Part shown: positions 1-64,000 of the stretch, piece by piece
Layout of the letters: each line of letters opens with the position of its first letter
Position numbering within the stretch: position 1 is the stretch's first letter
Source of the DNA: a virus
Length of the DNA stretch: 64,000 bases
UHGV virus genome: UHGV-0332176
Strand: one strand, 5' to 3'
Program-made: the position numbers and the translations under genes
Notes under the pieces: model-generated
Told to the model about the DNA's origin: nothing
Databases searched by the model: none
Seen by the model: only the letters and a program-made list of their open reading frames with translations

Positions 1-124
1 ATATCATACAAATTTATTTTTAAAAACAACTGTTAAACCAGGACATTTAAGTCATTTATCTAAACAAGAAATTAATGATAAAATTGGTAATTTCTTTCCT
101 ACACAAGAAAGATTTCAAGAATTT

Positions 125-397
125 TTGTTTACTTTTTATATGCGTGAAGGAGCAGAAGAATATCATAATTTATTCAGTAATGATTTAAGAGCAGATGAAG
201 TTAGAAAAAATTATAATATTGATACAAAACGAAATATTAAATTTATTCGTGATAAACAAACATTAGAAGAAACTATTGATTTAATTGATGAACATATAGA
301 TAATTTATCGTGCGGACATTCAACAATATATCAATGTTATGTTGATTCTGATGACTGTTGCATTTGTAATAAACAAGAAATAGGAGAATTATTTTGA
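125..397 (+). CDS. hypothetical protein with Cys-rich C-terminus
   Basis: ORF track; CGH...CY...CC.C cluster near the C-terminus; no recognisable family. Confidence 0.35.
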   Translation: MFTFYMREGAEEYHNLFSNDLRADEVRKNYNIDTKRNIKFIRDKQTLEETIDLIDEHIDNLSCGHSTIYQCYVDSDDCCICNKQEIGELF

Positions 398-1017
398 ACA
401 AAGGTGATTATTATAAAGTAGTTGATAAAGCAACCAAAGAAATAATTTGTGCTGGACCTATTTCATTTATAAAAAATACTGCAAATATGTCAATTTTAAT
501 AAGTTTTGATAATAAATATTTCTTCAAATTTGAAGGCACAATGAAGTATAAAGTGATTGAAAATTCTAAGCATTTAGAAATACCTTTAAAATTAGAATTT
601 TTAAATAGATATGCTGTTTGCTTATATAAAGATTATTTTAAATATCCACACTATGATGTATATAGAGAATTTGATATAACTGAATTAGATAAACCTGTTA
701 TCAAATTAGTTAAAGCATTAAATAAATTTGAAGGAATTGAAACCACAGGAAGTTGTTGCGGACACGATGAAAATATTTTATGGATTGATATAATGTTTTA
801 TACAATACCAGCTTTAAATTTATTATTAGATATTTTAAATACAAATGAATATAACGATAAATTTATGTTGTGTAATTATTATACCCAGAAAAATGATTCA
901 AATGAATCTGTTATGTTACGTTTAAGAACTTTTGCTATTGGAGAAAAAGCATATCAATATACAGATGATTTAGCTGATAAATTAGAAGAAATATATTCAT
1001 TATTATATAATTTATAA
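394..1017 (+). CDS. hypothetical protein
   Basis: ORF track; start overlaps the stop of the upstream ORF (ATGA-type coupling). Confidence 0.4.
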   Translation: MNKGDYYKVVDKATKEIICAGPISFIKNTANMSILISFDNKYFFKFEGTMKYKVIENSKHLEIPLKLEFLNRYAVCLYKDYFKYPHYDVYREFDITELDKPVIKLVKALNKFEGIETTGSCCGHDENILWIDIMFYTIPALNLLLDILNTNEYNDKFMLCNYYTQKNDSNESVMLRLRTFAIGEKAYQYTDDLADKLEEIYSLLYNL

Positions 1018-1242
1018 ATGATATTTACCTTTTAAATATTTAATAACTGATTCATTTTCTCGTTCAGTTAATTCACTATTATATAAAATAACTTCAGCAA
1101 TTTCACAAGCTAAAAATGGACTAAATGAAACAGTTCCATTTTCACTTACTGCCCAATTTATATATTCATTAGGTTTTAACCAATAACCACCTCTAAATAC
1201 TTTTGCAGTATTTGTTGCAGGGTCACCAAAATCCCTCTTTAA

Positions 1243-2547
1243 TTATTCACCTTGAGCAAAAATTAATCTAAAAGCAATAGTTTGTCCACCAAAAGTGTAA
1301 CCAATTATAAATTGTTGTCCTTTTCTAACAGGAAAATAAAGAACATCATTTACTCCACTTGTTGACCATTTTATAGCTATTGTATTTTCATCAACAGTTG
1401 TTGATGGTAAATTAGTATCATATGCAACAAGATATTGATTTGCAGCTGTTGCTTGTTTAACTAATTGAATATAACCATTAGCAACTGCTGTATAAACTGT
1501 GCCAGAAATACCTAACTCTAAATTAATATATTTTTTAGAAGGCATTGCTTGTTGAGCTACCCAACTAGAATTATTTTTATCTACTAATGATATAGGATGT
1601 TTAGGATTAAATAATACAATTTTACCATTTTCAATACGAGCAGAACCTACCCAAATATCATTTGAAATTCCTAAACCTGCATAATTATAATTATTAATTT
1701 CATCAAAGAAAATTAAATCAATTGTTGGTTTATCAAATGCTTGACTATTAATGGCTATTTTATTAGCATATAAATCTAATATAACATTTGCAGTTATATT
1801 TGGACAAGTATATGTTAAAATATTTTCAATTGATATAATATTATTTTTTTTAATTCCTGTTAAAGAATCATTACCATTTGGAGATAAACCTTTTATTCCT
1901 GGTAAAGCAAATATTGTTGAACCTACAAAGCCAAATCCATTAAATACTTGGTCAATAGAAACCCAAGAAGAAACTGTACTTGTTCCTAACGCAATTGGTA
2001 ATGAACATTCTTGCCAACCATCAGTAGTATCTAAATAGCATTTTTTATCAGTTGTATTATAATAAATTTTAAATGAAGCAGTTGAAGTAGGTAATTCAGA
2101 TACTGTTTCACCTGGTACAAAACCTGTTAATAAAACATCAAAATCTTTTGATAAAGCAATTAAAACTTGTCCATCATAATTAGCATTAACACTTGATATA
2201 TCTGTTGTTGTAGTTTTTAATACTCCATTACCATTATAAACTTTACTACCTGCTTTTAACGTAATTATTCCATTATTAATTTCTAACTTAATATCTTGTG
2301 GAATTTCTGTAATACAGTTAGTAATTTGATTATAACCTACTTGTTCATTACGCCAGCTTAAATTTGTACCATCATTGCTTAATACTTGTTGATTAGTATC
2401 AGTATTAACTTCTGGTATTGTTCCACCATCAGGAGTAATATAAAATTCATTTTCAACTAATTGACCAGCTTCTTTTAATTCATTATATTTAGCTGTACTC
2501 ATTTTATTAAATTTTAATTGAGGTATATCTACACTTGTTTGAGCCAT
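1243..2547 (-). CDS. tail fibre / receptor-binding protein, paralog A
   Basis: About 180 aa core (ITNC.TEIPQDIKLE.NNG.ITLKAGSKVYNGNG...DGWQECS...FNGFGF) is near-identical to 2911..4176; N- and C-termini diverge. Confidence 0.6.
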   Translation of the reverse strand: MAQTSVDIPQLKFNKMSTAKYNELKEAGQLVENEFYITPDGGTIPEVNTDTNQQVLSNDGTNLSWRNEQVGYNQITNCITEIPQDIKLEINNGIITLKAGSKVYNGNGVLKTTTTDISSVNANYDGQVLIALSKDFDVLLTGFVPGETVSELPTSTASFKIYYNTTDKKCYLDTTDGWQECSLPIALGTSTVSSWVSIDQVFNGFGFVGSTIFALPGIKGLSPNGNDSLTGIKKNNIISIENILTYTCPNITANVILDLYANKIAINSQAFDKPTIDLIFFDEINNYNYAGLGISNDIWVGSARIENGKIVLFNPKHPISLVDKNNSSWVAQQAMPSKKYINLELGISGTVYTAVANGYIQLVKQATAANQYLVAYDTNLPSTTVDENTIAIKWSTSGVNDVLYFPVRKGQQFIIGYTFGGQTIAFRLIFAQGE

Positions 2548-2611
2548 AATAAAATTTCCTTAATAAACTATAAAAATATTTATTAAAATAAAAGAGAGGT
2601 TATTTCCTCTC
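2548..2611 (-). terminator. rho-independent terminator hairpin (agagaggttatttcctctct) followed by a T-run on the minus strand
   Basis: Inverted repeat plus T-tract directly after the stop of 2612..2911. Confidence 0.5.
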
Positions 2612-2911
2612 TTATTCTTTTGGATATTTTTCTTTAATTGATTTAATTAATGTTTGCCAGTTATTTGTTCCATCTTCTAAATCGTGATATATCATATCTA
2701 ACTGTTCAGTTAATGGTGGATATTCTTTTATTCTATTATTAATAGCAACAGCATTATGTGATTCAGATTCTTTAATATATTCTCCATTAACTAAAATATA
2801 TTTTTCATTTGTTTTCACTATTTTATCAAATTCCATAAGAGGAATAGATTCAATTTCTTTCTTTGTATTTTTAACTACAATAATCTTGTTATTTTGATAA
2901 CCTAACCACAT
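2612..2911 (-). CDS. small protein between fibre paralogs (possible fibre assembly/adaptor protein)
   Basis: ORF track; its start abuts the stop of 2911..4176; the function is a guess from position only. Confidence 0.3.
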   Translation of the reverse strand: MWLGYQNNKIIVVKNTKKEIESIPLMEFDKIVKTNEKYILVNGEYIKESESHNAVAINNRIKEYPPLTEQLDMIYHDLEDGTNNWQTLIKSIKEKYPKE

Positions 2912-4176
2912 TATATTTCCCCTTTTGCATAGATAAATTTAAAACTAATTAAATTTGTAAATTCAGTATCAAACAATATTTGACAAATTTCACCTTTTAA
3001 AACAGGTATAATTGTTCTTAAATATTTGTCTGCACTTCTTGATGCATAACAATAACCATAATTTAAACCACTTCTTATAATAGCTATATCAACCCAGTTT
3101 GGCCCTTGCCCATCTATACTGAAATAACCATTTGCTGGAGCAATATAAGTTGCTCCTGATGCACCTAAAGTTAATGAAACATATTTACTACCTGGCATAA
3201 CTTGTTGTGTAATAAATGTAGTATCATTTTTATCAAATAATTGATATGCATTATTAAAACTAAATGTAGTAATTTTTCCAGAAGCATCAGTTAAAAATGT
3301 TCCAATTGGACATACTACCCAATCATTTAACCATCCATTTGAAATATCATTTAAAACATATTTCCATTTATTTTCATTTGGAGAATACCAAATAGAATAT
3401 GTAGATAATGTTGGTGCATTATTTTGATAATAAACTTTTGATGTTTCTAAAAACTCTAATTGTCTTTCATCATCTGAAACTCTAGCAAATAATGTATATG
3501 ATGTATTTGGAGCTAAAGATATTGTCCAATAAGTTAAAGTAGGTAAAATTTTTACAATATTATTTTGACTTCCATCATCATTGTTACCATTTGGAAATAT
3601 ATAAGTATTTCCACCATTTTTAATTATTGTATTTCCAATAAAACCAAATCCGTTAAATACTTGGTCAATAGATGTCCAAGATGTTGTAGTAGATGTTCCA
3701 ATAGCAAATGGAAAAGAACATTCTTGCCAACCATCAATTGTATCCAAATAACATTTTTTATCAGTTGTATTAAAATAAATTTTAAATGTTGCAGTTGATT
3801 CGGGTAATTCAGATACAGTTTCACCTGTTAAAAATCCAATTAATAATACATCATAATCTTTAGAAAGTGCTAACATAACTTGACCATCATAATTTGCATT
3901 TTCACTTGTAATATCTGTTGTGGTAGTTTTCATAATACCATTACCATTATAAACTTTACTACCTGCTTTAAGTGTAATTGTACCATTATTTAATTCAAGT
4001 TTAATATCTTGAGGTATTTTTGTTAAACAGTTTGTAATTTGACCATAAGTCCAATATGGTTTAGAACCATTATTACTTAACATCATTCCTGATGTTTCAT
4101 CATTCATTAATGGCATTTGAACACCATTTAACATAATTTTTTGACTAAGTTCATTGTTACCTAAATATAATGTCAT
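2911..4176 (-). CDS. tail fibre / receptor-binding protein, paralog B
   Basis: Shares the ~180 aa core with 1243..2547; C-terminus ends ...YAKGEI like paralog A (...FAQGE). Confidence 0.6.
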   Translation of the reverse strand: MTLYLGNNELSQKIMLNGVQMPLMNDETSGMMLSNNGSKPYWTYGQITNCLTKIPQDIKLELNNGTITLKAGSKVYNGNGIMKTTTTDITSENANYDGQVMLALSKDYDVLLIGFLTGETVSELPESTATFKIYFNTTDKKCYLDTIDGWQECSFPFAIGTSTTTSWTSIDQVFNGFGFIGNTIIKNGGNTYIFPNGNNDDGSQNNIVKILPTLTYWTISLAPNTSYTLFARVSDDERQLEFLETSKVYYQNNAPTLSTYSIWYSPNENKWKYVLNDISNGWLNDWVVCPIGTFLTDASGKITTFSFNNAYQLFDKNDTTFITQQVMPGSKYVSLTLGASGATYIAPANGYFSIDGQGPNWVDIAIIRSGLNYGYCYASRSADKYLRTIIPVLKGEICQILFDTEFTNLISFKFIYAKGEI

Positions 4177-5933
4177 TATTCACCCCAATCTACTATTGTT
4201 GCCGCAATATATGTTTTTAAAATTTTGTACATTTCCATCCAATATGTTGTATTTGTTAATTCTGTTCCTGCTGGAATATTATCTTGTAATCCTAAATAAC
4301 CATATTGAGCTGTACTATCTTCATATGTTACAAAATCACTAGCAATATATGCTTTACTTGAATCCCAATCACCTTTAGGATTAATACCTTTACCACTTGT
4401 AATATTTACTGGAGTTGGGTTTTCTAAACCACCATCATTTGTCCAAGATAATGTATAACCATTTTCCATAGGAGTTAATTCTGGAGTAAATGTTATACCT
4501 TCTGTACCAATATTAAGATTGTAAAAATATTTTAAATCTACTAATGTTCCAGCAGTTAATCCAGAAACTAATGTAACTGTTTTTTTATCTGTTCCTAATG
4601 TATAAGCTGCAGAAGTCAATTCTGTATTTCCAACATTTACTGATAAAACAGATTTATCATAAATCTCGTGAGAAGCTACAAAAGTTGTTTGTCCTTCTGT
4701 GGCTGTAAATGATTCAACAATTCTTTGTGCATAGTTAGTATAAATGGAAATAGTTTCTGGATTTTCTAATTCTTTATTATTAGTAAAAGAAATTGTAGCT
4801 TCGTGAGCATCTTGAGTTGTATGTGGTGTATAAGTTACACCGTCAGAAATAATAACGTTTTCTGGATTTGGTAAACCAACATCATTTGTCCAAGATAATG
4901 TAGTATCTAATCCAACTTTAGTTTGTGATGGAGTAAAAGTCGCACCATCTTTAATAACAACATTTTCTGGATTATCTAAATTTCCATTGTTTGTCCAAGA
5001 TAATGTAGTTTCTGTACCTGTTTTAGATTGTGAAGGAACAAAAGTTACACCATCATAAATATGAGAATCAGCAGGATTTTCTAAACCGCCATCATTTGTC
5101 CAAGACAATGTAGTATCTCTATCAACTTTATTAATATGAGGTGTATAAGTTGCACCAACTTGAACTTCTAAATTATTAAACCAAGATAATTGAACTCTTG
5201 TACCAACAGGAACAGCATTTTTTAATATAACTGTATCTAATGTTTCATTTAAATCCCATTCAGAATTCATAATAACACTATTTTCAATATTAACAGTTAT
5301 TAAATCTTTTTTAAGAACTTTTTCTCCTAATGGAAATTCAGTTGTACTTTCTTCAGTTGTCGTAAATGATTTAGAAACAACTTGTGATACATTAGTTGGA
5401 ATAATCATATTACCATAAACAATTACTTCAATATTTGTTCCTGGTTCTATTGGTTCATTAAAAGTAAGTGTTTTACCATCATCAGCTAATGTATAGTTAT
5501 TAGATTGCAATAAAAGGTTATTAATGTTAACTGATAATGATTCTTTATTAGCAACAGCATCATCTAATACCACAGATGTAATTTCATTTACTGGGTCATA
5601 AAAGAATTTAGAAGTCTTAAAATAACCTGCTAATAATTGCCATTTATTAAAATCAAATGGTTCTTGTGCTACGTGTTCTTGACGACATTGAAATAAACTA
5701 TTGTTATAAGAAACAATATCTCCTACACGATATGTAACACCTGGTGTCCATATAGTTGATGTATTTTCACCACCAGAACCACCACCAATGTCTTGTGCAA
5801 CTTCATCAGGTGTTAAATATTGAGCTAATCCATCTTGACTAATTTTAATATAAGTATTTGGATTATCTTTAAATGGTGATTGAAATTCATCAATCATACT
5901 TGTTGTAATTTTTATATTTGGTGTTCCAACCAT
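4176..5933 (-). CDS. tail fibre protein with a CBM5/12-like (chitin-binding type 3-like) module and 5 tandem ~35-aa repeats
   Basis: W.P...Y..GD.V.Y.....F.C...H......F....W.LL motif near the N-terminus; repeats T[FY]TP......TLSWTN.G.L.NPE at aa ~262-400 and ~480-515 are visible as DNA repeats (tcatttgtccaagataatgtagt, 3-4 copies). Confidence 0.65.
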   Translation of the reverse strand: MVGTPNIKITTSMIDEFQSPFKDNPNTYIKISQDGLAQYLTPDEVAQDIGGGSGGENTSTIWTPGVTYRVGDIVSYNNSLFQCRQEHVAQEPFDFNKWQLLAGYFKTSKFFYDPVNEITSVVLDDAVANKESLSVNINNLLLQSNNYTLADDGKTLTFNEPIEPGTNIEVIVYGNMIIPTNVSQVVSKSFTTTEESTTEFPLGEKVLKKDLITVNIENSVIMNSEWDLNETLDTVILKNAVPVGTRVQLSWFNNLEVQVGATYTPHINKVDRDTTLSWTNDGGLENPADSHIYDGVTFVPSQSKTGTETTLSWTNNGNLDNPENVVIKDGATFTPSQTKVGLDTTLSWTNDVGLPNPENVIISDGVTYTPHTTQDAHEATISFTNNKELENPETISIYTNYAQRIVESFTATEGQTTFVASHEIYDKSVLSVNVGNTELTSAAYTLGTDKKTVTLVSGLTAGTLVDLKYFYNLNIGTEGITFTPELTPMENGYTLSWTNDGGLENPTPVNITSGKGINPKGDWDSSKAYIASDFVTYEDSTAQYGYLGLQDNIPAGTELTNTTYWMEMYKILKTYIAATIVDWGE

Positions 5934-5996
5934 TTTAAAATTCCTTATATCTTTGTATATAAGATATTTATAAAAATTCCAACCTCTAAATTAATG

Positions 5997-6025
5997 TTTG
6001 TTCTTATTTATTAAATAAGAACAAA
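5997..6025. promoter_or_regulatory. palindromic element ttgttcttatttattaaataagaacaa just upstream of the RBS of 6035..6559
   Basis: Perfect inverted repeat around the core TATTTATTAAATA; the same core recurs upstream of three other fibre-associated genes. Confidence 0.45.
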
Positions 6026-6034
6026 GGGGTTATT

Positions 6035-6559
6035 ATGAATGATATTAGTAAAATTAAGAGTAATAGAATTGATGATGGAATAAAACCTGGTGATTTATGT
6101 TATTCATTAAGAACAGAAAAAGAAGGATGGTTATTATGTGATGGAACAAGTTATTCAACAACTGATTATCCTGATTTATTTACTGTAATTGGTTATACAT
6201 TTGGTGGAAGTAATTCTCAATTTAATGTGCCTAATTGTTCTGGTAAATTTTTACAAATGGATACATCTAAAACCATAGGACAAAATATTGAAGCTGGTCT
6301 TCCAAATATTGATATGAGTGCATCATTTTATTTAATAGAAGCTCACGGTAGATTTATTGGCTTATCTAATAATACAGGTTCAGTATATGGTGAAGATGCA
6401 GGTGCAATAGAAAATGCTAATGGTGGTGGTGATGTTGGCAGTAATGCTCCAAGAAAAATTCATATAAATGGTAATTTAAATTCATATAATACAATTTATG
6501 GTAATTCAAACACAGTACAACCACCAGCTATAATTGTTAACTATTTTATCAAATATTAA
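6035..6559 (+). CDS. phage tail collar domain protein
   Basis: GWLLCDG...YPDLF..IG.TFGG...FNVPN..GKF matches the phage tail collar domain consensus; paralog of 13821..14336. Confidence 0.7.
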   Translation: MNDISKIKSNRIDDGIKPGDLCYSLRTEKEGWLLCDGTSYSTTDYPDLFTVIGYTFGGSNSQFNVPNCSGKFLQMDTSKTIGQNIEAGLPNIDMSASFYLIEAHGRFIGLSNNTGSVYGEDAGAIENANGGGDVGSNAPRKIHINGNLNSYNTIYGNSNTVQPPAIIVNYFIKY

Positions 6560-6563
6560 GTTT

Positions 6564-6586
6564 ATTTCTATTTATTAAATAGAAAT
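6564..6586. promoter_or_regulatory. palindromic element atttctatttattaaatagaaat upstream of 6599..7003
   Basis: Perfect 11-bp-arm inverted repeat; identical to the element upstream of 48320..48706. Confidence 0.45.
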
Positions 6587-6598
6587 AAAGGATAAAAT

Positions 6599-7003
6599 AT
6601 GACAGATACAAGTAAATTACCTATTTCACGTGTTGATGAATTAATTGATAAATTAGATGAAATTAATATTAAATTAACCAATTTAGAAAATTCTCGTAGA
6701 ATTATTGAAACCTGGTCAGAAGGAACTGAATGGTATCGTGTGTGGTCAGATGGTTGGATTGAACAAGGTGGAACAACTGGATTAATAACATCAAGTGATG
6801 GTTATACAGCAACAACAATTCAATTTAAAAAATCATTTATTAATACAAATTATACTTTTACATCTTGTGCAAATAAATATTCATCTCAAAATGGATTAGG
6901 AACTGCTTATCCACCATTTATTTTTACAAAAAATAATAATTCAGTTATAATTGGAAAATATTCTTGGACAGATGGTTTAGATTGGTATGCTTGTGGATAT
7001 TAA
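6599..7003 (+). CDS. small fibre-associated protein (paralog of 48320..48706)
   Basis: N-terminal 60 aa nearly identical to 48320..48706 (MTDTSKLPISRVDEL..KLDEIN..LTNLEN.R.IIETWSEGTEWYRVWSDGWIEQGG); ends W...CGY. Confidence 0.5.
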   Translation: MTDTSKLPISRVDELIDKLDEINIKLTNLENSRRIIETWSEGTEWYRVWSDGWIEQGGTTGLITSSDGYTATTIQFKKSFINTNYTFTSCANKYSSQNGLGTAYPPFIFTKNNNSVIIGKYSWTDGLDWYACGY

Positions 7004-8283
7004 TATCCTTCAGCTTGCCAATAACCAGCTGTAATAGTCATACCAGTTGTTGTAATATTTGTTGCTCCAACAGTTGTTGTTACTGGTATATTTTCAAAAG
7101 CAACAGGAAATACTGGATTAACATTATTACCCCATTGTTCTTTCCAACCATCTGAATAAATTCTATAACCAATAGTTCCAAGAGATTCTGCAATTATAAA
7201 ATGATTTTCAAAACTTTCAATCAAATCTTCGGTTGGAAAATAAGAACTTAATTGTGATGATGTAGCTTTAAATCTACCAATCCATTTACTTTTATTTGTA
7301 GGTTCAACGTTAGTATAAATAAAATCATTAACAACAAAATCATAATAAACATTATATGTTACATTTATACCTAAAGATTGTGTATTAAAATATTCAATTT
7401 TCATATATCCTGATGAACCAGCATAAGCAACTGTATTACTACCAGCGGTATTTGAATCACCACCTTTTCCATAATTTTCAAATATAGGTGTTCCACCATT
7501 TTTATAACCGCCATTTGCTCCATAACCACCAGAAACACCATTTAAATTAAATACTTCTTCTTCAATTGTGAAATTTGTAACTGTTGTTAATCCACCTGTT
7601 TTTGCAGCTTCTGCTCCACTTCTCCACCAAGAGTGTCCACCAAAACCACCAGGTGTAGAGATAATTTCATTATCAGATAATTTAAATATTGTACTTCCAC
7701 CTGTACCACCAGTTGCATTCATATCTAATCCATAACGAGCTTCACCGCCAGCACCAACAGTTAATGTATAATCTCCTTCAGCTAAGAAAAGTTTACATTG
7801 ATATGCTGAACCAGATGCACCTGCTGATGATGCAGATGAATTACTTGATTGTGTTCCTGCACCACCACCGCCAGCACCAACTAATGTAATAATATAAAAT
7901 CCAGATGGTAAAAATTTTTGTATTGTTTGAGGTACATCACTTTCAAATAAAATTTCACCAGAAGTTAAATCAATTTCACTTTCATCAGCAAATTTAAGAG
8001 TTTTTGTAGTTGGCTTATTAAAAACATATAATTTATTATCTTCTGTATCAAAAAATGAACCTTCATTAATAATTAATCTATTTCCATAATTTTTTAAAGT
8101 TAAACCATTAATATATTCTCTTAAATTCATTAATGAACTTAAACTATCTTGTGAAATATAATCAATAGTTTTATTATTAACAAATGTTGCAATATAATCA
8201 GGATTATTAAAAGGATTAATTTTTAATTCTAATCTATCATTTGATACTTTTATACTCATTTTTAATAACCTTTCGCAAACCAA
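7000..8283 (-). CDS. tail fibre protein with a glycine-rich central region, paralog family with a shared C-terminal module
   Basis: Gly/Ser/Ala-rich block (GAGGGGAGTQSS...GGTGGSTIF...GGFGGHSWW); C-terminal ~60 aa (SLGTIGYRIYSDGWKEQWGNNVNPVFPVAF...GMTITAGYWQAEGY) shared with four other fibre genes. Confidence 0.6.
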   Translation of the reverse strand: MVCERLLKMSIKVSNDRLELKINPFNNPDYIATFVNNKTIDYISQDSLSSLMNLREYINGLTLKNYGNRLIINEGSFFDTEDNKLYVFNKPTTKTLKFADESEIDLTSGEILFESDVPQTIQKFLPSGFYIITLVGAGGGGAGTQSSNSSASSAGASGSAYQCKLFLAEGDYTLTVGAGGEARYGLDMNATGGTGGSTIFKLSDNEIISTPGGFGGHSWWRSGAEAAKTGGLTTVTNFTIEEEVFNLNGVSGGYGANGGYKNGGTPIFENYGKGGDSNTAGSNTVAYAGSSGYMKIEYFNTQSLGINVTYNVYYDFVVNDFIYTNVEPTNKSKWIGRFKATSSQLSSYFPTEDLIESFENHFIIAESLGTIGYRIYSDGWKEQWGNNVNPVFPVAFENIPVTTTVGATNITTTGMTITAGYWQAEGY

Positions 8284-9302
8284 TAACCAGCAGCAATTGT
8301 CATTCCAGTACGAGTTACTGCTGTTGCTCCTCTAACAACAGATAAAGGTATTTCATTAAATGCTACTGGAAAAACAGGATTTACTAAATTCCCCCATTGT
8401 TCTTTCCAACCATCTGAATAAATTCTATAACCTGTTGTACCTGATTGTTCTTTAATTATATATCTGCTTTGATATGATGAAGCTAAATCTTCCATTGGAT
8501 AATAACGAATAATATTATCAGCATTATCAGAAGCAGTTATAAAATCACCGATTTTTTTACATTTTAATTTATTATGAAATATATTACCAAATTCATTTCC
8601 ATAAGTAATAAAAAATTCTTTATTTTCATTTAACCAAATTTCATATTTCATTAAAGGATAATGAGTTGACCACGCTGTTGTTAAATCAATTATTGTATCA
8701 TTTTCAAACTCAATAAATTTTTTATCTAAAATTTTTTTTAAATGATAACCTGTTTCAATTGGTATATAATATAATAATGTATCACCTTCATTCATTATTG
8801 GTTTATCAGCATAACTAGAAATAATCATATCAAATTCATTCATATAATTTTTAATATGACAAAGATAATGTTTTAATGTTGTTCCAGATGAAGAATCAAT
8901 TCCACCTGCTCCATTTGTATTATATAATAAAGTTGAATATCTTGTTTCATAATTTCCAATATTTAAATCCATTGGTTGAAATTGATATGTAGATGTAATA
9001 TCCCATAATGGATATTTTAAATGAAAATCTTGCTTTTTTGTTTGATTATTATGAAGAAAATAGTCACATATTTTGTCTAAATATGTATAACCTTTTTTAA
9101 TAATTAATTGATTTCCAGAAATTTTTAATGTTAATCCTTTTGAAGAATTTGACAAATTATATTTTTCTGAAATATTAATTGGATTAATAAAAGTTAAATC
9201 GGTTGCATTTTCATTAACTTTTAAAATTCCATTTTCATTAGTTGGAATTGAGCGTTCAAATCTATTAATTTTTACTTTATTAGTCATATTAATATCCTTC
9301 AA
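8262..9302 (-). CDS. tail fibre protein, shared C-terminal module family
   Basis: C-terminus GTTGYRIYSDGWKEQWGNLVNPVFPVAF...GMTIAAGYWFAKGY; overlaps neighbours by 22 and 14 nt, suggesting translational coupling. Confidence 0.55.
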   Translation of the reverse strand: MKDINMTNKVKINRFERSIPTNENGILKVNENATDLTFINPINISEKYNLSNSSKGLTLKISGNQLIIKKGYTYLDKICDYFLHNNQTKKQDFHLKYPLWDITSTYQFQPMDLNIGNYETRYSTLLYNTNGAGGIDSSSGTTLKHYLCHIKNYMNEFDMIISSYADKPIMNEGDTLLYYIPIETGYHLKKILDKKFIEFENDTIIDLTTAWSTHYPLMKYEIWLNENKEFFITYGNEFGNIFHNKLKCKKIGDFITASDNADNIIRYYPMEDLASSYQSRYIIKEQSGTTGYRIYSDGWKEQWGNLVNPVFPVAFNEIPLSVVRGATAVTRTGMTIAAGYWFAKGY

Positions 9303-10473
9303 CTTTCCAATTTCTTGCTGTAATTGTCATTCCAGTTGTTGTTACATTTGTTGCATCTCTTTCAACAATTTGTGGAATATTTGTAAAAGCTACTGGAAAT
9401 GTTGGATTAGCATTATTACCCCATTGAATTTTCCATCCATCTGAATAAATTCTATAACCAATTGTTTCTAATGATTCAGCAATAACATTTCCGTGAGAAA
9501 ATGCTTCTGTTAAAGTTAATGTTGGATAATAATAATTAGTTATATTCATATTATTAACATTAAAAAATCCTATTTTTGCAAATTCTGTATATCCATCTGG
9601 TAATGTTGGTATTTCATCAATAGAAGTTAAAATTTTACTTTCACCGTTATCATTACCAATTGCAAAAATATTATAATATTGACTTGGAATTCTATAATCG
9701 TGATAATATGCAACAATAATAAAACGACTAATTCCTATTAATCCTGCTGCTCTATTTGATAACAATCCATTATATCTAAAATAAGAATATTCTTTTAAAG
9801 TTTCTTTAGCTTGATATTCATTAATTGCATTTGCTGCTGTATTAGGAACTATATCTTTATTATTAACTGAAACTAATGTATCCCAATTTATTCCATCTTG
9901 AGATGCTAAAATATCAAATACAATTCCGCAAGAAGTTGCTTCATTTCTATTTTGAATAACAAATTTTTCAACTCTAACTGGAAAAGGTATTTTAATTTGT
10001 AACCAATGTGGATAAGCTGTATTATTTAATGATGCCCACGCATCTGATTCTGATGAATTTGTTCCATTAAATGCTTTCCAAGCATCATATGTTGTACTTG
10101 TTATATCACTTGCCGATGCTTCACAATTATTACTAATATTACTTGTTAATATTGGTTGATTCCATAAACGTTCAGTTATTTTATCAGCTGTACCACCATC
10201 ATTAATACTTTTACTTACATCAAATGTCCCACCAGTAAAATTAATCATTTTATTATTTTGGCTTAATACAGAACCATTTGTTATAGTAATGGTTGTTCCA
10301 TTAATAGCAGTAATTTTAAATGAATTAACTGTATTATCAATATACATTAAATTGGATATTTTTGTTTTATCTATATATGATATGTCATTTGAATTGTTCA
10401 CAATTAGTTTTCCAACATTATTTTCTAATGCAGGTAATTTTTCAACTAATCTTGAAATCTTTATTTTATCCAT
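9289..10473 (-). CDS. tail fibre protein with discoidin-like (F5/8 type C-like) carbohydrate-binding domain and shared C-terminal module
   Basis: Central W.....A.DG..W-type region (DAWKAFNGT...HWLQIKIP.PV.V..F.I.NR......GIVFDILASQDGINWDTL); C-terminus ...GYRIYSDGWKIQWGNNANPTFPVAF...GMTITARNWKVEGY. Confidence 0.55.
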   Translation of the reverse strand: MDKIKISRLVEKLPALENNVGKLIVNNSNDISYIDKTKISNLMYIDNTVNSFKITAINGTTITITNGSVLSQNNKMINFTGGTFDVSKSINDGGTADKITERLWNQPILTSNISNNCEASASDITSTTYDAWKAFNGTNSSESDAWASLNNTAYPHWLQIKIPFPVRVEKFVIQNRNEATSCGIVFDILASQDGINWDTLVSVNNKDIVPNTAANAINEYQAKETLKEYSYFRYNGLLSNRAAGLIGISRFIIVAYYHDYRIPSQYYNIFAIGNDNGESKILTSIDEIPTLPDGYTEFAKIGFFNVNNMNITNYYYPTLTLTEAFSHGNVIAESLETIGYRIYSDGWKIQWGNNANPTFPVAFTNIPQIVERDATNVTTTGMTITARNWKVEGY

Positions 10474-10481
10474 AAAAAACC

Positions 10482-10949
10482 TTATAATTTTGCTAATTCA
10501 TTTCGTTTATGTTGATATGCTTTTTCATAAATTTCTGCTAAAAATTTTGTTAAATCTGTTAATTCTTTTTTTGTCATTTTTTTACTATTTTCTATTGTTC
10601 CACTAACATCCCAAATAGTTAATGTCATATCATCATCTAAATATTTTTGTAATAAAGTATAATATTGTTGAGAATATTCTGGTTCATAATACAATCCATT
10701 AGTATATTTAACAGGTGTTGTAATTGCAAATTGAAACCAATCTTCAATTTCTTGAATTTTCTTATTTGTTTCTTCATCTAAATTAATATTTGTATATGGA
10801 TAACCATCTTCAGTTTCTTGAAGAATATAACCTTTACTCATATCTTCACAAATTTTCTTATGTTGTTCTTCAGTAATTTCAACAGCACCATCAGGAATAT
10901 ATGTATTAATTCCTTCAAAATAAAAACCTTTTTTATAAAATATTCTCAT
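10482..10949 (-). CDS. hypothetical protein
   Basis: ORF track; no recognisable motifs. Confidence 0.4.
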   Translation of the reverse strand: MRIFYKKGFYFEGINTYIPDGAVEITEEQHKKICEDMSKGYILQETEDGYPYTNINLDEETNKKIQEIEDWFQFAITTPVKYTNGLYYEPEYSQQYYTLLQKYLDDDMTLTIWDVSGTIENSKKMTKKELTDLTKFLAEIYEKAYQHKRNELAKL

Positions 10950-10950
10950 A

Positions 10951-13707
10951 TTAATAACCTTTCGCTATCCAATTAACTGGGTCTGTAATATTTGTATCAA
11001 TAGTAAAACCCGTTTTATCAAAAGTCAAAATTTTTACACCATTTGCCATTACATATAAAGTTTTATTTATAAATGCTTCTGGAAAAGTAATAACTCCTGA
11101 AACTGGTGTAGAAGTTCCCCATTGTTCAATAATTTTTGTTGCAAATTTATTTTCATCTTCTACCCAATTTTCAATTTTATTAGAATATAAAATACCACCA
11201 AAGCCACCACTTTGAGCAATTGTATTTAAATCTTGAGTTGGGTAATTATCATATAAATGCCATTCATTATTACTTATAAATGACCCAATTTTTGCATATT
11301 TTGTATAACCAGATGGTAATACAGGTATTTCTTTTGTATCTGTACCAATATCTACAATACTACCATCATCATTACCAATTACAAATACATTAAATTTAGT
11401 ATTACGTTTCATACTATTTGAAAAAGTTGCTACAATATCAATTTCATTTGCACCAACAGCAATACCATATGAATTTTTAATTGTAATACCAATTGTTTTA
11501 TCTATTTGTGGAGTTGGAATTTCTACGTGTGAATGACCATAATCTTCATTTAATGCAGTAAATGAAGCTACAACATTACTTGGTTCACGAACCCAAATAT
11601 CAATATCTTTTGAACGATTTTCTAAACCTGAACCTTGATTATAAAAATCAATTGCTGTAACTCTTAATGGATATATTGCAGTATAATACCAAGTTGCTGA
11701 TGTAACATCAGTTAACCAACCATTACCTGTTTGTTTTAATCCATCCATTGCTCTATAACCTTCACGGTCAGTTTGTGCAGATGAAGTTATAACAGTACCT
11801 AATGGTTGAGTATTACTTGTCATTACTGGTTGTAACCAAGTTTCTTGTTCATCTTCTAATGAACTACCATTATTATTTCCTGATGTAAAAGGTTTATTAG
11901 GATTCTTAGTAATAATAGAACTAATTTCTAATAAAACTGTACCTGTTGAATCCATAATTGAACCTGGTTGAATAATAATTGTATCATTAGCTTCAATTTG
12001 ATATTCAGGATATGGTTGAGATATTGTACCATAAGTAATTGATGAAGTAAAACCATTTTGTGTATTTCTTAATTTAATATCACCTGCTAAAGTTTTTGTA
12101 TCAACTAAATTAAAATCTGATGCATCTTCATTAACTTGTGGAATTTTACCAGCATTATTAGTAAATGTTGTTAAAGATTTAATATTTAAATCTTCTTTTA
12201 AAGTATCTTTAGTAATTAACTCATAACCACTTTCATCTTGTTTTACTCTTAAATATTCTAATGAATGTGATGTTGGTCTTGGTAATTCTGTATTTATTAA
12301 AGTCATATTACCAAAAATTGTTACTTCAACTCGTGCTCCGCTTTCAATATTATCAGTAAATGTAATAATTGTTCCTGTTGTATCAATATTATAATTATCA
12401 GATTGAATTAAAGTATTACCAATATTAATCATTAATGAATTTTTATCATTAACTGAAACTGGTAATGTAATAGTATTTGTTTCATTAACTATATCAAAGA
12501 AATAATTTAATTTATTATAACCTGCTAAGAGTTGCCATTTTGAATTATCAAAAGGTTCGGAAGCAATATTATCTTCAAGACAAATATACATTGCATTATC
12601 ATAAATACAAACATTTCCTTTTGCAAATGATAATCCGACTTGCCATTGTATAATATTAGCTCTTTCATCATATGTATGCAATACCATATTTCCCATAGAT
12701 AAAACTTCAATTATTACACCAGCTGGAATTGGTTTAATAAAAGTAATTGTTTTATGGTCAGGTTCTAATGTATAATTTTGAGATTGTTGTAAAATGCCCC
12801 CAGCATTAATAATTACAACTTCTTTATTAGGAATTTCATCGGTTAAAGTAATTGAAGTTGTTTCTTCAGTTGCATTATAAAAAAATTCTCTTGCTGCTGA
12901 AAAACCTGCTAAAATTTTCCATTTACTTTCATCAAATCCAACATCAGATGTATGGTCTTCAATACATTCAAATAATGCATTTTCATAAATAACAACCGTT
13001 CCTTGTGAATATTCAGTATTTGGTGTCCAGTCAACTAATGTTGCATCATTTGTACCAATAATTGTAAAATTAGGATAATCACCAGTAATAGCAATATTTT
13101 TACCAGGATTTAATGAAATAATTTGGTCAGGTTTAGTATTTGTAACAATATTATCACGAGAAATTGCAATACCATCACCAGCTGTATAACTATTATTACT
13201 TGCTGAAATTAACACATTGTTTGAATCAGGAGAATATTCAACAGTAATATTTTGATTACCTGGCTTAATATTTTGTTGAACTAAATATTTTGAACTATCA
13301 GGAAAATTAACTTTAAGAGAAACAGTATTATCAGTTTCACTAGGTGTTACTGTAATAGAATCATCAGTCGCTTTAATATCTTCTTTTGTTAAAAAATCTT
13401 CTACTGGATGGTCAGTTGTTGAAATTGTAACTTTATTAGTATCTGGGTCAGTAGTTACAGTAATATTTGCACCTGCAACAATATCTTCAGATTTCAAATT
13501 ATCTTTTGTTAAATCTTCAACATCTTCAGCTGTTAAGTGAATTGATTTATTATCAATGTGTTCTTGAACAGTTTTTTCTGTTTCAGTTGTTGTTCCAGTA
13601 ACATCTTCAACAATAGTTGCTAAAGTTTCTGGATTAATTTTTTGATAATCATCACCATTTTTAACAACTAATTCAGCAATTGTTTTATTATCTAAAATAC
13701 TAACCAT
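10951..13707 (-). CDS. large tail fibre protein (918 aa) with two CBM5/12-like modules, a discoidin-like region and the shared C-terminal end
   Basis: Two W.P...Y..G.V.Y.N..F.C.EDH.S...FD.SKW..LAG modules; region REGYRAMDG...WLTDV...WYY similar to 9289..10473; ends ...WIAKGY. Confidence 0.65.
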   Translation of the reverse strand: MVSILDNKTIAELVVKNGDDYQKINPETLATIVEDVTGTTTETEKTVQEHIDNKSIHLTAEDVEDLTKDNLKSEDIVAGANITVTTDPDTNKVTISTTDHPVEDFLTKEDIKATDDSITVTPSETDNTVSLKVNFPDSSKYLVQQNIKPGNQNITVEYSPDSNNVLISASNNSYTAGDGIAISRDNIVTNTKPDQIISLNPGKNIAITGDYPNFTIIGTNDATLVDWTPNTEYSQGTVVIYENALFECIEDHTSDVGFDESKWKILAGFSAAREFFYNATEETTSITLTDEIPNKEVVIINAGGILQQSQNYTLEPDHKTITFIKPIPAGVIIEVLSMGNMVLHTYDERANIIQWQVGLSFAKGNVCIYDNAMYICLEDNIASEPFDNSKWQLLAGYNKLNYFFDIVNETNTITLPVSVNDKNSLMINIGNTLIQSDNYNIDTTGTIITFTDNIESGARVEVTIFGNMTLINTELPRPTSHSLEYLRVKQDESGYELITKDTLKEDLNIKSLTTFTNNAGKIPQVNEDASDFNLVDTKTLAGDIKLRNTQNGFTSSITYGTISQPYPEYQIEANDTIIIQPGSIMDSTGTVLLEISSIITKNPNKPFTSGNNNGSSLEDEQETWLQPVMTSNTQPLGTVITSSAQTDREGYRAMDGLKQTGNGWLTDVTSATWYYTAIYPLRVTAIDFYNQGSGLENRSKDIDIWVREPSNVVASFTALNEDYGHSHVEIPTPQIDKTIGITIKNSYGIAVGANEIDIVATFSNSMKRNTKFNVFVIGNDDGSIVDIGTDTKEIPVLPSGYTKYAKIGSFISNNEWHLYDNYPTQDLNTIAQSGGFGGILYSNKIENWVEDENKFATKIIEQWGTSTPVSGVITFPEAFINKTLYVMANGVKILTFDKTGFTIDTNITDPVNWIAKGY

Positions 13708-13770
13708 TTAATAATTCCTCTTGTAAATCTATAAAAGTATTTATTCACAGTTTGAAGTATTAAAAAGGTT

Positions 13771-13795
13771 TGAAGTTATTTATTAAATAACTTCA
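13771..13795. promoter_or_regulatory. palindromic element tgaagttatttattaaataacttca in the divergent intergenic region
   Basis: Perfect inverted repeat with the same TATTTATTAAATA core; lies between divergent fibre genes 10951..13707 and 13821..14336; preceded by a direct repeat gtttgaagt x2. Confidence 0.45.
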
Positions 13796-13820
13796 AAGGA
13801 TAAAATTTAAGGATTTAATA

Positions 13821-14336
13821 ATGGCATTATATCTCGGAAGTAATGAAGTTTCTCAAAAAGTTTTATTATTAGGTGGAAATAAAAGTGATATAGAAGTTGG
13901 TGATTTATGTTATTCATTAAGAACAGAAAAAGAAGGATGGTTATTATGTGATGGAGCAAGTTATTCAACAACTGATTATCCTGACTTATTTGCTGTAATT
14001 GGTTATACTTTTGGTGGTTCAGAAAATAATTTTAACGTTCCAAATTATAAAGGTAAATTTCTTCAAATGATTAATGATAATCAAACAATAGGTCAAAATA
14101 TTGAAGCTGGTTTGCCTAATATTACAGGTAATTTTAGTGCATATAATAATGCTGGTATAGATACTGCTAATGGGTCATTTTATTTATCTAATGCACAACA
14201 TATAAACTATGCTGGTAGGTCAGAAAGAGATACATATCTTTGTAATTTTGATGTATCTCGTTCTTCTTCAATATATGGAAAATCAAATACAGTACAACCA
14301 CCTGCTTCTATTGTTAATTATTTTATCAAATATTAG
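13821..14336 (+). CDS. phage tail collar domain protein (paralog of 6035..6559)
   Basis: GDLCYSLRTEKEGWLLCDGASYSTTDYPDLFAVIGYTFGG nearly identical to 6035..6559; ends ...PPASIVNYFIKY. Confidence 0.7.
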   Translation: MALYLGSNEVSQKVLLLGGNKSDIEVGDLCYSLRTEKEGWLLCDGASYSTTDYPDLFAVIGYTFGGSENNFNVPNYKGKFLQMINDNQTIGQNIEAGLPNITGNFSAYNNAGIDTANGSFYLSNAQHINYAGRSERDTYLCNFDVSRSSSIYGKSNTVQPPASIVNYFIKY

Positions 14337-14426
14337 CGACAAATAACGATGACACACAATTTATTAGTAATTTCAATAACTTATTTCATTTTTCGGTTAT
14401 TAAACAAATAATAATGACATAAAAAC

Positions 14427-14452
14427 AAAGCTCCCAAATGGGAGCTTAACTT
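14427..14452 (+). terminator. rho-independent terminator-like hairpin aagctcccaaatgggagctt after 13821..14336
   Basis: 8-bp GC-containing stem with a 4-nt loop followed by T-rich sequence. Confidence 0.45.
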
Positions 14453-14519
14453 ATTTATGTATTATTTCAGTCGCAGTCATTTCTGTTGCAAGGATAACTG
14501 TTTCCCCACTAAACATAAA

Positions 14520-14660
14520 AGCATTCATCCGTTAGGATTAAGCAGCAATTACATTATAGTTATAGTTAACGTTTTCGTTAGCATTCATTTTATTTTGAAC
14601 CGATATTGGTGGTATCTCGCCAGGTACATTATAGCCATTTTCAATAATGTTCAAAATTCC
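14520..14660 (-). pseudogene. possible decayed DGR variable-repeat-like remnant (non-coding)
   Basis: On the minus strand ...aatgctaacgaaaacgttaactataactataatgtaattgctgcttaatcctaacgg; its 3' part matches the VR 3' end/IMH region of the DGR target (cttgctgctaatgctaaggg) at ~19/21 positions with one indel; Asn-codon rich; no intact ORF. Confidence 0.3.
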
Positions 14661-14864
14661 GTCCGCCCCTAATACATTGATTTTTCATAATATTTTCCTG
14701 GTGGAGCGGCTGGGAGTTAAACCCAGGTCACTATCATTTACTTTGGGATAATTTATCAGCACCATTCAAAATTATTTATAAATTATTTTATTTTAATTGT
14801 CAATAAAATAATTTAGGACATAAATACAGTTATAAGCAATTCACAAATTTAATAAAGGATTATA

Positions 14865-15668
14865 ATGATATATTATGTTTATCAAATAACAAATAAAATT
14901 AATAATAAAATTTACATTGGAAAAAGAAAATATAAAGGAGAAAATCCTTTATTAGATTCATATATGGGGTCAGGAAAATTAATTAAAGAAGCAATTAAAA
15001 AATATGGAAAAAATAATTTTCAAAAAAATATTATTCAAAGTTTTGATAATGAAAATGATGCTTTTAAATTAGAAAAAGAACTTGTAACAAAAGAATTCTG
15101 TAACAGAAAAGATACTTATAATATTCACGAAGGTGGTACAGGAAGTTTTTCTCACATTAATAATAAACCAATTGAAAAAAGAGAAAATATTATAGCTGTT
15201 AGAAAATTATTAAATTCAGGAGTAAAATTTGGTGGAAAAAAATATTTTACAGAAGAAACTTATCAAAAAATTAGTAATTTTAATAAAGAACGATGGAAAA
15301 CTTGGAAAGAAAAACCAGAATTAATGCCAGATTTTTATATAAAACCTCGTACAGAAAAATTTAAACAACATTTATCAGAAATTTTTAAAGGTCAAAATAA
15401 TCCTAATTTTGGTAAACATTGGTATATTCATAAAAAAGCTATTAATATTAATGAAAAGAAAATGTTTTTTGATAATGAAATACCACAAGGTTTTATTACA
15501 GTAAAAGAATGGAAAGATTTACATAAAAATAAGAAAAATAAAGCATATGGAAAACATTGGTATAATGATGGTAAACAAAATTATTTTTTATCCCCAGATG
15601 ATGAAAAAATTAAAATATTAAGTAAAGGGCGTATTGGTACTCTTTTTAAAAAAATTGAAAGTAATTAG
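14865..15668 (+). CDS. GIY-YIG homing endonuclease (Seg/I-TevI-like)
   Basis: N-terminal IYYVYQITN...KIYIGK (GIY...YIG motifs); C-terminal repeated NPNFGKHWY / AYGKHWYNDGK DNA-binding motifs typical of phage GIY-YIG endonucleases. Confidence 0.8.
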   Translation: MIYYVYQITNKINNKIYIGKRKYKGENPLLDSYMGSGKLIKEAIKKYGKNNFQKNIIQSFDNENDAFKLEKELVTKEFCNRKDTYNIHEGGTGSFSHINNKPIEKRENIIAVRKLLNSGVKFGGKKYFTEETYQKISNFNKERWKTWKEKPELMPDFYIKPRTEKFKQHLSEIFKGQNNPNFGKHWYIHKKAININEKKMFFDNEIPQGFITVKEWKDLHKNKKNKAYGKHWYNDGKQNYFLSPDDEKIKILSKGRIGTLFKKIESN

Positions 15669-15705
15669 AAAAAGATTTATATTAAATTTTAATGGTTCAA
15701 AGTTT

Positions 15706-15823
15706 ATTCGTTTTGCAAGCTGGTGGTAATTGGAATGATTCATCTAACTACGGAGTTGGTTCTCGTAATAGTAACAATTCTCGTGCTAATTTGAACGACA
15801 ATAACTCGGTGCGAGGGCTTGAT
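15706..15823 (+). repeat. DGR template repeat (TR)
   Basis: Ungapped match of ~115 nt to the reverse complement of 17400..17517; 19 differences, every one at a TR adenine (19 of 29 adenines, 0 of ~86 non-adenines); 11 AAY codons in the VR reading frame. Confidence 0.88.
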
Positions 15824-15948
15824 ATAATCTCTTTTTTGAGCATTAGCTGAATTTTGAACCTTGTCTTAATAGGCTAAACATCAAAATTGTAAAAATAATA
15901 TTAGTAAAAGAATTTGAAAATATTATTTTTCAATTAGAGTAAAAATAA

Positions 15949-17298
15949 ATGAAAAGAATTAATAATTTATGGGAAGAATTTACTTCACAAGAACATTGGT
16001 TTGAAGCAAGAAAAAGAGCTTTACGAGGTAAAGTTAAAAAATATTGTGTCAAAGCTATTATGAGAAAAGGTGACGAATATTTAGAAAAAATTCGTCAAGA
16101 TGTTATTAATGGTACTTTTGAATTTAAGGGTTATAAAGAACATACTATTTATGAACCTAAAGAACGTAAAATATTTGTAGCAAGAATTGAAGAAAGAATT
16201 TATCATTGGGCATCAATGATGATTACTGAAAGAATTTTTGAACCAACATTTATATTTGATAGCTATTGTTGCCGTAAAAATAAAGGACAACATAAATGTT
16301 CAGATAAATGCAAAGAAATTGTTAAACATAATAATTATTGTTTAAAATTAGATATTTCTAAATTTTATCCAAATATTAATCATAAAATATTAAAAGAGTG
16401 TTTAGCAAGAAAAATTAAAGATATAAGATTTCTCAATGCTTTATACGCAATTATTGATAGTCATAATAAGGATACTGGAAAAGGTATTCCAATTGGTAAT
16501 TATTCTTCTCAAATTTTTGGAAATATTTATATGACTAAATTAGATATGTTTGTTAAGCACACTTTAAAATGCAAACATTATTTAAGATATTGTGATGATT
16601 TTTGTTTATTTTCAAATGATAAAAAGTATTTAAATTGGTGCAAAGAAAAAATTATTGAATTTGTTACTAATGAATTAGATATGAAATTAAGCAAATGTGA
16701 TTTATTTAAAACTAAACAAGGTGTTGATTTTGTTGGATATAGACATTTTCCTCAATATACTTTAGTTAGAAAAAGAACTGCTAAAAAAGTTAAAAAGAGA
16801 ATGTTAAAAATTCAATATAAATTAAAAAATTATGAATTAACTCAAAAAGAATTATTTAGAATGAATGGGCAAGTTGCCAGCTCATATGGTTGGTGTAAAC
16901 ACGCTGATTCTTATAGATTTATGAAAAAATATAAAATTGAAGAATGTTTAAAGGAGATTATAATGAGATATGCAGAATTTAAAAACAAATTACATACAAA
17001 TAAAATGTTATCAATGAAAATTAATGATTTTATTAATAAAGAAATAACAATAACAGGTTGGGAATATTATAAAAAGAATGATAATAATGAAGATGATAAA
17101 AATAAAGAAGCAGTTAAAACTGTTAAAATACATTTAATATATAATGGTGAAGAAAAAATTATTATAACTAAAGCATCGGTTATTATCAGAGATTTAGAAG
17201 AAATTTCACAATTAGAAAAAGAAGAAAATACAAAGATATTTCCCTTTGATGCAACATTAAAGAAAGATACTAAACGAAATTATTTTTATTTTGAATAA
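15949..17298 (+). CDS. DGR-type reverse transcriptase
   Basis: RT motifs: TIYEPKERKIFVA (motif 1), LKLDISKFYPNI (motif A), GIPIGNYSSQIFGNIYM (DGR-specific IGxxxSQ in place of QGxxxSP), LRYCDDFCLF (YxDD), VDFVGYR; lies between TR and VR; extra ~110-aa C-terminal extension. Confidence 0.9.
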   Translation: MKRINNLWEEFTSQEHWFEARKRALRGKVKKYCVKAIMRKGDEYLEKIRQDVINGTFEFKGYKEHTIYEPKERKIFVARIEERIYHWASMMITERIFEPTFIFDSYCCRKNKGQHKCSDKCKEIVKHNNYCLKLDISKFYPNINHKILKECLARKIKDIRFLNALYAIIDSHNKDTGKGIPIGNYSSQIFGNIYMTKLDMFVKHTLKCKHYLRYCDDFCLFSNDKKYLNWCKEKIIEFVTNELDMKLSKCDLFKTKQGVDFVGYRHFPQYTLVRKRTAKKVKKRMLKIQYKLKNYELTQKELFRMNGQVASSYGWCKHADSYRFMKKYKIEECLKEIIMRYAEFKNKLHTNKMLSMKINDFINKEITITGWEYYKKNDNNEDDKNKEAVKTVKIHLIYNGEEKIIITKASVIIRDLEEISQLEKEENTKIFPFDATLKKDTKRNYFYFE

Positions 17299-17302
17299 AG
17301 AC

Positions 17303-17387
17303 GGGCATCGCAAGGCTGCCCTGTCGTTTGCTATATGACCGCACAAGGCGGTCTAAAAAGAAAAGGATTTGAGTTTTACTCAAATCC
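17303..17387. terminator. three consecutive GC-rich hairpins between the RT stop and the target gene stop (probable bidirectional terminator / DGR VR-proximal hairpins)
   Basis: gggcatcgcaaggctgccc; gaccgcacaaggcggtc; ggatttgag-ttttact-ctcaaatcc (target stop codon lies in the loop of the third hairpin); GC-rich relative to the AT-rich surroundings. Confidence 0.45.
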
Positions 17388-18455
17388 CTTAGCATTAGCA
17401 GCAAGCCCCCGCACCGAGCTACCGTCGCTCAAAGTAGCACGAGAAGCGTTACAATCACGAGAACCAACCCCGCAGATAGATGAACCATCCCAAGTACCAC
17501 CAGCCCGCAAAACGAAACCTTCACCGTAAAAAGAACCTTTACCCATATCAGTATTAATAACAGTCCAACCACTTCCACCAGATGCACCAGTTGAATTTAA
17601 ATATTGCCATAAAGCACCGCAACAATCTTCTATACCATAAACAGAAATCATTCTTCTACCAGCAGTATCTACGTGTCCACCAGTTGTTACTGGGTCAGCA
17701 GCACCAGAAATAGCAGTTCCTTGATTAGAACCAAATGCATATGCAGTAAATTCATTATCATTAGCTAAATGTTTACCAACTGAAAATAAATCTTCTACGT
17801 GATTTTGATAATAACGAGTATCAGTAATTGTTGCACCAAAAACTGATTTGGTATTTAATCCAGTTCCTGATTGTAAATAAATATCACACCATTTATCAAT
17901 TACATCAATATATGCCATTCCATCAACATCAGCAAATCGTGGACGAAATGAGATACAAGATATTGAATTTGGTAATATATCGCCAGCATTATATCCAGAT
18001 AATAAATGTCCAGAAATTGTTCCAACATTAGCACATACAGTATGGAATGAAGATAACCATTGAGTATTAGATGTTGTATATCCTGTTGGAGCATCTGAAT
18101 TTAATGAACAAATTAATTCTTTATCAGAAGTAATATAAATGTAATAAGTTTTTCCAGCTTGTAAAGATGTTCCAGTATCTAAAATAGAAACGGGATTAAT
18201 TTCTTTGGCTTCATAATTTTCATAATTAACTAATTCATTATTAAAAACTAAAGGTATATTACAAGGTTCAAGAATAATTGTTGTTTTATCAAAACAATTA
18301 GTTTTACCTTCTCTAAATAATTGAGTATAAGATTTACCTTTAATTGTATTATCTAATTCTTTAATATGAACAAAACGAAATGTAGGAGCAAATCCGCCTA
18401 ATAATGTTTGTAATCCATATATACGATTAATTTGAACTTTTGAAATATCTATCAT
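17376..18455 (-). CDS. DGR target (variable) protein with C-terminal C-type-lectin/FGE-like variable domain; probable receptor-binding protein
   Basis: Last 38 codons are the VR; C-terminus ...GEGFVLRAGGTWDGSSICGVGSRDCNASRATLSDGSSVRGL resembles the CLec-fold VR of Mtd-like DGR targets (GG.W..G...G); upstream region Gly/Thr-rich. Confidence 0.85.
   Translation of the reverse strand: MIDISKVQINRIYGLQTLLGGFAPTFRFVHIKELDNTIKGKSYTQLFREGKTNCFDKTTIILEPCNIPLVFNNELVNYENYEAKEINPVSILDTGTSLQAGKTYYIYITSDKELICSLNSDAPTGYTTSNTQWLSSFHTVCANVGTISGHLLSGYNAGDILPNSISCISFRPRFADVDGMAYIDVIDKWCDIYLQSGTGLNTKSVFGATITDTRYYQNHVEDLFSVGKHLANDNEFTAYAFGSNQGTAISGAADPVTTGGHVDTAGRRMISVYGIEDCCGALWQYLNSTGASGGSGWTVINTDMGKGSFYGEGFVLRAGGTWDGSSICGVGSRDCNASRATLSDGSSVRGLAANAKGFE
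17400..17517 (-). repeat. DGR variable repeat (VR) at the 3' end of the target gene
   Basis: See TR; relative to TR the codon changes are Q>R, N>T, N>D, D>G, N>I, Y>C, N>D, S>C, N>A, N>T, N>S, N>G, N>S, D>A plus 2 silent; homology ends abruptly 3' of gggcttg (IMH-like boundary). Confidence 0.88.
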
Positions 18456-18482
18456 TGTAATACCTTTTATTTATATTTAATA

Positions 18483-18522
18483 TTTATTAAATAAAAAACC
18501 CACCAATATTTTTAATTAGTGG
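18483..18522 (-). terminator. rho-independent terminator after 18552..18950
   Basis: Minus strand reads cccactaattaaaaatattggtggg followed by ttttt. Confidence 0.5.
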
Positions 18523-18551
18523 GTAATATTTGGAGATAATAACAATATATT

Positions 18552-18950
18552 TTAATTTTCAATTAATTCAACAGTTTGTTTTCCTAATTCTATAATCATT
18601 GAATTAACAATTTTTTCTTCATTTTCACAATCATATGTTGGATGAGAACCATTAGCATCATAATATTTAATATTACATACAAATTCTTCTAAATCTTCAG
18701 AAGGTAATGCACTTTCATAAATTTCATCAGTTCTTTTATCCCTAATATAAATGGTTAATATATATTCATCTAAATGAGCTTCAACAATTTCAAAATCTTT
18801 TGTAAGTTTTTTTGGAAATACTTGTTCAACACCATTTACGGATTTAATTTCCGTTGGTTTATCATTAATTAAAAACCAACTAACACAAGAAATCAAAAAT
18901 GCAATTAATACCACTAAACCAAATTCTTGAAATTTTTTAATAACTTTCAT
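18552..18950 (-). CDS. hypothetical membrane-anchored protein
   Basis: N-terminal hydrophobic segment GLVVLIAFLISCVSWFLI. Confidence 0.4.
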   Translation of the reverse strand: MKVIKKFQEFGLVVLIAFLISCVSWFLINDKPTEIKSVNGVEQVFPKKLTKDFEIVEAHLDEYILTIYIRDKRTDEIYESALPSEDLEEFVCNIKYYDANGSHPTYDCENEEKIVNSMIIELGKQTVELIEN

Positions 18951-19133
18951 TTTTTAATCCTTTTCTAAAATTCCTTTGTATGTTCTATAAGAATATTTGT
19001 CATTGGGGTTAAATTTACAACGATAAAATCCATTAAGTTTCTTTAACCATTTAGCATATTCTCTCTTTTCTTTTTCTTTTTGTTCTTTTAATTTTTCTTC
19101 TAATGTTTTTTCTTCCATTTCATTCTCCTAATA

Positions 19134-19385
19134 TTAAGCATTAATTAATTTCCCTACTGACCGAATACCATAATCTAAATCAAATTTTAAATTTTCAACA
19201 GAATCATATTGATAAGTTATTTGATAATTAACAGTATTATACTTATGATATAATCCATTCATTTTAAAAATAACAGGAATTATTTTACGACCACCAACAA
19301 CCATATCAAATGGAATCTTTTCAACATTTTTATGAGTTTTATTATCTGTAATAATAGCCAAGCCTTTAATTCTTTGACGTTTCAT
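19134..19385 (-). CDS. hypothetical protein
   Basis: ORF track. Confidence 0.35.
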   Translation of the reverse strand: MKRQRIKGLAIITDNKTHKNVEKIPFDMVVGGRKIIPVIFKMNGLYHKYNTVNYQITYQYDSVENLKFDLDYGIRSVGKLINA

Positions 19386-19557
19386 TTGTTTTCTCCAATG
19401 TTAACAATTTACAATTTTCTTTAGGTTCAATATATGTTTGTTTACCATTTAATCTTGTTGGTACAGAAATAACGTATACCTTATCTGATTCCATTATGAT
19501 TTTTCCAGCAAATCCTTTTTCTTCATTAAAAATAGCATATTTTCCAACATTAGTCAT
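19366..19557 (-). CDS. hypothetical small protein (internal Met start of ORF 19366..19680)
   Basis: The upstream part of the track ORF overlaps 19562..19981 in another frame; Met at MTNVGKYAIF begins right after the stop of the upstream gene. Confidence 0.3.
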   Translation of the reverse strand: MTNVGKYAIFNEEKGFAGKIIMESDKVYVISVPTRLNGKQTYIEPKENCKLLTLEKTNETSKN

Positions 19558-19561
19558 TTCA

Positions 19562-19981
19562 TTAAGCCCAATCAATATTATTATAATAAATACCCCATTT
19601 ATCATCAGCTTCATCCATAAAGCCACAAACAGAATCTTGATTATTTTTAATTGTAAAAACTTCTGAATGCTGTTCAACATAATTAATAACTTGATTAAAT
19701 AAGTTTATTAATTTATTGTCATATTCTTTATCATTATAAATTTCAACCATACTTTCAATGTGTGATTTAAAACCATTTTCAGCTAAAAAGAAAGCACTAC
19801 TTCCGCACGTTTCAATTCCATAACCTTCCCAAAATTTATCACCATCATTGTACCAACGATAATTTATTTTGGCAAAAGCACGAATAATTTCACCACCTAA
19901 TGTATCACATTTACCTATATCAGGAACATATTGATTAAACAATTTATAATATTTCTTTTCAGTTTCTGTTTTCTTTACCAT
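19562..19981 (-). CDS. hypothetical protein
   Basis: ORF track. Confidence 0.4.
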   Translation of the reverse strand: MVKKTETEKKYYKLFNQYVPDIGKCDTLGGEIIRAFAKINYRWYNDGDKFWEGYGIETCGSSAFFLAENGFKSHIESMVEIYNDKEYDNKLINLFNQVINYVEQHSEVFTIKNNQDSVCGFMDEADDKWGIYYNNIDWA

Positions 19982-20056
19982 ATTTTTATCTTTTAAAAAA
20001 ATAAAAACCTATCAAATTATTTTGATAGGTTTAATATATCAAATAAAATTTATTTG

Positions 20057-20704
20057 TCAAGAAATAAAATTAAATTTTTTCATTAATTTTTCAATATTAG
20101 ACATTTTATTTAGAAAATAATTTTCGTTATAAAAACTACTCCATTCCCAAGTAATATATTTTGTAACAACTCTTTTATGTGGTTTTATTTTACAAAATAA
20201 TTCACGACTGCCATCATTCCAAATAACACGACAATCATCATAAAATGTTCCCGAATTTGCATCAACAAAAAATGTATTGCCATCAAATTTTGTAATTTCA
20301 TATTGATAAATTTCTTCAGTTTCATAATGTAATTTAAATGTATTTAAAGAAACTTCTAACATTAGTTGAGTAAATAACCATTTAAAATTTTTAAATTTTT
20401 CTGATGGAGTTTCTCCTTTTAAAAACTTACGTTTAATAAGTTCTTTTGAATATAAACTATATTTAGATAAAAATTCTTCATATTTTTTAAAATTTTCATT
20501 GGACAAACAATTTAAATAAGGTTGAGCATCTTTTTTATACCAAGTAGAGAGAATATCTAATCCTGTTATACACATATCCATATCAGTATTGATAGATATT
20601 TCTGCTTTCCACTTTATATTTTTTAATTTTCTTTTATAATTTAATGCTCGCAATTTAGACATTAATATATTATCGGAATTATAAATTCTTTTAAAAATAT
20701 TCAT
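20057..20704 (-). CDS. hypothetical protein
   Basis: ORF track. Confidence 0.4.
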   Translation of the reverse strand: MNIFKRIYNSDNILMSKLRALNYKRKLKNIKWKAEISINTDMDMCITGLDILSTWYKKDAQPYLNCLSNENFKKYEEFLSKYSLYSKELIKRKFLKGETPSEKFKNFKWLFTQLMLEVSLNTFKLHYETEEIYQYEITKFDGNTFFVDANSGTFYDDCRVIWNDGSRELFCKIKPHKRVVTKYITWEWSSFYNENYFLNKMSNIEKLMKKFNFIS

Positions 20705-20852
20705 TATTCATTTCTCCCATATAATTTGTTTAAGAGATTTTAATCTCTTTCTATTATAAATTTTTTTAGATTTAATAACTTTTTGTTTATATAAAGGATT
20801 ATTCCATAATTCAAAAGCCATCATATCTCGTTTTTTAAGAGGATTTTTAATT

Positions 20853-21452
20853 TTAATTAATAGCTTTGACATATTCTTCTCTTTCATAATATAAATAACT
20901 TTTTGTTAAATCAATATTTAATATTAATGGTGTTTCTTCTTCAAAATAAAAAACTAATTGATTATTTTTATAATCTATTTTATCAATATGTTTCTTAAAA
21001 ATATTTGAAATTTCACCTTTTAATATTTTAATAGGTTCATTTGATATAATCTTAAATATAAATTGTGTCATTGGTAAATCACAACATATATGAAATTTTA
21101 TTTTATTTTCATCAAGAGTAATAGTATTAATTTTATTTTCTTTTAATAATATTAAATCTTCCAAACTAACATCATATAAATGTTTAACTTTATTATATTG
21201 AAAATGAAAAGAATTAATAGCATCCATCCAATTATCAAATTTAATAATAAAATTATCAGAATTAATATATGAATATTCGTTTTCTGTTAATAACGAATAT
21301 GTTTCAAAATCAACTTTTCCATTATTATATAATTTATGAATTCCTAATGTACCATAGCCAACTTGATTTGATTGATATGTATCTATACAAGTAATAACAA
21401 ATTTATCATCTAATTCAGAATAAATTTGCCCAACTTCAATTTTCATTTTCAT
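20853..21452 (-). CDS. hypothetical protein
   Basis: ORF track. Confidence 0.4.
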   Translation of the reverse strand: MKMKIEVGQIYSELDDKFVITCIDTYQSNQVGYGTLGIHKLYNNGKVDFETYSLLTENEYSYINSDNFIIKFDNWMDAINSFHFQYNKVKHLYDVSLEDLILLKENKINTITLDENKIKFHICCDLPMTQFIFKIISNEPIKILKGEISNIFKKHIDKIDYKNNQLVFYFEEETPLILNIDLTKSYLYYEREEYVKAIN

Positions 21453-21762
21453 CTTCCTCTTGATAATCTATTTCAATTTTTGTAATAATTTCATTAAATA
21501 TTTTTTCAAATTTTCTAACTGCTTTTTCAAATTCAATTTCAAAATCATCAATACTTAATGTATGTGAAAAATCTTTTTTAAATTCATAATTATTATCACC
21601 AAATTTAGCATCTGCTGTTAAAATAGTATACATTTTATTAAAATAATCACTATAAAAGTGAGAAATATGATATTTAATAAAAGTTTTTCCAATTTTCTTT
21701 TTAAAATTGTATTTTTTATCTTTTAATCCTTTTTCATCTATATCATTTAATGTTATTGTCAT
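21436..21762 (-). CDS. hypothetical protein
   Basis: ORF track. Confidence 0.4.
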   Translation of the reverse strand: MTITLNDIDEKGLKDKKYNFKKKIGKTFIKYHISHFYSDYFNKMYTILTADAKFGDNNYEFKKDFSHTLSIDDFEIEFEKAVRKFEKIFNEIITKIEIDYQEEDENEN

Positions 21763-21830
21763 AAATTAATACCTCTATATTTTTTATAGAGGTATTATAA
21801 AAAATTTATTTTAACTTGTCAATGATTTTT

Positions 21831-21906
21831 TGGCACTCCCAAGAGGATTCGAACCCCTAATTTAACGTCCGTAGCGTTATGGTTTTTCCAGTTAGCCTAT
21901 AGGAGC
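21831..21906 (-). tRNA. tRNA-Arg (anticodon ACG)
   Basis: Minus-strand cloverleaf: acceptor gctccta/tgggagt (two G-U pairs), anticodon stem taacg/cgtta with loop ctACGga, T-arm agggg-ttcgaat-cctct, encoded CCA; D-arm irregular. Confidence 0.6.
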
Positions 21907-21910
21907 AATT

Positions 21911-22567
21911 TTATTCATAATCATCAATAAAATCTAAATCACCTTCTCTTGATTCTATTGCACGAATGCATTGATTACATAATAAACCTAAATCTTTTTC
22001 ACGATGTAATTCAGACATTGGATATTCTTCACCACACCAACTACATTCTGCATATTCTTCAAAATCTTCATTATCAAAATTATCTTCATTAATATTTTCT
22101 GTATGTTCTTCTTGTTGAGGATTATCACCCCAAAGTTTATTTTGAACTAACATTACAATATTTCCTAATCTTTGTTTAGCAGTTGGTTCATCAATTTTAC
22201 CATCTTCTAATGCACGATAAATTTCTTCAGCTTTTTTTACTAATTCATCATTATGAGGTAAATTACTATTAATAAATTGTAATTGCATCCAAGGATTAAC
22301 TTCAGAACGATGTTCATATTCTACCAACATTTTTTTAATTACTGGGTCAGCAACTTCATTAACATTAGTATAATTTTCAACATTTTCTGTTAATACAGAA
22401 TAAACACCATCTTCTAAACCAGAAGCTATTTCATTATTTTTTTCTTTTGCTTCTGAAATAATATTTTCAATAACATTGATTGATTTATTTTCATTTAATA
22501 ATTTACGACCATAAATATATCCAAATGCATATTCTCTTGTTTTATCTTTTAATTGATTAATATCCAT
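21911..22567 (-). CDS. hypothetical protein with C-terminal zinc-ribbon (CSWCG...CNQC)
   Basis: ORF track; two CxxC pairs at the C-terminus. Confidence 0.4.
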   Translation of the reverse strand: MDINQLKDKTREYAFGYIYGRKLLNENKSINVIENIISEAKEKNNEIASGLEDGVYSVLTENVENYTNVNEVADPVIKKMLVEYEHRSEVNPWMQLQFINSNLPHNDELVKKAEEIYRALEDGKIDEPTAKQRLGNIVMLVQNKLWGDNPQQEEHTENINEDNFDNEDFEEYAECSWCGEEYPMSELHREKDLGLLCNQCIRAIESREGDLDFIDDYE

Positions 22568-22609
22568 TTTTTAAAATCTCCATAATATATATTATTATTT
22601 ATATTAATA

Positions 22610-22969
22610 TTAACAAGAACGATTTTTAATATGTTTAATTAATTTATCAAAAGAATCAAATACCCAATAGTCATAACCATATGATAAAATATAGTCTTTA
22701 TGAAAATATCCATTTTCTTCTAATTTATTTTTAAGTTCTTTTAATAATTTTAATTGTTCTTTTGTTTGGATATACCGATAATCAATCATTAATGAAGATG
22801 AACCATTAACAATTCTAATCCAACCCAAATCTAATGTTTGTTGTGTAGCATCTTCATCAGAATTAAATGTTTTTTCTAAAACTTTTTCAATAAATTGTTT
22901 ATGACCGAAATCATTCATTATTGTAAAAACTTCATTTGTTGGTGAAATCCAAAATCCATATGGTTTCAT
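22610..22969 (-). CDS. hypothetical protein
   Basis: ORF track. Confidence 0.4.
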   Translation of the reverse strand: MKPYGFWISPTNEVFTIMNDFGHKQFIEKVLEKTFNSDEDATQQTLDLGWIRIVNGSSSLMIDYRYIQTKEQLKLLKELKNKLEENGYFHKDYILSYGYDYWVFDSFDKLIKHIKNRSC

Positions 22970-23151
22970 TAATTTTGTTCCTTAAATTTACAAAATAGTG
23001 GATTAGTATCTCCACCGCCTACATAACAAACAACTTCTTCATTTTCACATCTAAGTATTGGAATATAAGTAAAATTACCTTCTCTCACTATTTCACAAGT
23101 CATTGTTAAACCAATTATTAAACAAAACAATTTTTTCATTTTATTCTCCAA
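22969..23151 (-). CDS. small putative lipoprotein
   Basis: Signal-peptide-like N-terminus MKKLFCLIIGLTMTC (lipobox-like Cys). Confidence 0.35.
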   Translation of the reverse strand: MENKMKKLFCLIIGLTMTCEIVREGNFTYIPILRCENEEVVCYVGGGDTNPLFCKFKEQN

Positions 23152-23203
23152 TAAATTATTTAAATAAAATATATCATAAAAAAATTATTTGTCAATAGAA
23201 AAA

Positions 23204-24151
23204 TTAAAATGGATATTTCCCTATTATTTTTTTGATTTCAATAATGCAAGATATAAAATTAATATCTGGAAAAGCTACAAAATTATGCTGATATAAATAT
23301 TTGGCAATTATAATTAAAATATCATCATATAATTTTTCTTCCGTTGTAATCATTGATAAATGATTATACATAAATTGATATAATGATTCATATTCTTCAT
23401 TAGCAATATTTTGAGCTAATAATTTTTTAAGTGTAAAGCAATCATTATTAATATTATTAATTACTTCACTAAATTTATCATATGCATATGCTGCATCATT
23501 TTTTAAAGGTTGTAAAATATTATTAATTGTATTTTGGTCAATTGCATTAATACAAGCTCTTAAATCAGGCTGATAAATTTCAACATATTTAACGACATCA
23601 TTCATATCATTAACAATAATACGTTCATCTTGTAAAATTTTTGCAATACGTCCAACAAATTCTTCAAATTTTAATGTATTAAAATGATAACGTTGACATC
23701 TTGATGTAATAGCAACATCAATTTGAGCAATATTATTTGTTGTAAAAATAAATCTACACCAATTAGAATATTCTTCTAATACATATTTTAATGATGATTG
23801 AGCTTGTTTAGAAGCTCTTTCAAATTCTTCTAAAATAATAAGTTTTACAGTATCTTTTTCTAATGGTGGAACAGATGCATAATCAATAACTTTACGCATA
23901 TCATCAATAGAAGTCTTATCAGACATATTATAACGAATATAATCAGTTAATTGTAATTCATTAATTAAAACATTAATCGATGAAGATTTTCCTGTTCCAG
24001 GAGGACCATAAAAAATTAAATGTGAATCAATAGTTTTATTAGCAATCCACGTTTTAAATTTATTTTCATATTCATCATTAATATATACTAAATCAGAAAC
24101 AGTTTTTGGTCTATATTTTTCAGTTAATATTTGGTTCATTTTCTTCCTCAT
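23204..24151 (-). CDS. sliding clamp loader ATPase subunit (T4 gp44 / RFC small subunit-like AAA+)
   Basis: EKYRPKTVSDLV...LIFYGPPGTGKSS Walker A in RFC-box context; DEAD-like ILEEFE; SRC-like TSRC. Confidence 0.75.
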   Translation of the reverse strand: MRKKMNQILTEKYRPKTVSDLVYINDEYENKFKTWIANKTIDSHLIFYGPPGTGKSSSINVLINELQLTDYIRYNMSDKTSIDDMRKVIDYASVPPLEKDTVKLIILEEFERASKQAQSSLKYVLEEYSNWCRFIFTTNNIAQIDVAITSRCQRYHFNTLKFEEFVGRIAKILQDERIIVNDMNDVVKYVEIYQPDLRACINAIDQNTINNILQPLKNDAAYAYDKFSEVINNINNDCFTLKKLLAQNIANEEYESLYQFMYNHLSMITTEEKLYDDILIIIAKYLYQHNFVAFPDINFISCIIEIKKIIGKYPF

Positions 24152-24590
24152 TAATAATTTCTAAAGGTTTAATATCAAAAGCACATTCTGGGTATACAGC
24201 AACCCCTTTTATATCATAATCATAAATTTCATTTTTTTCATTAATATTTCCAACACCGAATGAACAACAATATAAAGAAATGTTATTAGATAACATATTA
24301 TTAACTATGTTAGAAGCAACAGAAAATTTTTCACTACAAATTTCTCCCTCAATCCATAAATTATTATTTTCCATATAAACTTTTGATACTTTACCACAAA
24401 TAATTTCAGGTGGTATAAAACCATCTGAAGAAGGAAAATCTAATGTAATAGGAATTACATTGTTTTTTAAATTATTATATACCTTTTCCACTTCTTTTAA
24501 TGGATATATTCTATTATTCCTATTTAATTCATCTGCTTTTAAACAACAACTTTTAATTTTTACATTTTTATTCATTTGATATTTCCTCAT
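24120..24590 (-). CDS. hypothetical protein (position compatible with a clamp-loader small subunit)
   Basis: Immediately upstream of and overlapping the clamp-loader ATPase gene on the same strand; no motif support. Confidence 0.25.
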   Translation of the reverse strand: MRKYQMNKNVKIKSCCLKADELNRNNRIYPLKEVEKVYNNLKNNVIPITLDFPSSDGFIPPEIICGKVSKVYMENNNLWIEGEICSEKFSVASNIVNNMLSNNISLYCCSFGVGNINEKNEIYDYDIKGVAVYPECAFDIKPLEIINEEENEPNIN

Positions 24591-24873
24591 TATTTTTATA
24601 AATGCTAAAACTATCTGAAATTAATTTTGCATCACCTCTGACATAAGATTCACTATAATCAATATCAAAATCAACTTCTTTTAAAAATTTTAAAAACTTT
24701 TTTTCATTAACATCTTTAAATTCGCAAATATCTTCAATTGTTGATTTTTCTAGCAATACAAATGCAACATTACCTTCTTTATCAAATTGCATTTGATAAA
24801 TTGGAATTGAAAAACGTCTGTTATCATAAATAAAATCACAAAACATACTAAATTCTGGCATTTTTTCAGTCAT
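24568..24873 (-). CDS. hypothetical protein
   Basis: ORF track. Confidence 0.35.
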   Translation of the reverse strand: MTEKMPEFSMFCDFIYDNRRFSIPIYQMQFDKEGNVAFVLLEKSTIEDICEFKDVNEKKFLKFLKEVDFDIDYSESYVRGDAKLISDSFSIYKNNEEISNE

Positions 24874-24877
24874 TATT

Positions 24878-25246
24878 TTACCTCATTAATATTAAACCAA
24901 ATATTCCTAAACAACATATACCAATAAATGATAAAATTGTCAAGAAAATTATTTTTAACGGATTGAATTTCTTTTTCGTTGTATTCCATTCTTCCCAATG
25001 TTTTTGAACAAAACATTTTAATTCAATATCATTTGGTAAATGGTCTTTTCCAAATAAAGCATATAATTCTGGATATTTTCTTTTATCAAAAATTTTATTT
25101 GGAACCCATTTAATATAACTTTCGGGAACTGCTCCATCAACAGTCATCGTAAAACCAATTGGAGTTGTATCTTCAATAGGAATATTTTTATTAAAATCCC
25201 ATAAATCTTTTCTTTTGGTAGCTTTAATAACCGTAATTCTTTCCAT
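24878..25246 (-). CDS. hypothetical protein with C-terminal transmembrane segment
   Basis: C-terminus LKIIFLTILSFIGICCLGIFGLILM. Confidence 0.35.
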   Translation of the reverse strand: MERITVIKATKRKDLWDFNKNIPIEDTTPIGFTMTVDGAVPESYIKWVPNKIFDKRKYPELYALFGKDHLPNDIELKCFVQKHWEEWNTTKKKFNPLKIIFLTILSFIGICCLGIFGLILMR

Positions 25247-25258
25247 AATATTAATCCT

Positions 25259-25636
25259 TTATGTATTATTGAATATACCAAATACTTTTTCTTTTTCCCA
25301 ACACGCAACTGAACCTTCTTCACTACCATCGGGAAGTTTAAAACAATCAGTATCTCTTAAAACATCTCCTAATGATGTATAAACAAATTTCCAACCTGAT
25401 TCTTTTAATTTATTAATTTTTTCTTCTGATTCTTTTAAATAATCTATCCATTCTTGATTAAAAGGGAGTCCATATTTTTCAGAATCTTCTTTTTGAACTT
25501 GAATTTCTTCTTCAATAGTTCTAAAATTCTCAGGAACACATAAATCTGGTTGTTCTGTATATACTTCCCATTCTTCAAAATCAGGATATTCTTCCATTCT
25601 TTTTTGAATTTCTTTTAATAATGTTTTAACTTTCAT
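25259..25636 (-). CDS. hypothetical protein
   Basis: ORF track. Confidence 0.35.
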   Translation of the reverse strand: MKVKTLLKEIQKRMEEYPDFEEWEVYTEQPDLCVPENFRTIEEEIQVQKEDSEKYGLPFNQEWIDYLKESEEKINKLKESGWKFVYTSLGDVLRDTDCFKLPDGSEEGSVACWEKEKVFGIFNNT

Positions 25637-25910
25637 TTGAATATCTCTTTGCTTTAATTGTTAAACCATCTGCCATTATATTTGTAATTTTAAAAGGTAT
25701 ACCTGAATCAGAATTAAATATATATCCTATTTGAATTTTAGATGGTAATAAATTTTTTCTAAATTCCATTGATTTTTTATTAGGAACTGCATATAAAGAT
25801 TCCCAATAATATTCTAATTCTTGTGCATCTTCTTTTGAAATTATTACGTGATAATTTCTTTTCTTTTCAAAGTATGTTTTATTAAAAATTTTTAATAACC
25901 ATTTAAACAT
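25626..25910 (-). CDS. hypothetical protein
   Basis: ORF track. Confidence 0.35.
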   Translation of the reverse strand: MFKWLLKIFNKTYFEKKRNYHVIISKEDAQELEYYWESLYAVPNKKSMEFRKNLLPSKIQIGYIFNSDSGIPFKITNIMADGLTIKAKRYSNES

Positions 25911-26319
25911 TTTTCAATTCCTCATTTAAAATTTGTTGAGCATATTCACCTCTATCAGCAATTCTTTCAATAATTCGTGCTGAAGGGTCATTTGTATTCA
26001 TCATAGCATACTTTAATGTTTCAGTATCTTTATAAATATGCTTTCCTGTTGCATAAAAATTTAATCCTTTTATAAGAGTTTCAATTATATCATTACATTG
26101 ACATACTTGATAAATTAAATCATCCAAATAACACCATTCATCACAATGTTCTAAATAATTCCAAGCTATATCTGTACCAACACCTCTATCATTAAGATAG
26201 AAACAATCATATTTTGGTTCTTGATTGTCTATATCATCACCAAAAGGTGTATTAAATTTAAATACAATGTAAGAATAAGTTATAGGTTCTTCTTTATTTG
26301 TATGCCAAATATTATCCAT
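25903..26319 (-). CDS. hypothetical protein
   Basis: ORF track. Confidence 0.35.
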   Translation of the reverse strand: MDNIWHTNKEEPITYSYIVFKFNTPFGDDIDNQEPKYDCFYLNDRGVGTDIAWNYLEHCDEWCYLDDLIYQVCQCNDIIETLIKGLNFYATGKHIYKDTETLKYAMMNTNDPSARIIERIADRGEYAQQILNEELKNV

Positions 26320-26677
26320 TATTTTCTCCTGAATATTGAACTTTTATATTAAATATTTGTCCTGTTAATTTTGTTAAAGGTGCAACTGTAACTAAAGTAT
26401 GATGACACCATACAGGAAAACAATAACCTAATATTTTTTGACAATATTTTTTATACCTTCTCCAAGATATTTTATTAAAATGAGTCTGAAAATATAAAAA
26501 ATCGGGATGTTCTTGGCAAAAAATATCATAATCAATTTCCCTGCTTAAATGTCTAAAAGCATATTCTTCACTAAAAATATTATACCCAATACGGTCTTCA
26601 AACATTGTTTTTTTATATTCTCGTTGAGAAAAAATATCTTTTAAAATATCATAAAGTCGTATCATCAATAATTCCAA
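26312..26677 (-). CDS. hypothetical protein
   Basis: ORF track. Confidence 0.35.
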   Translation of the reverse strand: MELLMIRLYDILKDIFSQREYKKTMFEDRIGYNIFSEEYAFRHLSREIDYDIFCQEHPDFLYFQTHFNKISWRRYKKYCQKILGYCFPVWCHHTLVTVAPLTKLTGQIFNIKVQYSGENNG

Positions 26678-27035
26678 ATTCTTTTAATTGTGTTGGCATT
26701 GTTTTAGAAACAGCCATTAAACCTTCTTTTAATGATTTAGGAGAAATATACCATAAAGTTTCATCTTTTTCATTAATTGTCATAGCCATTGAAGTTGACC
26801 AATGTCCGTGTCTTAATAAAACCCAATCTCCAACATCAATATAATTAATATTATCAGATTTATAAAAAACCTTTGCCCATCGTGGTCTAGCAAAATGTCC
26901 TTCATAATCCATTTTTTCAGCTGGTACAATAAAACCAGATTTTAAAGTTCTTTCACCATATTCTATATTTTTAACAAATAATGAATTTGGTAAACATTCA
27001 ATATAATGTGGTATAGTTACTCCAAAATCAATCAT
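26649..27035 (-). CDS. hypothetical protein
   Basis: ORF track. Confidence 0.35.
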   Translation of the reverse strand: MIDFGVTIPHYIECLPNSLFVKNIEYGERTLKSGFIVPAEKMDYEGHFARPRWAKVFYKSDNINYIDVGDWVLLRHGHWSTSMAMTINEKDETLWYISPKSLKEGLMAVSKTMPTQLKEFGIIDDTTL

Positions 27036-27043
27036 TTTAATCC

Positions 27044-27397
27044 TTAATTTTCTTCTTTAGTTTCATTTTCATCTGTTGCTTCAATTTTCTTTTTTGATGG
27101 TTTTGCAACTTTAATAGTTTGGTTTTTAATTAATGATTCAACAGTCATATCTTTTAACTCATCTTCAATTTTTGCGTTTTCTTCAATATTATCTTTCATA
27201 TTAACAGTTGCTTGCTGAATCGTATTAGCATTATAATATTTTTCGAGCATTTCTTCTCTGGTTTCAACAATTTTTCCACCACGACCGAGCCTATCACCAC
27301 GACCATTCATATGAGCATTCCCTAATGCAACAGTTTTTTCATTTTTTTTAGCTAAAGAAATCATATCAACTTCTTTACCTCTATAACTTTTAACCAT
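27044..27397 (-). CDS. hypothetical protein
   Basis: ORF track. Confidence 0.35.
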   Translation of the reverse strand: MVKSYRGKEVDMISLAKKNEKTVALGNAHMNGRGDRLGRGGKIVETREEMLEKYYNANTIQQATVNMKDNIEENAKIEDELKDMTVESLIKNQTIKVAKPSKKKIEATDENETKEEN

Positions 27398-27771
27398 TAT
27401 TTTTCTCCTTTTTCAAACATTTTACAATGACAATGACCTGTTTTTTCCATATCTTCTTTAATGAATACACAAGGACACCTAATATCTTCTAATTCACTCG
27501 GTTTATTTTTTTGATATATGGTATATTTACAAGGACAATAACCTTCACATTTGTTTACAGCATCATACATTTTGTCAAAAATTTTACCTAATTTGTATCC
27601 ATTTTCTTTTGCATAATTTTCATACCATTCTTTTGTATGTAATTGAGCTTCATTTTGAATATTATAAATAAATTCAATTATTTTTATCTTTTTTTCTTCT
27701 GATATTCCATCACCTAAAAACTCGTTCATTTTCGGTAATAAAATATTAACATAATCTTCTTTTTTTAACAT
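27397..27771 (-). CDS. hypothetical Cys-rich protein (CPC...CPC...HCHC cluster)
   Basis: Metal-binding-like motif CEGYCPCKY...IRCPCVFIKEDMEKTGHCHCKMF. Confidence 0.35.
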   Translation of the reverse strand: MLKKEDYVNILLPKMNEFLGDGISEEKKIKIIEFIYNIQNEAQLHTKEWYENYAKENGYKLGKIFDKMYDAVNKCEGYCPCKYTIYQKNKPSELEDIRCPCVFIKEDMEKTGHCHCKMFEKGEK

Positions 27772-28239
27772 TTAATTTTCTCCATTATTTTTTAATGATT
27801 TTACATCAAAAACAAACCCTTTACAATATAATTCATCATCTTCTATAATATCAAACCATTCACAAGGAATATTTGTTTCATATTTAAATTGAGCATCAGA
27901 AGGATGTTTAATTTTAATAAATGTATTTTCATTTAATTTTAAAGCATTTTTAATTGTTTTATAAAAAACAGGATAATCATAATTAATTGTATCTAATAAA
28001 TCATCAATTTTCTTAATACTTACAAATTCAGATTCTTCTGGATACCAAATAAAATGTGCATCTGAATAACAATCATATTCAAGTCGTAATGCTCCATTTA
28101 ATTCAAATAAATCATCGCTATAACCATATGCAATAACTATTCCATTTTCTTTCATTTCTTGAAGTAAATCTTTATCAAAATTATCACCATAATTATGATT
28201 ATTTAATAAGTCAGCATATTCTTTTAATGTTCTTTTCAT
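27772..28239 (-). CDS. hypothetical protein
   Basis: ORF track. Confidence 0.35.
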   Translation of the reverse strand: MKRTLKEYADLLNNHNYGDNFDKDLLQEMKENGIVIAYGYSDDLFELNGALRLEYDCYSDAHFIWYPEESEFVSIKKIDDLLDTINYDYPVFYKTIKNALKLNENTFIKIKHPSDAQFKYETNIPCEWFDIIEDDELYCKGFVFDVKSLKNNGEN

Positions 28240-28251
28240 CTTTCAATTTCC

Positions 28252-29277
28252 TTATAAATCATCAGTATCTATTATTAAGTTTGGATTAAATTTTACATCA
28301 TTTTCTTTAAATGGTTCACCATATGCACAATAACCCATTGCATTAATAATATATCGTTTATTATTACCAAACACAAAATCTTTTCGGCAATGAACGTGTC
28401 CAGAAATTACTAATTTAATATTATCAAATTCATTAACCCAATCTTCTAAATCAGAAACATAACTAGCATTTGCTTTATGATGTTTGTACGTGTCATCAAT
28501 ACATTGTGGAGATAAACAATGATGTGTTAATAAAATAATTTTGCATTTAGGATTAATTGCTAAAATTTCATTATAACATCTTTTAACTTCCTCTTTTGCT
28601 TTATTATGTAATTCTAAATATAAATTTGGAGTAATGTTTCTTGATGGAGTTTCCCACCCCCATTTAAAATCATTTAATGATTCTTTAGCAACTAACATAT
28701 TTTCTCTAAATATCATTTCAGGAGTTAATTCGGTTGCAGGTACATATTCCTTACCTTTATCCCCTAAATACATATTAATCCAAATATTATATGCTTTCTG
28801 TCGATTATTATATTCTTCAAGTGTTAAATCAGTATATTCATAATTAGTAAAGAATGTTGAACCAATAACTGCAACATCTTCTTTATTTGATAGAAATGTC
28901 CAATCATTTTCCAGATATGTATAATACATATGAGTTTTAGGATATGCTTGTCTTAATTCATCCTGTAATTCATATATAGTTTTTCTTCCTTTTTGATAAA
29001 CTAAATGATTCCCTTCAATAAATATAACTCTTTCATTCGGAAAAAAACCTTCTAAAAATGCTTGAGTATAATCTAAACCTGTTGCCATATCACCTGCAAT
29101 CAATGTTACACAATCATCTTCGTGTTTAAGTTTTCTTTTATAATAGTGGTAAAAAGATGAATGATTAATAGGTAAATTACCATTAATTCCATCTGTAAAA
29201 TGTATATCACTCATTATTCTAATTTTCATAATAAACTCCATATTAATAATACTAATAATATTAAGCATATAAACCAT
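28252..29277 (-). CDS. calcineurin-like metallophosphoesterase (possibly an Mre11/gp47-like nuclease)
   Basis: Ordered MPP motifs: MSDIHF (D-x-H), IAGDMATG (GD), IEGNHL (GNHx), LLTHH, ISGHVH (GH). Confidence 0.6.
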   Translation of the reverse strand: MVYMLNIISIINMEFIMKIRIMSDIHFTDGINGNLPINHSSFYHYYKRKLKHEDDCVTLIAGDMATGLDYTQAFLEGFFPNERVIFIEGNHLVYQKGRKTIYELQDELRQAYPKTHMYYTYLENDWTFLSNKEDVAVIGSTFFTNYEYTDLTLEEYNNRQKAYNIWINMYLGDKGKEYVPATELTPEMIFRENMLVAKESLNDFKWGWETPSRNITPNLYLELHNKAKEEVKRCYNEILAINPKCKIILLTHHCLSPQCIDDTYKHHKANASYVSDLEDWVNEFDNIKLVISGHVHCRKDFVFGNNKRYIINAMGYCAYGEPFKENDVKFNPNLIIDTDDL

Positions 29278-29381
29278 ATAATATATTCTATATCTAATTC
29301 ATCACTAAATGAATCAAACTTTCCTAATTCTATGTCATATTCATTTTCTTCATTATACATAAAATTTCTCAAAAAATAAAA

Positions 29382-30209
29382 TTATTTTATATTAAAATAT
29401 TCATCAAAATGAATTTCTAACACTTTAGCTTTTAAATCTTCGATTGTGCCATTATTTTCAAAAATATGCGTTGGATTATCAATGCCAACCCATCTCCATT
29501 CAGATTCGTGGATATTTTTAATTTCTGAAATTTCATCTTCTATAATCCAGTGTGCTGTGTTAGTATTACCATCAAAAGAACATAACCAATGTTCACCGTT
29601 ATACATATAATCTGATTTGGTACTAATAATTGAGCAAGTATTATATTTTTTTAATTTAATAGAAGATGGAATTTCTTTAAAATTCTTATAAGTTCCAATA
29701 AAGTTCGCATTTTCTGGAAAATTATTCCAAATTTTTCTATGTTCTTCAACTTTTCTAAACCATTTTGGTAATTTCCCACGCTCAACTCGCCAAATTTCAC
29801 CACCAATTCTTTTAATCATTTCAATTTCATTTGGAAAACGAACATCAGTAATAACAATATTTTTATCACTTTCCAAAATCTTTCTTTCAAGACAATCAAC
29901 CCAAATATTTTGATGTAATTGATTTCTTAAAAGATTAGTTCCTAAAAATTGTAAAGCATATCTTGGTGTAAAATCTTTACCCATTTTTTCTGACCAAAAT
30001 TTATCTGGTTGTTCTCTAATAGCTCTATCTTCAGGTGTTTCACCAGCAAGCATTTTCCTATCAAAACCAAATAATAGTGATGCTACATCTTTTAAATGAC
30101 TCGCAAATGACATTTTTTCCCAATTAGGTAAATTGTTAACTAAAATATCACCAACTGTATCTTTGCCAGCTCCCGCTAAACCACAAATACCAATAATTTT
30201 TTTATTCAT
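29382..30209 (-). CDS. deoxynucleoside monophosphate kinase (T4 gp1-like) with C-terminal extension
   Basis: P-loop ICGLAGAGKDTVGD and downstream blocks (HLKDVASLLFG; RYALQFLGTNLLRNQ...IWVD; IVITDVRFPNEIEMIKRIGGEIWRVERG) are collinear with T4 gp1. Confidence 0.65.
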   Translation of the reverse strand: MNKKIIGICGLAGAGKDTVGDILVNNLPNWEKMSFASHLKDVASLLFGFDRKMLAGETPEDRAIREQPDKFWSEKMGKDFTPRYALQFLGTNLLRNQLHQNIWVDCLERKILESDKNIVITDVRFPNEIEMIKRIGGEIWRVERGKLPKWFRKVEEHRKIWNNFPENANFIGTYKNFKEIPSSIKLKKYNTCSIISTKSDYMYNGEHWLCSFDGNTNTAHWIIEDEISEIKNIHESEWRWVGIDNPTHIFENNGTIEDLKAKVLEIHFDEYFNIK

Positions 30210-30296
30210 ATTTTTTCCTTACACTCATATATTCTTATAATTTTTAACATACAAAAATGCCTTTGTCAAGTTAATTTAACAAAGGCATTAAATATA

Positions 30297-31247
30297 TTAT
30301 CTAATAAGTAATGATTCATATGGTGTGAGATTTTCCCAACTTGAAAAAACATATATATCACTTTCATCTTTAAATGCAAATTCCATATTAATTATAACAA
30401 GTCTGTCCAAGCTATTTATATTAATATTTTTAATTCTTGCAGTTAAATTATTAGGAAGATATTGACAAAATTTATTAACAATATGTTGAGAGTGAGTTGC
30501 AATATCTTCATCTAAATTGAAATTCCATTCAGTTGTTGTTTCATCAGAATTTTTTAAAAATTCTTTCATTGCTTTTTTAATTTTTTTATTTCCCCATTTA
30601 TTCATTTCAAGTCTAGCTTTATTTAATTCAAATTTATTTTCTTTATCATAAAAATCATTATTATTAAAATCCTCAATGGATAAAATTGAATTTTCTAAAA
30701 ATTGTTTATCATCATCATTATGATTATATTTAGAATGATACATTAATGGTGTACCTGTTAAAGTTATTTTTTTTAAATATTCAGAATTTAAATCAATTGT
30801 ACGAAATTGTTTATTTAATTCTGTTTGCTTTGTAGGATTAATTTCTCCACCATATTTTTTAAAAGCATCAGCAAATGTTATGGGTTTTTCTTTCTTTTTA
30901 ATTTTTTTTAAAATTTTTTTTGTAAAATCTTTAACTTTTGAAAAGAAAATATCTAATTTTTTATTATTTTTTGAAATTTTATTAATTGGATTTTTAAAAT
31001 TAGAATTTTGATAATATTTTTCTAACGCATCCATAACATCATTATTAATATAATTTGTTATAATATCATTTGAAATACCTGAATTTACAATTTGTTCATA
31101 TTCTATATTCTCTTTAATAGACTGCGGTGATACTCCTGAATTATATAAAATTTTTGCAATAAGTTGAAGAAATTCATTTTTATATTTCTTCCATATTTTA
31201 TCATCATTTTTATACATATTTTTATATACTTTAAATAAACTAAACAT
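30297..31247 (-). CDS. hypothetical Lys-rich protein
   Basis: ORF track. Confidence 0.4.
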   Translation of the reverse strand: MFSLFKVYKNMYKNDDKIWKKYKNEFLQLIAKILYNSGVSPQSIKENIEYEQIVNSGISNDIITNYINNDVMDALEKYYQNSNFKNPINKISKNNKKLDIFFSKVKDFTKKILKKIKKKEKPITFADAFKKYGGEINPTKQTELNKQFRTIDLNSEYLKKITLTGTPLMYHSKYNHNDDDKQFLENSILSIEDFNNNDFYDKENKFELNKARLEMNKWGNKKIKKAMKEFLKNSDETTTEWNFNLDEDIATHSQHIVNKFCQYLPNNLTARIKNININSLDRLVIINMEFAFKDESDIYVFSSWENLTPYESLLIR

Positions 31248-31437
31248 TTTTTATCTCTCCTTAAAAAGTTAATAAGCAAAGTTAAACTTTTTACTCGTAA
31301 AAGTTAAATTTTAAATCTAACTTTGCTCAATTAGTTTATTTAGTATAATAAATAGGAAAAAATTAATCAAAATAAAAAATAGTATTTTTTACTTCTATTT
31401 TTGCAAGTATATTGGGGAAATTAAATCAAAGATAAAA

Positions 31438-31524
31438 TGGTGGGCATACCGAGAGTCGAACTCGGATGAGGATACCCCCGACAGATTTTAAGTCTGTTGC
31501 GTCTACCAATTCCGCCATACGCCC
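31438..31524 (-). tRNA. tRNA-Leu (anticodon UAA), type II with long variable arm
   Basis: Acceptor gggcgta/tatgccc, D-arm gcggaattggtagacgc, anticodon stem acaga/tctgt with loop ctTAAaa, variable arm cgggggtatcctcatcc, T-arm ccgag-ttcgact-ctcgg, encoded CCA. Confidence 0.8.
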
Positions 31525-31762
31525 TTAATAATTTTATTTATATTATATTTAAATATTATTATCAATATATTATAAATCACTTCTGCTCTGCAAAAACATT
31601 TTTGCTTGTATATTTAAATTATCATCCTTATTTAACTGCTACCTCAATTAACGGACATATTATTTGCAAGAGTAATTAATCCTTGGAAAATAAATGGTAG
31701 CTTTATTTCTGTAACTAATTACTGTGATTACCTCTACGTTCATATATATAACATTATATTTT

Positions 31763-32293
31763 TTAATTGTCAATACTTTTTTTATTATTTTTTTTACTTA
31801 CTAATTTATTTAAAAATTTCATTAATTGTTGTTTATCACAATCCATTAAATCGTTAAAATTTTTATAACTCATATGATTAAGTAAATCGTGATAACATCC
31901 TTCACAAACCTCTATTCCAAATAAATCAAATAAAGGTTCATCATCTTCATTCGGACATAAAAAACATCTTCCTTTTTTATTTAAATTATCTTTTTCATAA
32001 ACAGTCTTTGTAAATAAATTTAAAAATTTATTAAACATTGATTTTTTCTCCTCTTTTACTTGATTCCATTCTTGAATATTACGATTATAATATTCAGTAT
32101 CTGATTTATTTAATTGATTTGTATATATTTTAAAATTACAATCATTACAAATAGTATATGTATAAGCTAATGCTTTTTCAGGTTGCTGATAACATAAAGC
32201 TACAATTAAATCAATACCTGACCCAAAACCTAAATTTGTTGACCCACATTTAGGACAAGGTTTATATGGATAGATGTTACTATAATTATTCAT
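31763..32293 (-). CDS. hypothetical zinc-finger protein
   Basis: CPKCGS...CNDC and CEGCYH Cys clusters. Confidence 0.4.
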   Translation of the reverse strand: MNNYSNIYPYKPCPKCGSTNLGFGSGIDLIVALCYQQPEKALAYTYTICNDCNFKIYTNQLNKSDTEYYNRNIQEWNQVKEEKKSMFNKFLNLFTKTVYEKDNLNKKGRCFLCPNEDDEPLFDLFGIEVCEGCYHDLLNHMSYKNFNDLMDCDKQQLMKFLNKLVSKKNNKKSIDN

Positions 32294-32337
32294 TAAAAAT
32301 CTCCATAAATTATATATGGAGATTACACTATATTTAA

Positions 32338-33174
32338 TTATTTGTCAACAATTTTTTCTTCCGTTTTTTTATTCCATAAACCTTTTGCTTTTCTTTCTGC
32401 AAACGTTTCTTTAACAAAATGTTTAGAAATTTCATTTTCATAAATTTCTTTTTCTTGTTCATAATTATTAATTCTTTCATTTGCCATATCAATATATTCT
32501 TGTGAATTATCAATACCAATATAATTATGATTAAGAAATTTACAAGCTATCGCTGTTGTTCCTGAACCTATATATGGGTCAATAATTAATTTATTTGTTT
32601 CATTATCCAGTATAGAATATATGCATCTTAATGGAATTTGTAATGGAAAAGGTGCAGGATGATTTGACTTTTTTTCTGGTGATATTTCCCATACTGATGT
32701 TAGTAATGAATGTTTTGATTTCATTTCTGAACCAATTAAATTATTATTAATTGGTTTATATAGCCAATAAATTCGTTCTTCTATTTGCCAAAATCTATAA
32801 CCTCTAATATTAGATGCTATTTTTCTATTCCAAATAATTTCTTGTCGTATTGTCCAATCAGTTTTTCTTAACCAATCCATTGGATGAATCATATACCCTT
32901 TATCCCATCTTAATTTATGATTATAAAAAAATGAACCGCCAGGTTTTATTATTCTATATAATTCATTTAATACTTTAATTTGTAATTCTTGATAATTATT
33001 TTCAGGCATTGAATCATTATAAGAATTGTATTGAACATCTTTAACTAACCAACCTTTATTTTTTTTCCCAAACTTATTATAAGGCGGAGAAGTTATACCC
33101 ATATCTACACTATTAGAATCAAATTGTTTTAATGTTTCTAATGTATCACCAAAATATATTTTATTTACATTCAC
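32338..33174 (-). CDS. DNA methyltransferase (N6-adenine or N4-cytosine, beta-class motif order)
   Basis: Catalytic motif IV GITSPPYN precedes the AdoMet motif I DPYIGSGTT near the C-terminus. Confidence 0.75.
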   Translation of the reverse strand: MNVNKIYFGDTLETLKQFDSNSVDMGITSPPYNKFGKKNKGWLVKDVQYNSYNDSMPENNYQELQIKVLNELYRIIKPGGSFFYNHKLRWDKGYMIHPMDWLRKTDWTIRQEIIWNRKIASNIRGYRFWQIEERIYWLYKPINNNLIGSEMKSKHSLLTSVWEISPEKKSNHPAPFPLQIPLRCIYSILDNETNKLIIDPYIGSGTTAIACKFLNHNYIGIDNSQEYIDMANERINNYEQEKEIYENEISKHFVKETFAERKAKGLWNKKTEEKIVDK

Positions 33175-33796
33175 TTAAAAGCCTTTCATATAAATCTTTA
33201 ACAATATAAGATTTATAATATTCTAATTTAGTTTTTGATGCAATATAAATTAATTCTGCATCATCAATATAAGATTTATAATTAAATTGTAAACTTCGTA
33301 AATAATGATTTGGCTTTCTTGGTAAATGTGAATCACCAAAATAATTATATAACTTATTATAAAAATGTGTTTTTAATTTTGGAGAATCATACTTTATTTT
33401 AAAAATATAAATTAATTTTCCATCTATAAAACCACCTATTAATAATGTTGGATTTTCTTTTAAATGCTTATGGTATCTATCCCAAGTATAATCACTATAA
33501 GAACCAGACCCATTTAATTTTTCAGGTTTTTGCTTGGAAGTATCACAATTACTTAATTTAACTTCACAAAATCCTTCTTCATTTTGTCCATCATATCCTA
33601 ATTTAGATAATAATGGTTGATAATTACATTCATATAAAATAGTTCTTTCACGAGCAGTAGATGAATTTTTATCATTAATAAATTGCTTTATTAATTGTAT
33701 AATAATTTCTTTATTATTTTCTTTATTTAATGTTTGATTAAATTCTTGAATTTTATCAGTTGAATAAAAATATATTAATTTATCTATGATATTCAT
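33161..33796 (-). CDS. hypothetical protein
   Basis: ORF track; overlaps the methyltransferase start by 14 nt. Confidence 0.4.
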   Translation of the reverse strand: MNIIDKLIYFYSTDKIQEFNQTLNKENNKEIIIQLIKQFINDKNSSTARERTILYECNYQPLLSKLGYDGQNEEGFCEVKLSNCDTSKQKPEKLNGSGSYSDYTWDRYHKHLKENPTLLIGGFIDGKLIYIFKIKYDSPKLKTHFYNKLYNYFGDSHLPRKPNHYLRSLQFNYKSYIDDAELIYIASKTKLEYYKSYIVKDLYERLLSECK

Positions 33797-33826
33797 TTAA
33801 TATCAATAACTCCCACATAAAAATTT

Positions 33827-33913
33827 TGGAAGTCTGGACGAGATTCGAACTCGCATCATCTTTTCAGATATACGGTTTTGCAGACCGCTGTATAGCCATT
33901 CTACCACCAGACT
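33827..33913 (-). tRNA. tRNA with anticodon GCA (Cys-type) but atypically long 17-nt variable arm
   Basis: Acceptor agtctgg/ccagact perfect, anticodon stem gcggt/accgt with loop ctGCAaa, extra arm atatctgaaaagatgat, T-arm gcgag-ttcgaat-ctcgt, encoded CCA; identity uncertain. Confidence 0.55.
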
Positions 33914-33920
33914 TATAAAA

Positions 33921-33995
33921 TGGTACGGTAAGTGAGAATCGAACTCACATATTCAGCTTGGAAGGCTGACGTAATAGCCATTATACCATTACCGC
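33921..33995 (-). tRNA. tRNA-Gly (anticodon UCC)
   Basis: Acceptor gcggtaa/ttaccgt, anticodon stem tcagc/gctga with loop ctTCCaa, T-arm gtgag-ttcgatt-ctcac, encoded CCA. Confidence 0.75.
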
Positions 33996-34000
33996 ATTAA

Positions 34001-34075
34001 TGGAGCGACTTGCGAGAATCGAACTCACATCTAAACCTTGGCAAGGTCTTGTATTAACCATTATACGAAAGTCGC
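34001..34075 (-). tRNA. tRNA-Gly (anticodon GCC)
   Basis: Acceptor gcgactt/aagtcgc perfect, anticodon stem agacc/ggttt with loop ttGCCaa, T-arm gtgag-ttcgatt-ctcgc, encoded CCA. Confidence 0.75.
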
Positions 34076-34081
34076 AAATAT

Positions 34082-34155
34082 TGGCAGGAGCATAGGGATT
34101 TGAACCCCAACAGACAGTTTTGGAGACTGTAATGCTACCGTTACATCATACTCCT
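34082..34155 (-). tRNA. tRNA-Trp (anticodon CCA)
   Basis: Acceptor aggagta/tgctcct (one U-G pair), anticodon stem acagt/actgt with loop ctCCAaa, T-arm tgggg-ttcaaat-cccta, encoded CCA. Confidence 0.7.
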
Positions 34156-34185
34156 TTAATAATTTTATTTATTATAATAATATTT

Positions 34186-34722
34186 TTATTTAATAATATC
34201 AATATATTTTTTATTAATTTCTTTAACAAGCCAAACGTTATTATCAGAAATATAAAATTCAATACCATCAGCTAACATTTGTTTAGCATCAATAGATAAA
34301 ATAATTGTTTTACCTTTTCTTCTATCACCAACTTTTTTAGCTGTTTCAATATCATTTGATAAATGAACATATTGCCTTTTCATAGGTAATAATCCTTTTT
34401 TCATAATTGAAGGAATATTACTTTCTTGTGTTCCGTGATATAAAATAATTGGTGGGATAGATTTCTTAAAATGTATATCTACATCTTTTGTTGTATGTCC
34501 TTGATTAGCTCTAATTTTTGTACCATCTTCTGATATAGAAAATCGTTTCTTATCATTTGTATCAACAATTTCTTTAATTATATCATAAGATAATTTCATT
34601 TCAGAATTATCAATAATATATTGTATATCTCCCCATCCTTCTTTATCTAATTTCAATTTAATAATTTCTGGTTTATGGCGTAGAATATAACTCAAATACT
34701 TACTAATTTCTATATTATTCAT
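34186..34722 (-). CDS. kptA: RNA 2'-phosphotransferase Tpt1/KptA family
   Basis: Family signature blocks in order: LSYILRH.P...L..D.EGW, KKRF.I......IRANQGH, LYHGT.....SI...GL.PM.R..VHLS.D...A..VG.RR, then ILSIDA and FY.S.N.VWL. Confidence 0.75.
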   Translation of the reverse strand: MNNIEISKYLSYILRHKPEIIKLKLDKEGWGDIQYIIDNSEMKLSYDIIKEIVDTNDKKRFSISEDGTKIRANQGHTTKDVDIHFKKSIPPIILYHGTQESNIPSIMKKGLLPMKRQYVHLSNDIETAKKVGDRRKGKTIILSIDAKQMLADGIEFYISDNNVWLVKEINKKYIDIIK

Positions 34723-34798
34723 AATATATACCTATAAAAAAAATAATGAGTGATTCCTAAATAGTTAGGATTAAATCTGTCACTCACAGATTATAATA

Positions 34799-35038
34799 TT
34801 ATTTTACACCAACAACTTCACGATAATCTACAATGTCAGCGTCTTTAACATTTGGTACTTCATTATCTGTATAAATAGTTGCTTCTAGTAATGGACCAAA
34901 ATTATTAGTATGAGCATTATAATATGCAGAATATGCAATACCTTTTTTCTTCAATACAAGCATTGTTTTAGGACGTGTCCAATCAGCATTGCTTTTACCA
35001 ATTTCACTCAATAATTTTTCTTTTACTTCTTCAGTCAT
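34799..35038 (-). CDS. hypothetical protein
   Basis: ORF track. Confidence 0.35.
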   Translation of the reverse strand: MTEEVKEKLLSEIGKSNADWTRPKTMLVLKKKGIAYSAYYNAHTNNFGPLLEATIYTDNEVPNVKDADIVDYREVVGVK

Positions 35039-35050
35039 TTTATTCCTCTC

Positions 35051-35290
35051 TTATTTTGATATTTTAATATTTTCTTTTAAAAAACCTGTTACAAATCCTA
35101 AAAATGCTCCCACTTGAAACATAGTAACATTTGTAATACCTAATTGGGCTAAAATTCCAAGAATTGTATCTTCAAATGCAAGTCCAACAATCCAACCTGC
35201 AACTCCACCAAAAAATGTTGAAGCAATACAAGAAACTACAATTAGTATTGGAGTTAAAATAGCAAATAAAACAATCATCATTTTATTCAT
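35051..35290 (-). CDS. small membrane protein with 2-3 TM helices (holin-like by size and topology only)
   Basis: 79 aa, hydrophobic segments IVLFAILTPILIVVSCIASTFFGGVAGWIVGLAF and VGAFLGFVTGFL, charged C-terminus. Confidence 0.3.
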   Translation of the reverse strand: MNKMMIVLFAILTPILIVVSCIASTFFGGVAGWIVGLAFEDTILGILAQLGITNVTMFQVGAFLGFVTGFLKENIKISK

Positions 35291-35769
35291 TTTCTTTTAA
35301 CCTTTTCTGTTACGACAAATGAAGTTGCTGTTTCAGTAATAACTTCATCTGTTTCCTGAACAATAAATCCTTTAAATTTAATATTATAAATGGTTTCATT
35401 TTTTTTAAATAGTTTTCCTTTTTTAGTTTCCTTAACTATAGAAGCTACTTCATCTTTATATTTGTAGTTTTCAATTATGTCAAGCATTTTTTTAAGTTTT
35501 GGATTTGAATTTAATTCAGTTTCATCAATTTTAATTTCAACTACATTTTCAAGAATAGAACGAGCAAAATAATAACCATTAATTATTTCACATTTTTTTC
35601 CTTTAAAATAAAAGATAGGTGATTCATTATCTGTTGGAATATGAACAATATCTGCTTTATAAACTTCATATCTCCACCCAATTTTAGAATAAAATTTGTG
35701 AATATTTTCATTCCAAATCACTTCATATGAAGGAGTTTTTGCTTCACAATCTTTAATTATCCAAACCAT
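35287..35769 (-). CDS. hypothetical protein
   Basis: ORF track. Confidence 0.35.
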   Translation of the reverse strand: MVWIIKDCEAKTPSYEVIWNENIHKFYSKIGWRYEVYKADIVHIPTDNESPIFYFKGKKCEIINGYYFARSILENVVEIKIDETELNSNPKLKKMLDIIENYKYKDEVASIVKETKKGKLFKKNETIYNIKFKGFIVQETDEVITETATSFVVTEKVKRK

Positions 35770-35772
35770 TAA

Positions 35773-36066
35773 TTATTCTCCCAAATCATTGAAAGTTAAT
35801 ACACGATTAATATATCTTTCTAATGGAACATATGAACCATCTTTCATTTGAATTAAACATTCAGAAAAAATTGGACGTTTTGTATTTTTTTCATATGTGT
35901 AACCAGTATAAGCACAAGATACTTTATCAACCATAAAATTTCCAAAACCAACAAGGCAAAGTAATGCAAGAACAGCAATTACACTAATTTTAAAATCACG
36001 TTTAGTAAATATGTCATCATCTTCCCAATCTTCTTCAATTTTTTTTCTCAAAAACCAATCAAACAT
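35773..36066 (-). CDS. hypothetical membrane protein
   Basis: TM segment VIAVLALLCLVGFGNFMV. Confidence 0.35.
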   Translation of the reverse strand: MFDWFLRKKIEEDWEDDDIFTKRDFKISVIAVLALLCLVGFGNFMVDKVSCAYTGYTYEKNTKRPIFSECLIQMKDGSYVPLERYINRVLTFNDLGE

Positions 36067-36454
36067 TTTCTTTACCTTTCTTTTTCAAAGTTGCACATTT
36101 CATAAATTCTTCATAAGTTGAATTCAATTTACCATTATAAAATTTTCGTGCCACATAATCAGATGTAAATGGTGATTTAAAAATACTTTTAAATACATCT
36201 TTAATCTGATTCAATGTTTCAGGAAAACCTACCATTATAACAGATGGAATAAACATCAAAGTCACCCATAATAGTAATAATGGTGTATACCAATGCTCAA
36301 TTTCTAAATGTTCATCTTTTACATAATAACGGTATTTTATCATACCATATCTAAATTTCCTTAAAGGAAATAATTTTTTATGGTCTTTCATTGATAAAGA
36401 ATATTCATCATATCCTTTTTCTAATAACGGAATATACTTATATTCTTTACCCAT
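36059..36454 (-). CDS. hypothetical membrane protein
   Basis: TM segment LLLLWVTLMFIPSVIMVGF. Confidence 0.35.
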   Translation of the reverse strand: MGKEYKYIPLLEKGYDEYSLSMKDHKKLFPLRKFRYGMIKYRYYVKDEHLEIEHWYTPLLLLWVTLMFIPSVIMVGFPETLNQIKDVFKSIFKSPFTSDYVARKFYNGKLNSTYEEFMKCATLKKKGKENV

Positions 36455-36456
36455 TT

Positions 36457-36687
36457 TTAATTTCCTTCTTTTTTGTCAAGTGTAAAATATCTCTTTAAAT
36501 CAAATCCTTTTAGAGATGGCATATAATAACCATCTTTACCAGTATTTTTTACTCGGTATGTATTACCAGAAACGTCTTGCATCCATATACTTTTTTCAGT
36601 TACTTTAGTGACTGTTCTGGTGCTTATTACTCTATCAGACCAATCGTGATGACTTGAAAATGTATCTCCAACTTTAACTTCAACCAT
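36457..36687 (-). CDS. hypothetical protein
   Basis: ORF track. Confidence 0.35.
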   Translation of the reverse strand: MVEVKVGDTFSSHHDWSDRVISTRTVTKVTEKSIWMQDVSGNTYRVKNTGKDGYYMPSLKGFDLKRYFTLDKKEGN

Positions 36688-36771
36688 TTTAATTTCCTTT
36701 CATTAAAAATATCATCATTTGATATTGGTACTATAACATACAAAAATAACTTGTCAAGAACTTTTTTTAAT

Positions 36772-37368
36772 TTATTTTATATTTAATTTTTCTTTTATTT
36801 CTTCCCACGACCAAGGTTCATAATTATGTGTATCAACCCCAATATCCATACAATTGATATTTTGATGTGGCATTAATTTCGTAAAATCAGCTAAATTAAA
36901 TTTTCCGTGAGTATGACCATACAAATGAATTGACCCGTGCCAAGCACAATCCCATTCTGCTATTGGATAATGAGATAATATAATTCTATTGTCATCAATA
37001 ATAATTCGTTTATATGGAACAATTTCTGCCCATACATTTGATAATTGATGTGGTATAAGTTTATCGTGATTACCAATTATTAAATATTTAATACCATTCA
37101 TTTTAGAAAATGTTTGTTGGATTTTATCAGAATTCCAACCCCAACAAACGTCTCCTAAAACATATATAATATCATTTACACCAACTTTTTTATTCCAACG
37201 CTTAATAATTTCTTCATTCATTTGCTGAACAGATGCAAATGGTCTATTTGAATGTCGTATACTATTTGTATGGTCTAAATGTAAATCACTTGTAAAAAAT
37301 ATCATTTTATTCATCACCATACATAATTGGTTCAGCATCATAAAAATAAGTTTCAACCTTATTTTCAA
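36772..37368 (-). CDS. calcineurin-like metallophosphoesterase (small phosphatase/phosphodiesterase)
   Basis: MPP motifs in order: FFTSDLHLDH, VLGDVCWG, IIGNHD, LSHYP, LYGHTHG. Confidence 0.65.
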   Translation of the reverse strand: MKIRLKLIFMMLNQLCMVMNKMIFFTSDLHLDHTNSIRHSNRPFASVQQMNEEIIKRWNKKVGVNDIIYVLGDVCWGWNSDKIQQTFSKMNGIKYLIIGNHDKLIPHQLSNVWAEIVPYKRIIIDDNRIILSHYPIAEWDCAWHGSIHLYGHTHGKFNLADFTKLMPHQNINCMDIGVDTHNYEPWSWEEIKEKLNIK

Positions 37369-38218
37369 CTTTTTTCATAATTGGTAATTGTAATTCTTGA
37401 ACTTCACTACGCATTACCATATTATTTTCAGGTCTTTTATCAGTAGGTATTTTAGATAATGTTTCTTCATCAAGAACTTTCATTACATTAACTCTTTTGA
37501 AATAAGACCCTCTTTTAAGAAATGGTTTAATATCATTAAAATTAATACCTTTTTCTTGAAATAGCATTTCATTCATTTCTGCTGTTGATTTACCTTGTAA
37601 TTCTTTATGACTAAAATTTGCTTGTGCAACCATACTAACAGCATTTCGTGCAGCATCATTTTCTCGCCATACAAAAGCATTAGCTAATTCTATCATATTT
37701 GGTAATTGAAAGACACGACAATCAAAATTTGGTTTAAGATTTTCAACTTTTTCTTTTAATTTCGGATATTTCATACAATTTAAAACAAAAGATACAGTTG
37801 CCATTGATGCAAGAACAGATGTTAATTTAAATAATCTTCCATCAAACGGTGCTTTACTCATATCTTCCCAAGCTAATGAAATTTCATCTGACTGAACATA
37901 TCCAAGTTTTGCATTTGTCTGTTTTACTAAATCTTGACAAACCTCTCTCATAACTGCAACAAATTCCATATCAAATGGTTTATCTAATCCACGACAAAAA
38001 GTATGAAAAGCACGACCATCTAATCTAACATATACAGGTAATCTTGGCATTAACATTGTTGATGTTGTTAATGCTTCATAAGTTTTCATACGGTCTCCCA
38101 AATTATCATTTATCATTTTAATATCCTTTAAATTTACTACAAAAACAAATCCGTTTTTTTCTTCTTTTTTCTCTTTTAAACATTGCAAAATCAATTCTTT
38201 TACAAATTGTATTTTCAA
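37307..38218 (-). CDS. Thg1-like protein (tRNA-His guanylyltransferase family, 3'-5' nucleotidyltransferase); true start probably the internal Met near 38116
   Basis: LPVYVRLDGRAFHTF and YVQSDEISL match the Thg1 catalytic blocks (VRIDGRGFHKF; SDEYSF); the N-terminal 34 aa of the track ORF overlap the upstream gene frame. Confidence 0.65.
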   Translation of the reverse strand: MKIQFVKELILQCLKEKKEEKNGFVFVVNLKDIKMINDNLGDRMKTYEALTTSTMLMPRLPVYVRLDGRAFHTFCRGLDKPFDMEFVAVMREVCQDLVKQTNAKLGYVQSDEISLAWEDMSKAPFDGRLFKLTSVLASMATVSFVLNCMKYPKLKEKVENLKPNFDCRVFQLPNMIELANAFVWRENDAARNAVSMVAQANFSHKELQGKSTAEMNEMLFQEKGINFNDIKPFLKRGSYFKRVNVMKVLDEETLSKIPTDKRPENNMVMRSEVQELQLPIMKKVENKVETYFYDAEPIMYGDE

Positions 38219-38468
38219 ATATGTAATTTTCTAATTCAGTTAAAAAACTGTTATATAAATCATAATTCCAAATTTTACCTTTATATGGTTTTATCATATT
38301 TTTAATATGTGCCATTTGTTCTACAGAAAAGTAATTTAGTCTAATATATAAACAAGTATTTTTCCATATTCTTAAAGATAAACAAGGTATATTATATGGA
38401 AACATTGTATTTGTTAATTTATTAATATACCTATCACAAACAAAATTAACTTTTTTCTTATTTCTCAA
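38118..38468 (-). CDS. hypothetical protein
   Basis: ORF track. Confidence 0.35.
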   Translation of the reverse strand: MRNKKKVNFVCDRYINKLTNTMFPYNIPCLSLRIWKNTCLYIRLNYFSVEQMAHIKNMIKPYKGKIWNYDLYNSFLTELENYIFENTICKRIDFAMFKREKRRKKRICFCSKFKGY

Positions 38469-38635
38469 TTAAACTTCTCCGTTTATTTCTTTACATTCAT
38501 ATAATTTTAAAGTTAATTCTTTGTTTTCAAACATTTTCTTTGCTGTTTGAAATTCCTCTACTGAATCACAAGATAAAACTTCAGTATTTATATTACCAAC
38601 ATCATCTCTCATAATCATTTCAATAACATATTTCA

Positions 38636-38863
38636 TCAGTTTATCTCCTCTCTAAGAGTTTTATTATATTTTGAAGCATTTTTTAAAACTTTATTAAATG
38701 TTTCAACTTCAACTTCACCTGTTTCAGGATTTAAATATTCCGAATAAGTTAAATCACATTTATCGTGATAACTTACATCAAGAATTAAAAGTTGTTTTTT
38801 TCCTTCTGTTATTAAACCACTTTCACCAGCAGAAACACTATCAATTTTTATAAAGTATCTCAT
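38636..38863 (-). CDS. hypothetical protein
   Basis: ORF track. Confidence 0.3.
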   Translation of the reverse strand: MRYFIKIDSVSAGESGLITEGKKQLLILDVSYHDKCDLTYSEYLNPETGEVEVETFNKVLKNASKYNKTLREEIN

Positions 38864-38872
38864 AAAAACTCC

Positions 38873-39160
38873 TTAATTTGTTTTATAACGACAAGAACCA
38901 ACTTCATAACCTTTTTCTTTTAAAAGATTATTAAAATTCCATTGATTTGTACCACCAGTATAATCTTTACGATGTTCAGCAGTCCGATACATAATAAACA
39001 TTGAATGATTTAATGGACAACTTCTAACATCAGCAGTAGAAATATAATACAATTGTCCATTCCAATTAAAAAAACCAGAACAATAGTAATAATTGGCGTG
39101 CAATTCAATATCTGTTCCACCAAGAATCTCAATTGCTTTTTTTAAAGATACTTTTTTCAT
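38873..39160 (-). CDS. hypothetical protein
   Basis: ORF track. Confidence 0.35.
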   Translation of the reverse strand: MKKVSLKKAIEILGGTDIELHANYYYCSGFFNWNGQLYYISTADVRSCPLNHSMFIMYRTAEHRKDYTGGTNQWNFNNLLKEKGYEVGSCRYKTN

Positions 39161-39283
39161 TGTTATAATCTTTCATTATTTGTTATTGATAAAGTTAATA
39201 TAACATAGAAGAATTATTTGTCAATAGAAAAAAATAAAAAATCCAAGAATTTTTCTTGGATTTTTATAAAATATATTAATTTT

Positions 39284-39583
39284 TTATTTTGTTGGCTTAA
39301 CTTTTGCATATGAAATAATTCTAAATGGATTTTTAAGATACCAATCACGATTAAATTTATGTTTAATAGCGTGATAAAATTTTCCTTTTGATGGTGATTT
39401 AATCCATTCAAGATAATCGTGTCTTGTTAAACCTCTAACGATATATGTTTTTGGATTTTTTTTAACTTTGAAGGTAATTATTTCTTCACCAGGAAAATAA
39501 CGATTTCTACGTCCATAATAAGATACATCTTGTAACCAAGATGAATTAACTAATTTTTCTTGTAATAATGTACTTATTTTCAT
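39284..39583 (-). CDS. hypothetical basic protein
   Basis: ORF track. Confidence 0.35.
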   Translation of the reverse strand: MKISTLLQEKLVNSSWLQDVSYYGRRNRYFPGEEIITFKVKKNPKTYIVRGLTRHDYLEWIKSPSKGKFYHAIKHKFNRDWYLKNPFRIISYAKVKPTK

Positions 39584-39595
39584 AAAAATCCTTAA

Positions 39596-42500
39596 TTATT
39601 CAATAATAATATTATTTTTTCCACGTAAATAATCAATAGTTATCAAAATTGTTCCTGCTGTTGAAACTTGAATAACAGGTAAAGAACCTGCGTCATTTCC
39701 AACAGGAATAAATTTTGTAATTAACTGCATATTTTCATCTAACAATTCCAAATATAATGTATAATCTGAAAAATTATATTCTAATGTATAATCAGAATCA
39801 TCATCAATAATTTCAAAAGTTGTTGGGTCAACTTTCTGTAAATCTCTTTCAAAATTAAATACATATTCAAAACCTGTTTCAGGAATTACCATCCAATATG
39901 AAGGATTAAATAATTCGTGAGCATCATTTGAAGTATGTGCTTGTTTACATTGATAATATCTATCTTGATAAGCAACTTTATCATCAACTTGATATTGAGT
40001 TGCTGTTACCCAATTTTGATAATAACTTGAATTAATATCACGTTTAGTAACGTCTAATATATTTCTATTAAATAATAGGCGAGCTGAATCTTCATTATTA
40101 CTTGCTACAATAGAAATATATTTAATATCTTTTAAATCAACCGTTAAACCAGTATCTGAATCTTTACCTTGTTTATAAACATCTTCCCACATAGAAATTT
40201 TACCAGTACGTCCTGCATCTTCATCAAATGATGTTGATGAAGTATGTGCTTGACTACACATATAATAATATGTTGATGTTACTCCATCATATTCTTCATC
40301 GTGTTTTATAATATCACCAACTGCATAATATAAATTTGGTTCCCAAGTTAAAGTATTTTCATTAATTTTATTAACTATTGAATAAAATGGTCGTCTAATA
40401 TTAAATGATAATTGTTTTAAATTTACGAAATCTCCATAAATTCCTTTATCAAAAAAGATAATAGGGATTCTTGTTTTCATAATTGTTTGAATAGCTTGAT
40501 AATCAATACCAACACGATTTTCTGTTGATGCTAATTTATTAACATATTCAACGTTTGGAATAGCATCATTATCTGAAGCAATTCTTTCGGCATATGATAA
40601 ATTAGTGTGTGTAGAATCATCAATAACTAAATAATTATCACGAGTTGTTTGAAATGTGATTTTTTGACCACTTTCATAGCTACGAATAACATTACCATTT
40701 AAGTCCAGAGCTTTATTTAATAAAACAGATGGAGTATAATAATTTACTAATTGCCAATATTCAGCATTATTTGTGGTAATATCAGTTGATGAAGTGTGTT
40801 CTTTTAAACAAATATAAATATTATAACCAATTTCAAAAGGTATTTGAACATAATCATTAACATTATATGTTACACCAACTTCCCAAGTTGAATAAGATGC
40901 ATTATTTCCACCAAGTTCTAAATGTCCATAAAAACCAGAACCTAATTCAACATCTCCTGTTAAATTTGTACCACTTATTGTAACTTTATTATTATTAGAA
41001 GCATCTCCTTGTTCAATTGTAATACCATTAGTTAATGGACGAACAACTTCTTTTCCATCAATAATTTCAGTATTATATAATCCTTTAACTAAATCATCCC
41101 CATTTGGAGTAGCTAAATAATCTAAAAATACCCATTTTGGTTGATAAAAATCAAATTGATAGATTCTTTTGGAACTCATTTCAGGGTCTAATGTGTCAAT
41201 ATTATTTAATGTTGAATTATTTGTAAAACGAGTAGCAATTGTATTACTTTCTGTAACGTTTTTATCAAATAAAGAATTAATAAATGTTAAATATTCAGTT
41301 CTTTCGCTTAAAGTAATAATAGATTTTCCTAATGAACAATTACTAAATCTATTTCCAATAAATGAACCATTTGAAGTTTTATTATTTTCATTATAAGAAG
41401 TTATATTAATTGCTTGATTTGTAATATCTTTAAATAAGCAATTATTAAATAAAAACCAACTTAAATTATTTGAAATATTTACACCATTTCTAGCATTTTC
41501 AAAAATGCAATTAAAGAAATGTACATAAGAAGAATCTTGTAAACCTTGTGATTTAAAAATATTAACTAATGTTGAACCATTACCATTTTGTATATCAGAA
41601 TAACCAATGAATTTAACATTTCTAAACCAAACATCATATGTTGAACCTAACAATAAAACAGTTTCTAATGTACTTTCAGACACATCAAAAGTCATATCTT
41701 CAACAATAATATTGTGTGCAATTTCTCCATTAACACCATATTTGTTTGTTGATGATAAATCACTTAAAACATAATTACTATCTAATGTTGTTAATAAAAC
41801 ATTCAAACCATTTTCATAACTATTTGTTTTAATAATAGTTCTATCAATTCCTTCACCTTTTAAATGAATACCAGTTGGTAATGCTAATGGTTTAGAATTA
41901 ATAATATATTCACCAGCAGGAACTAACATTGTTTTGAAGCAATCAGGTTTATTATCTGCACAATAAACAGTTAATATAGCATTATAAAAAGCATCTGAAT
42001 CATCAGTTGTTCCATCGCCCAATACACCAAAATTTTTAACTGAACAATAATCATCTAAAACTTCTTGAATTGTTCTATCAGAAGGTGGTGTAGCATTTTC
42101 TGTATAACTTGGTTCAGTTGTAATACCAATAATATCAAGAATTCCACCTTGTTCTTGACCTTCACCATTTTCTAAAACAAGTGTTTCTCCATTGCTAATA
42201 ATTTGAATTTTTCCACCTTCAACAACTTGTGCTTTAACACCTAAATTTAAAGAATTTATTTTATCACAAAATCCTTGAGCATCTGTTTCTTTATCAAATG
42301 TAATTGTTTGACCATTTATAACAATTGTTGTTCCAGCTGGAATAGATGGATACAATTTGGAACCTGTTACAATTATAGGTAATTTACTACCATTACCATT
42401 TGAATAAACATATTTAATCATATCCAAATTATCACTAAATTCAGTTAAAACCTGAATATTACCATATGGAAATGTATTAGATTGAATTCTTTCTTTTAAT

Positions 42501-42640
42501 TTTGGATTATTTGGATTACCAATAAACAAACTATTAGTATCAGTTGCTAAACCAAATTCACCTTCGTGTAAATCTGTTAATTCACTTTGATTACCACGTC
42601 TATGTTGTATTAATGCAATTTGTTTTGTATTTTTTGCCAT
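39596..42640 (-). CDS. tailspike / tail fibre with pectate-lyase-like beta-helix (depolymerase-type) domain and three C-terminal CBM5/12-like modules
   Basis: SVKNFGVLGDGTTDDSDAFYNAI (classic N-terminal motif of right-handed beta-helix tailspikes/polysaccharide lyases); the three W....Y..GD.V.......Y.C...HTS modules are detailed in the CBM5/12 finding. Confidence 0.7.
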   Translation of the reverse strand: MAKNTKQIALIQHRRGNQSELTDLHEGEFGLATDTNSLFIGNPNNPKLKERIQSNTFPYGNIQVLTEFSDNLDMIKYVYSNGNGSKLPIIVTGSKLYPSIPAGTTIVINGQTITFDKETDAQGFCDKINSLNLGVKAQVVEGGKIQIISNGETLVLENGEGQEQGGILDIIGITTEPSYTENATPPSDRTIQEVLDDYCSVKNFGVLGDGTTDDSDAFYNAILTVYCADNKPDCFKTMLVPAGEYIINSKPLALPTGIHLKGEGIDRTIIKTNSYENGLNVLLTTLDSNYVLSDLSSTNKYGVNGEIAHNIIVEDMTFDVSESTLETVLLLGSTYDVWFRNVKFIGYSDIQNGNGSTLVNIFKSQGLQDSSYVHFFNCIFENARNGVNISNNLSWFLFNNCLFKDITNQAINITSYNENNKTSNGSFIGNRFSNCSLGKSIITLSERTEYLTFINSLFDKNVTESNTIATRFTNNSTLNNIDTLDPEMSSKRIYQFDFYQPKWVFLDYLATPNGDDLVKGLYNTEIIDGKEVVRPLTNGITIEQGDASNNNKVTISGTNLTGDVELGSGFYGHLELGGNNASYSTWEVGVTYNVNDYVQIPFEIGYNIYICLKEHTSSTDITTNNAEYWQLVNYYTPSVLLNKALDLNGNVIRSYESGQKITFQTTRDNYLVIDDSTHTNLSYAERIASDNDAIPNVEYVNKLASTENRVGIDYQAIQTIMKTRIPIIFFDKGIYGDFVNLKQLSFNIRRPFYSIVNKINENTLTWEPNLYYAVGDIIKHDEEYDGVTSTYYYMCSQAHTSSTSFDEDAGRTGKISMWEDVYKQGKDSDTGLTVDLKDIKYISIVASNNEDSARLLFNRNILDVTKRDINSSYYQNWVTATQYQVDDKVAYQDRYYQCKQAHTSNDAHELFNPSYWMVIPETGFEYVFNFERDLQKVDPTTFEIIDDDSDYTLEYNFSDYTLYLELLDENMQLITKFIPVGNDAGSLPVIQVSTAGTILITIDYLRGKNNIIIE

Positions 42641-42742
42641 CTTAAATAAACCTTTAACATCATATATGATTATTTATTTAATAAATGTTTGAATAAACCT
42701 ATTGATTGCATTAGAAAAATTAAATCATTATTCTCTTTTTAT

Positions 42743-43339
42743 TTAAGTTAAATCAATCCCTAATTCTTTGGCTTTATTTAGTAATTGAACTCTATTATAA
42801 CATTTCATTCTTTTTAAAATATTTGTTATATGAACTTTAACAGTAGATTCTGAAATATTCAATTCATATGCTATCTGTTTATTAGATAAACCTTTATTGA
42901 TTAATTTAATAACATCAATCTGCTTATTTGTTACAATTTTCTTAAATGAATTAATTACTAAATTATTTGGAAAGTATGTTTCATTTAATAAAATCAAATT
43001 AATAATGTTAAAAATTTTATCATTGGAATACTTTTTAGAAATATATCCAGCAACATTATATCTCATATAATTAACTATATCAGTTGAAATATATTCTGAT
43101 GTTAAAATAATTAATTTACCATTTAAATTTTGTTTTTGAAAAAATGATAAAATAGTTAAAATATCAATTTTTGGAGTTTTTGTAATAAAAATCAAATCAT
43201 ATTGGTTAGATAGAATATTATTTTTGATATTATTATAATCACAGCAAGCATTAATTTCACAATTTTCATCAATATGTGTTAATAATTCTTTTAATCCTGT
43301 AATATACAGTTCTTCATCATCTATTATAAGTATTTTCAT
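42743..43339 (-). CDS. two-component response regulator, NarL/FixJ (LuxR-type HTH) family
   Basis: N-terminal receiver-like domain MKILIIDDEE...YDLIFIT...LTSEY...K; C-terminal LuxR HTH LSNKQIAYELNISESTVKVHITNILKRM. Confidence 0.65.
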   Translation of the reverse strand: MKILIIDDEELYITGLKELLTHIDENCEINACCDYNNIKNNILSNQYDLIFITKTPKIDILTILSFFQKQNLNGKLIILTSEYISTDIVNYMRYNVAGYISKKYSNDKIFNIINLILLNETYFPNNLVINSFKKIVTNKQIDVIKLINKGLSNKQIAYELNISESTVKVHITNILKRMKCYNRVQLLNKAKELGIDLT

Positions 43340-43574
43340 TTTTAACCTCTTTTCTGTTATGAAATTAACACAATAATTTAGAAGTTAATAATAATGCTTT
43401 TGGAAGTATAACATATAAGACTTAATAATTAGTTTCCAATATATAAAAAATTTTATAAAAAAATTATGTAGTAAAATCAATAAGTTAATTAATTAAAGTT
43501 ATATAAATGATAAAATATTAGACAATAAATATTTTTGTAAAAAGAGAGCATCACAATATTTTGAAAGGTTAAAA

Positions 43575-44036
43575 ATGAATACATCTTATGAAAAATTATC
43601 ATTTTATAATACATTTTTTGGTGGCTCAATTGATGGCGATAATATTATTTCTACCGATTTTTATGGGAATAAACAAGTCGTTGGTGTAACAATGAAAAAA
43701 TATCAAGATACATTAGATTTATTAAACACATATTATAATAAATTAATTGAACTTGGTATTATTGAAAAAGAAAAAACTCCTGAAGATATTGCAAAAGAAC
43801 AACAACAAATGATGCAAGCTATGTTTGCACAAATGCAAATGATGCAAGAAAAGTTAGATAGTTTACAATCAAAAAATAATGAAGAAATAATTATGAAAGG
43901 TGAAAATGATGAACGTGAATCAAATAGCGAATATGTTAGCACAGAAATTCAATCTGAATCCAAATCAGCAGACAAACTTAACCCAGTCAATAGAAAAAGC
44001 AAGAACACTTCTAAATTCAGTAAACAATCCGACTGA
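43575..44036 (+). CDS. hypothetical protein (Gln/Met-rich coiled-coil)
   Basis: ORF track. Confidence 0.35.
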   Translation: MNTSYEKLSFYNTFFGGSIDGDNIISTDFYGNKQVVGVTMKKYQDTLDLLNTYYNKLIELGIIEKEKTPEDIAKEQQQMMQAMFAQMQMMQEKLDSLQSKNNEEIIMKGENDERESNSEYVSTEIQSESKSADKLNPVNRKSKNTSKFSKQSD

Positions 44037-44301
44037 TGCATTATCAAAAGCTAATATTGACCAAGGATTTTTAGAAAAAATTAAAGGATACTTAAATAAT
44101 CCAATGTATAGTTTTTTATTACCTATGATTGGAATTGATAAAAAAGTTGCTTTACAAAAAATAGATTCATTAGAACAAATGTTAAATAATCAAACTAATA
44201 ATCCTATGACATTGCCTAATGAATCTCAACAATCATCACTCCCAATGAGTCAGAATGATGATTTAGAAAGATTTAGAAAAGGTCTAAATTCTTTCAAATA
44301 G
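43900..44301 (+). CDS. hypothetical protein
   Basis: ORF track; overlaps the upstream ORF in another frame. Confidence 0.3.
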   Translation: MKMMNVNQIANMLAQKFNLNPNQQTNLTQSIEKARTLLNSVNNPTDALSKANIDQGFLEKIKGYLNNPMYSFLLPMIGIDKKVALQKIDSLEQMLNNQTNNPMTLPNESQQSSLPMSQNDDLERFRKGLNSFK

Positions 44302-44353
44302 GACTCAATTATTATTATGTATATTATTCAAATATTATTAAAGGAGAATTATT

Positions 44354-44938
44354 ATGAATGAAATTATGTCAAATGATACAACATTTAGTTGGGGTTGGGT
44401 AATCTTCTTAATCTTAATTTTATGGTTCTTTGTTGGTGGTAATGGCTTTGGCTTTGGTTATGGAAACAGAGCAGGAAGTTTTTTAGCTGGTGATGTATTA
44501 GGTCAAATCCAAGGTCGTGATGCTTCATTAAGCTGTGGTGCTTCAAACTGTGAAGTTGAAAGACGTAGCTTAATTACTGCTGCTGATACAAACTTTAGAA
44601 TTATTGACCAAGCTCAACAAACTCGTAGTGTTGTAGAAGCTACAAGTGCAACAACAAATGCTAAAATTGATTTCTATGCTTACCAAGATTTAAGAGATAA
44701 ATTAGCTGAATCACAAAGAGAAAATATGATGTTACAAAACAAATTATATTCTGATGCTAAATTCGGTGCAATTGAAGCTCAATTAGCTTCTATCTCTTGC
44801 AAAATGGCTAAACAACCAGAAGTCTATGCAACAAGTGCTGTTTGTCCAAATGCTGCTGTTGTAAATGGTTTAGGTTTTAATGGCTTTACATATCCTGCTC
44901 CATATTCTTATGGTTGCAATGGTAATGTTTTAGCTTAA
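44354..44938 (+). CDS. hypothetical membrane-anchored protein
   Basis: RBS aaggag upstream; N-terminal TM WGWVIFLILILWFFVGG. Confidence 0.45.
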   Translation: MNEIMSNDTTFSWGWVIFLILILWFFVGGNGFGFGYGNRAGSFLAGDVLGQIQGRDASLSCGASNCEVERRSLITAADTNFRIIDQAQQTRSVVEATSATTNAKIDFYAYQDLRDKLAESQRENMMLQNKLYSDAKFGAIEAQLASISCKMAKQPEVYATSAVCPNAAVVNGLGFNGFTYPAPYSYGCNGNVLA

Positions 44939-44999
44939 TTTAAATAAACTTATCGGGTGATGAGTAACATCATCACCCTTGAATTAAAGGAGAATTATT

Positions 45000-45338
45000 A
45001 TGAATTGTTTTTGTGATATTTTACATATTAAAAGCACCTCTGTTGCATATAATGCTGCTACAGCAGATGCTCCATCAAACTTATTAATTACATTACCAAA
45101 TGTTACTTTAACAAACGGTCAAGTATTTACTTTGGATATTTGTCAATCAATACCTGAAATTCCAGCAAGTGATAATCCACAAGTAATGTTAGTAATTAAT
45201 TCATCACCATATCCTGTTTATTTACAAATGGGTAATTATGTGAGAGCAAATAGTTTAAAATGCCGTAGAAGATTAACAATGGTTTATGGAACAGACCCAC
45301 TTCATATGACTGTTTTATCACCTTGTTTAAAATATTAA
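45000..45338 (+). CDS. hypothetical protein
   Basis: RBS aaggag upstream. Confidence 0.4.
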   Translation: MNCFCDILHIKSTSVAYNAATADAPSNLLITLPNVTLTNGQVFTLDICQSIPEIPASDNPQVMLVINSSPYPVYLQMGNYVRANSLKCRRRLTMVYGTDPLHMTVLSPCLKY

Positions 45339-45406
45339 TTTAAAGGAATTAAGTTGTTGTATGCCTTTATTCATTTATTGAGTAAAGGCATCTAAAAGGA
45401 TTAAAA

Positions 45407-45781
45407 ATGAGTTGTAAATTTAATGTTAAAAATTGTATTACTTGTCCAAAATATAATGGTTGTTTATTACAAATTGTTTACACAAATACAATAAATTTAT
45501 TAGATATGATAAATGAATTATCAAGTAATCAACAAAAAATTGTACAATCATTAATTCATATTCAAAATTCTGTTTATCCGAAATCATTAGAAGATAGTAT
45601 TGAATTATTTTCAAATGTTGATGAAATTTCATCAAAGTTAGATATATTAACAAAAATGTTAGAAAATAATGAAGAAGATAAAAATGAAATGAATATTGAT
45701 TTAAGTCAAATACAAACAGCATTAGCAAATATAAAATTAAGAATTGATAATCTTTTAATTGAAAGGGATAAAAATGCTTAG
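45407..45781 (+). CDS. hypothetical protein
   Basis: ORF track. Confidence 0.4.
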   Translation: MSCKFNVKNCITCPKYNGCLLQIVYTNTINLLDMINELSSNQQKIVQSLIHIQNSVYPKSLEDSIELFSNVDEISSKLDILTKMLENNEEDKNEMNIDLSQIQTALANIKLRIDNLLIERDKNA

Positions 45782-45989
45782 ATTTATTGGAGATATGTTT
45801 ATTGGATGGATTTTATTTACAGATACTGGTAAAAAAACTATTAATTCATTAGTTAATAAAGCATATAAACACGTTCAATCTAATGTTTTAAAATCTACTC
45901 AATTAAAAGAACTTATATCATTAAAAGATATTTTTATAAAGGGAAATGATGATGTTGAATCTACCGCTAACAACGGAACAAAAAATTGA
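45759..45989 (+). CDS. hypothetical protein
   Basis: ORF track. Confidence 0.3.
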   Translation: MKGIKMLRFIGDMFIGWILFTDTGKKTINSLVNKAYKHVQSNVLKSTQLKELISLKDIFIKGNDDVESTANNGTKN

Positions 45990-46203
45990 TGAAATACATA
46001 ATGAAGTTGTTAAAAATGACAATATGCTTGATGCATTAAATTTTATTTCTATTGCATTAGGATTTTATAACTCATATTTAAATATTCAACAAATTGATAA
46101 TAATTCAATTATGGCAGAATTAAATAAGCAAGATAAAATATATTTTGAAAAAATAATTAAATTACTTGAAGAAATTAAAGGAGTTAAAAATGATGATGAG
46201 TAA
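45946..46203 (+). CDS. hypothetical protein
   Basis: ORF track. Confidence 0.3.
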   Translation: MMMLNLPLTTEQKIDEIHNEVVKNDNMLDALNFISIALGFYNSYLNIQQIDNNSIMAELNKQDKIYFEKIIKLLEEIKGVKNDDE

Positions 46204-46489
46204 TGGAATGATGCGTACTAATGTTCCTGAAATGTCAGAAGAAAAAACTGAAATTAAAGTTAAAGATGAAGATACAACACAAACTCAAATTTGTGAAAAC
46301 AATGTTGAAATCAAAAAAGAAAATTCATCTAATGAATGGATGGATATTATTAAACTTTATATTCCTATGATTACTTCTATGTATAATAGTAGTAATGAAT
46401 CTTTTGAAATTAAATGCATAAACGAAAAGTTGCACGAATTAGATAAGAGAATTGCAGTTTGTGAAGCATTAATACATTCAGGAAAATAA
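46166..46489 (+). CDS. hypothetical protein
   Basis: ORF track. Confidence 0.35.
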   Translation: MKKLKELKMMMSNGMMRTNVPEMSEEKTEIKVKDEDTTQTQICENNVEIKKENSSNEWMDIIKLYIPMITSMYNSSNESFEIKCINEKLHELDKRIAVCEALIHSGK

Positions 46490-46520
46490 AAGAAAGAGGG
46501 TTATAACCCTCTTTCTTTTA
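46490..46520. terminator. bidirectional rho-independent terminator (aagaaagaggg-ttataa-ccctctttctt)
   Basis: Perfect 11-bp stem flanked by A-run and T-run between convergent genes. Confidence 0.6.
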
Positions 46521-47756
46521 AAATTTATAATGTTGTGGATAAATGATATAAGGTGCAAGTTCATCTGCATATTTTTTTAATTTAGCATCTAAATCTTTAT
46601 CTTCAATAATTTTATCAAATTTTTCAATAGAAATATAATCAATACTTAATGCACCATCTATTTTTCCATCATTATAAATAGGAGCTAATAATATCCCTTT
46701 AACACCACGTGTATTAAAACGTTCAATTGTATTAGCACCAAATTTACTAATATCAGCAGCAATATTACCACTTTTAGCCATAATATTTGTAATATTTTTT
46801 TCGTGGTCATCATTTATCATTTGAACATTTTCAATTTCACTTGTTACACCAATAATTGTTGATTCATATACTGCGGAATGATAATGTTCTCCGTCTTTAC
46901 TAAAATATTTAGAAACCATTGCACGTGAACCATTAAATTCTCTTAATAAATTATCTAATTTTTCTTTTACAATCATTGTATGCGTTGGATGTGGTGGTTT
47001 TAATATTTTATGATAAGATTTACACATTGGTTGTCCATCAAACATTTCATCTTTTAAATCTCCATTGATAACACCAATTGTTTCACAAAGATTATTAAAA
47101 ATAATATTTAAATAACCATCAATTGTATTAAAAGCAAAATACATTTTAGTTGCAGGACTTGAGTCACACCCACGAGTAAACAAATTTTTTACCGAATTTG
47201 CAACTAATTTTTCAGTAATATCTGACAACATATAAAATTTATTTAAAAATTTTACAGGTATTCCTCTTTCTAAAAATTTTCGTTTTTGATTAATATTATT
47301 TTTTGTTAAACATTCCATTAAATAAGAACACGCAACATCACAGTCTAAATTATCAATATCAATTTCATCTATAAATGTTTTAAAAGATTCACGAGCATTT
47401 TCATATATAATATGAATTACTTCTTTTGCCATTTTTTCTTTATTTTCCATATAATCTTCGTCTTCTGGATGAAGATTATTTTTTAATTTAATTGCATCAA
47501 TTCCTGTATTTAACCAATAGTCTAAATTTCTAAAAATTGGGTGTTTTAATAAATCTTTCTTGGTATAACTTAAAGATGTTTTTTTAAAAGTTATTTTATT
47601 AATAATAGCCTTAAATAAGCCACATATTTGTTCTTTAAAATAAACTAAACTAAAAATGGTCAAAAATGCCCAAAAAGATGGACCTAAATCTTTAATATCA
47701 TTCCAAATTAAAAGCCAACCAGAATCATTGGCTAATGTTGGTAAATCTGTCATCAA
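46518..47756 (-). CDS. hypothetical protein
   Basis: ORF track. Confidence 0.4.
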   Translation of the reverse strand: MMTDLPTLANDSGWLLIWNDIKDLGPSFWAFLTIFSLVYFKEQICGLFKAIINKITFKKTSLSYTKKDLLKHPIFRNLDYWLNTGIDAIKLKNNLHPEDEDYMENKEKMAKEVIHIIYENARESFKTFIDEIDIDNLDCDVACSYLMECLTKNNINQKRKFLERGIPVKFLNKFYMLSDITEKLVANSVKNLFTRGCDSSPATKMYFAFNTIDGYLNIIFNNLCETIGVINGDLKDEMFDGQPMCKSYHKILKPPHPTHTMIVKEKLDNLLREFNGSRAMVSKYFSKDGEHYHSAVYESTIIGVTSEIENVQMINDDHEKNITNIMAKSGNIAADISKFGANTIERFNTRGVKGILLAPIYNDGKIDGALSIDYISIEKFDKIIEDKDLDAKLKKYADELAPYIIYPQHYKF

Positions 47757-47861
47757 ACTATCCTATAATTTCATATACTAAAAGTATTTATACAATATAT
47801 TTTTTTCTAATTTTTTAAAAATATAAATAATTTAAAGAAACATAAATTTTAAGGATATAAT

Positions 47862-48323
47862 ATGGAAAATCAAATTACAAAAAATTTTACTTTAGCTGAA
47901 TTAACATATTCTGATACAGCAAATATTAAAAAAATACCAAATATTCCAACAGAAATTGAATATAATAATATGAAAAATTTATGTGAAAATGTTTTACAAC
48001 CATTAAGAGATGCATTAAAAAAACCAATAAGAGTTAATTCTTGTTACCGTGGAAAACAATTAAATGAAGCCGTTGGTGGTTCTAAAACATCTCAACATTG
48101 TAAAGGTCAAGCTGCTGATATTGAAATTATTGGTATGAGTAATTATGATTTAGCTTGTTATATACGTGATAATTTTGATTTTGACCAATTAATTTTGGAA
48201 TTTACAGATAATATTAAAAACGATATTAATGCTGGTTGGGTTCACGTATCTTATGTATCACCAATAGCAAATCGTAAGCAATGTTTAACTATTAATAAAT
48301 CAGGAACAAAACTTGGTTTTTAA
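47862..48323 (+). CDS. peptidase M15 family (zinc D-Ala-D-Ala carboxypeptidase-like; endolysin or virion-associated lysin)
   Basis: SCYRGKQLNEAVGGSKTSQHCKGQAADIEI matches the Peptidase_M15 R...N..GG...S.H..G.A.D zinc-binding signature. Confidence 0.7.
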   Translation: MENQITKNFTLAELTYSDTANIKKIPNIPTEIEYNNMKNLCENVLQPLRDALKKPIRVNSCYRGKQLNEAVGGSKTSQHCKGQAADIEIIGMSNYDLACYIRDNFDFDQLILEFTDNIKNDINAGWVHVSYVSPIANRKQCLTINKSGTKLGF

Positions 48324-48706
48324 TAACCACATACATACCACATACAAGTATTTTGTCCATTGTTTCTCATACAACAAACTACAGAATTAGTTGTAAATTG
48401 TTGAAATGTATAACCATTAACATATGGGTCTTGACCAGTATGTCCAATTTCTGATTGGGTTATTGTATAATTAATTGTTGTATAAGGTTTTTTAAAATTA
48501 ATAGTTATATTTACATCATTACCAGTAACTCGTCCACCTTGCTCAATCCACCCATCTGACCACACACGATACCATTCAGTTCCTTCTGACCAGGTTTCAA
48601 TTATATATCTTCTATTTTCTAAATTAGTTAATCTTGTATTAATTTCATCTAATTTATTTAATAATTCATCAACACGTGAAATAGGTAATTTACTTGTATC
48701 TGTCAT
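48320..48706 (-). CDS. small fibre-associated protein (paralog of 6599..7003)
   Basis: Identical N-terminal 60 aa to 6599..7003; ends ...CMWYVCGY. Confidence 0.5.
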   Translation of the reverse strand: MTDTSKLPISRVDELLNKLDEINTRLTNLENRRYIIETWSEGTEWYRVWSDGWIEQGGRVTGNDVNITINFKKPYTTINYTITQSEIGHTGQDPYVNGYTFQQFTTNSVVCCMRNNGQNTCMWYVCGY

Positions 48707-48718
48707 ATTTTATCCTTT

Positions 48719-48741
48719 ATTTCTATTTAATAAATAGAAAT
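48719..48741. promoter_or_regulatory. palindromic element atttctatttaataaatagaaat upstream of 48320..48706
   Basis: Same inverted repeat as at 6564..6586 (reverse complement). Confidence 0.45.
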
Positions 48742-48744
48742 AAA

Positions 48745-48780
48745 CAATTAAAAACCGCCTTTAATAGGCGGTTTTTATAA
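48745..48780 (-). terminator. rho-independent terminator after groEL (aaaccgcctattaaaggcggttttt on minus strand)
   Basis: GC stem plus T-run. Confidence 0.55.
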
Positions 48781-48793
48781 ATAATTAAGTATT

Positions 48794-50431
48794 TTACATA
48801 TTAGGTGTATTTTGTCTTATTGCTGACATTAACTTTAAATTAGTTTCAGTATCATCAATAATTAATCCTTCAACCGTTAATAATGAACCTGCAATTGAAG
48901 ACCCATTTTCCAAAGCACAACGAACAACTTTGGTTGCATCTAAAATACCTGCATCAACTAAATTACAGAATTTATCGCATTTAGCATCATATCCCCAAGA
49001 ATAATCATCATTATCTAATACTTTTTCAACAATGACTTCACCAGATTTTCCAGCATTTTCTGCAATTTTTTTCATTGGAGCACTTAAAGATTTTAATACA
49101 ATTTCATATCCAACATTTTCATCATCTGTTATAACAATATTATTTAATTCCTTAATAAGGTCTTTTTGTGCTCTTACTAATGATACTCCACCACCAGGTA
49201 AAATACCTTCTTCTAATGCTGCTCTCGTTGCACAAACGGCATCATCAACACGGTCTTTCTTTTCTTTAACTTCTGTTTCAGTTGCTCCACCAACTTTAAT
49301 AACAGCAACACCGCCAATTAATTTAGCAAGTCTTTCACGAAGTTTTTCTTTATCATATGATGAATCAGTATTTTCAATTTCTTCAGAAATTTGTTTTGCT
49401 CTTTCATCAATAGCTTCTTTACTTCCGTGTCCACCAATAATAATTGTTTCAGTTGGTGTAATTCTAATTTTATCGCAAGAACCCAAATCATCAATAGTTA
49501 CTTTTTCTAATTGAGCACCAAATTGAGTTGAAATAAAATTACCACCTGTTAAAATTGCAATATCTTCCATTTGAAATCTACGAATATCACCAAATGAAGG
49601 AGCTTTAACAGCACAAACTTTTAATCCTGCTTTAATTCTATTAATAACCAATGCTGATAATGGGTCATCTGCCATTTCATCGGCAATCATAATTAATGGA
49701 CGACCAATTTCCATAACATTTTCTAACAAAGGAATAATAGATTGAAGATTGTTAATTTTACCATCATATAAGAAAATATATGGATTATCATACTCAACTA
49801 ATTGTCTTTCTGGATTAGTCATAAAATATGGTGAAAGATAACCTTGGTCAAATTGTAAACCATCAACAATTTCTAATTCTGTCTTTAATCCCTTTGCTTC
49901 TTCAACAGTAACTACACCTTTTTCACCAACAACTTCAATTGCTTTAGCAATAAAATCACCAATTTCTGTATCACCATTTGCAGAAATAGTTGCCAATTGA
50001 CGAATTTCTTCATTTGTTGTTACTTTTTTTGAATGTGATTTTAATGATTCAACTACAACCTTAACTGCATTTGAAATACCTTTTTGAATTTCAGTAGATT
50101 TACGACCTTTAGAAATTGACTTTAAACCTTCTTCAGCAATTGTAGATGCAATTATACAAGTTGCTGTTGTACCATCACCTGCATCTCTACCAGTTTTTTC
50201 AGATGCTTGAATAATCATTTTTGCACCTTCACCTTCAGAGTCCATTAGTGTAACAGATTTTGCAACAGTTACACCATCTTTTGTAACTTTTGGTGAACCC
50301 CAAGATTGTTGAATAGCAATTGTTCTACCAGCAGGACCAGCAGTAGCAGAAACAACATCTGCAACTGTTTTCATACCAGAATATAACGTACTACGAGCTT
50401 CATCACCTTTAATTACTTTTTTAATTGTCAT
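48794..50431 (-). CDS. groEL: chaperonin GroEL (Cpn60)
   Basis: 545 aa; AALEEGILPGGGVSL equatorial-domain signature, DDAVCATRAALEEG, GDGTTTA; collinear with GroEL throughout. Confidence 0.9.
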   Translation of the reverse strand: MTIKKVIKGDEARSTLYSGMKTVADVVSATAGPAGRTIAIQQSWGSPKVTKDGVTVAKSVTLMDSEGEGAKMIIQASEKTGRDAGDGTTATCIIASTIAEEGLKSISKGRKSTEIQKGISNAVKVVVESLKSHSKKVTTNEEIRQLATISANGDTEIGDFIAKAIEVVGEKGVVTVEEAKGLKTELEIVDGLQFDQGYLSPYFMTNPERQLVEYDNPYIFLYDGKINNLQSIIPLLENVMEIGRPLIMIADEMADDPLSALVINRIKAGLKVCAVKAPSFGDIRRFQMEDIAILTGGNFISTQFGAQLEKVTIDDLGSCDKIRITPTETIIIGGHGSKEAIDERAKQISEEIENTDSSYDKEKLRERLAKLIGGVAVIKVGGATETEVKEKKDRVDDAVCATRAALEEGILPGGGVSLVRAQKDLIKELNNIVITDDENVGYEIVLKSLSAPMKKIAENAGKSGEVIVEKVLDNDDYSWGYDAKCDKFCNLVDAGILDATKVVRCALENGSSIAGSLLTVEGLIIDDTETNLKLMSAIRQNTPNM

Positions 50432-50503
50432 AATTATTTTTTCTCCTTAACTTAAATTTATTTTTAATAATAACAAAAATTTTATAATTTTACAAAAATA
50501 ATT

Positions 50504-50818
50504 TTAATGTATAATACCTAAAATATCTGTTTCTCTTAAAATTGTTTTTTCTTCATCGTTTAATTTAATAATTTGACCTGCAAATTTTCCAAATAAAACT
50601 CTATCTCCAACTTTAACTGTCATTGGTTGAATTTTTCCTGTTTCTTCATTATATAAACCATTTCCACACGCAATTACAACACCTGTTGATGGTTTTTCTT
50701 TTGCATTATCAGGAATAATAATTCCGCCGTTAGAAACACTTTTTTCTTCATCTTTTTCAATAACAACGAAATTAAATAAAGGTTGAATTTCTAATTTTTT
50801 TTCCATTTTTTTCTCCAT
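50504..50818 (-). CDS. groES: co-chaperonin GroES (Cpn10)
   Basis: 104 aa; I.PL.NFVVIEK.E....S.GGIIIPD.AKEKP..G.V.A.G.G pattern typical of Cpn10; directly upstream of groEL. Confidence 0.85.
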   Translation of the reverse strand: MEKKMEKKLEIQPLFNFVVIEKDEEKSVSNGGIIIPDNAKEKPSTGVVIACGNGLYNEETGKIQPMTVKVGDRVLFGKFAGQIIKLNDEEKTILRETDILGIIH

Positions 50819-50886
50819 AAAAAATAAGCTAACTTGTTTGTTAGCTTATTATATAGGAGAATAAAAATAATTGTCAAAAATAAAAA

Positions 50887-51441
50887 TTAATTTTTTATTT
50901 CAAAACCCATTGTTGATAAATCAAAATCATCAGATGGAGATTTCATAAATGTTTGATTTGATAAATTTAATTCATCATCTATTAACATATTTTTATAATT
51001 ATTATATACTCGTTCAAAGTATGTAATTAATTGTTCTCTGCACGGAAATTTTTTATATTTTCTAAAGAATATAGATAATTTTGGTAAAATAAATTCTTCA
51101 TCAAATTTCATAAAACAATTATTCTTAATATAAACATTATTACCTGTTGTTGTCAAATAAAATAAAGGAATAATAAATTTATAATCAACAATAAACTTAT
51201 GAAATCTTGAACCATAAATACTTCCTTTTCCATAACGACCAAGACCAAATTGAATTTTAATATTAGTTGTCTGAAAAACTTCACAAATAATTTCATTAAT
51301 TAAATCAAGTTTTTCCTGTGATATAAGTTTAGATAAATTTTTATATTTCTGGTTCGTTTTATAAGCAGTTTTAAATTTTATTTTATTAAAATATTTTGAC
51401 CCATCATATTTATTATGCCATATATTCTTAATTTTTAACAT
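50887..51441 (-). CDS. hypothetical protein
   Basis: ORF track. Confidence 0.4.
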   Translation of the reverse strand: MLKIKNIWHNKYDGSKYFNKIKFKTAYKTNQKYKNLSKLISQEKLDLINEIICEVFQTTNIKIQFGLGRYGKGSIYGSRFHKFIVDYKFIIPLFYLTTTGNNVYIKNNCFMKFDEEFILPKLSIFFRKYKKFPCREQLITYFERVYNNYKNMLIDDELNLSNQTFMKSPSDDFDLSTMGFEIKN

Positions 51442-51519
51442 ATTTAGTAACTTTCATAAAAAAATTAGCACCATTGCTGATGCTAATTTATGATTAAATT
51501 TTTAATTTGTCAAGTATTT

Positions 51520-51795
51520 TTAACATAATCTTGTATAAGTAATTGTTGAATCAAGCGAATCAACCATTGAAGAATCAATATTTAGATTAATTAAATCTGA
51601 ATAGAAACCATCTTCATCTTCAATTTCAAAATTTTCAATTGTGTCCAAATCCATTTCTGTTTCATCATCATCAAAAGTATCCATTAAAAATTCTTTAAGG
51701 GTAACATTTTCAGAAGATTCAACTCCTTCGCTGTTATCTGTAATATTATAAATTTGGTTAAGTTGTTCGTTAGAAATAGTAAGAGTTTTAGTCAT
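51520..51795 (-). CDS. hypothetical acidic protein
   Basis: ORF track. Confidence 0.35.
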   Translation of the reverse strand: MTKTLTISNEQLNQIYNITDNSEGVESSENVTLKEFLMDTFDDDETEMDLDTIENFEIEDEDGFYSDLINLNIDSSMVDSLDSTITYTRLC

Positions 51796-51876
51796 TATTT
51801 AATCCTTTCAAAAATAAGTTAATATCCAATTACGAATATTAACTTATCATAAAAAAATTAAATGTCAAGGATTTTT

Positions 51877-52086
51877 TTATAAATTTTCAATTAAATTTCC
51901 TTTTTCTTGCAAATTTTTCATTTGAGTTTTAATAATTTCTTTTGTTTTGTCATCAATTTCATCATAATATACAAAACCCCACGCACTTGCTTGAGTTACC
52001 ATATGAATTAATGGCAAGGAATTAAGAGCATCATCATTAATTTTTAAAATTTTTTTAATTGCATTTTTTGTTTTTTCAAAAGCCAT
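51877..52086 (-). CDS. hypothetical protein
   Basis: ORF track. Confidence 0.35.
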   Translation of the reverse strand: MAFEKTKNAIKKILKINDDALNSLPLIHMVTQASAWGFVYYDEIDDKTKEIIKTQMKNLQEKGNLIENL

Positions 52087-52163
52087 TAAAGTTTCCTTTC
52101 ATAAAAAAATTAGCACCATTGCTGATGCTAATATAAAAGAAAATATTTGTCAATAAAAATACA

Positions 52164-53978
52164 TTAATTCCATTGCAAATGCCAATAAAATGTTGTTCCT
52201 GTATTTTCATTTGTAACTCTTGCTATTGAAAATTTTTTAGTTGATTCAAAATAATCAATTACTTGTTGCATTTCATCTTGCAATACATCATTTTCAATTA
52301 ATTGCTTCCAAACTTGATAATACTTTTTAGACATAGTTGGAGCTTCCATTACATAATTAATTTCTGGTACTTCAGTATATATACCACCATTAATTAATTT
52401 TGTTTCTAAAATTTTATCATTAGTAATTCTAACAGTTGCACTTGCATCACCCTCATTAAATACAACACTTGTTGGATACATATATCCATCTCCATAATTA
52501 TCCATAACAATATATTTAATTGTCCACTCTAAATCACTATCAACTGGAATTCTACCTAATAAATAATCATTTAAATTCCAAACTTTATTAACAAGAGTCC
52601 AATGTCCAGCAATTTTAACATAAGTTGTATAAGGTTCTAATTTACCTGAATAAGCAACAACATCGTGGTCTTCTCCCCAATCATCATAAAGTTTAATTTG
52701 GTCAAATCTATATTCATTATTTGTTTCAACCCATTTATCATTTATTTTAACTCTATAACGACCTTCATCCCAAATGAATATATCTAAATTATTTCCAAAT
52801 ACATCAGGTGGTAAATTATTCCAATCATATTCAACTACTATTTCTTGCCAAATTCTATGACAACATTTATAGACTTTATGTGGAATACGATTTATAATAT
52901 TTCCTTCATCGTCATAAATTAATTCATTATAATAACCAATATCATAATCTAAACCATCTTCAGCTGTTGGTGTTCTATCTCCAAAATTCCAAATATTATG
53001 AGATAAATTCCATCCACAATTTGTTTTAACATAATTTTTTCCAAACACATTATAACAAACTGTTCCTTCAACTCCAAAATTAAATGGTAATTTAAATGTT
53101 TTATAATCATAAATTGTAGAAACTTCAACCCAACCATTTTCTGTTTTAACATAAATTTTATCTTGTTCCTTTGTATAAGTATCACTTATCATACCAAATG
53201 CTTCGGGCGGTAAAGAATTAATATCATAAATTGTGTTAATTGGGAACCAATCTGTTTGACCTGGATAAGAAGGATTACCATTTAAATCTTTAACTTGTTG
53301 TTCATTATTTCTTGTTATTTGTAAATCTGAAATTAATCCATAATCAGAATCTATATCTAACCAAACTGAATCTCCTGGTTTAATTGTTTCATCTGTCCAA
53401 TATTTCATATTTTTATAAACTAATTTTGCAGTATCAAAAATTGTAGTATATTCCCCACGATTAACAATTTCTAAATTAATAATATCTCCATTATTATTAA
53501 TTTCAGATACTCTGAATTCTAAAGGTATTGGATTAGTATCATTTTGAACTTGTAAAATTTCACCAACACGAAAATAATTTATTGGATGAACTCTACCTAA
53601 TGAATCTCCGCCATTAGCAAATAACATAAAATCAGTTGTTGTAGAATCTCCACCATAAATATTAGGTTCTTCAAAAGTTTCAGTTGAAGATAATCCACCA
53701 TATACATATTTTAATAATGGGGTTTCAATAATATCTTCAAGTTCATAATCTTTATGAATAGTAATTTTAGACAATTCCATAACACAATGAGATTTTGCTT
53801 CTTTAATTGGTTCAGCCATTTCACGAGCATCGGTCATAACAGTATTATATACATCACATTCAAATTGATTTTCATCAACAGCTTGCATAATATATTCTTC
53901 AATATCATTAATTTCTTTTAATATACGAGATTTATTTCGGGCATATTGTTTTGCACTTGTGGCATCATAAAAATCCAT
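52164..53978 (-). CDS. hypothetical large protein (possibly structural)
   Basis: 604 aa, Trp/Tyr/Asn-rich, no recognisable motifs. Confidence 0.4.
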   Translation of the reverse strand: MDFYDATSAKQYARNKSRILKEINDIEEYIMQAVDENQFECDVYNTVMTDAREMAEPIKEAKSHCVMELSKITIHKDYELEDIIETPLLKYVYGGLSSTETFEEPNIYGGDSTTTDFMLFANGGDSLGRVHPINYFRVGEILQVQNDTNPIPLEFRVSEINNNGDIINLEIVNRGEYTTIFDTAKLVYKNMKYWTDETIKPGDSVWLDIDSDYGLISDLQITRNNEQQVKDLNGNPSYPGQTDWFPINTIYDINSLPPEAFGMISDTYTKEQDKIYVKTENGWVEVSTIYDYKTFKLPFNFGVEGTVCYNVFGKNYVKTNCGWNLSHNIWNFGDRTPTAEDGLDYDIGYYNELIYDDEGNIINRIPHKVYKCCHRIWQEIVVEYDWNNLPPDVFGNNLDIFIWDEGRYRVKINDKWVETNNEYRFDQIKLYDDWGEDHDVVAYSGKLEPYTTYVKIAGHWTLVNKVWNLNDYLLGRIPVDSDLEWTIKYIVMDNYGDGYMYPTSVVFNEGDASATVRITNDKILETKLINGGIYTEVPEINYVMEAPTMSKKYYQVWKQLIENDVLQDEMQQVIDYFESTKKFSIARVTNENTGTTFYWHLQWN

Positions 53979-54029
53979 TGTAATATTCCTTATATCATAA
54001 ACTATATACTATTATTTATTGATATGAAA

Positions 54030-54062
54030 AAACCGAGAAGTTATAACTTCTCGGTTTTTATT
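54030..54062 (-). terminator. rho-independent terminator (aaaaccgagaagttataacttctcggttttt)
   Basis: Perfect stem plus T-run after 54061..54609. Confidence 0.55.
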
Positions 54063-54609
54063 ATTTTTTAAATGCCTTTAATGGTATATCAATTGTAATT
54101 GGCTTGCCTTCAAGCTGACAAGAAATAAATGATTCATTTAAAGTTAAGCAAGGTTTAATTTCTGTTACAATATAATTAATTTTTGATAATCTTGCTCCTT
54201 TATGTATATAATAATTATCATCGTTTTCTGTTAATATAATATCACAAGCAGGAATAATATCTCCAACTTTAACATTTTCTGAAATTTTAATTACTTCAGA
54301 ATATTCTTTTGATTCAGAAGTTAAATTTTCACCAGCTTGGTCAACAGCTGTATCGTGTATATCATTTTGAGTATTATCTTCTTCGTCTTGTTTTTTACCA
54401 TCAATAATAATTTTATCATCAATTATTTCAGTTACTGCACTATTATCTGATAGAACATCTTCTAAACCTTGTTCATCTAATTCAATACGATATTTTTTAT
54501 TTAATAAGAATAAAAATTTAATAGTTGAAATTGCTTTTATTCCTTGAGAACGTAACAAATAAATTAAACTATTAATATTTTGAATAATTCTATCTTCAAA
54601 TGCAGCCAC
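54061..54609 (-). CDS. hypothetical protein
   Basis: ORF track. Confidence 0.4.
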   Translation of the reverse strand: MAAFEDRIIQNINSLIYLLRSQGIKAISTIKFLFLLNKKYRIELDEQGLEDVLSDNSAVTEIIDDKIIIDGKKQDEEDNTQNDIHDTAVDQAGENLTSESKEYSEVIKISENVKVGDIIPACDIILTENDDNYYIHKGARLSKINYIVTEIKPCLTLNESFISCQLEGKPITIDIPLKAFKK

Positions 54610-54611
54610 GA

Positions 54612-55058
54612 TTATTTTTCCTCTCTATTAATTTCTTCAATTTCAATATCACCTAAATCAATATCATCTTCTGCATTTGGGTCAAAGTCTTCAAAATCTT
54701 CTCCACCAAAATCATCTTCAAAGTCGCCCATATCATCAGATGAATCATCAAGATTTTCACCATTAAATAATTTAACAACTTCATTATCAATTTCACCTTT
54801 AATATCGGTAATTGAATTAATAATTGTATCTAATTTTTGACTGATTGAATCATTAAAAGCATCTGCTTTTTCAATATCACCATCATATTTAATTTTTTTA
54901 ACTAAATTTGCTAAATCTTTGGTTTTAATATTTGAAATTTTTTCAATCATATTTTGTAATTCATCAGAAATTGATTCAACAGCTAAAGCTAATTCAGTTG
55001 ATTTAATTTCAGATTCACATAAATGTTTAATAAAATTTGATTTCATTTGTTTCTCCAT
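54612..55058 (-). CDS. hypothetical highly acidic protein
   Basis: C-terminus DDSSDDMGDFEDDFGGEDFEDFDPNAEDDIDLGDIEIEE. Confidence 0.4.
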   Translation of the reverse strand: MEKQMKSNFIKHLCESEIKSTELALAVESISDELQNMIEKISNIKTKDLANLVKKIKYDGDIEKADAFNDSISQKLDTIINSITDIKGEIDNEVVKLFNGENLDDSSDDMGDFEDDFGGEDFEDFDPNAEDDIDLGDIEIEEINREEK

Positions 55059-55183
55059 ATCAATTTTAATATTATAATTATATTTATATAAAAATTTCTA
55101 AACAATATTAACCAAAAATAAAAACTTATTGACTTTTATTATTAGATATTTTATTATGAAAATAAAATTTAAGGTAAAATAAT

Positions 55184-56191
55184 ATGCATACTATTTTAGA
55201 AACAATATATAATTTACTACCATCAGATAAAAAACAACGAAATAATGGTTGGATATATTTTAATTGTCCGTCTTGTTATCATACAGAAAATCCTGATACA
55301 AAACATCGGGGTAATATTCTATTTACTGATGATGGTTTTGTATATCAATGTTTTAACTGTAAATTTAAATGCGGTTTTTCCTTAGGTCAATATCTTTCTA
55401 AAGATACAACTCAATGGTTAAAAGATTTAGGAACTTCAACAAAAGATTTAAATGATTTAAGATTATTAATTCGTGAATATAATGAAGCTAATAATGATAA
55501 TTTAACTTCTAATGAACATAAAATTATTATAAAAAAGAGAGAAATTAAGCAAATACCTGTTGGATATAAATCAATTCTTAAATCTTTAAATGAAGGAGAA
55601 AATTCTTACACATTTAATGAAGTTATAAAATATATTAATAACCGTAATCCATATCTACTTGAATGGACAGATTTATTATGGTGTCCAAAACAATTTAATT
55701 TTTTAATACCTTGCTATGAATATGATGAAATTGTTGGTTATTCGCTAAGAAAATTACGAGATGATGTAGATAGTAAATATATTCATTATATTCCGCAAGG
55801 ATATATTTTTAATTATGATAATTTATTAAAAGAAAGAAAATATGAAATTGTTTGCGAAGGTCAAACTGATGCATTAGCAATAAATGGGACATCTATATTA
55901 AGCAATGTATTTACACCTGATAGATTAAAAAGAATTTTACCATTTACAAAAGATAAAGAAATTATACTATTACCCGATAGAGATAAATCTGGGAAAAAAA
56001 TGATTACACAATTATTAGAAGAAAATTTACCATTTAGTGTTGCTTTTCCTAATTGGGAAAGAGGTATAAAAGATGCTGAACAAGCTGCAAAAAAATATGG
56101 AAGATTATATACATTATATAGTATATTATCAACAAAAGAACAAAATAAAGAAATAATTAAATTAAAATCAATGAAATGGTTTAATATATGA
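55184..56191 (+). CDS. DNA primase (DnaG/T4 gp61-like: CHC2 zinc finger + TOPRIM)
   Basis: Zinc finger FNCPSCYHTE...FVYQCFNCKFKCG; TOPRIM EIVCEGQTDALAING and ILLPDRDKSGKK. Confidence 0.7.
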   Translation: MHTILETIYNLLPSDKKQRNNGWIYFNCPSCYHTENPDTKHRGNILFTDDGFVYQCFNCKFKCGFSLGQYLSKDTTQWLKDLGTSTKDLNDLRLLIREYNEANNDNLTSNEHKIIIKKREIKQIPVGYKSILKSLNEGENSYTFNEVIKYINNRNPYLLEWTDLLWCPKQFNFLIPCYEYDEIVGYSLRKLRDDVDSKYIHYIPQGYIFNYDNLLKERKYEIVCEGQTDALAINGTSILSNVFTPDRLKRILPFTKDKEIILLPDRDKSGKKMITQLLEENLPFSVAFPNWERGIKDAEQAAKKYGRLYTLYSILSTKEQNKEIIKLKSMKWFNI

Positions 56192-56421
56192 AAAGTATGT
56201 TATTAAATAGTAATATAGCTTATGAAAAAATTAAAAAAAATTTATCTAAAAATATTACTGATGAAAAATTAAAAAAATTATTTAATGATTTTTTAGATAA
56301 ACTACGGAACGAATTTAAAAATCAAAATTTAAATTCATATGATATATCATTTTTTAATAAAATTATATTACCACTAACAAAAAGAGTTTATTATTTAGGA
56401 GATATTAATGATGAAAGTTAA
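56188..56421 (+). CDS. hypothetical protein
   Basis: ORF track. Confidence 0.3.
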   Translation: MKSMLLNSNIAYEKIKKNLSKNITDEKLKKLFNDFLDKLRNEFKNQNLNSYDISFFNKIILPLTKRVYYLGDINDES

Positions 56422-56686
56422 AGATAGAAAATTAACAGAAAAAGAATGTATTAATTCTGGTGGACATTTTTGGAAATATTGGGATTCTACACAAGGAATT
56501 AATGAAGATACCTTTGAAAAAAATGGATATATTTTTGATGTTTATTATCCAAATGGAGCACCAAATTATAGAGGTTGTCCTTTATGTGGAAGAATTGAAT
56601 CAATGATTCCTGCCCAATGGATAGAATGCATAAAAGGTAAAGAAGATGAGGAAAATAAAGAAGATGAGGAAAATAAGGGGAAATAA
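56408..56686 (+). CDS. hypothetical protein with zinc-ribbon-like CxxC pair
   Basis: CPLCGRIE. Confidence 0.3.
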   Translation: MMKVKDRKLTEKECINSGGHFWKYWDSTQGINEDTFEKNGYIFDVYYPNGAPNYRGCPLCGRIESMIPAQWIECIKGKEDEENKEDEENKGK

Positions 56687-57204
56687 TGAATTTATTTACT
56701 ATAAGTGATAATACTCAATATTGTGCTCGGAATTTAGATGATGTTTTATTACGTAAAACAATCGTGGAATCAGCTCAAATGCTTTCAACAGCAATTATTT
56801 TAAATGATAAAATTAAAGAAAAACCTGAAGGAATCTATAAAAAATATAATGCTAATGAAGAACATAATAAGTGGGTAAGAGAATCTAAATATAACTATAA
56901 ATGGACATATATGTATCTTATTGATTGTTTAAAAGAATATCAATATAGATTTAGTAAAACTCACGATACTCATAAATTAGCATATATTTTTCCTCAATAT
57001 GAAAATGATTTTCCATTAATTGATATGACACCTTTTACAAGAAAATTTAATCAATCTTATGAAAATTATCAAGAATTAATGAATATGAAAGATACGTGTA
57101 ATGCTTATAAAACATATTTAATTACAAAATGGAAAAAAGAAACAATTGATGGAAAAGAACCATTATGGACTAATAGAGAAAAACCTGATTTTTATAAAGG
57201 ATAA
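56686..57204 (+). CDS. hypothetical protein
   Basis: ORF track. Confidence 0.4.
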   Translation: MNLFTISDNTQYCARNLDDVLLRKTIVESAQMLSTAIILNDKIKEKPEGIYKKYNANEEHNKWVRESKYNYKWTYMYLIDCLKEYQYRFSKTHDTHKLAYIFPQYENDFPLIDMTPFTRKFNQSYENYQELMNMKDTCNAYKTYLITKWKKETIDGKEPLWTNREKPDFYKG

Positions 57205-57206
57205 AA

Positions 57207-57473
57207 ATGAATAATTTATATTTGTTTTTAAAATATAAATGGTATGATTTAATTGAATCTGGTCAAAAAACATCCGAATATAGAGAAATAAAACCATATT
57301 GGATTAATAGATTAGAAAATAAACATTATGATACCGTTACATTTCAAAGAGGATTTACAAAAAATCCACCAAAAATGATGTTTAAAATACTTGAAATTAA
57401 AAAAACAACTTTGCCTAATGATTTAAAAAAAGCAGAAGTTTATGAAATTAAATTAGGAGAAAGGATAAAATAA
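57207..57473 (+). CDS. hypothetical protein
   Basis: ORF track. Confidence 0.35.
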   Translation: MNNLYLFLKYKWYDLIESGQKTSEYREIKPYWINRLENKHYDTVTFQRGFTKNPPKMMFKILEIKKTTLPNDLKKAEVYEIKLGERIK

Positions 57474-57691
57474 TGTTAGATACACGAACAATAAAATGCC
57501 CTAAATGTGGATGGGATTCTTTATTTCCTTTAAATCAACCTATGTTAATTGTTTTAACGCACGATATTATATGCCCTCATTGCGGAACTATTGTAATTCA
57601 AGCGTTTTCTACAACAATTTTATCAGATGGTTATTTTTTAGATGAACATAATGATTATTATAAACATAATCCTATAACCCGAAAATTTTAA
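57473..57691 (+). CDS. hypothetical zinc-ribbon protein
   Basis: CPKCGW...CPHCG. Confidence 0.35.
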   Translation: MLDTRTIKCPKCGWDSLFPLNQPMLIVLTHDIICPHCGTIVIQAFSTTILSDGYFLDEHNDYYKHNPITRKF

Positions 57692-57701
57692 GGAATAATG
57701 A

Positions 57702-58157
57702 ATGAGTAATTTTACAAATGATTTACATAAACATAAATTAATTTTACAAGCACTTTTATATAATTTAGCTAATCAATTAAAAGAAAGAGCTGATAATCAC
57801 GATAATTCAAAATTAGACCCAAAAGAAAAAGAAGTTTTTGAAAGTATTGATAATATTAAAAGAGAAGATTTTGATTCATATGAAGAATATTATAATTGTA
57901 CAAAACCTCTTATTCAAAAGGCATTAGACCATCATTATGCTAATAATAGACATCATCCTGAACATTTTGAACACGGGATTGAAGATATGAATTTATTAGA
58001 TATTTTAGAAATGATTGTAGATTGGGATACATCAGCATCTTGCAGAGGAACTAAATTAGACCCTGAATATTCTTTTAAACGCTTTAAAATTGAGCCACAA
58101 CTTCAAAAAATTATTTTAAATACTTTAAAAATTCTTTATGATGAAGATGAAAAATAA
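57702..58157 (+). CDS. hypothetical His-rich protein
   Basis: HHYANNRHHPEHFEHG cluster; no firm family assignment. Confidence 0.35.
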   Translation: MSNFTNDLHKHKLILQALLYNLANQLKERADNHDNSKLDPKEKEVFESIDNIKREDFDSYEEYYNCTKPLIQKALDHHYANNRHHPEHFEHGIEDMNLLDILEMIVDWDTSASCRGTKLDPEYSFKRFKIEPQLQKIILNTLKILYDEDEK

Positions 58158-58211
58158 TGAAAAAGTATTATAAATTATATATAATACTACCAATTTAATG
58201 AAGGATTTAAA

Positions 58212-59558
58212 ATGATTATACCAAATAATTTTGATGAACAAGACCAAAAAACACTAATTCAATTTTTGTTTAGTGAACCTTCTTTATTTGTTCGTGCAAA
58301 ACCAATTTTAAAACCTGAATATTTTGATAAAAAATTTCAAGAAACAATTCAATATTTGTTAGATTTTTCTACTGAATATGGAATTTTACCAACAATTGAA
58401 CAATTAAATAATAATTCTCGTTTAGAATATCAAAAAATTAATAACCTATCTGATGAAAATATTCAACAATCTATTTTGGATATGGCAGAATGGTTTTGTA
58501 AAAAAAGAGGATTAGAATTAGCAATTGAAGAATGCTATGAAAGGATTGCTAAAGGAGATACTTCTGGTATTGACCAAAGAATTCGTGAAGCTCAAATGAT
58601 TTCATTAAGTCGTGATTTAGGTATTAATTATTGGGAAAATACTGCTGAATGGTTACATAAAATTGATAAAGAAATGGGAGTTATTCCAACAGGATGGACA
58701 GAATTTGATAGATTATTTAACGGTGGTTTTTCTTGGGGTCAATTAAATTATGTAGTTTCACCTTCGGGTGGTGGTAAATCTCTTTGTATGGCAAATTTAG
58801 CTTTAAATTGGTCATTAATGGGCTATAATGTTTTATATTTTACATTAGAATTAGATAGGGAACTTGTTGGTAAAAGAATAATGGCAATGGAAAGAAATAT
58901 TGCATATTCTGAAATTACTCCAAAAGCTGATGCTTTATGTGAACAAGTTCAAATTAGAAAAATCAAAGAACATCCAGGAATTATTCAAATTATTGATTTA
59001 CCACGTGGAGCAACACCCACAGATGTTCGTTCTCAAATTCAAAATTTTGAATTAGAAACTAAAATTATTCCTGAAATTTTAATTTTTGATTACGCTGGTA
59101 TTATGAATCCAAGTGATAGAAAAATTGATGTTAATAATATTCATTTAAGAGATAAACACGTAGCTGAAGAATTAAGAGAAATTGCAAGAGAAAGAACACA
59201 TAAAAACAAAAGAACTATGTGCATATCAGCAAATCAAATTACAAAAGACGGAGCTTCAGAAATGGAATTTACACAAAGTGATATTGCTGGTGGTTCAACA
59301 TTAGTTCATACTTGTGATAATTTATTTTCTGTTAGAACAAATGATAGTATGCGACAACGTGGAGAATATGAATTCAAAATTATTAAAAGTCGTAATGCTG
59401 GATGTACAGATGTTAAATTCAAAATGGGTTATAATGCTAAAACTTTAAGAATTTCTGATTTTCAAATGATAGGTAAAAATACTCCTGAAATTCAAAATAA
59501 TTCATCGGTTTTATCGGCTTTACAAACATTAGAACAATATAAAGAAAAGGGGGAATAA
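58212..59558 (+). CDS. replicative DNA helicase (DnaB/T4 gp41-like)
   Basis: Walker A VVSPSGGGKSL in RecA-like C-terminal domain; FTLELDRE; SRNAG; N-terminal helical domain. Confidence 0.8.
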   Translation: MIIPNNFDEQDQKTLIQFLFSEPSLFVRAKPILKPEYFDKKFQETIQYLLDFSTEYGILPTIEQLNNNSRLEYQKINNLSDENIQQSILDMAEWFCKKRGLELAIEECYERIAKGDTSGIDQRIREAQMISLSRDLGINYWENTAEWLHKIDKEMGVIPTGWTEFDRLFNGGFSWGQLNYVVSPSGGGKSLCMANLALNWSLMGYNVLYFTLELDRELVGKRIMAMERNIAYSEITPKADALCEQVQIRKIKEHPGIIQIIDLPRGATPTDVRSQIQNFELETKIIPEILIFDYAGIMNPSDRKIDVNNIHLRDKHVAEELREIARERTHKNKRTMCISANQITKDGASEMEFTQSDIAGGSTLVHTCDNLFSVRTNDSMRQRGEYEFKIIKSRNAGCTDVKFKMGYNAKTLRISDFQMIGKNTPEIQNNSSVLSALQTLEQYKEKGE

Positions 59559-59581
59559 ATCCCCCTTTTTCTTATTAAATT
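59555..59581. terminator. bidirectional terminator (gggggaataaatccccc + T-run)
   Basis: GC stem flanked by A/T runs between convergent genes. Confidence 0.55.
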
Positions 59582-61308
59582 TCAATACCTGCTATTCTTA
59601 ATGTTTCAGTTATTTCATCATCAAAATCTTCTGATTCAGAAACTTTATAACCATTAGCAAACATTGCTTTACGTTGAGCATCAGCCCCTTTTTTAGTTTT
59701 AAATTTACCGTGAGTTCCTTCTTTTCCTTTATTAGTCCATCCAGAACCAGATTTAACAGTATCTTCGTCTAATTCATCATCTTTTTCAAATAATTCTTCT
59801 TTATTTGTTTCTCTTTTATTTTTATAATCAGCAAAATCTTTTTTTAATTTATTATGTTTTTCTTTAATTCTTTTCATTTGTTCATCTTCACAAGAATTAC
59901 ATTCTTCATCAGAATTTTCTGCTTCATCAAAAGGTTGTGTAGCACCATCATAATATGGGTCTTCACCATTAATTAAATCTTGTAATTCTTCATCGGATAA
60001 ACCTTGTTCTTTTTGAATTTGTTTTAATTCTGGCATTGTATATTCAATTCCATTAATTTCATAAACTTGTTCATAAGAACTATCAGGTTGTGTAGCACCA
60101 TCATAATATGGGTCTTCCATACCGTGTGCATTTCCAGCTAAAGCACCAGCCATAGCAGCACCAGCAATTGCACCCTTAGCAAATTTACCAGCTTTTTTTA
60201 AACCACTTTTAAAATCTTCATCTAAATTAGAATTTTGATGTTGCTTAGATTGTTCATATTTTTTACGAAAATATTCAACTTTTTCTCTATCACCATCTTT
60301 TGTTCCTAATTTTTTAACTTCATCTTCAAACCATTTTTTCCAAGTTTCTGGTTCAATATCATCATATCCTAAATAAGATTGTGTAACATATGATTTATCA
60401 TCTAAATGATTAGCTTCATTTAATTCATTACCAAAAATTTGTTTATATTGACGATAATACTCATCAAAATTATCTAAATCTTCATTAGTAACTCTACCCA
60501 TTCTATCGCCATTGGCAAATTTAACTTTAGCAATAATTTTAGCTTTTCTTAATTGTTCATCTGTTCCTTGTCCAGCAAATGCTCCTATTTTTTTAGAAGA
60601 TTTATCATTATCATCATTTCTAATAAAACCTGCTCTTGGAAGATAATCTTTAATTCCTTCATCTAATTCTTCATCAGATTTATCTTTTTCTTTATTTTTA
60701 TTTTTTTCTTTATCTTTTTGTTTTTTAATAAATTCATTTGATGACTTAAAGAAATCATCAATATCTTTATCCATATCATCAAAAACTGATTCTTTAACTT
60801 CATCAGATTTATCTTTATCTTTTTCTTTTTCTTTATTGTTATCTTCTTTATTATCTTCTTTTGAATCTGATTTATCTTCATATTTAAATTCTGAAAAATT
60901 TGGGCTTGTTTTTTCAGATTTTGAAGAATTAGAATTATCAGTTTTAACAGGAGAATTTTCAATTTTTGGAGTTTCAGCTTTATCAGCTGTTTCACTTGAT
61001 TTTGAAAATTCAAAAGATGCATTATTTTTAAATACACCTTGTGAACATTTAGGTAAAATTTGTTCACCTTTTTCTCCATCACCATCAATATCTCCAAATG
61101 CAGAAGCATCTAATTGTTCCCAACCTTTTGATTGAGATACTTTTGGTAATTTAACTGGTTTATCATTATAAGGCATATCTGCTTCCATAACAGCTTTAAT
61201 TTTATGATTATTATTTGTCATAAAATCAACAAATTCATTTAAGTCATTGAATTTTTTAATTCCTTTACGACCAGAATTTGTTTCAAAAATCATTTTAAAT
61301 TTACTCAT
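59575..61308 (-). CDS. hypothetical acidic/Lys-rich low-complexity protein with duplicated EDPYYDGATQP motif
   Basis: Two copies of EDPYYDGATQP ~40 aa apart; long KE/D-rich low-complexity region. Confidence 0.45.
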   Translation of the reverse strand: MSKFKMIFETNSGRKGIKKFNDLNEFVDFMTNNNHKIKAVMEADMPYNDKPVKLPKVSQSKGWEQLDASAFGDIDGDGEKGEQILPKCSQGVFKNNASFEFSKSSETADKAETPKIENSPVKTDNSNSSKSEKTSPNFSEFKYEDKSDSKEDNKEDNNKEKEKDKDKSDEVKESVFDDMDKDIDDFFKSSNEFIKKQKDKEKNKNKEKDKSDEELDEGIKDYLPRAGFIRNDDNDKSSKKIGAFAGQGTDEQLRKAKIIAKVKFANGDRMGRVTNEDLDNFDEYYRQYKQIFGNELNEANHLDDKSYVTQSYLGYDDIEPETWKKWFEDEVKKLGTKDGDREKVEYFRKKYEQSKQHQNSNLDEDFKSGLKKAGKFAKGAIAGAAMAGALAGNAHGMEDPYYDGATQPDSSYEQVYEINGIEYTMPELKQIQKEQGLSDEELQDLINGEDPYYDGATQPFDEAENSDEECNSCEDEQMKRIKEKHNKLKKDFADYKNKRETNKEELFEKDDELDEDTVKSGSGWTNKGKEGTHGKFKTKKGADAQRKAMFANGYKVSESEDFDDEITETLRIAGIEI

Positions 61309-61443
61309 AAGTATTATCCTTTAACATATATGTTATTTGATATTAATATTTATAATAAATTCTATTGTTTATATATTTTTTTAGATTTATAATAAATATA
61401 TTCAGATACAAAAAATTGTATCATTATTTTAAGGAGAAATACT

Positions 61444-61851
61444 ATGGATTACGGTTTTGGAAAAACTTATACATTACCTAATAAATTTACTGCTTTAAAC
61501 GGTTGTGCTCAATATTATACAGTAGTTTTCACAAATGTTATTATTGATAAAACACAATCTTCATTAGATACAGATGCTAAAAAAGCAGAAGCAGAAGCAA
61601 ACTTATTAAGAGTTTTAGAAGTATTAAGAACTTATGGTGGTCAACCAATTATCACAACTGTTGATAATAAAACTCTTAAATTCACATTAGAACAAGCAAA
61701 TGTTTATGGTGATGCTTCTAAAAAACAACCATCTGCAAAAGATTTATTAGCAGATGCAAAAGTTCAAATTGAAGCATTATTTGCTAACTTAAAAGCAGTT
61801 GATGGTTCTACATCACTTGCTTGCACAGCTACTGTTGAAGCAGTATTTTAA
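61444..61851 (+). CDS. hypothetical protein
   Basis: RBS aaggag upstream; strong terminator downstream (61866..61900). Confidence 0.45.
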   Translation: MDYGFGKTYTLPNKFTALNGCAQYYTVVFTNVIIDKTQSSLDTDAKKAEAEANLLRVLEVLRTYGGQPIITTVDNKTLKFTLEQANVYGDASKKQPSAKDLLADAKVQIEALFANLKAVDGSTSLACTATVEAVF

Positions 61852-61973
61852 TTTAGATTTATAAGTTAAAATAATTTAAAAAGAGAGAGTTTAATAACTC
61901 TCTCTTTTATTTTATCTCACAATGTATTAAATAAATAATTCTATATAGAATAAATTTTATTAGAGGATTAATT

Positions 61974-64000
61974 ATGAATCAATTATATAAACTTTTTAAT
62001 GTTAAATCTGATAGAGAATATCAAAAAATTATGGAGCAATTAGATTTAACACCATATTATATGTTTAAAATTGAAGATATTGCTAATAATGGTCAAGATT
62101 TAATGGAACAACGTCAATCAATTTTAAGTTTATTAGCATTAACAACAGGAGAAAATTATAATTTTTGTAAAAAACAATTTAATAGAACACCAAGAATTAA
62201 AAAACTTAAAGAAAATATTAATACTCCAAATCAACAATCATTAACATTAAATGATATTATGGAATTAAACGATTTAATTGATTCGGTTGCAAAAAAATGC
62301 CAACATAATAAAATGGCATATCAACAATTATATCAAATGATTGTTAAATCTACTAATAAAAATATTGCAAATGCATTTTTTAATATGGCTTTTAACGCTC
62401 AAAATACTGATGATAATTTAAAATTTAATACAGATTTAGTTATTAATGGTCAAAATGTTGCACAAACAATTTATCCATTAAAAACATCAATTATTTCTGC
62501 TCTTAATTCTATACAAGAACCAAAAAAAGAGCAACCTGTTACTGAATCAGTATTAAATGAAGAACAATTTATTGATACAATAAAAAATATTCATTTATTA
62601 TTTCATAAGAGCAATAATGAAAATGAATTAGAAAATATTATAAAATTATTAGATAAAAAAATTGTTAATTCAAAATCAACAAAAGAAAAAAATACTTTTA
62701 ATTCAATTAAAACAAATGTTATTGCTAAATTAAATAAATTAAAAGAAAATATTAATGAATGTTTAGCAAGTAATGTTGTTGCAAGTGCAGTTGAAGAAGA
62801 TACATTTGATGGGTTATTAGATTCATTAACCACTCCAACAGTTATTAATATTACTGTTAATAAAGAAACTGGTGATTGTGAAAACATTGAAACACAACCA
62901 GTTTTAAATAATACACTAAATATGGATTTAATTAATGGAATTCAGTCAGTTCAACCATTAACTTTATCTCCAACTGCAATTGATGCTCCAATTTTACAAA
63001 AACCTGATTCAGCATCTGTTGTATCAGCTATTTCTGCTCTATCTTCGCACGTTAATGATGTTAAATCAGATTCACGAGAAAATAATATTGAATGTCTGCA
63101 AACTATTAATACTCTCTTAAACCAAATATCAACTTACTTTAATAGTTTGTTATCAGAAAATAAAAAACCTAATATTACTTACGTAACTTCTGAATCAAAA
63201 TACAGTCCTATATTATCTAATAATATTAAAAGAATGTTTGAAACAGGCAGAGCAACTGTTAATAATGATGGTGTATTAATAATTGATGAAGCTATATTTG
63301 ATGCTTATGAAAAAAAACCATATTTCACATATACTTTTAAAACACCAACTGATGATTATTTTGAATTTACGGGTTATAAAATTGATGATGAATCTGTTGA
63401 TGTTGATTTAATGGATGCAGATTACAAATATATTGAAACCTCTGAATTTACAGAAAATGGTGCTAAAGATAATTATATTAAAGAATATTTTATTAAAAAT
63501 AATTTAGGTAAATATTGGTCAACAATTGAAAAATCTATTATTAACAAAATTAAAACTGCTAAAGAAGATAATCAAATAACTGAAACTATTAATTCTGAAA
63601 AATTATTTAAAAATGATGATGCAATAGCTTCTTTACAAAATGAAATTATTAATTTAAAACAAAAATTAAATAATCGTACATCAAATAAAGAAGAAATTAT
63701 GATGAGATTATCAATAGCTCAATCAAAATTAAAAAAATTACAAAATAAAAACGAACAATTAATGAATGAGGAAACAGTTTTTGACCATTCTTGGTATGAA
63801 AATGATGATGGTGATTTTCCAAAAAGAACAAAAGAAGGAGTAATTATTGAAGATGAACAAGTTGATGAAACTTGTTCAGCAGGTGCAACTTGTGCAGGAA
63901 ATGTAGCAACAATTTCTCGTCCTGTTGGTAAAAAGAAAAAAAGAAAATTATCAATTGACGAATCTTTATTATTAACATTTGTAAAAGAAGGTCGTGATTG
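61974..64000 (+). CDS. large hypothetical protein, 3'-partial (runs off the window end)
   Basis: ATG at 61974 preceded by agaggatta; open frame of >675 codons not listed in the ORF track because no stop occurs within the window; contains coiled-coil-like and Lys-rich segment (KKKKRK). Confidence 0.5.
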   Translation, partial: MNQLYKLFNVKSDREYQKIMEQLDLTPYYMFKIEDIANNGQDLMEQRQSILSLLALTTGENYNFCKKQFNRTPRIKKLKENINTPNQQSLTLNDIMELNDLIDSVAKKCQHNKMAYQQLYQMIVKSTNKNIANAFFNMAFNAQNTDDNLKFNTDLVINGQNVAQTIYPLKTSIISALNSIQEPKKEQPVTESVLNEEQFIDTIKNIHLLFHKSNNENELENIIKLLDKKIVNSKSTKEKNTFNSIKTNVIAKLNKLKENINECLASNVVASAVEEDTFDGLLDSLTTPTVINITVNKETGDCENIETQPVLNNTLNMDLINGIQSVQPLTLSPTAIDAPILQKPDSASVVSAISALSSHVNDVKSDSRENNIECLQTINTLLNQISTYFNSLLSENKKPNITYVTSESKYSPILSNNIKRMFETGRATVNNDGVLIIDEAIFDAYEKKPYFTYTFKTPTDDYFEFTGYKIDDESVDVDLMDADYKYIETSEFTENGAKDNYIKEYFIKNNLGKYWSTIEKSIINKIKTAKEDNQITETINSEKLFKNDDAIASLQNEIINLKQKLNNRTSNKEEIMMRLSIAQSKLKKLQNKNEQLMNEETVFDHSWYENDDGDFPKRTKEGVIIEDEQVDETCSAGATCAGNVATISRPVGKKKKRKLSIDESLLLTFVKEGRD

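Follow-up and report, generated by a model that had tools for sequence, protein, structure and literature searches.

Can a DGR work without Avd, and what is a homing endonuclease gene doing directly beside its template repeat (TR)? Both questions are raised by a locus in an uncultured human-gut jumbo phage of ~285 kb, of which we examined a stretch of 64 kb, here called the window (Table 1). The first-pass annotation of this DNA had described a non-canonical DGR, with TR and the reverse transcriptase (RT) gene on the plus strand, the target convergent on the minus strand, and no Avd-like ORF in 14.3-18.5 kb. The coordinates of TR, the variable repeat (VR), RT and target bore out this strand arrangement, in which 77 nt separate the convergent stop codons of the RT and target genes. 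The GIY-YIG endonuclease gene was likewise found where it had been placed, its stop codon lying 38 nt before TR.

TR and VR form a 115-nt inverted repeat that is 84% complementary. All 18 mismatches fall at TR adenines (13 changes to G, 3 to C and 2 to T in VR) and all 86 non-A positions are identical; the chance of such an outcome, calculated from 29 A in 115 nt, is <1e-10. Target codon positions 1-2 receive 15 of the 18 mismatches. VR ends 26 nt before the target stop codon, and the end that it shares with TR is G+C-rich (CTCGGTGCG(A/G)GGGCTTG), the two sequences diverging beyond. The RT is 29% identical to BPP-1 bRT (E 2e-42), its motif PIGNYSSQ aligns with PIGSLTSQ of bRT, and its closest database relatives are phage DGR RTs. 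The target aligns with BPP-1 Mtd at 31% identity, over a stretch of 257 aa that extends into the start of VR. The locus thus combines TR/VR differences confined to TR adenines, or almost so in 9 further strains, with a DGR-clade RT beside TR, a VR at the 3′ end of what appears to be a ligand-binding (C-type lectin-type) target gene, and a putative IMH/IMH*-type homology end followed by an inverted repeat downstream of VR only.

Table 1 Features of the DGR locus and its surroundings (positions in the window)
Feature	Position	Strand	Remarks
Permuted (two-piece) tmRNA gene, tag ANENVNYNYNVIAA	14469..14807	-	RF04321 87.5 bits (gathering 47); RF01849 77.4 bits (gathering 50)
Mosaic (co-conversion) tract relative to L009	14624..16287	.	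tmRNA tRNA-like domain, endonuclease, TR, spacer, first 339 nt of RT gene
Inserted endonuclease cassette, ~835 nt	14809..15643	+	missing in L003, L007, L009 and L011, where flanks join directly
GIY-YIG/NUMOD3 homing endonuclease ORF	14865-15668	+	267 aa; SegE_GIY-YIG, GIY-YIG, NUMOD3; phrog_314 'homing endonuclease' E 5.8e-39
Promoter-like site TTGAAA-17-TATATT just 5′ of TR	15655..15683	+	consensus match only; kept in endonuclease-less relatives
TR	15707-15821	+	29 adenines
TR 3′ end and TR-RT spacer, RT-14-like RNA element	15778..15930	+	Rfam RF02921 36.6 bits, below gathering 48.1
Spacer hairpin with UAGUA...GAA core	15891-15930	+	within RT-14-like element
RT ORF	15949-17298	+	449 aa; RVT_1 E 1.3e-15
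DGR RT core (aa 1-340)	15949..16968	+	RVT_1; phrog_1423 E 1.8e-101
RT C-terminal domain (aa 341-449, ~109 aa)	16969..17298	+	predicted OB/SSB-like fold; homologous to separate ~95-aa ORFs in relatives
Three G+C-rich hairpins between convergent stop codons	17300..17390	-	z = -5.8 versus shuffles; terminator-like
VR-proximal hairpin, 13-bp stem	17362-17390	-	starts 11 nt past TR/VR homology end; includes target stop codon
Target, Mtd-like tail/receptor-binding protein	17376-18455	-	359 aa; Pfam mtd_2nd E 1.3e-10
VR	17402-17516	-	3′ end of target gene; IMH-like G+C-rich homology end ~17402-17418

Nine near-identical strains of the phage carried 8 distinct VRs, in which 25 of the 27 variable sites lay at TR adenines, and the non-A polymorphisms of each TR recurred in its VR. 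Since the VRs of near-identical strains differ almost only at TR adenines, the question of whether this cassette functions, which the first-pass annotation had left open, is largely answered. On this population evidence, mutagenic retrohoming appears to be ongoing and the DGR currently active.

The cassette does so with no recognizable Avd. Among the 25 Pfam or NCBIfam families listed per library for 71 small ORFs of the whole 64-kb window, none was an Avd family (a weaker match may be unlisted). Nor was an Avd recognized among the window's 302 stop-to-stop ORFs by an HMM made from 120 homologues of bAvd, whose best score (E 0.057, 7.9 bits) fell on an antisense ORF of 50 aa. The small ORFs near the DGR encode acidic, membrane-type or beta-rich products. 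All ten clade members examined were without a cassette-linked avd, as were more distant relatives in which target, TR and RT are co-directional. Within the 64-kb window, then, the cassette does not contain the Avd gene that defines architecture B of Wu et al., the BPP-1 type; its gene content across 13.8-19.4 kb, a TR-RT core without avd, HRDC, MSL or CH1, is that of architecture A1. The DGR thus belongs to an already known Avd-less class. In the survey of Wu et al. (2018, NAR 46:11, PMC5758913), avd was missing from 26% of DGRs, architecture A (a TR-RT core with no accessory gene) accounted for 29%, RT lineage 3 was entirely without avd, and components on different strands had already been described. 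The layout is unlike that of the BPP-1 prototype, as had been claimed, but it is not unprecedented.

An Avd or another known accessory (HRDC, MSL) might instead be encoded elsewhere in the genome and act in trans. The window represents 64 kb of ~285 kb, Avd families are very divergent, and jumbo phages can accommodate dispersed genes. We nevertheless consider this unlikely: neither Pfam, NCBIfam nor the bAvd HMM gave a match in the window, the profile searches by Wu et al. (PMC5758913) of genomes with avd-less cassettes yielded no avd, and the ten clade members lack a cassette-linked avd yet all keep the OB-like module described below.

The cassette resembles Avd-less DGRs of architecture A1 and lineage 3, for example that of crAssphage LMMB (PMC7290462): TR stands immediately 5′ of RT, avd is missing, the target is a phage tail-fibre protein whose C-terminus contains VR, the homology end is G+C-rich, and the RT is extended C-terminally by a motif-less stretch. 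Its RT is 34.5% identical to the LMMB RT, which the authors of that study assigned to lineage 3. By contrast, the usual order is target-TR-RT, whereas the target here lies on the opposite strand, convergent with RT. The lineage 3 VRs described by Wu et al. are CLec3, whereas the present target is of the Mtd type, which they linked to CLec1. The identity to the LMMB RT is indirect support for a place of the window RT in lineage 3, to which it may belong.

We then considered the endonuclease. Its NUMOD3 match (E 4.5e-5) lies above the Pfam cut-off, the SegE_GIY-YIG (E 3.6e-5; 24.4 versus 25 bits) and GIY-YIG (E 0.006; 17.3 versus 22.6 bits) matches fall below the curated cut-offs, and YVY...YIG...E...N motifs can be read from the translation. 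A predicted GIY-YIG catalytic domain with a NUMOD-type DNA-binding region, an intergenic position, polymorphism among relatives and apparently co-converted flanks identify it as a putative Seg-like endonuclease; an Rfam search found no group I intron in 13.0-19.5 kb. SegA-H of T4-like phages (for example SegF, known for gene 56 marker exclusion) share the N-terminal GIY-YIG domain followed by NUMOD3 repeats, the intergenic location, the presence/absence polymorphism and the co-conversion of flanking markers over tracts of variable length, and segH has ~71% DNA similarity to the present gene across the catalytic module. What differs is the setting, a gut jumbo phage in which the gene, with a putative cleavage activity, is inserted with a tmRNA gene on one side and the template of a DGR on the other.

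Four related contigs, L003, L007, L009 and L011, are without the endonuclease, and L009 is 99.9-100% identical to the window on both sides. In all four, the permuted tmRNA gene directly abuts the TR promoter region, no avd is present and the convergent layout is unchanged; at the empty site, only ~30 nt separate two promoter-like elements that point away from each other. In the window, the last ~8 codons of the endonuclease ORF extend into resident sequence. The suggestion that the endonuclease invaded the locus was therefore correct, and the comparison with related phages that had been proposed for this purpose revealed an insertion, but not into an intact avd-TR junction. These endonuclease-less arrangements mean that the insertion destroyed nothing. 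The endonuclease does occupy the position of avd in BPP-1, immediately upstream of TR, and the annotation had raised the loss of an avd or a second target, of which a remnant was thought to persist. We give virtually no credence to such a crippled or relic DGR, given the ~30-nt empty site, the absence of any TR/VR-like remnant elsewhere in the 64-kb window, the equal lack of avd in distant relatives with co-directional target-TR-RT, and the active diversification of VRs in endonuclease-positive strains.

Alignment of the window with L009 revealed 6 differences in 5464 nt on the left, none in 16288-17079 on the right, and 56 across 15660-16287, which defines a mosaic tract around the insertion. 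Eight contigs, each sampled separately and including a lineage that is ~10% diverged elsewhere, share the endonuclease cassette and an adjoining 185 nt of tmRNA gene sequence at 100% identity; across lineages, the identical cassette measures 1.0-1.24 kb. The right-hand 185 nt of the tmRNA gene (14624-14808, tRNA-like domain) always accompany the endonuclease. Right-side breakpoints vary, some lying inside TR and the RT 5′ end and many before TR (~15684), and the identical tract never includes the target gene or the 3′ part of RT. Full identity of the cassette in diverged lineages, combined with variable right breakpoints, is the hallmark of homing accompanied by co-conversion, and the fixed left limit inside the tmRNA gene suggests that the predicted cleavage site lies in that region.

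Presence or absence by itself gives no direction, and the endonuclease-positive form is very common, the exact protein occurring in 696 index blocks; the endonuclease-containing state could accordingly be ancestral, with the endonuclease-less contigs as deletion derivatives. This seems improbable to us. A deletion would not produce a divergent flanking tract relative to L009, nor does it fit an identical 1.0-1.24-kb cassette in lineages ~10% diverged on both flanks. Both lineages have identical endonuclease-less junctions, and the contigs concerned carry a coherent alternative tmRNA allele, scoring 94-118 bits against Rfam, above the 77-88 bits of the window.

A further reading makes the endonuclease a functional part of the DGR that, for instance, nicks the target or mobilises the whole cassette as a unit. 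It is on the same strand as TR, 38 nt away, and the linked recombination tracts extend into TR and RT. However, the VRs of endonuclease-less strains are equally A-diversified (20 of 21 TR/VR mismatches at A in L003), target gene and RT 3′ part stay outside the identical tract, and the nearest protein families are free-standing endonucleases of the T4 Seg type, so that we hold this reading to be highly improbable. Mobilisation, which the first-pass annotation had offered as an alternative to invasion, applies only in the weak sense that the tracts reach variably into TR and the RT 5′ end; the constant passenger is the tmRNA segment, not the DGR. The endonuclease is a selfish element that inserted recently; it did not break the DGR, and the DGR does not need it.

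The tmRNA gene, which the first-pass annotation had overlooked, is likewise a neighbour of the DGR and not one of its components. Both Rfam scores exceed their gathering thresholds, and a reading frame for the tag, followed by a stop codon, can be read from the Rfam alignment; an ARAGORN run did not report the gene. A -35 element TTGACA (14805-14800) and a -10 element TATAAA were read directly from the sequence of the minus strand. On the other side of the insertion, the equivalent of the TR promoter-like site in L003 is TTGAAT-17-TATATT.

Between TR and RT lies an element resembling the RT-14 RNA motif (Rfam RF02921; Weinberg et al. 2017). Sub-threshold matches to RF02921 also occur in L009, L011, L013 and L015 (39.7, 41.4, 25.0 and 25.2 bits), and in all five cassettes they are located between TR and RT and have the UAGUA...GAA core in common. 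At the other end of the cassette, the VR-proximal hairpin has no counterpart after TR, and the hairpins between the stop codons are conserved in the diverged L003/L029 lineage. The BPP-1 DGR (mtd-avd-TR-brt), to which target and RT are homologous, likewise shows A-specific transfer from TR to VR, a hairpin just downstream of VR and a structured TR-RT spacer. The present DGR differs from it by the lack of Avd in the window, the inverted target, a spacer motif that resembles RT-14 and not RT-10, and an additional OB-like domain at the RT C-terminus.

This domain is a candidate Avd substitute. In six relatives, the homologous module is a separate ~95-aa ORF (92-97 aa) that overlaps, abuts or immediately follows the RT stop codon, and all 10 clade members keep the module, whether fused or stop-overlapping, with RT identities to the window RT as low as 42%. 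The existence of fused and split forms of one module indicates a functional partnership with RT. An OB fold is a five-stranded barrel whose strands 3 and 4 are separated by a helix; the AF2 model of the domain (pLDDT 82) gives weakly scoring matches to OB folds. The module has no sequence match in Pfam, PDB or PHROG and a neutral pI. No counterpart was detected in the cassette of BPP-1, which has Avd; there bbp4, downstream of brt, is non-homologous. The weak fold scores, the neutral pI, the lack of database matches and the ~20% of RTs with motif-less extensions (Wu et al. 2018, PMC5758913) would all suit a mere thumb extension, or an unrelated phage gene after RT, with no Avd-like role. Retention throughout a clade with such diverged RTs, the partnership indicated by fusion and splitting, and the failure to detect the module in the BPP-1 cassette, which has Avd, argue against this alternative, which we regard as somewhat doubtful but deserving serious consideration.

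We consider it very probable that the locus is a complete, active Avd-less DGR with a fused OB/SSB-like module, next to which the endonuclease is an unrelated, free-standing Seg-like insertion that spreads by homing. A rightward transcript from the promoter just 5′ of TR would comprise TR, the RT-14-like structured spacer and the RT gene, according to the transcription map that we infer. RT would copy TR RNA into cDNA, misincorporating opposite adenines, and the cDNA would replace VR in the convergent Mtd-like tail-fibre gene, beside the G+C-rich homology end and the conserved hairpin. The OB/SSB-like domain may supply the nucleic-acid or partner binding that is the task of Avd in BPP-1. The endonuclease would have entered the ~30 nt that separate the tmRNA promoter from the oppositely directed TR promoter and would spread among co-circulating phage lineages through double-strand-break repair at a predicted cleavage site, each transfer carrying the tmRNA tRNA-like domain and, to variable extents, TR and the RT 5′ end.

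Much of this is ordinary, as Avd-less and strand-split DGRs are catalogued and free-standing homing endonucleases are frequent in large phage genomes. The phage is, however, very common in the human gut, and its many near-identical strains provide clean natural evidence of an active Avd-less DGR. The presence or absence of the endonuclease offers a natural, well-resolved case of homing with variable co-conversion tracts and shows that homing endonucleases can exchange DGR template, RT and tmRNA alleles between phage lineages. The question of how cDNA is primed and targeted in Avd-less DGRs dates back at least to Wu et al. 2018, and the fused-or-split OB-like module is a concrete candidate. Only tentatively would we extend this to the whole clade of Avd-less phage DGRs with Mtd-type targets and RT-14-like spacer RNA, in which the unannotated OB/SSB-like module, RT-fused or as a ~95-aa ORF, may replace Avd, while a homing endonuclease targeting the tmRNA gene would separately shuffle TR and RT alleles between co-infecting lineages by co-conversion.

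The closest cassettes that we found, with RTs 40-60% identical, are those of Caudoviricetes sp. vir525 (BK063673, Methanosarcinales-associated) and of the metagenomic loci L013, L017 and L035-L037. They share the Mtd-like target, the lack of avd and the C-terminal module, but have target, TR and RT in one direction and encode the module as an ORF of its own (92-97 aa), whereas the present cassette is convergent and its module fused.

The diversity-generating retroelement (DGR) at this locus, whose features are listed in the table and which lies in a stretch of 25% G+C in an uncultured phage, is real. Comparison of the template repeat (TR) with the variable repeat (VR) of the target gene (115 positions) gives 18 differences, all at TR adenines, and the non-adenine positions are identical (86 of 86); codon positions 1 and 2 hold 15 of the 18 differences. 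A G+C-rich block closes the TR/VR homology, and the sequences diverge beyond it. A 13-bp hairpin, found 11 nt downstream of the VR only and not of the TR, is kept in a lineage with only ~80% identity across the intergenic region.

Features of the DGR locus and its surroundings (window positions)
Feature	Position or length	Strand	Remarks
Tail-fibre gene	10951-13707	-	leftmost of the locus
Tail-collar gene	13821-14336	+	
Permuted two-piece tmRNA gene	14469-14807	-	two Rfam matches (87.5 and 77.4 bits) that exceed gathering
GIY-YIG/NUMOD3 endonuclease gene	14865-15668	+	
TR	15707-15821	+	
TR-RT spacer	127 nt		
Reverse transcriptase (RT) gene	15949-17298	+	449 aa
Gap between RT and target genes	77 nt		three G+C-rich hairpins
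Mtd-like target gene	17376-18455	-	convergent; VR at 17402-17516

The first-pass annotation called this layout non-canonical, and it is indeed unlike that of BPP-1. It is not new, however, since Avd-less and mixed-strand DGRs have been published. Wu et al. (2018, PMC5758913) reported that avd is missing from 26% of DGRs, that "architecture A" (TR-RT, accessory gene absent) accounts for 29%, that RT lineage 3 is entirely without avd, and that the components lie on different strands in some cassettes; their profile searches of genomes with avd-less cassettes found no avd elsewhere. CrAssphage LMMB also has a published avd-less DGR (PMC7290462); the RTs of LMMB and the window share 34.5% identity. 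The cassette belongs to this known Avd-less class. The annotation's statement that no small basic helical ORF in 14.3-18.5 kb resembles Avd, the BPP-1 accessory protein, could be extended to the whole window: none of its 71 small ORFs had an Avd-family match among the 25 families listed per library (Pfam, NCBIfam), and an HMM of 120 homologues of BPP-1 Avd (bAvd) gave only noise against all 302 stop-to-stop ORFs (best E 0.057). Individual candidates for Avd were rejected as well: a 52-aa ORF within the TR (15692-15850) is merely the TR reading frame; target-flanking ORFs of 132, 54, 83, and 139 aa have no Avd match and an unsuitable composition; and, in the related locus L015, the 121-aa ORF that separates the target from the TR is acidic and has no Pfam match.

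The GIY-YIG endonuclease gene beside the TR had been suspected either of having invaded the cassette, possibly destroying an avd or a second target, or of mobilizing it. Comparison with related genomes bears out the invasion. The gene is absent from four related contigs, L003 (IMG/VR, 286 kb), L007, L009, and L011, in all of which the tmRNA promoter region (…TGTCAATA) is directly joined to the TR promoter region (TTTTT·ATTGAA…TATATT), with ~30 nt in place of the window's ~835 nt. These contigs share the avd-less convergent layout and have intact tmRNA genes; an intact avd-TR junction was not seen in them. Rfam found no group I intron hosting the endonuclease in 13.0-19.5 kb, where it did find the permuted tmRNA. 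We regard the comparison with L009 as decisive for a recent insertion. To the left, 5464 nt of L009 show 6 differences from the window; to the right (16288-17079) there are none. Across 14624-16287, the tRNA-like domain of its tmRNA is replaced and the endonuclease is absent; the part at 15660-16287, which spans the junction, the TR, the spacer, and 339 nt at the 5' end of the RT gene, has 56 differences (~9%), only 2 of them in the TR. On this evidence, we take the endonuclease gene to be a recent insertion that destroyed nothing. The supposed destruction finds no trace in the short empty sites or in the equally avd-less relatives, and the "remnant" mentioned in the annotation was not recovered: A-masked sliding comparison and short-word blastn detected neither a second VR nor a decayed TR in the window.

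Endonuclease-carrying contigs, eight in number and from different samples, are all 100% identical in the cassette (14809-15643) and in a 185-nt tmRNA segment (14624-14808). This holds even for L029, with L003-type flanks that are 88-92% identical to the window and an identical tract spanning 14524-15762. On the right, identity ends at different points in different strains (~15684, 16202, and 16287). An identical cassette with variable tract limits is the homing signature of a free-standing endonuclease, as known from the Seg enzymes of T4. Of the flanking sequence, it is the tmRNA segment that is always carried along; from this we infer a cleavage site within, or next to, the tmRNA gene in genomes lacking the endonuclease, with the DGR as a bystander of homing. 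What stands of the suggested mobilization is co-conversion, with tracts that reach the TR and RT variably. In the endonuclease-less L003, 20 of 21 TR/VR mismatches are at A; the VR diversified equally well without the endonuclease, which argues that the enzyme is not a DGR component. Their adjacency is incidental.

Two very different alleles of the tmRNA tRNA-like domain circulate, with 58-75% identity over ~185 nt. One of them is found in strict linkage with the endonuclease. The allele of endonuclease-less genomes is longer by ~40-60 nt, and the range of identity reflects different ways of counting this surplus; it also has the higher Rfam score. This permuted two-piece tmRNA of a jumbo phage, with the tag ANENVNYNYNVIAA (L003 7311-7713; L009 5310-5714), was not reported by ARAGORN.

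Two assemblies were given cautious weight as evidence. L012, of low coverage, passes from phage RT sequence into a bacterial acyl-carrier-protein gene near window 16326 (L012 1250-1521) and is a chimeric assembly with a bacterial tail; its phage part has the endonuclease beside an L009-type TR/RT allele. L004/L008 (3300045988_152776, equal to ERZ780212 NODE-15, 206 kb) starts ~30 nt before the TR (positions 1-146), and its "TR" carries VR-like A-to-N substitutions, with TR/VR differences that lack A-specificity. This is probably an assembly chimera or a collapse at the repeat; alternatively, the TR may have been overwritten by VR sequence.

The annotation had also asked whether the DGR works without Avd. 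No Avd was detected in the window, and VR population data speak for activity. Eight different VRs occur among nine strains whose targets are at least 99% identical outside the VR, and 25 of the 27 variable VR sites are at TR adenines. At one of the two non-A sites (index 74), the TR itself is polymorphic (T or C) and each VR copies its own TR; likewise, the VR of L032 mirrors a change in its TR at index 82. Since the VRs track the non-A polymorphisms of their own TRs, retrohoming appears to have continued after the TR alleles diverged, endonuclease-carrying strains included. These patterns indicate an active DGR whose cassette lacks Avd.

The RT is ~110 aa longer than the BPP-1 enzyme (bRT). 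Its residues 341-449, a predicted OB/SSB-like module, are homologous to separate 92-97-aa ORFs at six loci, where they overlap the RT stop codon or come directly after it, namely L001 (vir525), L013, L017, L036, L037, and, as a frameshifted copy, L035 (pairwise E 4e-7, 1e-8, and 8e-24; hhalign probability 99.7%; HMM E of intact copies 1e-23 to 3e-34). In four cassettes (the window's and those of L003, L014, and L015), module and RT are fused. The L035 ORF is split over two frames (4504-4793), through a frameshift or a sequencing error, and follows an RT whose cluster has 1262 member sequences. None of the ten cassettes with the module has a linked Avd, and their targets are Mtd-type or unseen; the module is absent from the BPP-1 cassette, which does contain Avd, and bbp4 was rejected as a homologue (hhalign probability 0.6%). 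The module is not basic and has no sequence-level family: Pfam, PDB, and PHROG gave nothing significant, and searches with the module alone matched only close relatives (five by word-indexed search, four by exhaustive HMMER against 1.84 billion representatives). We tentatively propose it as the clade's accessory factor and a candidate replacement for Avd, a reading we hold at somewhat less than even odds. Alternatively, it extends the thumb without playing any special role; motif-less C-terminal extensions of up to ~150 aa occur in ~20% of RTs (Wu et al. 2018, PMC5758913). What merits follow-up at this locus is the OB-like module, together with the well-resolved homing mosaics.

The TR-RT spacer matched Rfam RT-14 at 36.6 bits, below the gathering threshold of 48.1. 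Four further cassettes had RT-14 matches in the same place (39.7, 41.4, 25.0, and 25.2 bits), and a UAGUA...GAA core is common to these spacers. RT-10 is located in the BPP-1 spacer, and some RT motifs have been proposed as DGR spacer RNAs (Weinberg et al. 2017, PMC5737381). MAFFT/RNAalifold yielded no consensus structure for the spacers of diverged cassettes because the alignment was too poor. The 77 nt that separate the convergent RT gene and target gene (window 17300-17400) have ~50% G+C, against 25% for the genome, and fold into their three hairpins with z = -5.8; a DGR hairpin role fits the first alone, and the others may be bidirectional terminators.

Related DGRs have other mobile-element signatures in their vicinity. 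In L014, a gene for an HNH endonuclease (3277-3558) lies ~1.8 kb downstream of the RT; in L015, the upstream DnaB gene (59-1813) has a weak intein-splicing Pfam match. In the window, direct repeats with 384-nt spacing and 73-78% identity (12519-13012) indicate an internal domain duplication in the 918-aa tail-fibre gene. In a 1014-aa protein (39596-42640, minus strand), an Mtd N-terminal domain is joined to a pectate-lyase-like beta-helix and to a CBM5/12 module, the last of which recurs in two further tail-fibre-like proteins (4176-5933 and 10951-13707); no VR was found in any of the three.

Megablast found no DNA-level match to 24 kb of the window among GenBank phages, and the closest GroEL is that of Bacteroides phages (48% identity). 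The exact endonuclease protein occurs on human-gut contigs of 204-288 kb, and one contig, L033 (ERZ27311596 k119_54750, 284 kb), equals the window across the 8.8 kb compared. Auxiliary genes (21831-34155 and 48794-50431) encode GroEL, GroES, a LuxR-type response regulator, a weak DarT-like match, an RNA 2'-phosphotransferase (Tpt1/KptA, E 3e-50), and six tRNAs (Arg, Leu, Cys, two Gly, and Trp), a set typical of jumbo phages, though rich.

Follow-up and report, generated by a model that had tools for sequence, protein, structure and literature searches.

An apparently active, Avd-less diversity-generating retroelement with a conserved domain fused to its reverse transcriptase in a human-gut jumbo phage

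Diversity-generating retroelements (DGRs) are common in gut phages, so that the element described here is in itself one more well-documented case. In a DGR, the IMH at the 3' end of the variable repeat (VR) and the non-identical IMH* at the 3' end of the template repeat (TR) mark the 3' limit of mutagenesis, and the target folds that tolerate the variation are the C-type lectin (CLec) and Ig folds. The prototype is the BPP-1 element, with the order mtd-avd-TR-brt. Its Avd is a basic four-helix-bundle protein of ~120 aa, the Avd-binding stem-loop is Sp5-32 of the spacer (Sp) RNA, and a GC-rich inverted repeat boosts homing. The BPP-1 ribonucleoprotein also contains an avd:Sp duplex (bioRxiv 10.1101/2023.10.23.563531). 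The lineage 3/architecture A elements of gut phages have a TR-RT core without avd, a CLec tail-fibre target, and the order target-VR-TR-RT on one strand (PMC5758913; crAssphage LMMB, PMC7290462; hankyphage-like BX-TP1); the reverse transcriptase (RT) of crAssphage LMMB was published as lineage 3 and avd-less (PMC7290462). Wu et al. (2018; PMC5758913) noted that about 20% of DGR RTs are extended at the C-terminus, by up to 150 aa of unknown function, and the function of the Rfam RT-n motifs (RT-14, RF02921; Phage_DGR, RF03022) was left open when they were reported (Weinberg et al., 2017; PMC5737381).

We analysed a window of 64,000 nucleotides from the genome UHGV-0332176, which belongs to an uncultured human-gut jumbo phage of ~287 kb and 25% GC that occurs in many human gut cohorts. 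The window contains a cassette with the order TR-RT> <VR-target, with the target gene downstream of the RT gene, on the opposite strand and convergent with it (Table 1). With high confidence, we consider the cassette to be a functional DGR with its VR in a tail-fibre gene, activity being read from variants between samples; a seemingly active tropism-switching cassette is thus placed in a widespread, uncultured phage. A first-pass annotation had proposed a complete DGR consisting of a TR, a DGR-type RT, an adenine-specifically diverged VR and an oppositely oriented target. All of these elements were tested and found, and to them we add the absence of Avd, a C-terminal extension of ~110 residues on the RT, cis-priming RNA elements in the 127-nt spacer and the convergent layout of the clade. 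DGRs of this kind are well known; what is unusual is that the element lacks Avd and has a small conserved domain fused to its RT. This accessory domain is the part of the cassette that is possibly undescribed.

Among viral loci that encode relatives of the RT, 62 of 80 carry adenine-biased TR/VR pairs. In contrast to the single-strand order of the lineage 3/architecture A elements, the target is convergent here and in the related locus L110. The convergent arrangement is a feature of the clade, and L110, with an RT that is 56% identical, is the nearest convergent locus outside this phage lineage. The cassette also differs from those gut-phage DGRs in residing in a jumbo phage without a close annotated relative in INPHARED, where the sole DNA matches were Seg-like homing endonucleases. 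Differences from BPP-1 are the target's location, downstream of the RT and on the opposite strand, the C-terminal OB-like domain of the RT, and the host, which is a low-GC gut organism.

Table 1. Coordinates of the elements of the cassette in the window
Feature	Position	Strand	Evidence or remark
Stop-duplex upstream strand, GGUUCAAAGUUUA	15694..15706	+	Directly 5' of TR; predicted to pair with 15848-15860 (13 bp)
TR, 115-nt core	15707..15821	+	Ungapped alignment to VR
IMH*-like GC-rich TR end, CTCGGTGCGAGGGCTTG	15805-15821	+	After last variable A, 15804
GAUA start site	15821-15824	+	Conserved; first templated nucleotide predicted to be A15824
Spacer (Sp) RNA between TR and RT, 127 nt	15822..15948	+	Covariation; sub-threshold RT-14 match
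Template strand of template:primer hairpin	15825-15831	+	Followed by U6 loop, 15832-15837
Primer strand	15838-15845	+	Ends at predicted priming A15845, followed by G15846 C15847
Stop-duplex Sp strand	15848-15860	+	Partner of 15694-15706
Small hairpin	15861-15877	+	Followed by A-rich stretch
Long hairpin with internal UUAGUA...GAA	15889-15930	+	Part of Sp
RT ORF, whole	15949..17298	+	Begins 127 nt after TR end
RT proper, residues 1 to ~335	15949..16953	+	Pfam RVT_1; phrog_1423; PDB bRT 8ub7
Accessory domain, RT residues 339-449 (stop included), in-frame fusion	16963..17298	+	Homologous stand-alone ORFs
Two GC-rich hairpins, 17300-17325 and 17337-17353	17300..17353	-	3' of target gene; DNA fold z = -5.4
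Intrinsic-terminator-like hairpin, 13-bp stem-loop and T-run	17362..17390	-	Terminator scan, DNA fold
Target gene, 359-aa Mtd-like tail (receptor-binding) protein	17376..18455	-	Pfam mtd_2nd; phrog_11262, tail
VR, target residues 314-351	17402..17516	-	Diversified part 17419-17506
IMH-like VR end, CTCGGTGCGGGGGCTTG	17402-17418	-	Counterpart of the IMH*-like TR end

Positions 15706-15823 of the plus strand and the reverse complement of 17400-17517 form an alignment of 118 nt that has no gaps. The 20 mismatches fall at 20 of 31 TR adenines and at none of the 87 other positions (Fisher exact p = 4e-15); the 115-nt core has 18, at 18 of 29 adenines and 0 of 86 non-adenines. The gapless alignment with every mismatch at a TR adenine, as first annotated, was reproduced by pairwise alignment, and mismatches at non-adenine positions at a comparable rate, which the annotation had named as counter-evidence, do not occur (0 of 86-87 positions). 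Three details needed correction. The earlier count of 19 mismatches (19 of 29 adenines) is one too many for the core, and the capitalised string that accompanied it itself shows 18; the TR contains 10 AAY codons and not 11; and the VR does not form the last 38 codons of the target, because residue 351 of 359 is followed by AANAKGFE and the stop codon. The 28 variable adenines lie within 15717-15804. Most TR adenines are at codon positions 1 and 2 (26 of 31), and no stop codon can be reached through adenine-templated changes in the VR. At their ends, the two repeats have 17 GC-rich nucleotides in common except for a fixed A/G difference at 15814, resembling an IMH*/IMH pair, and beyond this shared segment the flanks diverge (GATATAATC in the TR, GCTGCTAATGC in the VR). 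Fixed differences, present in all VRs examined, occur at 15706 (A>T), 15814 (A>G) and 15822 (A>C); they are marks of the boundaries and of IMH/IMH*, not of mutagenesis. Searches of the 64-kb window with the TR, whole and in 40-nt pieces with adenines written as N, found this one VR only, and no other TR copy, second VR or remote target.

Inverted repeats of 115 nt that lie 1.6 kb apart could also serve as substrates for recombination, as an inversion switch or through gene conversion of paralogous tail-fibre ends, without any retrohoming. The window contains further duplicated tail-fibre segments (D1, D4, D5 and I1), and the TR of a sister contig, L010, carries VR-like sequence of the kind that gene conversion could yield. 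However, recombination cannot create mismatches that are limited to one base on one strand, nor can it account for ten different VRs beside one TR (described below). The locus has no invertase or recombinase, the inverted configuration was seen in none of 16 contigs, and the 52-aa ORF that spans the TR does not represent a gene fragment having its own context. We consider this explanation extremely improbable, and interpret the repeats as the TR and VR of a DGR.

The RT contains the GIPIGNYSSQ and YCDD sequences that had been pointed out before, and PIGNYSSQ is invariant in an alignment of 29 RT sequences. The closest solved structure in a PDB search is bRT from the Bordetella phage (8ub7, E 1.9e-36), which outranks group II intron RTs (about 1e-14) and retron RTs (1e-5). 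By best PDB match and by motif 4 ([I/V]GxxxSQ), the protein encoded beside the TR is a bRT-like RT, in agreement with its initial assignment to the DGR type. It has 3919 homologues, mostly of ~340 aa, and is 34-37% identical to the RTs of crAss-like phages. Some database records of homologues carry the name 'retron-type', and NCBIfam models for group II, retron, Drt3a and Drt2 RTs gave matches, as might be expected if the RT were of another class (retron, group II intron, or a defence RT such as Drt/Abi) and lay close to the repeat by coincidence. These matches are all sub-threshold, however, with scores far under the cut-offs (111 against 300, etc.), whereas among solved homologues bRT leads by 20 orders of magnitude. 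The RT family has an invariant IGxxxSQ motif, Rfam scans show neither intron RNA domains nor msr/msd, and the relatives almost always adjoin adenine-biased TR/VR pairs and Mtd-like targets. The chance that the RT belongs to another class is therefore negligible in our view.

The target matches Mtd in the PDB by sequence (E 7e-17), and its AF2 model (pLDDT 89) has Mtd as best Foldseek match (E 1e-22, TM 0.68), followed by TaqVP and FGE. Structure prediction thus agrees with the proposal that the C-terminus of the target adopts a C-type lectin fold, and the VR is located at the target gene's 3' end within this predicted fold. With homologues of bRT and, by sequence and predicted fold, of Mtd, the cassette resembles BPP-1. 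In both, moreover, the CLec domain carries the VR at its 3' end, the TR is AAY-rich, the IMH-like end is GC-rich, and one or more hairpins come after the VR.

We compared ten metagenome contigs that all encode the identical RT protein, in which the VR differences are differences between samples. The ten VRs are all distinct, and the TR is essentially invariant. The confinement of TR/VR differences to TR adenines that is seen within the window extends over the ten natural VRs, with 190 of 310 adenine cells changed against 12 of 870 non-adenine cells, and all 31 TR adenines vary. TR variants explain some of the 12 non-adenine differences, and the remainder need ordinary mutation or RT error. Pairwise divergence amounts to 15.6 per 100 nt in the VR, compared with 0.14 in the remaining target gene (a more than 100-fold difference) and 0.14-0.23% in the flanking genes of the same contigs. 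Among the L003-L020 loci with the identical RT protein, the TR sequence is identical in 13 of 16, and the other three have the change T76C, which is mirrored in the cognate VRs of L007/L019 and L015. Likewise, the TR of L009 has three non-adenine changes and one deletion, all of which are mirrored in the L009 VR. These non-adenine TR polymorphisms in VRs, together with the VR-confined hypervariation, reveal a flow of information from TR to VR, and on the evidence of the between-sample variants the element looks active in nature. The L009 TR and VR share exact runs of at most 18 nt, as read by eye from the sequences and not computed.

All evidence for activity comes from comparisons between samples, and the RT is an unusual in-frame fusion. 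Both would fit a fossil DGR: diversification would lie in the past, the RT (whose C-terminus is an odd read-through) or the RNA would now be inactive, and the VR differences would be old alleles that recombination has shuffled. Cases of decay are seen in this lineage, since the TR of L010 has lost 16 of its 30 adenines. An assembly artefact as the cause of the adenine-depleted L010 TR was judged unlikely, because its TR-type flanks equal those of L009 on both sides. However, in contigs that are otherwise near-identical, old alleles would require recombination tracts of implausible precision, with their ends at the borders of TR homology. The identical RT protein, with all catalytic motifs intact, is present in more than 100 blocks of the assembly index that was searched, the fused form of the RT is conserved at 56-65% identity (P0002-P0004), and the TR retains 28 mutable adenines and 10 AAY codons. 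A fossil is thus quite unlikely, and we favour a functional DGR, for which ten or more VR alleles in an isogenic context constitute a natural series for the study of receptor adaptation.

BPP-1 Avd gave chance matches only in the six-frame ORFs of the 64-kb window (tblastn, phmmer; best E about 2), and Pfam detected no PF05635/Avd in the 11 small ORFs neighbouring the RT; an Avd gene may yet lie beyond these 64 kb. Two relatives, L021 and L023, have no ORF between VR and TR. In addition to the avd gene, the BPP-1-type Avd-binding stem-loop at the start of Sp is absent, with just the 6-nt U loop between the template and primer strands; the corresponding loops in relatives span 2-46 nt. The RT is 34.5% identical to that of crAssphage LMMB, and judged from RT identity and the shared absence of avd, the element appears to be one of the Avd-less, 'lineage 3'-like DGRs.

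The accessory domain is homologous to stand-alone ORFs of ~100 aa that abut DGR RT genes. A word-indexed search with the 111-aa domain alone returned near-identical sequences only, and a profile search, needed for remote homologues, yielded 915 cluster representatives. The domain is present in 69 of 80 related viral DGR loci, either fused to the RT, downstream of it, or in the avd slot; its usual form is a separate ORF just 3' of the RT gene, and in some loci it takes the avd position. The RT of Bacteroides phage BX-TP1 has the same C-terminal domain (E 3.6e-11). In the window, the domain is preceded by an internal Shine-Dalgarno sequence (AAGGAG, 16951-16956) and the ATG at 16963, and therefore a free form may also be made. 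The domain has no Pfam or PDB sequence match; its AF2 model is a small beta-barrel (pLDDT 83.7) with weak OB-fold/SSB similarity. A relationship to Avd was considered and rejected (hhalign probability 0.1%). We infer that this basic, OB-like domain of ~110 residues binds RNA or cDNA. More tentatively, we speculate that it is an undescribed DGR accessory factor that replaces Avd in Avd-independent DGRs, where it might for instance hold the template:primer RNA or the nascent cDNA, with the Avd-less RNA architecture as its RNA partner; we give this idea slightly less than an even chance. Fused or adjacent to the RT, the domain is a candidate for the protein partner in Avd-independent mutagenic retrohoming, which has been an open question since Wu et al. 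(2018). It could also matter for compact DGR-based mutagenesis tools.

The helices of the AT-rich spacer in the window do not by themselves reach significance against shuffled sequences (z = -1.9; 14 of 300 shuffles), so that support for them comes from positional homology with relatives and not from single-sequence folding. In a motif-anchored analysis across relatives, the template:primer pairing proved register-specific in 45 of them (237 of 315 cells paired, against 85-155 in shifted registers), with many compensatory pair types. A Stop duplex flanking the TR was found in 46 relatives with unrelated sequences (RNA fold, duplexfold), with a median dG of -19.5 for self and -11.1 for non-self pairs, and in 37 loci the cognate pair is among the best 3 of 46. 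In common with BPP-1, the spacer has a template:primer hairpin, a predicted priming purine followed by G-C (here A15845-G-C, analogous to A56-G57-C58 of BPP-1 Sp), an upstream:Sp duplex flanking the TR (13 bp in the window, the counterpart of the avd:Sp duplex), and a small hairpin followed by adenosines. It differs from BPP-1 in its U6 loop, which stands where no Avd-binding stem-loop is found, and in the Sp length of 127 nt. Comparative evidence thus indicates that Avd-less DGRs have retained the RNA architecture for cis-priming that was solved for BPP-1. The region 15778-15930 aligns with the full length of the Rfam RT-14 model, its small hairpin and UAGUA...GAA hairpin included, and scores 36.6 bits (E 0.0012), below the gathering score of 48.1. 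The window version is very AT-rich, and the spacer is RT-14-like, not an RT-14 member by the Rfam criterion.

We propose the following mechanism. A transcript covering at least 15694-15948 (the upstream strand, TR and spacer, and probably the RT mRNA) would fold such that the flanks of the TR pair as the 13-bp Stop duplex and the first spacer nucleotides pair with 15838-15845. The RT would then prime cDNA synthesis in cis from A15845, with copying predicted to begin at about A15824, and would copy the TR faithfully except at adenines, until it halts at the Stop duplex at the 5' edge of the TR. In the 3' end of the convergent Mtd-like tail-fibre gene, the cDNA would take the place of the homologous VR, with the 3' limit of replacement set by the GC-rich IMH-like segment, probably assisted by the downstream hairpins. 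The output could reach 4^28 (7e16) DNA or 7e14 peptide variants of the ligand-binding face, and presumably allows the phage to keep pace with changing host receptors.

The first hairpin after the VR begins 12 nt past the VR end and includes the stop codon of the target gene. In contrast to BPP-1, this hairpin is AT-rich and terminator-like, and the GC-rich ones lie 50-100 nt further. The latter are candidate counterparts of the homing-boosting inverted repeat of BPP-1, or terminators. The 17300..17353 region is invariant among the 10 contigs. L009 has the hairpin at 17337-17353 in identical form, whereas L022 does not; of the hairpin at 17300-17325, only the core, GGGC...CTTG-YG...GCCC, is kept in the window, L009 and L022. 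In L022, this core follows the VR-type end although the RT is on the same strand.

As the first-pass annotation had correctly found, the locus is a complete diversity-generating retroelement (DGR), and evidently an active one. It falls in the Avd-less branch, which is common among gut phages; its host genome is that of an uncultured jumbo phage. An ungapped alignment pairs the template repeat (TR, 15706-15823, plus strand) with the reverse complement of 17400-17517, the variable repeat (VR), just as had been claimed, and a repeat finder returned the same pair as 15707-15821 / 17402-17516 (115 nt, 84% complementary). All 20 mismatches in the 118 nt fall on TR adenines (20/31 A and 0/87 non-A changed; Fisher p = 4e-15), which upholds the reported restriction to adenines; for the 115-nt core the values are 18/29 and 0/86. 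Some of the original counts need correction: the 19 mismatches and 11 AAY codons are each one too many (18 and 10), and the VR does not form the last 38 codons of the target ORF (17376-18455, minus strand), but codes for residues 314-351 of 359, with eight further codons after it. Codon positions 1 or 2 hold 26 of the 31 TR adenines. Three adenine differences are fixed in every VR, at 15706 (A>T), 15814 (A>G) and 15822 (A>C); these mark the homology borders and a difference between the 3'-end segments of VR and TR (IMH/IMH*). The mutagenised tract, 15717-15804, contains 28 adenines, with a computed capacity of 4^28 = 7e16 DNA variants or 7e14 peptide variants, and a stop codon is unreachable. 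A scan of the 64-kb window found no second TR-like copy.

The assembly index has the exact reverse transcriptase (RT) protein in over 100 blocks; the contigs are up to 288 kb long and come from studies of the human gut, going by study codes and record names. The VR of the window is also that of a 284-kb contig (ENA ERZ27311596 k119_54750). We read TR and VR in 16 of the loci L003-L020, all encoding this RT protein; they carry ten distinct VRs. The variation compared is between samples, not within one population. The TR is unchanged in 13 of the 16, and the other three share a single T-to-C at TR position 76; exactly these three have C at the matching VR position. The ten VRs are mutually different, and each of the 31 TR adenine positions varies in at least one of them; summed over the ten, 190/310 adenine cells differ from the TR versus 12/870 non-adenine cells. 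Mean pairwise divergence per 100 nt is 15.6 in the VR; the target gene outside it (938 nt) has 0.14, the RT gene 0.23 and the intergenic hairpins 0. In the contig L009 (RT 90% identical), the TR has three non-A substitutions and one deletion, all mirrored in its VR.

One natural VR allele (L016 2728-3804; ENA ERZ28620598 scaffold_10) lacks exactly one codon (3 nt) opposite the TR stretch AAT-AGT-AAC, giving a target of 358 aa. In L010 (32-146; also L028, IMGVR_UViG_3300045988_152776), a sister contig, the sequence at the TR position has TR-type flanks; compared with the L009 TR, 16 of the 30 adenines are gone, and every one of the 16 differences is at A. It looks as if this TR had been overwritten, by mutagenic homing or VR-to-TR conversion; the contig starts 31 nt before the TR, so the A depletion may, less probably, be an assembly artefact. 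The IMH* and IMH segments of this lineage, both GC-rich, do not differ from each other.

Pfam assigns an RVT_1 domain to the RT (ORF 15949-17298, 449 aa). Among solved structures, the best match of the RT is the Bordetella phage bRT (8ub7, E 1.9e-36), versus ~1e-14 for group II intron RTs and ~1e-5 for retron RTs. The hallmark motifs cited in the first-pass annotation, GIPIGNYSSQ and YCDD, are both present, and PIGN..SQ is invariant across an alignment of 29 RT relatives. The target matches the Pfam 'Mtd second domain', PHROG tail family 11262 and, by sequence, Mtd crystal structures (E 7e-17). Its AlphaFold model (pLDDT 89, pTM 0.88) superposes on Mtd over ~335 columns in Foldseek (E 1e-22, TM 0.68), followed by TaqVP, a DGR variable protein of Thermus, and by formylglycine-generating enzymes; these form the C-type-lectin-fold group, in agreement with the fold that had been proposed. 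Around the DGR is a tail-fibre module containing Collar, CBM_5_12, F5/8-type-C and Gly-rich proteins. Another tail protein related to Mtd (39599-42673, minus strand, 1025 aa) combines Mtd_N, a pectate-lyase-like domain and CBM_5_12; the TR scan of the window found no VR or TR match in it.

In contrast to the DGR of Bordetella phage BPP-1, the window has no match to Avd, with BPP-1 Avd as query in any frame, and no Avd-binding stem-loop in the spacer, where the loop of the priming hairpin is only U6. Eleven small ORFs nearby gave no Pfam match. Avd-less architecture A accounts for 29% of DGRs, and avd is missing from lineage 3 (PMC5758913); the related crAssphage LMMB also has an Avd-less DGR (PMC7290462). 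Target and RT are convergent in the window (TR-RT> <VR-target). Among the other viral relatives in which a pair could be detected, VR, TR and RT lie in this order on one strand in 62/62. L110, a locus with a 56% identical RT, repeats the convergent layout, and there 18/18 mismatches are at TR adenines.

Most homologues are ~110 residues shorter than this RT. Its extension (residues 339-449) begins with a Met just downstream of AAGGAG and has homologues in other DGRs, where stand-alone ORFs of 95-105 aa overlap the RT gene end. A profile search with this domain returned 915 cluster representatives. It is present in 69/80 related loci, mostly just after the RT; it is fused to the RT in L028, L075, L078, L091 and the hankyphage-like BX-TP1, and occupies the avd slot between VR and TR in about eight loci. 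The domain has no Pfam or PDB sequence match, is unrelated to Avd by profile comparison and is mildly basic (pI 8.0-9.7 in eight fused examples; mean 8.0 in 45 stand-alone ORFs of related loci). Wu et al. noted unexplained C-terminal extensions in ~20% of DGR RTs (PMC5758913); our search of the open-access literature found no paper describing the domain. From gene linkage and the predicted fold, we tentatively suggest that this OB-like domain could be an accessory factor replacing Avd, a reading to which we give slightly less than even weight.

A-biased TR/VR pairs were found in 62 of 80 related viral DGR loci, and the relatives have a common spacer layout. After the GC-rich TR end comes a conserved GAUA; the ~7 nt beyond it pair with ~7 nt ahead of a conserved R-GCUG motif; the segment after GCUG pairs with sequence directly upstream of the TR; then come a small hairpin, an A-rich stretch and a long hairpin with internal UAGUA...GAA. 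In the register test of the first helix, 237/315 cells were paired versus 85-155 at shifts of -4 to +4. Of 45 sequences, 39-44 form the four pairs beside its 3' end, and compensatory pair types are numerous (CAGG:CCUG, CGUG:CACG, UAAU:AUUA, UUGC:GCAA and others). The second helix is supported because the upstream segment pairs far more strongly with its own spacer than with those of other loci (median -19.5 vs -11.1 kcal/mol); in 37 loci the cognate pair is among the best 3 of 46. In the BPP-1 RNP, spacer (Sp) A56 primes, followed by G57-C58, and Sp59-70 pairs with sequence upstream of the TR (bioRxiv 10.1101/2023.10.23.563531). The two conserved helices correspond to the template:primer and 'cPRT Stop' duplexes described there. 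In single-sequence shuffling the window's own helices do not reach significance; the support for them is comparative. From their predicted positions, the cDNA would run from ~15824 to 15707, which agrees with the observed homology borders. The Rfam RT-14 model aligns end to end with 15778-15930 at 36.6 bits (E 0.0012), short of the gathering score of 48.1 bits. For BPP-1, BX-TP1 and the locus L097, the spacer matches Phage_DGR, RT-3 and RT-17, respectively. A role of such RT motifs in DGRs has been proposed by Weinberg et al. (PMC5737381).

Features of the DGR and its surroundings
Feature	Position	Strand	Detail
Permuted (two-piece, alpha-type) tmRNA gene	14469-14807	-	between tail-collar gene and homing endonuclease, ~900 nt upstream of TR
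GIY-YIG / NUMOD3 (Seg-like) homing endonuclease gene	14865-15668	+	directly upstream of TR
Predicted Stop duplex, 13 bp	15694-15706 with 15848-15860	+	BPP-1 counterpart
Predicted template:primer duplex	15825-15831 with 15838-15845	+	BPP-1 counterpart
Predicted priming A	A15845, then G15846 C15847	+	BPP-1 counterpart
Predicted small hairpin	15861-15877	+	
Predicted long hairpin	15889-15930	+	
GC-rich hairpin	17325-17300	-	genome 25% GC
GC-rich hairpin	17353-17337	-	GACCGC-CTTGT-GCGGTC on target strand; genome 25% GC
Terminator-like hairpin, 13 bp	17390-17362	- (target strand)	starts 12 nt past VR; terminator scan
Six tRNA genes (Arg-ACG, Leu-UAA, Cys, Gly-UCC, Gly-GCC, Trp)	21831-21906, 31438-31524, 33827-34155	-	
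GroEL-like chaperonin	48797-50446	-	

A GC-rich inverted repeat enhances homing in BPP-1 (PMC3240598; PMC5758913), and the GC-rich hairpins after the VR fit such an element by analogy. They may instead serve purely as terminators. The GC-rich hairpin nearer the VR (17353-17337) is identical in L009 and not retained in L022, a contig with a 65% identical RT of the fused form; only the GGGC...CTTG-YG...GCCC core of the other is common to the window, L009 and L022. In L022 this core comes after the VR-type end, although the RT is on the same strand. The L022 contig (1-140; Logan ERR14023439_31555) is cut and opens with a VR-type end; AT-rich and GC-rich hairpins follow, and the RT comes right after them with no TR or spacer between, which would make a third arrangement of these DGR components.

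The tmRNA exceeds the gathering scores of Rfam alpha_tmRNA (77 bits) and tmRNA_permuted (87.5 bits), and was not called by ARAGORN. Genes of this permuted type are typically those of alphaproteobacteria and some cyanobacteria, and this one may therefore hint at the phage host. L009 has an unrelated 253 nt in place of 14624-15664, which thus is a lineage-specific insertion adjoining the DGR. Elsewhere in the window, an inverted repeat pair (6560-6772 vs 48533-48745; 132 + 72 nt, 95-96% identical) spans 42 kb, and tail-collar/tail-fibre genes contain direct duplications (6080-6207 vs 13890-14017; 1909-2208 vs 3622-3921). These long near-identical repeats point to recombination and an exchange of modules within the fibre cluster, independent of the DGR. 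An intergenic motif, ...TATATCA...AATTATTTGTCAAKARAAA..., recurs upstream of minus-strand gene blocks (20012-20075, 23147-23210, 39176-39239) and may be a phage promoter or regulatory site. The tRNA genes and the GroEL-like chaperonin are typical jumbo-phage equipment.

Follow-up and report, generated by a model that had tools for sequence, protein, structure and literature searches.

A gene for a 359-aa protein, located in the window analyzed here (the whole stretch of DNA, 64 kb in length), very probably encodes a receptor-binding tail protein of the Mtd type, the ligand-binding face of which is continually rewritten by an adjacent DGR. The window belongs to a phage from the human gut with a genome of approximately 285-290 kb and a G+C content of 25.5%; no close relatives among sequenced phages were found by megablast of 11 kb. 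The DGR-Mtd system is in itself ordinary and well understood, and it is the carrier genome that is unusual. The NCBI label of the identical protein cluster already reads "major tropism determinant." The features of the locus are compiled in Table 1.

Table 1. Features of the DGR locus in the 64-kb window, with the basis of each assignment.
Feature	Position	Strand	Basis
Template repeat (TR), 115 nt, 29 adenines	15707..15821	+	pairing with VR
Spacer from TR to RT start	15822..15948	+	position only
DGR reverse transcriptase (RT), 449 aa	15949..17298	+	RVT_1, phrog_1423, and BPP-1 Brt matches; motifs
C-terminal ~110 residues of RT, fused copy of protein S	16966..17295	+	comparison with related DGRs
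Two more G+C-rich hairpins, ~17337-17353 and ~17300-17325	17300..17353		between convergent target and RT genes; conserved
Hairpin of 11-13 bp across target stop codon, then T-run	17362..17390	-	folding; kept in lineage 2
Target gene, Mtd-like variable protein, 359 aa	17376..18455	-	ORF call
Candidate IMH: G+C-rich VR 3' end, 17 nt, CTCGGTGCGGGGGCTTG	17402..17418	-	analogy with BPP-1
Variable repeat (VR), 115 nt, codons 314-351	17402..17516	-	pairing with TR; population entropy
N-terminal motif, codons 1-13, MIDISKVQINRIY, candidate common anchor	18417..18455	-	common to fibre-cassette proteins
Intrinsic-terminator-like hairpin and T-run	18489..18524	-	stem 18524..18498(-); upstream gene stop 18552

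The target protein consists of a phage-specific N-terminal region, a segment corresponding to the second (beta-sandwich) domain of Mtd (residues ~85-165), and a domain with the CLec fold (residues ~170-359). Residues 85-165 matched the Pfam family PF21916 (mtd_2nd) with 42 bits, the gathering score being 24.6, and the protein also matched phrog_11262 of PHROGs ("tail protein"; 1e-42). Searches of the PDB with phmmer aligned residues 95-330 with Mtd (1yu0 and 2iou; E 7e-17), the match to 1yu3 extending as far as residue 351, and tblastn revealed ~30% identity to the mtd genes of BPP-1, BIP-1, and BMP-1. An AF2 model of the protein (pLDDT 89.5) was compared with known structures by Foldseek, and the best PDB folds were those of Mtd (1yu0-1yu4; E 1e-22), with TM 0.68-0.70 and rmsd 3.3-3.7 over ~335 columns. 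The next matches were TaqVP (5VF4) and FGE-type proteins, which have the CLec/FGE-like fold in common with the target (Foldseek E 1e-4 to 1e-3) but reached a TM of only 0.24-0.34, lack the second domain of Mtd, and are not phage tail proteins. By whole-length homology in sequence and predicted fold, the target is a clear relative of Mtd. With the Mtd of BPP-1 (PDB 1YU0-1YU4, 2IOU) it shares the order of domains from the beta-sandwich on, the location of the VR in the CLec-fold C-terminal domain, and about 30% identity over residues 95-330. In contrast, the N-terminal ~90 residues are unrelated to those of Mtd and carry a phage-specific motif: no sequence similarity to the Mtd N-terminal domain (the beta-prism of the intertwined trimer) was detected before residue ~95, and the first ~60-90 residues were modeled with low confidence (pLDDT 42-71). 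The Gly/Thr-rich middle of the protein had been taken in a preliminary description as a sign of a fibre-like protein; it turned out to belong to the CLec domain, in which it is highly conserved, confidently folded (pLDDT 93-98), and aligned with the same segment of Mtd.

Relatives of the target bearing PF21916 include more than 1,500 metagenomic Mtd-like DGR targets of tailed phages. Some of these have a T7 tail-fibre N-terminal domain and a coiled-coil shaft fused to them, and others are encoded directly 3' of baseplate wedge or GpJ-like genes. Metagenomic Mtd-like targets (e.g., that of BK063673, "Caudoviricetes sp. vir525," with phrog_11262 and a phrog_1423 RT) are 40-58% identical to the protein studied here over the beta-sandwich and CLec domains, but their N-termini differ. 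Their DGRs have the same order (target, TR, RT, and the small protein S; see below), with the differences that all genes lie on one strand, that S is a separate ORF, and that the target follows baseplate or tail-tip genes. These data bear on a different explanation, according to which the variable protein would not be part of the virion and would act as a diversified binder in or on the infected cell, for instance, against a host defence or surface factor. Many DGR targets are indeed not tail proteins, as stated in the text of Wu et al., 2018 (PMC5758913), and the gene lies in its own terminator-bounded unit, with small unknown genes and replication genes upstream. Against this explanation stand the homology, over the whole length, to an established receptor-binding protein of the tail tip, the fusion of relatives to T7 tail-fibre N-termini or their placement after baseplate and tail-tip genes, an N-terminal motif common to the target and fibre-cassette proteins, and the absence of an evident signal peptide or TM segment in the 359-aa sequence. 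We regard a non-virion role as highly improbable. From its homology to Mtd, the target would be present in the virion and would bind a receptor.

The VR and the TR are 84% identical, and their mismatches fall without exception (18/18) on template adenines (A>G 13-14, A>C 3, A>T 2-3). With 29 adenines among the 115 bases of the template, the chance of this distribution is ~0.25^18, or ~1e-11. Neither a second copy of the VR nor a second target was found in the 64-kb window. Fifteen codons differ between TR and VR, spread over residues 317-349 of 359. Thirteen of the differences are non-synonymous (Q317R, N321T, N323D, D324G, N327I, Y328C, N334D, S335C, N337A, N341T, N343S, N345G, and N346S) and two are silent (G329 and R349). 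The preliminary description had recognized templated changes, counting 14 changed codons; its list of replacement residues (T, D, G, I, C, A, and S) lacked Arg. It had placed the changes within the last 38 residues, whereas the repeat spans residues 314-351 and is followed by eight more.

The diversifiable VR codons are 15 in number (317, 321, 323, 324, 327, 328, 334-337, 341, and 343-346). Ten template codons are of the AAY type, and no stop can be reached at diversifiable codons; with 15 amino acids accessible at each AAY codon and five further codons partly variable, the potential repertoire amounts to ~7e14 protein variants. The invariant VR residues A318, G329, R333, R349, and G350 are all at non-A codons. 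When aligned with Mtd, 11 of the 12 variable positions of Mtd coincide with variable positions of the target (target/Mtd: 321/344, 323/346, 324/347, 327/350, 334/357, 336/359, 337/360, 341/364, 343/366, 345/368, and 346/369), and the target has in addition four partly variable codons (317, 328, 335, and 344). The diversifiable codons align with the receptor-contacting residues of Mtd, and from this positional match the variable residues would be expected to be solvent-exposed.

Analysis of public metagenomes revealed that the tips were distinct in every one of 29 sampled near-identical proteins, which are otherwise 94-100% identical. Variation among these cluster members was confined to A-templated codons; rare non-A changes were also seen (one in strain L006; Lys at AAT-templated codons). 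Each AAY codon was occupied by 9-14 different residues among the 29 members, and population entropy was 2.27 bits at diversifiable codons versus 0.07 elsewhere. Strain L006 has the same TR as the window, and the two VRs differ at 20 A sites. In lineage 2, a second lineage of the phage, TR-specific non-A changes of its own have been copied into its own VR. The DGR is active: the tip of the target is rewritten in natural populations while the TR remains constant. Selection would then retain those tips that are compatible with the scaffold, an example being Cys328, found in 27/29 copies despite a Tyr codon in the template. These results supported the proposal, made in the preliminary description, of a DGR-diversified ligand-binding surface on the CLec fold of a tropism-determining tail protein, for which it had suggested structure prediction and mapping of the variable residues: the predicted fold matches Mtd, the variable positions coincide in the alignment, and the tips are hypervariable.

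The same population data already contradict the view of the DGR as a decayed relic, in which TR and VR would have come to differ long ago and diversification of the protein would have ceased. Such a view could appeal to the failure to find an Avd gene in the 64-kb window and to the location of the target and of TR-RT on opposite strands. However, differing tips in 29/29 nearly identical proteins, with the variation at A-templated codons, an identical TR in strains with different VRs, and an intact RT ORF with its catalytic motifs all speak against it; Avd-less DGRs make up ~29% of those catalogued, according to the text of PMC5758913. We give the relic interpretation almost no credence.

The RT ORF matched RVT_1 (1.3e-15) and phrog_1423 (1.8e-101) and showed 29% identity to Brt of BPP-1 (E 8e-42). 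Its translation contains the motif IGNYSSQ ([I/L]GxxxSQ) and a YCDD box, and as judged from these sequence features the product is a reverse transcriptase of DGR type. Avd is needed by the BPP-1 DGR. No match to the bAvd or 23S_rRNA_IVP families was found among the 71 small ORFs of the window or the immediate neighbours, and phmmer with BPP-1 Avd as query found nothing in the 64 kb; as a positive control, BPP-1 Avd was matched to PF22296 (7e-36). Since no Avd gene was found in the window, the biochemistry of retrohoming may differ from the BPP-1 model.

Compared with Brt (328 aa), the phage RT (449 aa) has an extra C-terminal domain, which corresponds to S. In related DGRs, S (~95-100 aa) has an ORF of its own at the stop codon of the RT. 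Of 58 related viral loci, 44 have this ORF overlapping the RT stop or at most 30 nt from it, and 56 have an RT upstream of S. No recognisable Avd was found in the S-bearing cassettes examined, and no family for the S domain was found in Pfam, PHROGs, or NCBIfam. Single-sequence searches with the RT C-terminal domain were uninformative (five and four matches, mostly fragments), and a similarity to CFAP20 was discarded, as the PDB sequence search gave chance-level matches only. A protein of ~100 aa adjacent to the RT is not described in the text of Wu et al., 2018 (PMC5758913). We tentatively propose, as a possibility rather than an expectation, that S could be an undescribed DGR accessory factor replacing Avd, and that the locus could hold a two-speed host-range system on a common anchor. 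If this were true, S would act in a large lineage of phage DGRs whose targets are of the Mtd type, the S-RT fusion in a jumbo phage would be Rosetta-stone evidence that S works with RT, and the two speeds would be those of a DGR-driven tip and of fibre cassettes that come and go through recombination between paralogous collar genes. The Avd-less cassette with its RT-fused small domain offers a testable lead on Avd-independent DGRs.

According to the mechanism that we propose, the TR-spacer-RT transcript (+ strand) would be reverse-transcribed with random nucleotides incorporated opposite adenines, and the cDNA would then replace the VR on the opposite strand, guided by the G+C-rich end of the VR and the hairpin just after it. 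This VR end is a candidate IMH by analogy with BPP-1, as that element is presented in the text of PMC5758913. It differs from the TR copy (GCGAGGG) by one G/A substitution, which is fixed in all VRs seen and is therefore not a diversified site. The conserved hairpin begins 12 nt past the VR end; it looks like the terminator of the target gene and is possibly also the DGR target-site hairpin. The hairpin stretch between the convergent target and RT genes has a G+C content of 49%, versus 25.5% for the genome, and the fold of 17295-17405 had a z of -5.15, with none of 200 shuffles as stable. The fold of the spacer between TR and RT, which presumably belongs to the DGR RNA that contains the TR, was unremarkable (z = -2.2).

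The phage DGR resembles that of BPP-1 in its AAY-rich template codons, adenine-specific mutagenesis, G+C-rich VR end, and downstream hairpin. In BPP-1, however, the components are arranged as mtd-avd-TR-brt on one strand, whereas in the phage no avd gene was found within the 64 kb and TR-RT lie on the opposite strand, convergent with the target. Location of DGR components on different strands is a documented variation in the text of Wu et al., 2018 (PMC5758913), whose category "a" targets (Mtd domain, CLec1-type VR) are like the target in domain and size, and whose Architecture A is like the phage cassette in having TR directly upstream of RT and no avd, HRDC, MSL, or CH1 gene. Mtd-type targets account for ~3% of the DGRs of that survey, as given in its text.

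The target gene had been described as lying outside the main fibre cassette and as having no paralogues among the fibre genes. In fact, the DGR block (13.8-18.5 kb) starts 114 nt past the last fibre gene and abuts the fibre module. For the body of the protein, the lack of paralogy was borne out by several comparisons. The lowest E reached by BLASTP or tblastn was 0.15. When all ORFs of the window were searched with an HMM built from 70 homologues, the best hit apart from the target itself had 0.0039 (9.8 bits), and comparison by hhalign with the 434-, 421-, and 394-aa proteins, as well as with a nine-sequence profile of the 394/918-aa family, yielded probabilities of 0.2-2%. For the 394-aa protein, an AF2 model matched CBM32/discoidin domains only, not Mtd, and a "P-x-GYT...KIG-x-F" resemblance between target and fibre proteins found no support in BLASTP, HMM, hhalign, or fold comparisons. 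The claim did not hold for the first ~13 residues, which form a motif common to five other proteins of the window, four of them in the fibre cassette. It is found at the N-termini of the 394- and 346-aa proteins, a 174-aa collar protein, and two small proteins of 134 and 128 aa, the pattern having been derived after the fact from five of the six occurrences. This motif is probably a common anchor, by which the target would join the tail and so add a fast-evolving specificity to carbohydrate-binding fibres that change by gain and loss of cassettes. Contrary to the preliminary description, the fibre set is not fixed: 7.8 kb of the module is missing from a strain that is 99.98% identical.

The N-terminus also bears on the position of the protein in the tail. 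Instead of being docked separately as a short fibre, the Mtd-like trimer might cap the distal end of a long fibre, such as those formed by the 918- or 585-aa proteins. Mtd of BPP-1 is located at tail-fibre tips (as described in the text of PMC5758913), and the mtd gene of that phage comes right after a fibre gene; the target is Mtd-sized (359 versus 381 aa), lacks a shaft, and, ignoring the + strand block, comes next on the same strand upstream of the gene for the 918-aa fibre protein. Its N-terminus, however, is unlike that of Mtd and bears the motif of the 394-, 346-, 174-, 134-, and 128-aa proteins, and a common N-terminal motif fits parallel docking on one partner better than end-on capping. 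Capping of a long fibre is, in our view, conceivable but rather doubtful. In this phage, hypermutation of a single tip is combined with the gain and loss of entire fibre cassettes by recombination.

As a DGR target the protein is textbook, in that the design of Mtd, a CLec scaffold variable at the same dozen positions, recurs almost unchanged in a very different phage: BPP-1 is a 42-kb podovirus, whereas the carrier has ~285 kb, 25% G+C, and many other fibre genes. An active DGR in a gut phage of ~285 kb contrasts with a survey of 224 jumbo phages in which no DGR-type CLec (FGS) domains were reported (PMC7824862).

Upstream of the target gene, a terminator had been proposed (18483..18522), and it proved to be real: its stem and T-run (Table 1) are kept in lineage 2 through compensatory changes. 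This conserved terminator lies 43 nt upstream of the target start, and a TATAAATA box lies 20 nt upstream. Matches of sigma-70 type upstream of the target were at shuffle level only, and a T4-like late promoter was rejected, as the box reads TATAAGCA in lineage 2. It is plausible that the target gene has its own promoter. The TATAAATA box occurs in 22 copies in the window, seven of which lie 20-46 nt upstream of gene starts.

A search for inverted repeats in the window returned only one long pair (115 nt, 84% complementary), with one arm on the plus strand and the other at the 3' end of the minus-strand ORF coding for the target protein. With the arms written in the target-gene sense, all 18 mismatches between them fell at adenines of the plus-strand copy; adenines make up 29 of the 115 template bases, and the chance probability of this pattern is near 1e-11. 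Since mismatches were confined to adenines of the plus-strand copy, this was assigned as the template repeat (TR) and the copy in the ORF as the variable repeat (VR) of a diversity-generating retroelement (DGR). No further copy was found in the 64 kb when both strands were scanned ignoring A positions. The G+C content is 55.7% in VR, 41.7% in TR and 25.5% in the window. TR and VR differ in 15 codons, at residues 317-349, with 13 amino acid changes and two silent ones. The preliminary description, which counted 14 codons in the last 38 residues, was thus slightly off, as eight residues follow VR before the protein end, and its list of replacement residues lacked Arg (Q317R). The template can generate ~7e14 protein and 3e17 DNA variants, and no stop codon is reachable. 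The family-invariant VR residues A318, G329, R333, R349 and G350 are encoded by codons without first- or second-position adenines.

Features of the window and of related loci discussed in the text
Feature	Coordinates	Strand	Remarks
Target ORF	17376..18455	-	359 residues
VR	17402-17516	-	codons 314-351
TR	15707-15821	+
Codon 328	17472-17474
Codon 317	17505-17507
RT	15949..17298	+	449 residues; RVT_1 and phrog_1423 matches
RT C-terminal domain	16966-17295	+	RT residues 340-449
Terminator-like hairpin	18524..18498	-	followed by T-run
N-terminal motif sites	18417-18455(-), 6035-6073(+), 6599-6637(+), ~9250-9290(-), 10435-10473(-), 48668-48706(-)
174-aa collar protein			N-terminus MNDISKIKSNRI
134-aa protein			N-terminus MTDTSKLPISRV
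346-aa and 394-aa proteins			motif carriers
128-aa protein	48320..48706		motif carrier
434-aa protein	1243-2547	-
421-aa protein	2911-4176	-
Collar-domain paralogues	6035-6559 and 13821-14336		84% identical over 239 nt
Homing endonuclease gene	14865-15668	+	GIY-YIG/NUMOD3, 267 aa
64-nt direct repeat	20012-20075 and 23147-23210		72% identity
tRNA genes	21831-21906, 31438-31524, 33827-34155		six genes, four tightly clustered
GroEL (example)	48794-50431		545 aa
Small ORF, L008	8781-9074
Small ORF, L009	9201-9497
Small ORF, L010	6198-6485
Junction in L002	14333-14566 (of L002)

The target protein was compared with Mtd, the tropism protein of Bordetella phage BPP-1. Residues 85-165 matched the Pfam "Mtd second domain" (PF21916, 42 bits, cut-off 24.6) and residues 94-352 the PHROGs family phrog_11262 "tail protein" (1e-42). 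The only significant matches of a PDB sequence search were five BPP-1 Mtd variants (1YU0-1YU4, 2IOU; E 7e-17 to 4e-15), with alignments starting at residue 95 and ending at residues 330-351. A tblastn search of 50,697 phage records retrieved four Bordetella phages at ~30% identity, among them BPP-1, BIP-1 and BMP-1, plus a single metagenomic virus at 46% and two engineered T7 records. An AlphaFold2 model built with 70 homologues (mean pLDDT 89.5, pTM 0.88) was poor at residues 1-40 only, and its top PDB folds were Mtd structures (E 1e-22 to 4e-23, TM 0.68-0.70, 331-337 columns), with other CLec-fold proteins, the DGR variable protein TaqVP and formylglycine-generating enzymes, far behind. The Gly/Thr-rich middle region (residues ~243-268), previously taken as fibre-like, is no linker: few segments of the family are as well conserved, the model gives it a pLDDT of 93-98, and it lines up with its counterpart in Mtd.

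Diversifiable codons of Mtd were derived from the TR of the BPP-1 cassette itself (344, 346, 347, 348, 350, 357, 359, 360, 364, 366, 368 and 369). In the family alignment, 11 of these 12 matched codons 321, 323, 324, 327, 334, 336, 337, 341, 343, 345 and 346 of the target, which has four additional ones (317, 328, 335 and 344). The corresponding Mtd residues form a solvent-exposed, receptor-contacting face (summarised in PMC5758913; Mtd-pertactin complex, PMC2408619), and by homology those of the target would do likewise. By domain, fold and variable sites, the target is an Mtd, in fold and in predicted function. In the scheme of Wu et al. (PMC5758913), it belongs to target category "a" and its cassette to Architecture A. 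The original finding is real and its interpretation correct in essentials, for a protein of an already known kind.

Of the Mtd features compared (domains, fold and variable sites), the target lacks only the N-terminal domain, in whose place it has a probable anchor particular to this phage. Residues 1-13, MIDISKVQINRI, resemble the N-termini of five other window proteins, four of them encoded in the fibre cassette. The pattern K[IVL]x[IVLS][NS]R[IVLF] (fuller form, M-x-D-x-S-K-[IVL]-x-[IVS]-[NS]-R-[IVLF]) had six matches in the six-frame translation, always at ORF residues 3-9, against ~0.1 expected by chance, the pattern having been drawn from five of these six sequences. The motif is kept in diverged relatives of the 394-aa protein, and occurs in only one other Mtd-like protein among ~117 from other phages. 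On this sequence comparison, it is probably a common anchor peptide, and we read the target as an Mtd-type body grafted onto it. A second N-terminal class, M-x-LYLG-x-NE-x-SQK, is common to the 421-aa protein and the collar protein encoded at 13821-14336.

The reported absence of paralogy with the fibre genes held for the body of the target, but not for these first 13 residues. BLASTP and tblastn searches of the window for paralogues of the body gave a best E of 0.15, the family HMM recovered the target alone (next match E 0.0039, 9.8 bits), and profile-profile comparisons with the 434-, 421- and 394-aa proteins and the 394/918-aa family profile gave probabilities of 0.2-2%. The 394-aa protein was rejected as Mtd-like, its model matching CBM32/discoidin modules only. 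Domains of the fibre proteins are CBM5/12, F5/8-type-C, collar and glycine-rich. The 434- and 421-aa proteins are paralogues without family assignment (45% identity, E 6e-100), and the 394- and 918-aa proteins have C-terminal halves in common (E 2e-14). The target gene is not remote from the cassette, as had been implied by "outside": the last fibre gene ends at 13707, and only a plus-strand block (13821-17298; collar gene, GIY-YIG endonuclease, TR and RT) lies between. The homing endonuclease gene, between collar gene and TR in the window, occupies this position in both phage lineages examined. Neither is the fibre set fixed, as previously described. L002, a contig from another sample and 99.98% identical to the window, joins 14123 to 6310 and lacks ~7.8 kb with six genes (134-, 427-, 346-, 394-, 155- and 918-aa proteins); its junction lies within the two collar-domain paralogues and yields a hybrid 163-aa collar gene. 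An assembly artefact is possible for the missing stretch; the difference looks like loss or gain of the fibre cassette by homologous recombination. In the second lineage (L003-L005, 89% nucleotide identity), the collar gene is swapped for an unrelated 135-aa gene.

The DGR is active. In the public collection, the exact protein falls in a 90% cluster of 400 members, and a sister cluster has 314; NCBI records from each of the two bear the name "MAG TPA: major tropism determinant [Caudoviricetes sp.]". The 29 full-length members read had 29 different tips over residues 317-346; mean column entropy was 2.27 bits at the 15 A-templated codons versus 0.07 elsewhere, and the ten AAY-templated codons showed 7-14 different residues each (9-14 at nine of them). 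In L006, a strain from another sample, TR is identical to that of the window, while 20 A sites and a single non-A site distinguish the two VRs. In the second lineage, a few non-A changes of its own TR are also present in its VR, plus 18 A-site differences. Codon 328 is Tyr in the template and Cys in 27 of 29 copies and in the family consensus, and codon 317 is Gln in the template and only Arg or Leu in the copies; both appear to reflect selection after mutagenesis. Non-adenine changes were few: Lys was seen where the template has AAT, and L006 carries a single T>G.

The RT, whose gene starts 127 nt downstream of TR, shares 29% identity with BPP-1 Brt (E 8e-42) and has a DGR-typical IGNYSSQ motif and a YCDD box. 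TR and RT run towards the target gene, leaving 77 nt (49% G+C) between the two stop codons. Folding of this gap together with the VR end gives three hairpins (z = -5.15; none of the shuffles was as stable), which the second lineage retains. The first, extending from 12 nt past the repeat across the stop codon and followed by a T-run, can serve as terminator of the target gene and, by analogy with BPP-1, could also serve as a DGR target-site hairpin. The last 17 nt of VR are G+C-rich, with one G/A difference from TR; all VRs seen have it fixed, and the TR of the second lineage lacks it, a pattern resembling an IMH/IMH* pair. Following the established cycle, a TR-containing transcript would be reverse-transcribed with bases placed at random opposite A, the cDNA would replace VR, and selection would then act on the variants.

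No phmmer match to the BPP-1 accessory protein Avd was found, nor any bAvd-type Pfam family among the DGR neighbours or 71 small ORFs of the window (positive control: BPP-1 Avd, 7e-36 on PF22296); cassettes that consist of a TR-RT core and lack Avd have been described before (29%; PMC5758913). Over its full length, the RT C-terminal domain aligned with an independent ORF of 95-98 aa; in three other Mtd-type DGR phages, this ORF overlaps the stop codon of an RT of 339-342 aa (E 1.8e-8 and 0.013, small database). An IMG/VR scan, using a five-sequence alignment of the domain and a pattern from inside the small protein only, gave 58 loci (L011-L068), 56 of them with RT upstream on the same strand; the small ORF (95-102 aa in related DGRs) overlapped the RT stop or followed within 30 nt in 44, and 28 had an Mtd-like gene further upstream. 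In L065 the small domain is fused to RT, as in the window. None of 150 other small ORFs of these loci matched an Avd family, and no Pfam, PHROG or NCBIfam model matched the small protein. This side finding, beyond the coordinates of the preliminary description, suggests an RT-coupled factor specific to this DGR lineage, a candidate for a new accessory factor of DGRs that is joined to RT in the window and L065.

The target gene had been proposed to have its own terminator and probably its own promoter. The former gained support: a terminator-like hairpin lies between the upstream gene and the target, and its stem differs in sequence in the second lineage with pairing retained, which argues for a real terminator and hence a separate transcription start. 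A promoter was not identified: sigma-70-like matches were no better than in shuffled sequence, and a TATAAATA box found 20 nt before the start codon (one of 22 window copies, seven of which precede gene starts by 20-46 nt) lacks conservation in the second lineage. A 64-nt direct repeat with the core TATATCA...TTATTTGTCAA, possibly a phage promoter or regulatory motif, occurs in two intergenic stretches that precede minus-strand genes.

Contigs with the target protein reach 284-290 kb in several independent assemblies, and the ~285-290 kb genome encodes tRNAs, GroEL/GroES, DnaB, primase and clamp loader. DGRs are very common among gut phages generally (PMC8241571), and no DGR-type CLec domain was reported in a survey of 224 jumbo phages (PMC7824862). 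The value of the finding comes mostly from this less usual setting and the RT-fused domain, and less from the target itself. Gene content at 24-62 kb is jumbo-phage-typical (GroEL, Cpn10/GroES, a DnaB-like helicase, primase, a clamp-loader-like AAA+ protein, a response-regulator/LuxR-type protein, a Tpt1/KptA RNA 2'-phosphotransferase and, as a weak match, a DarT-like protein). The tRNA genes are Arg-ACG, Leu-TAA, Cys, two Gly and Trp.
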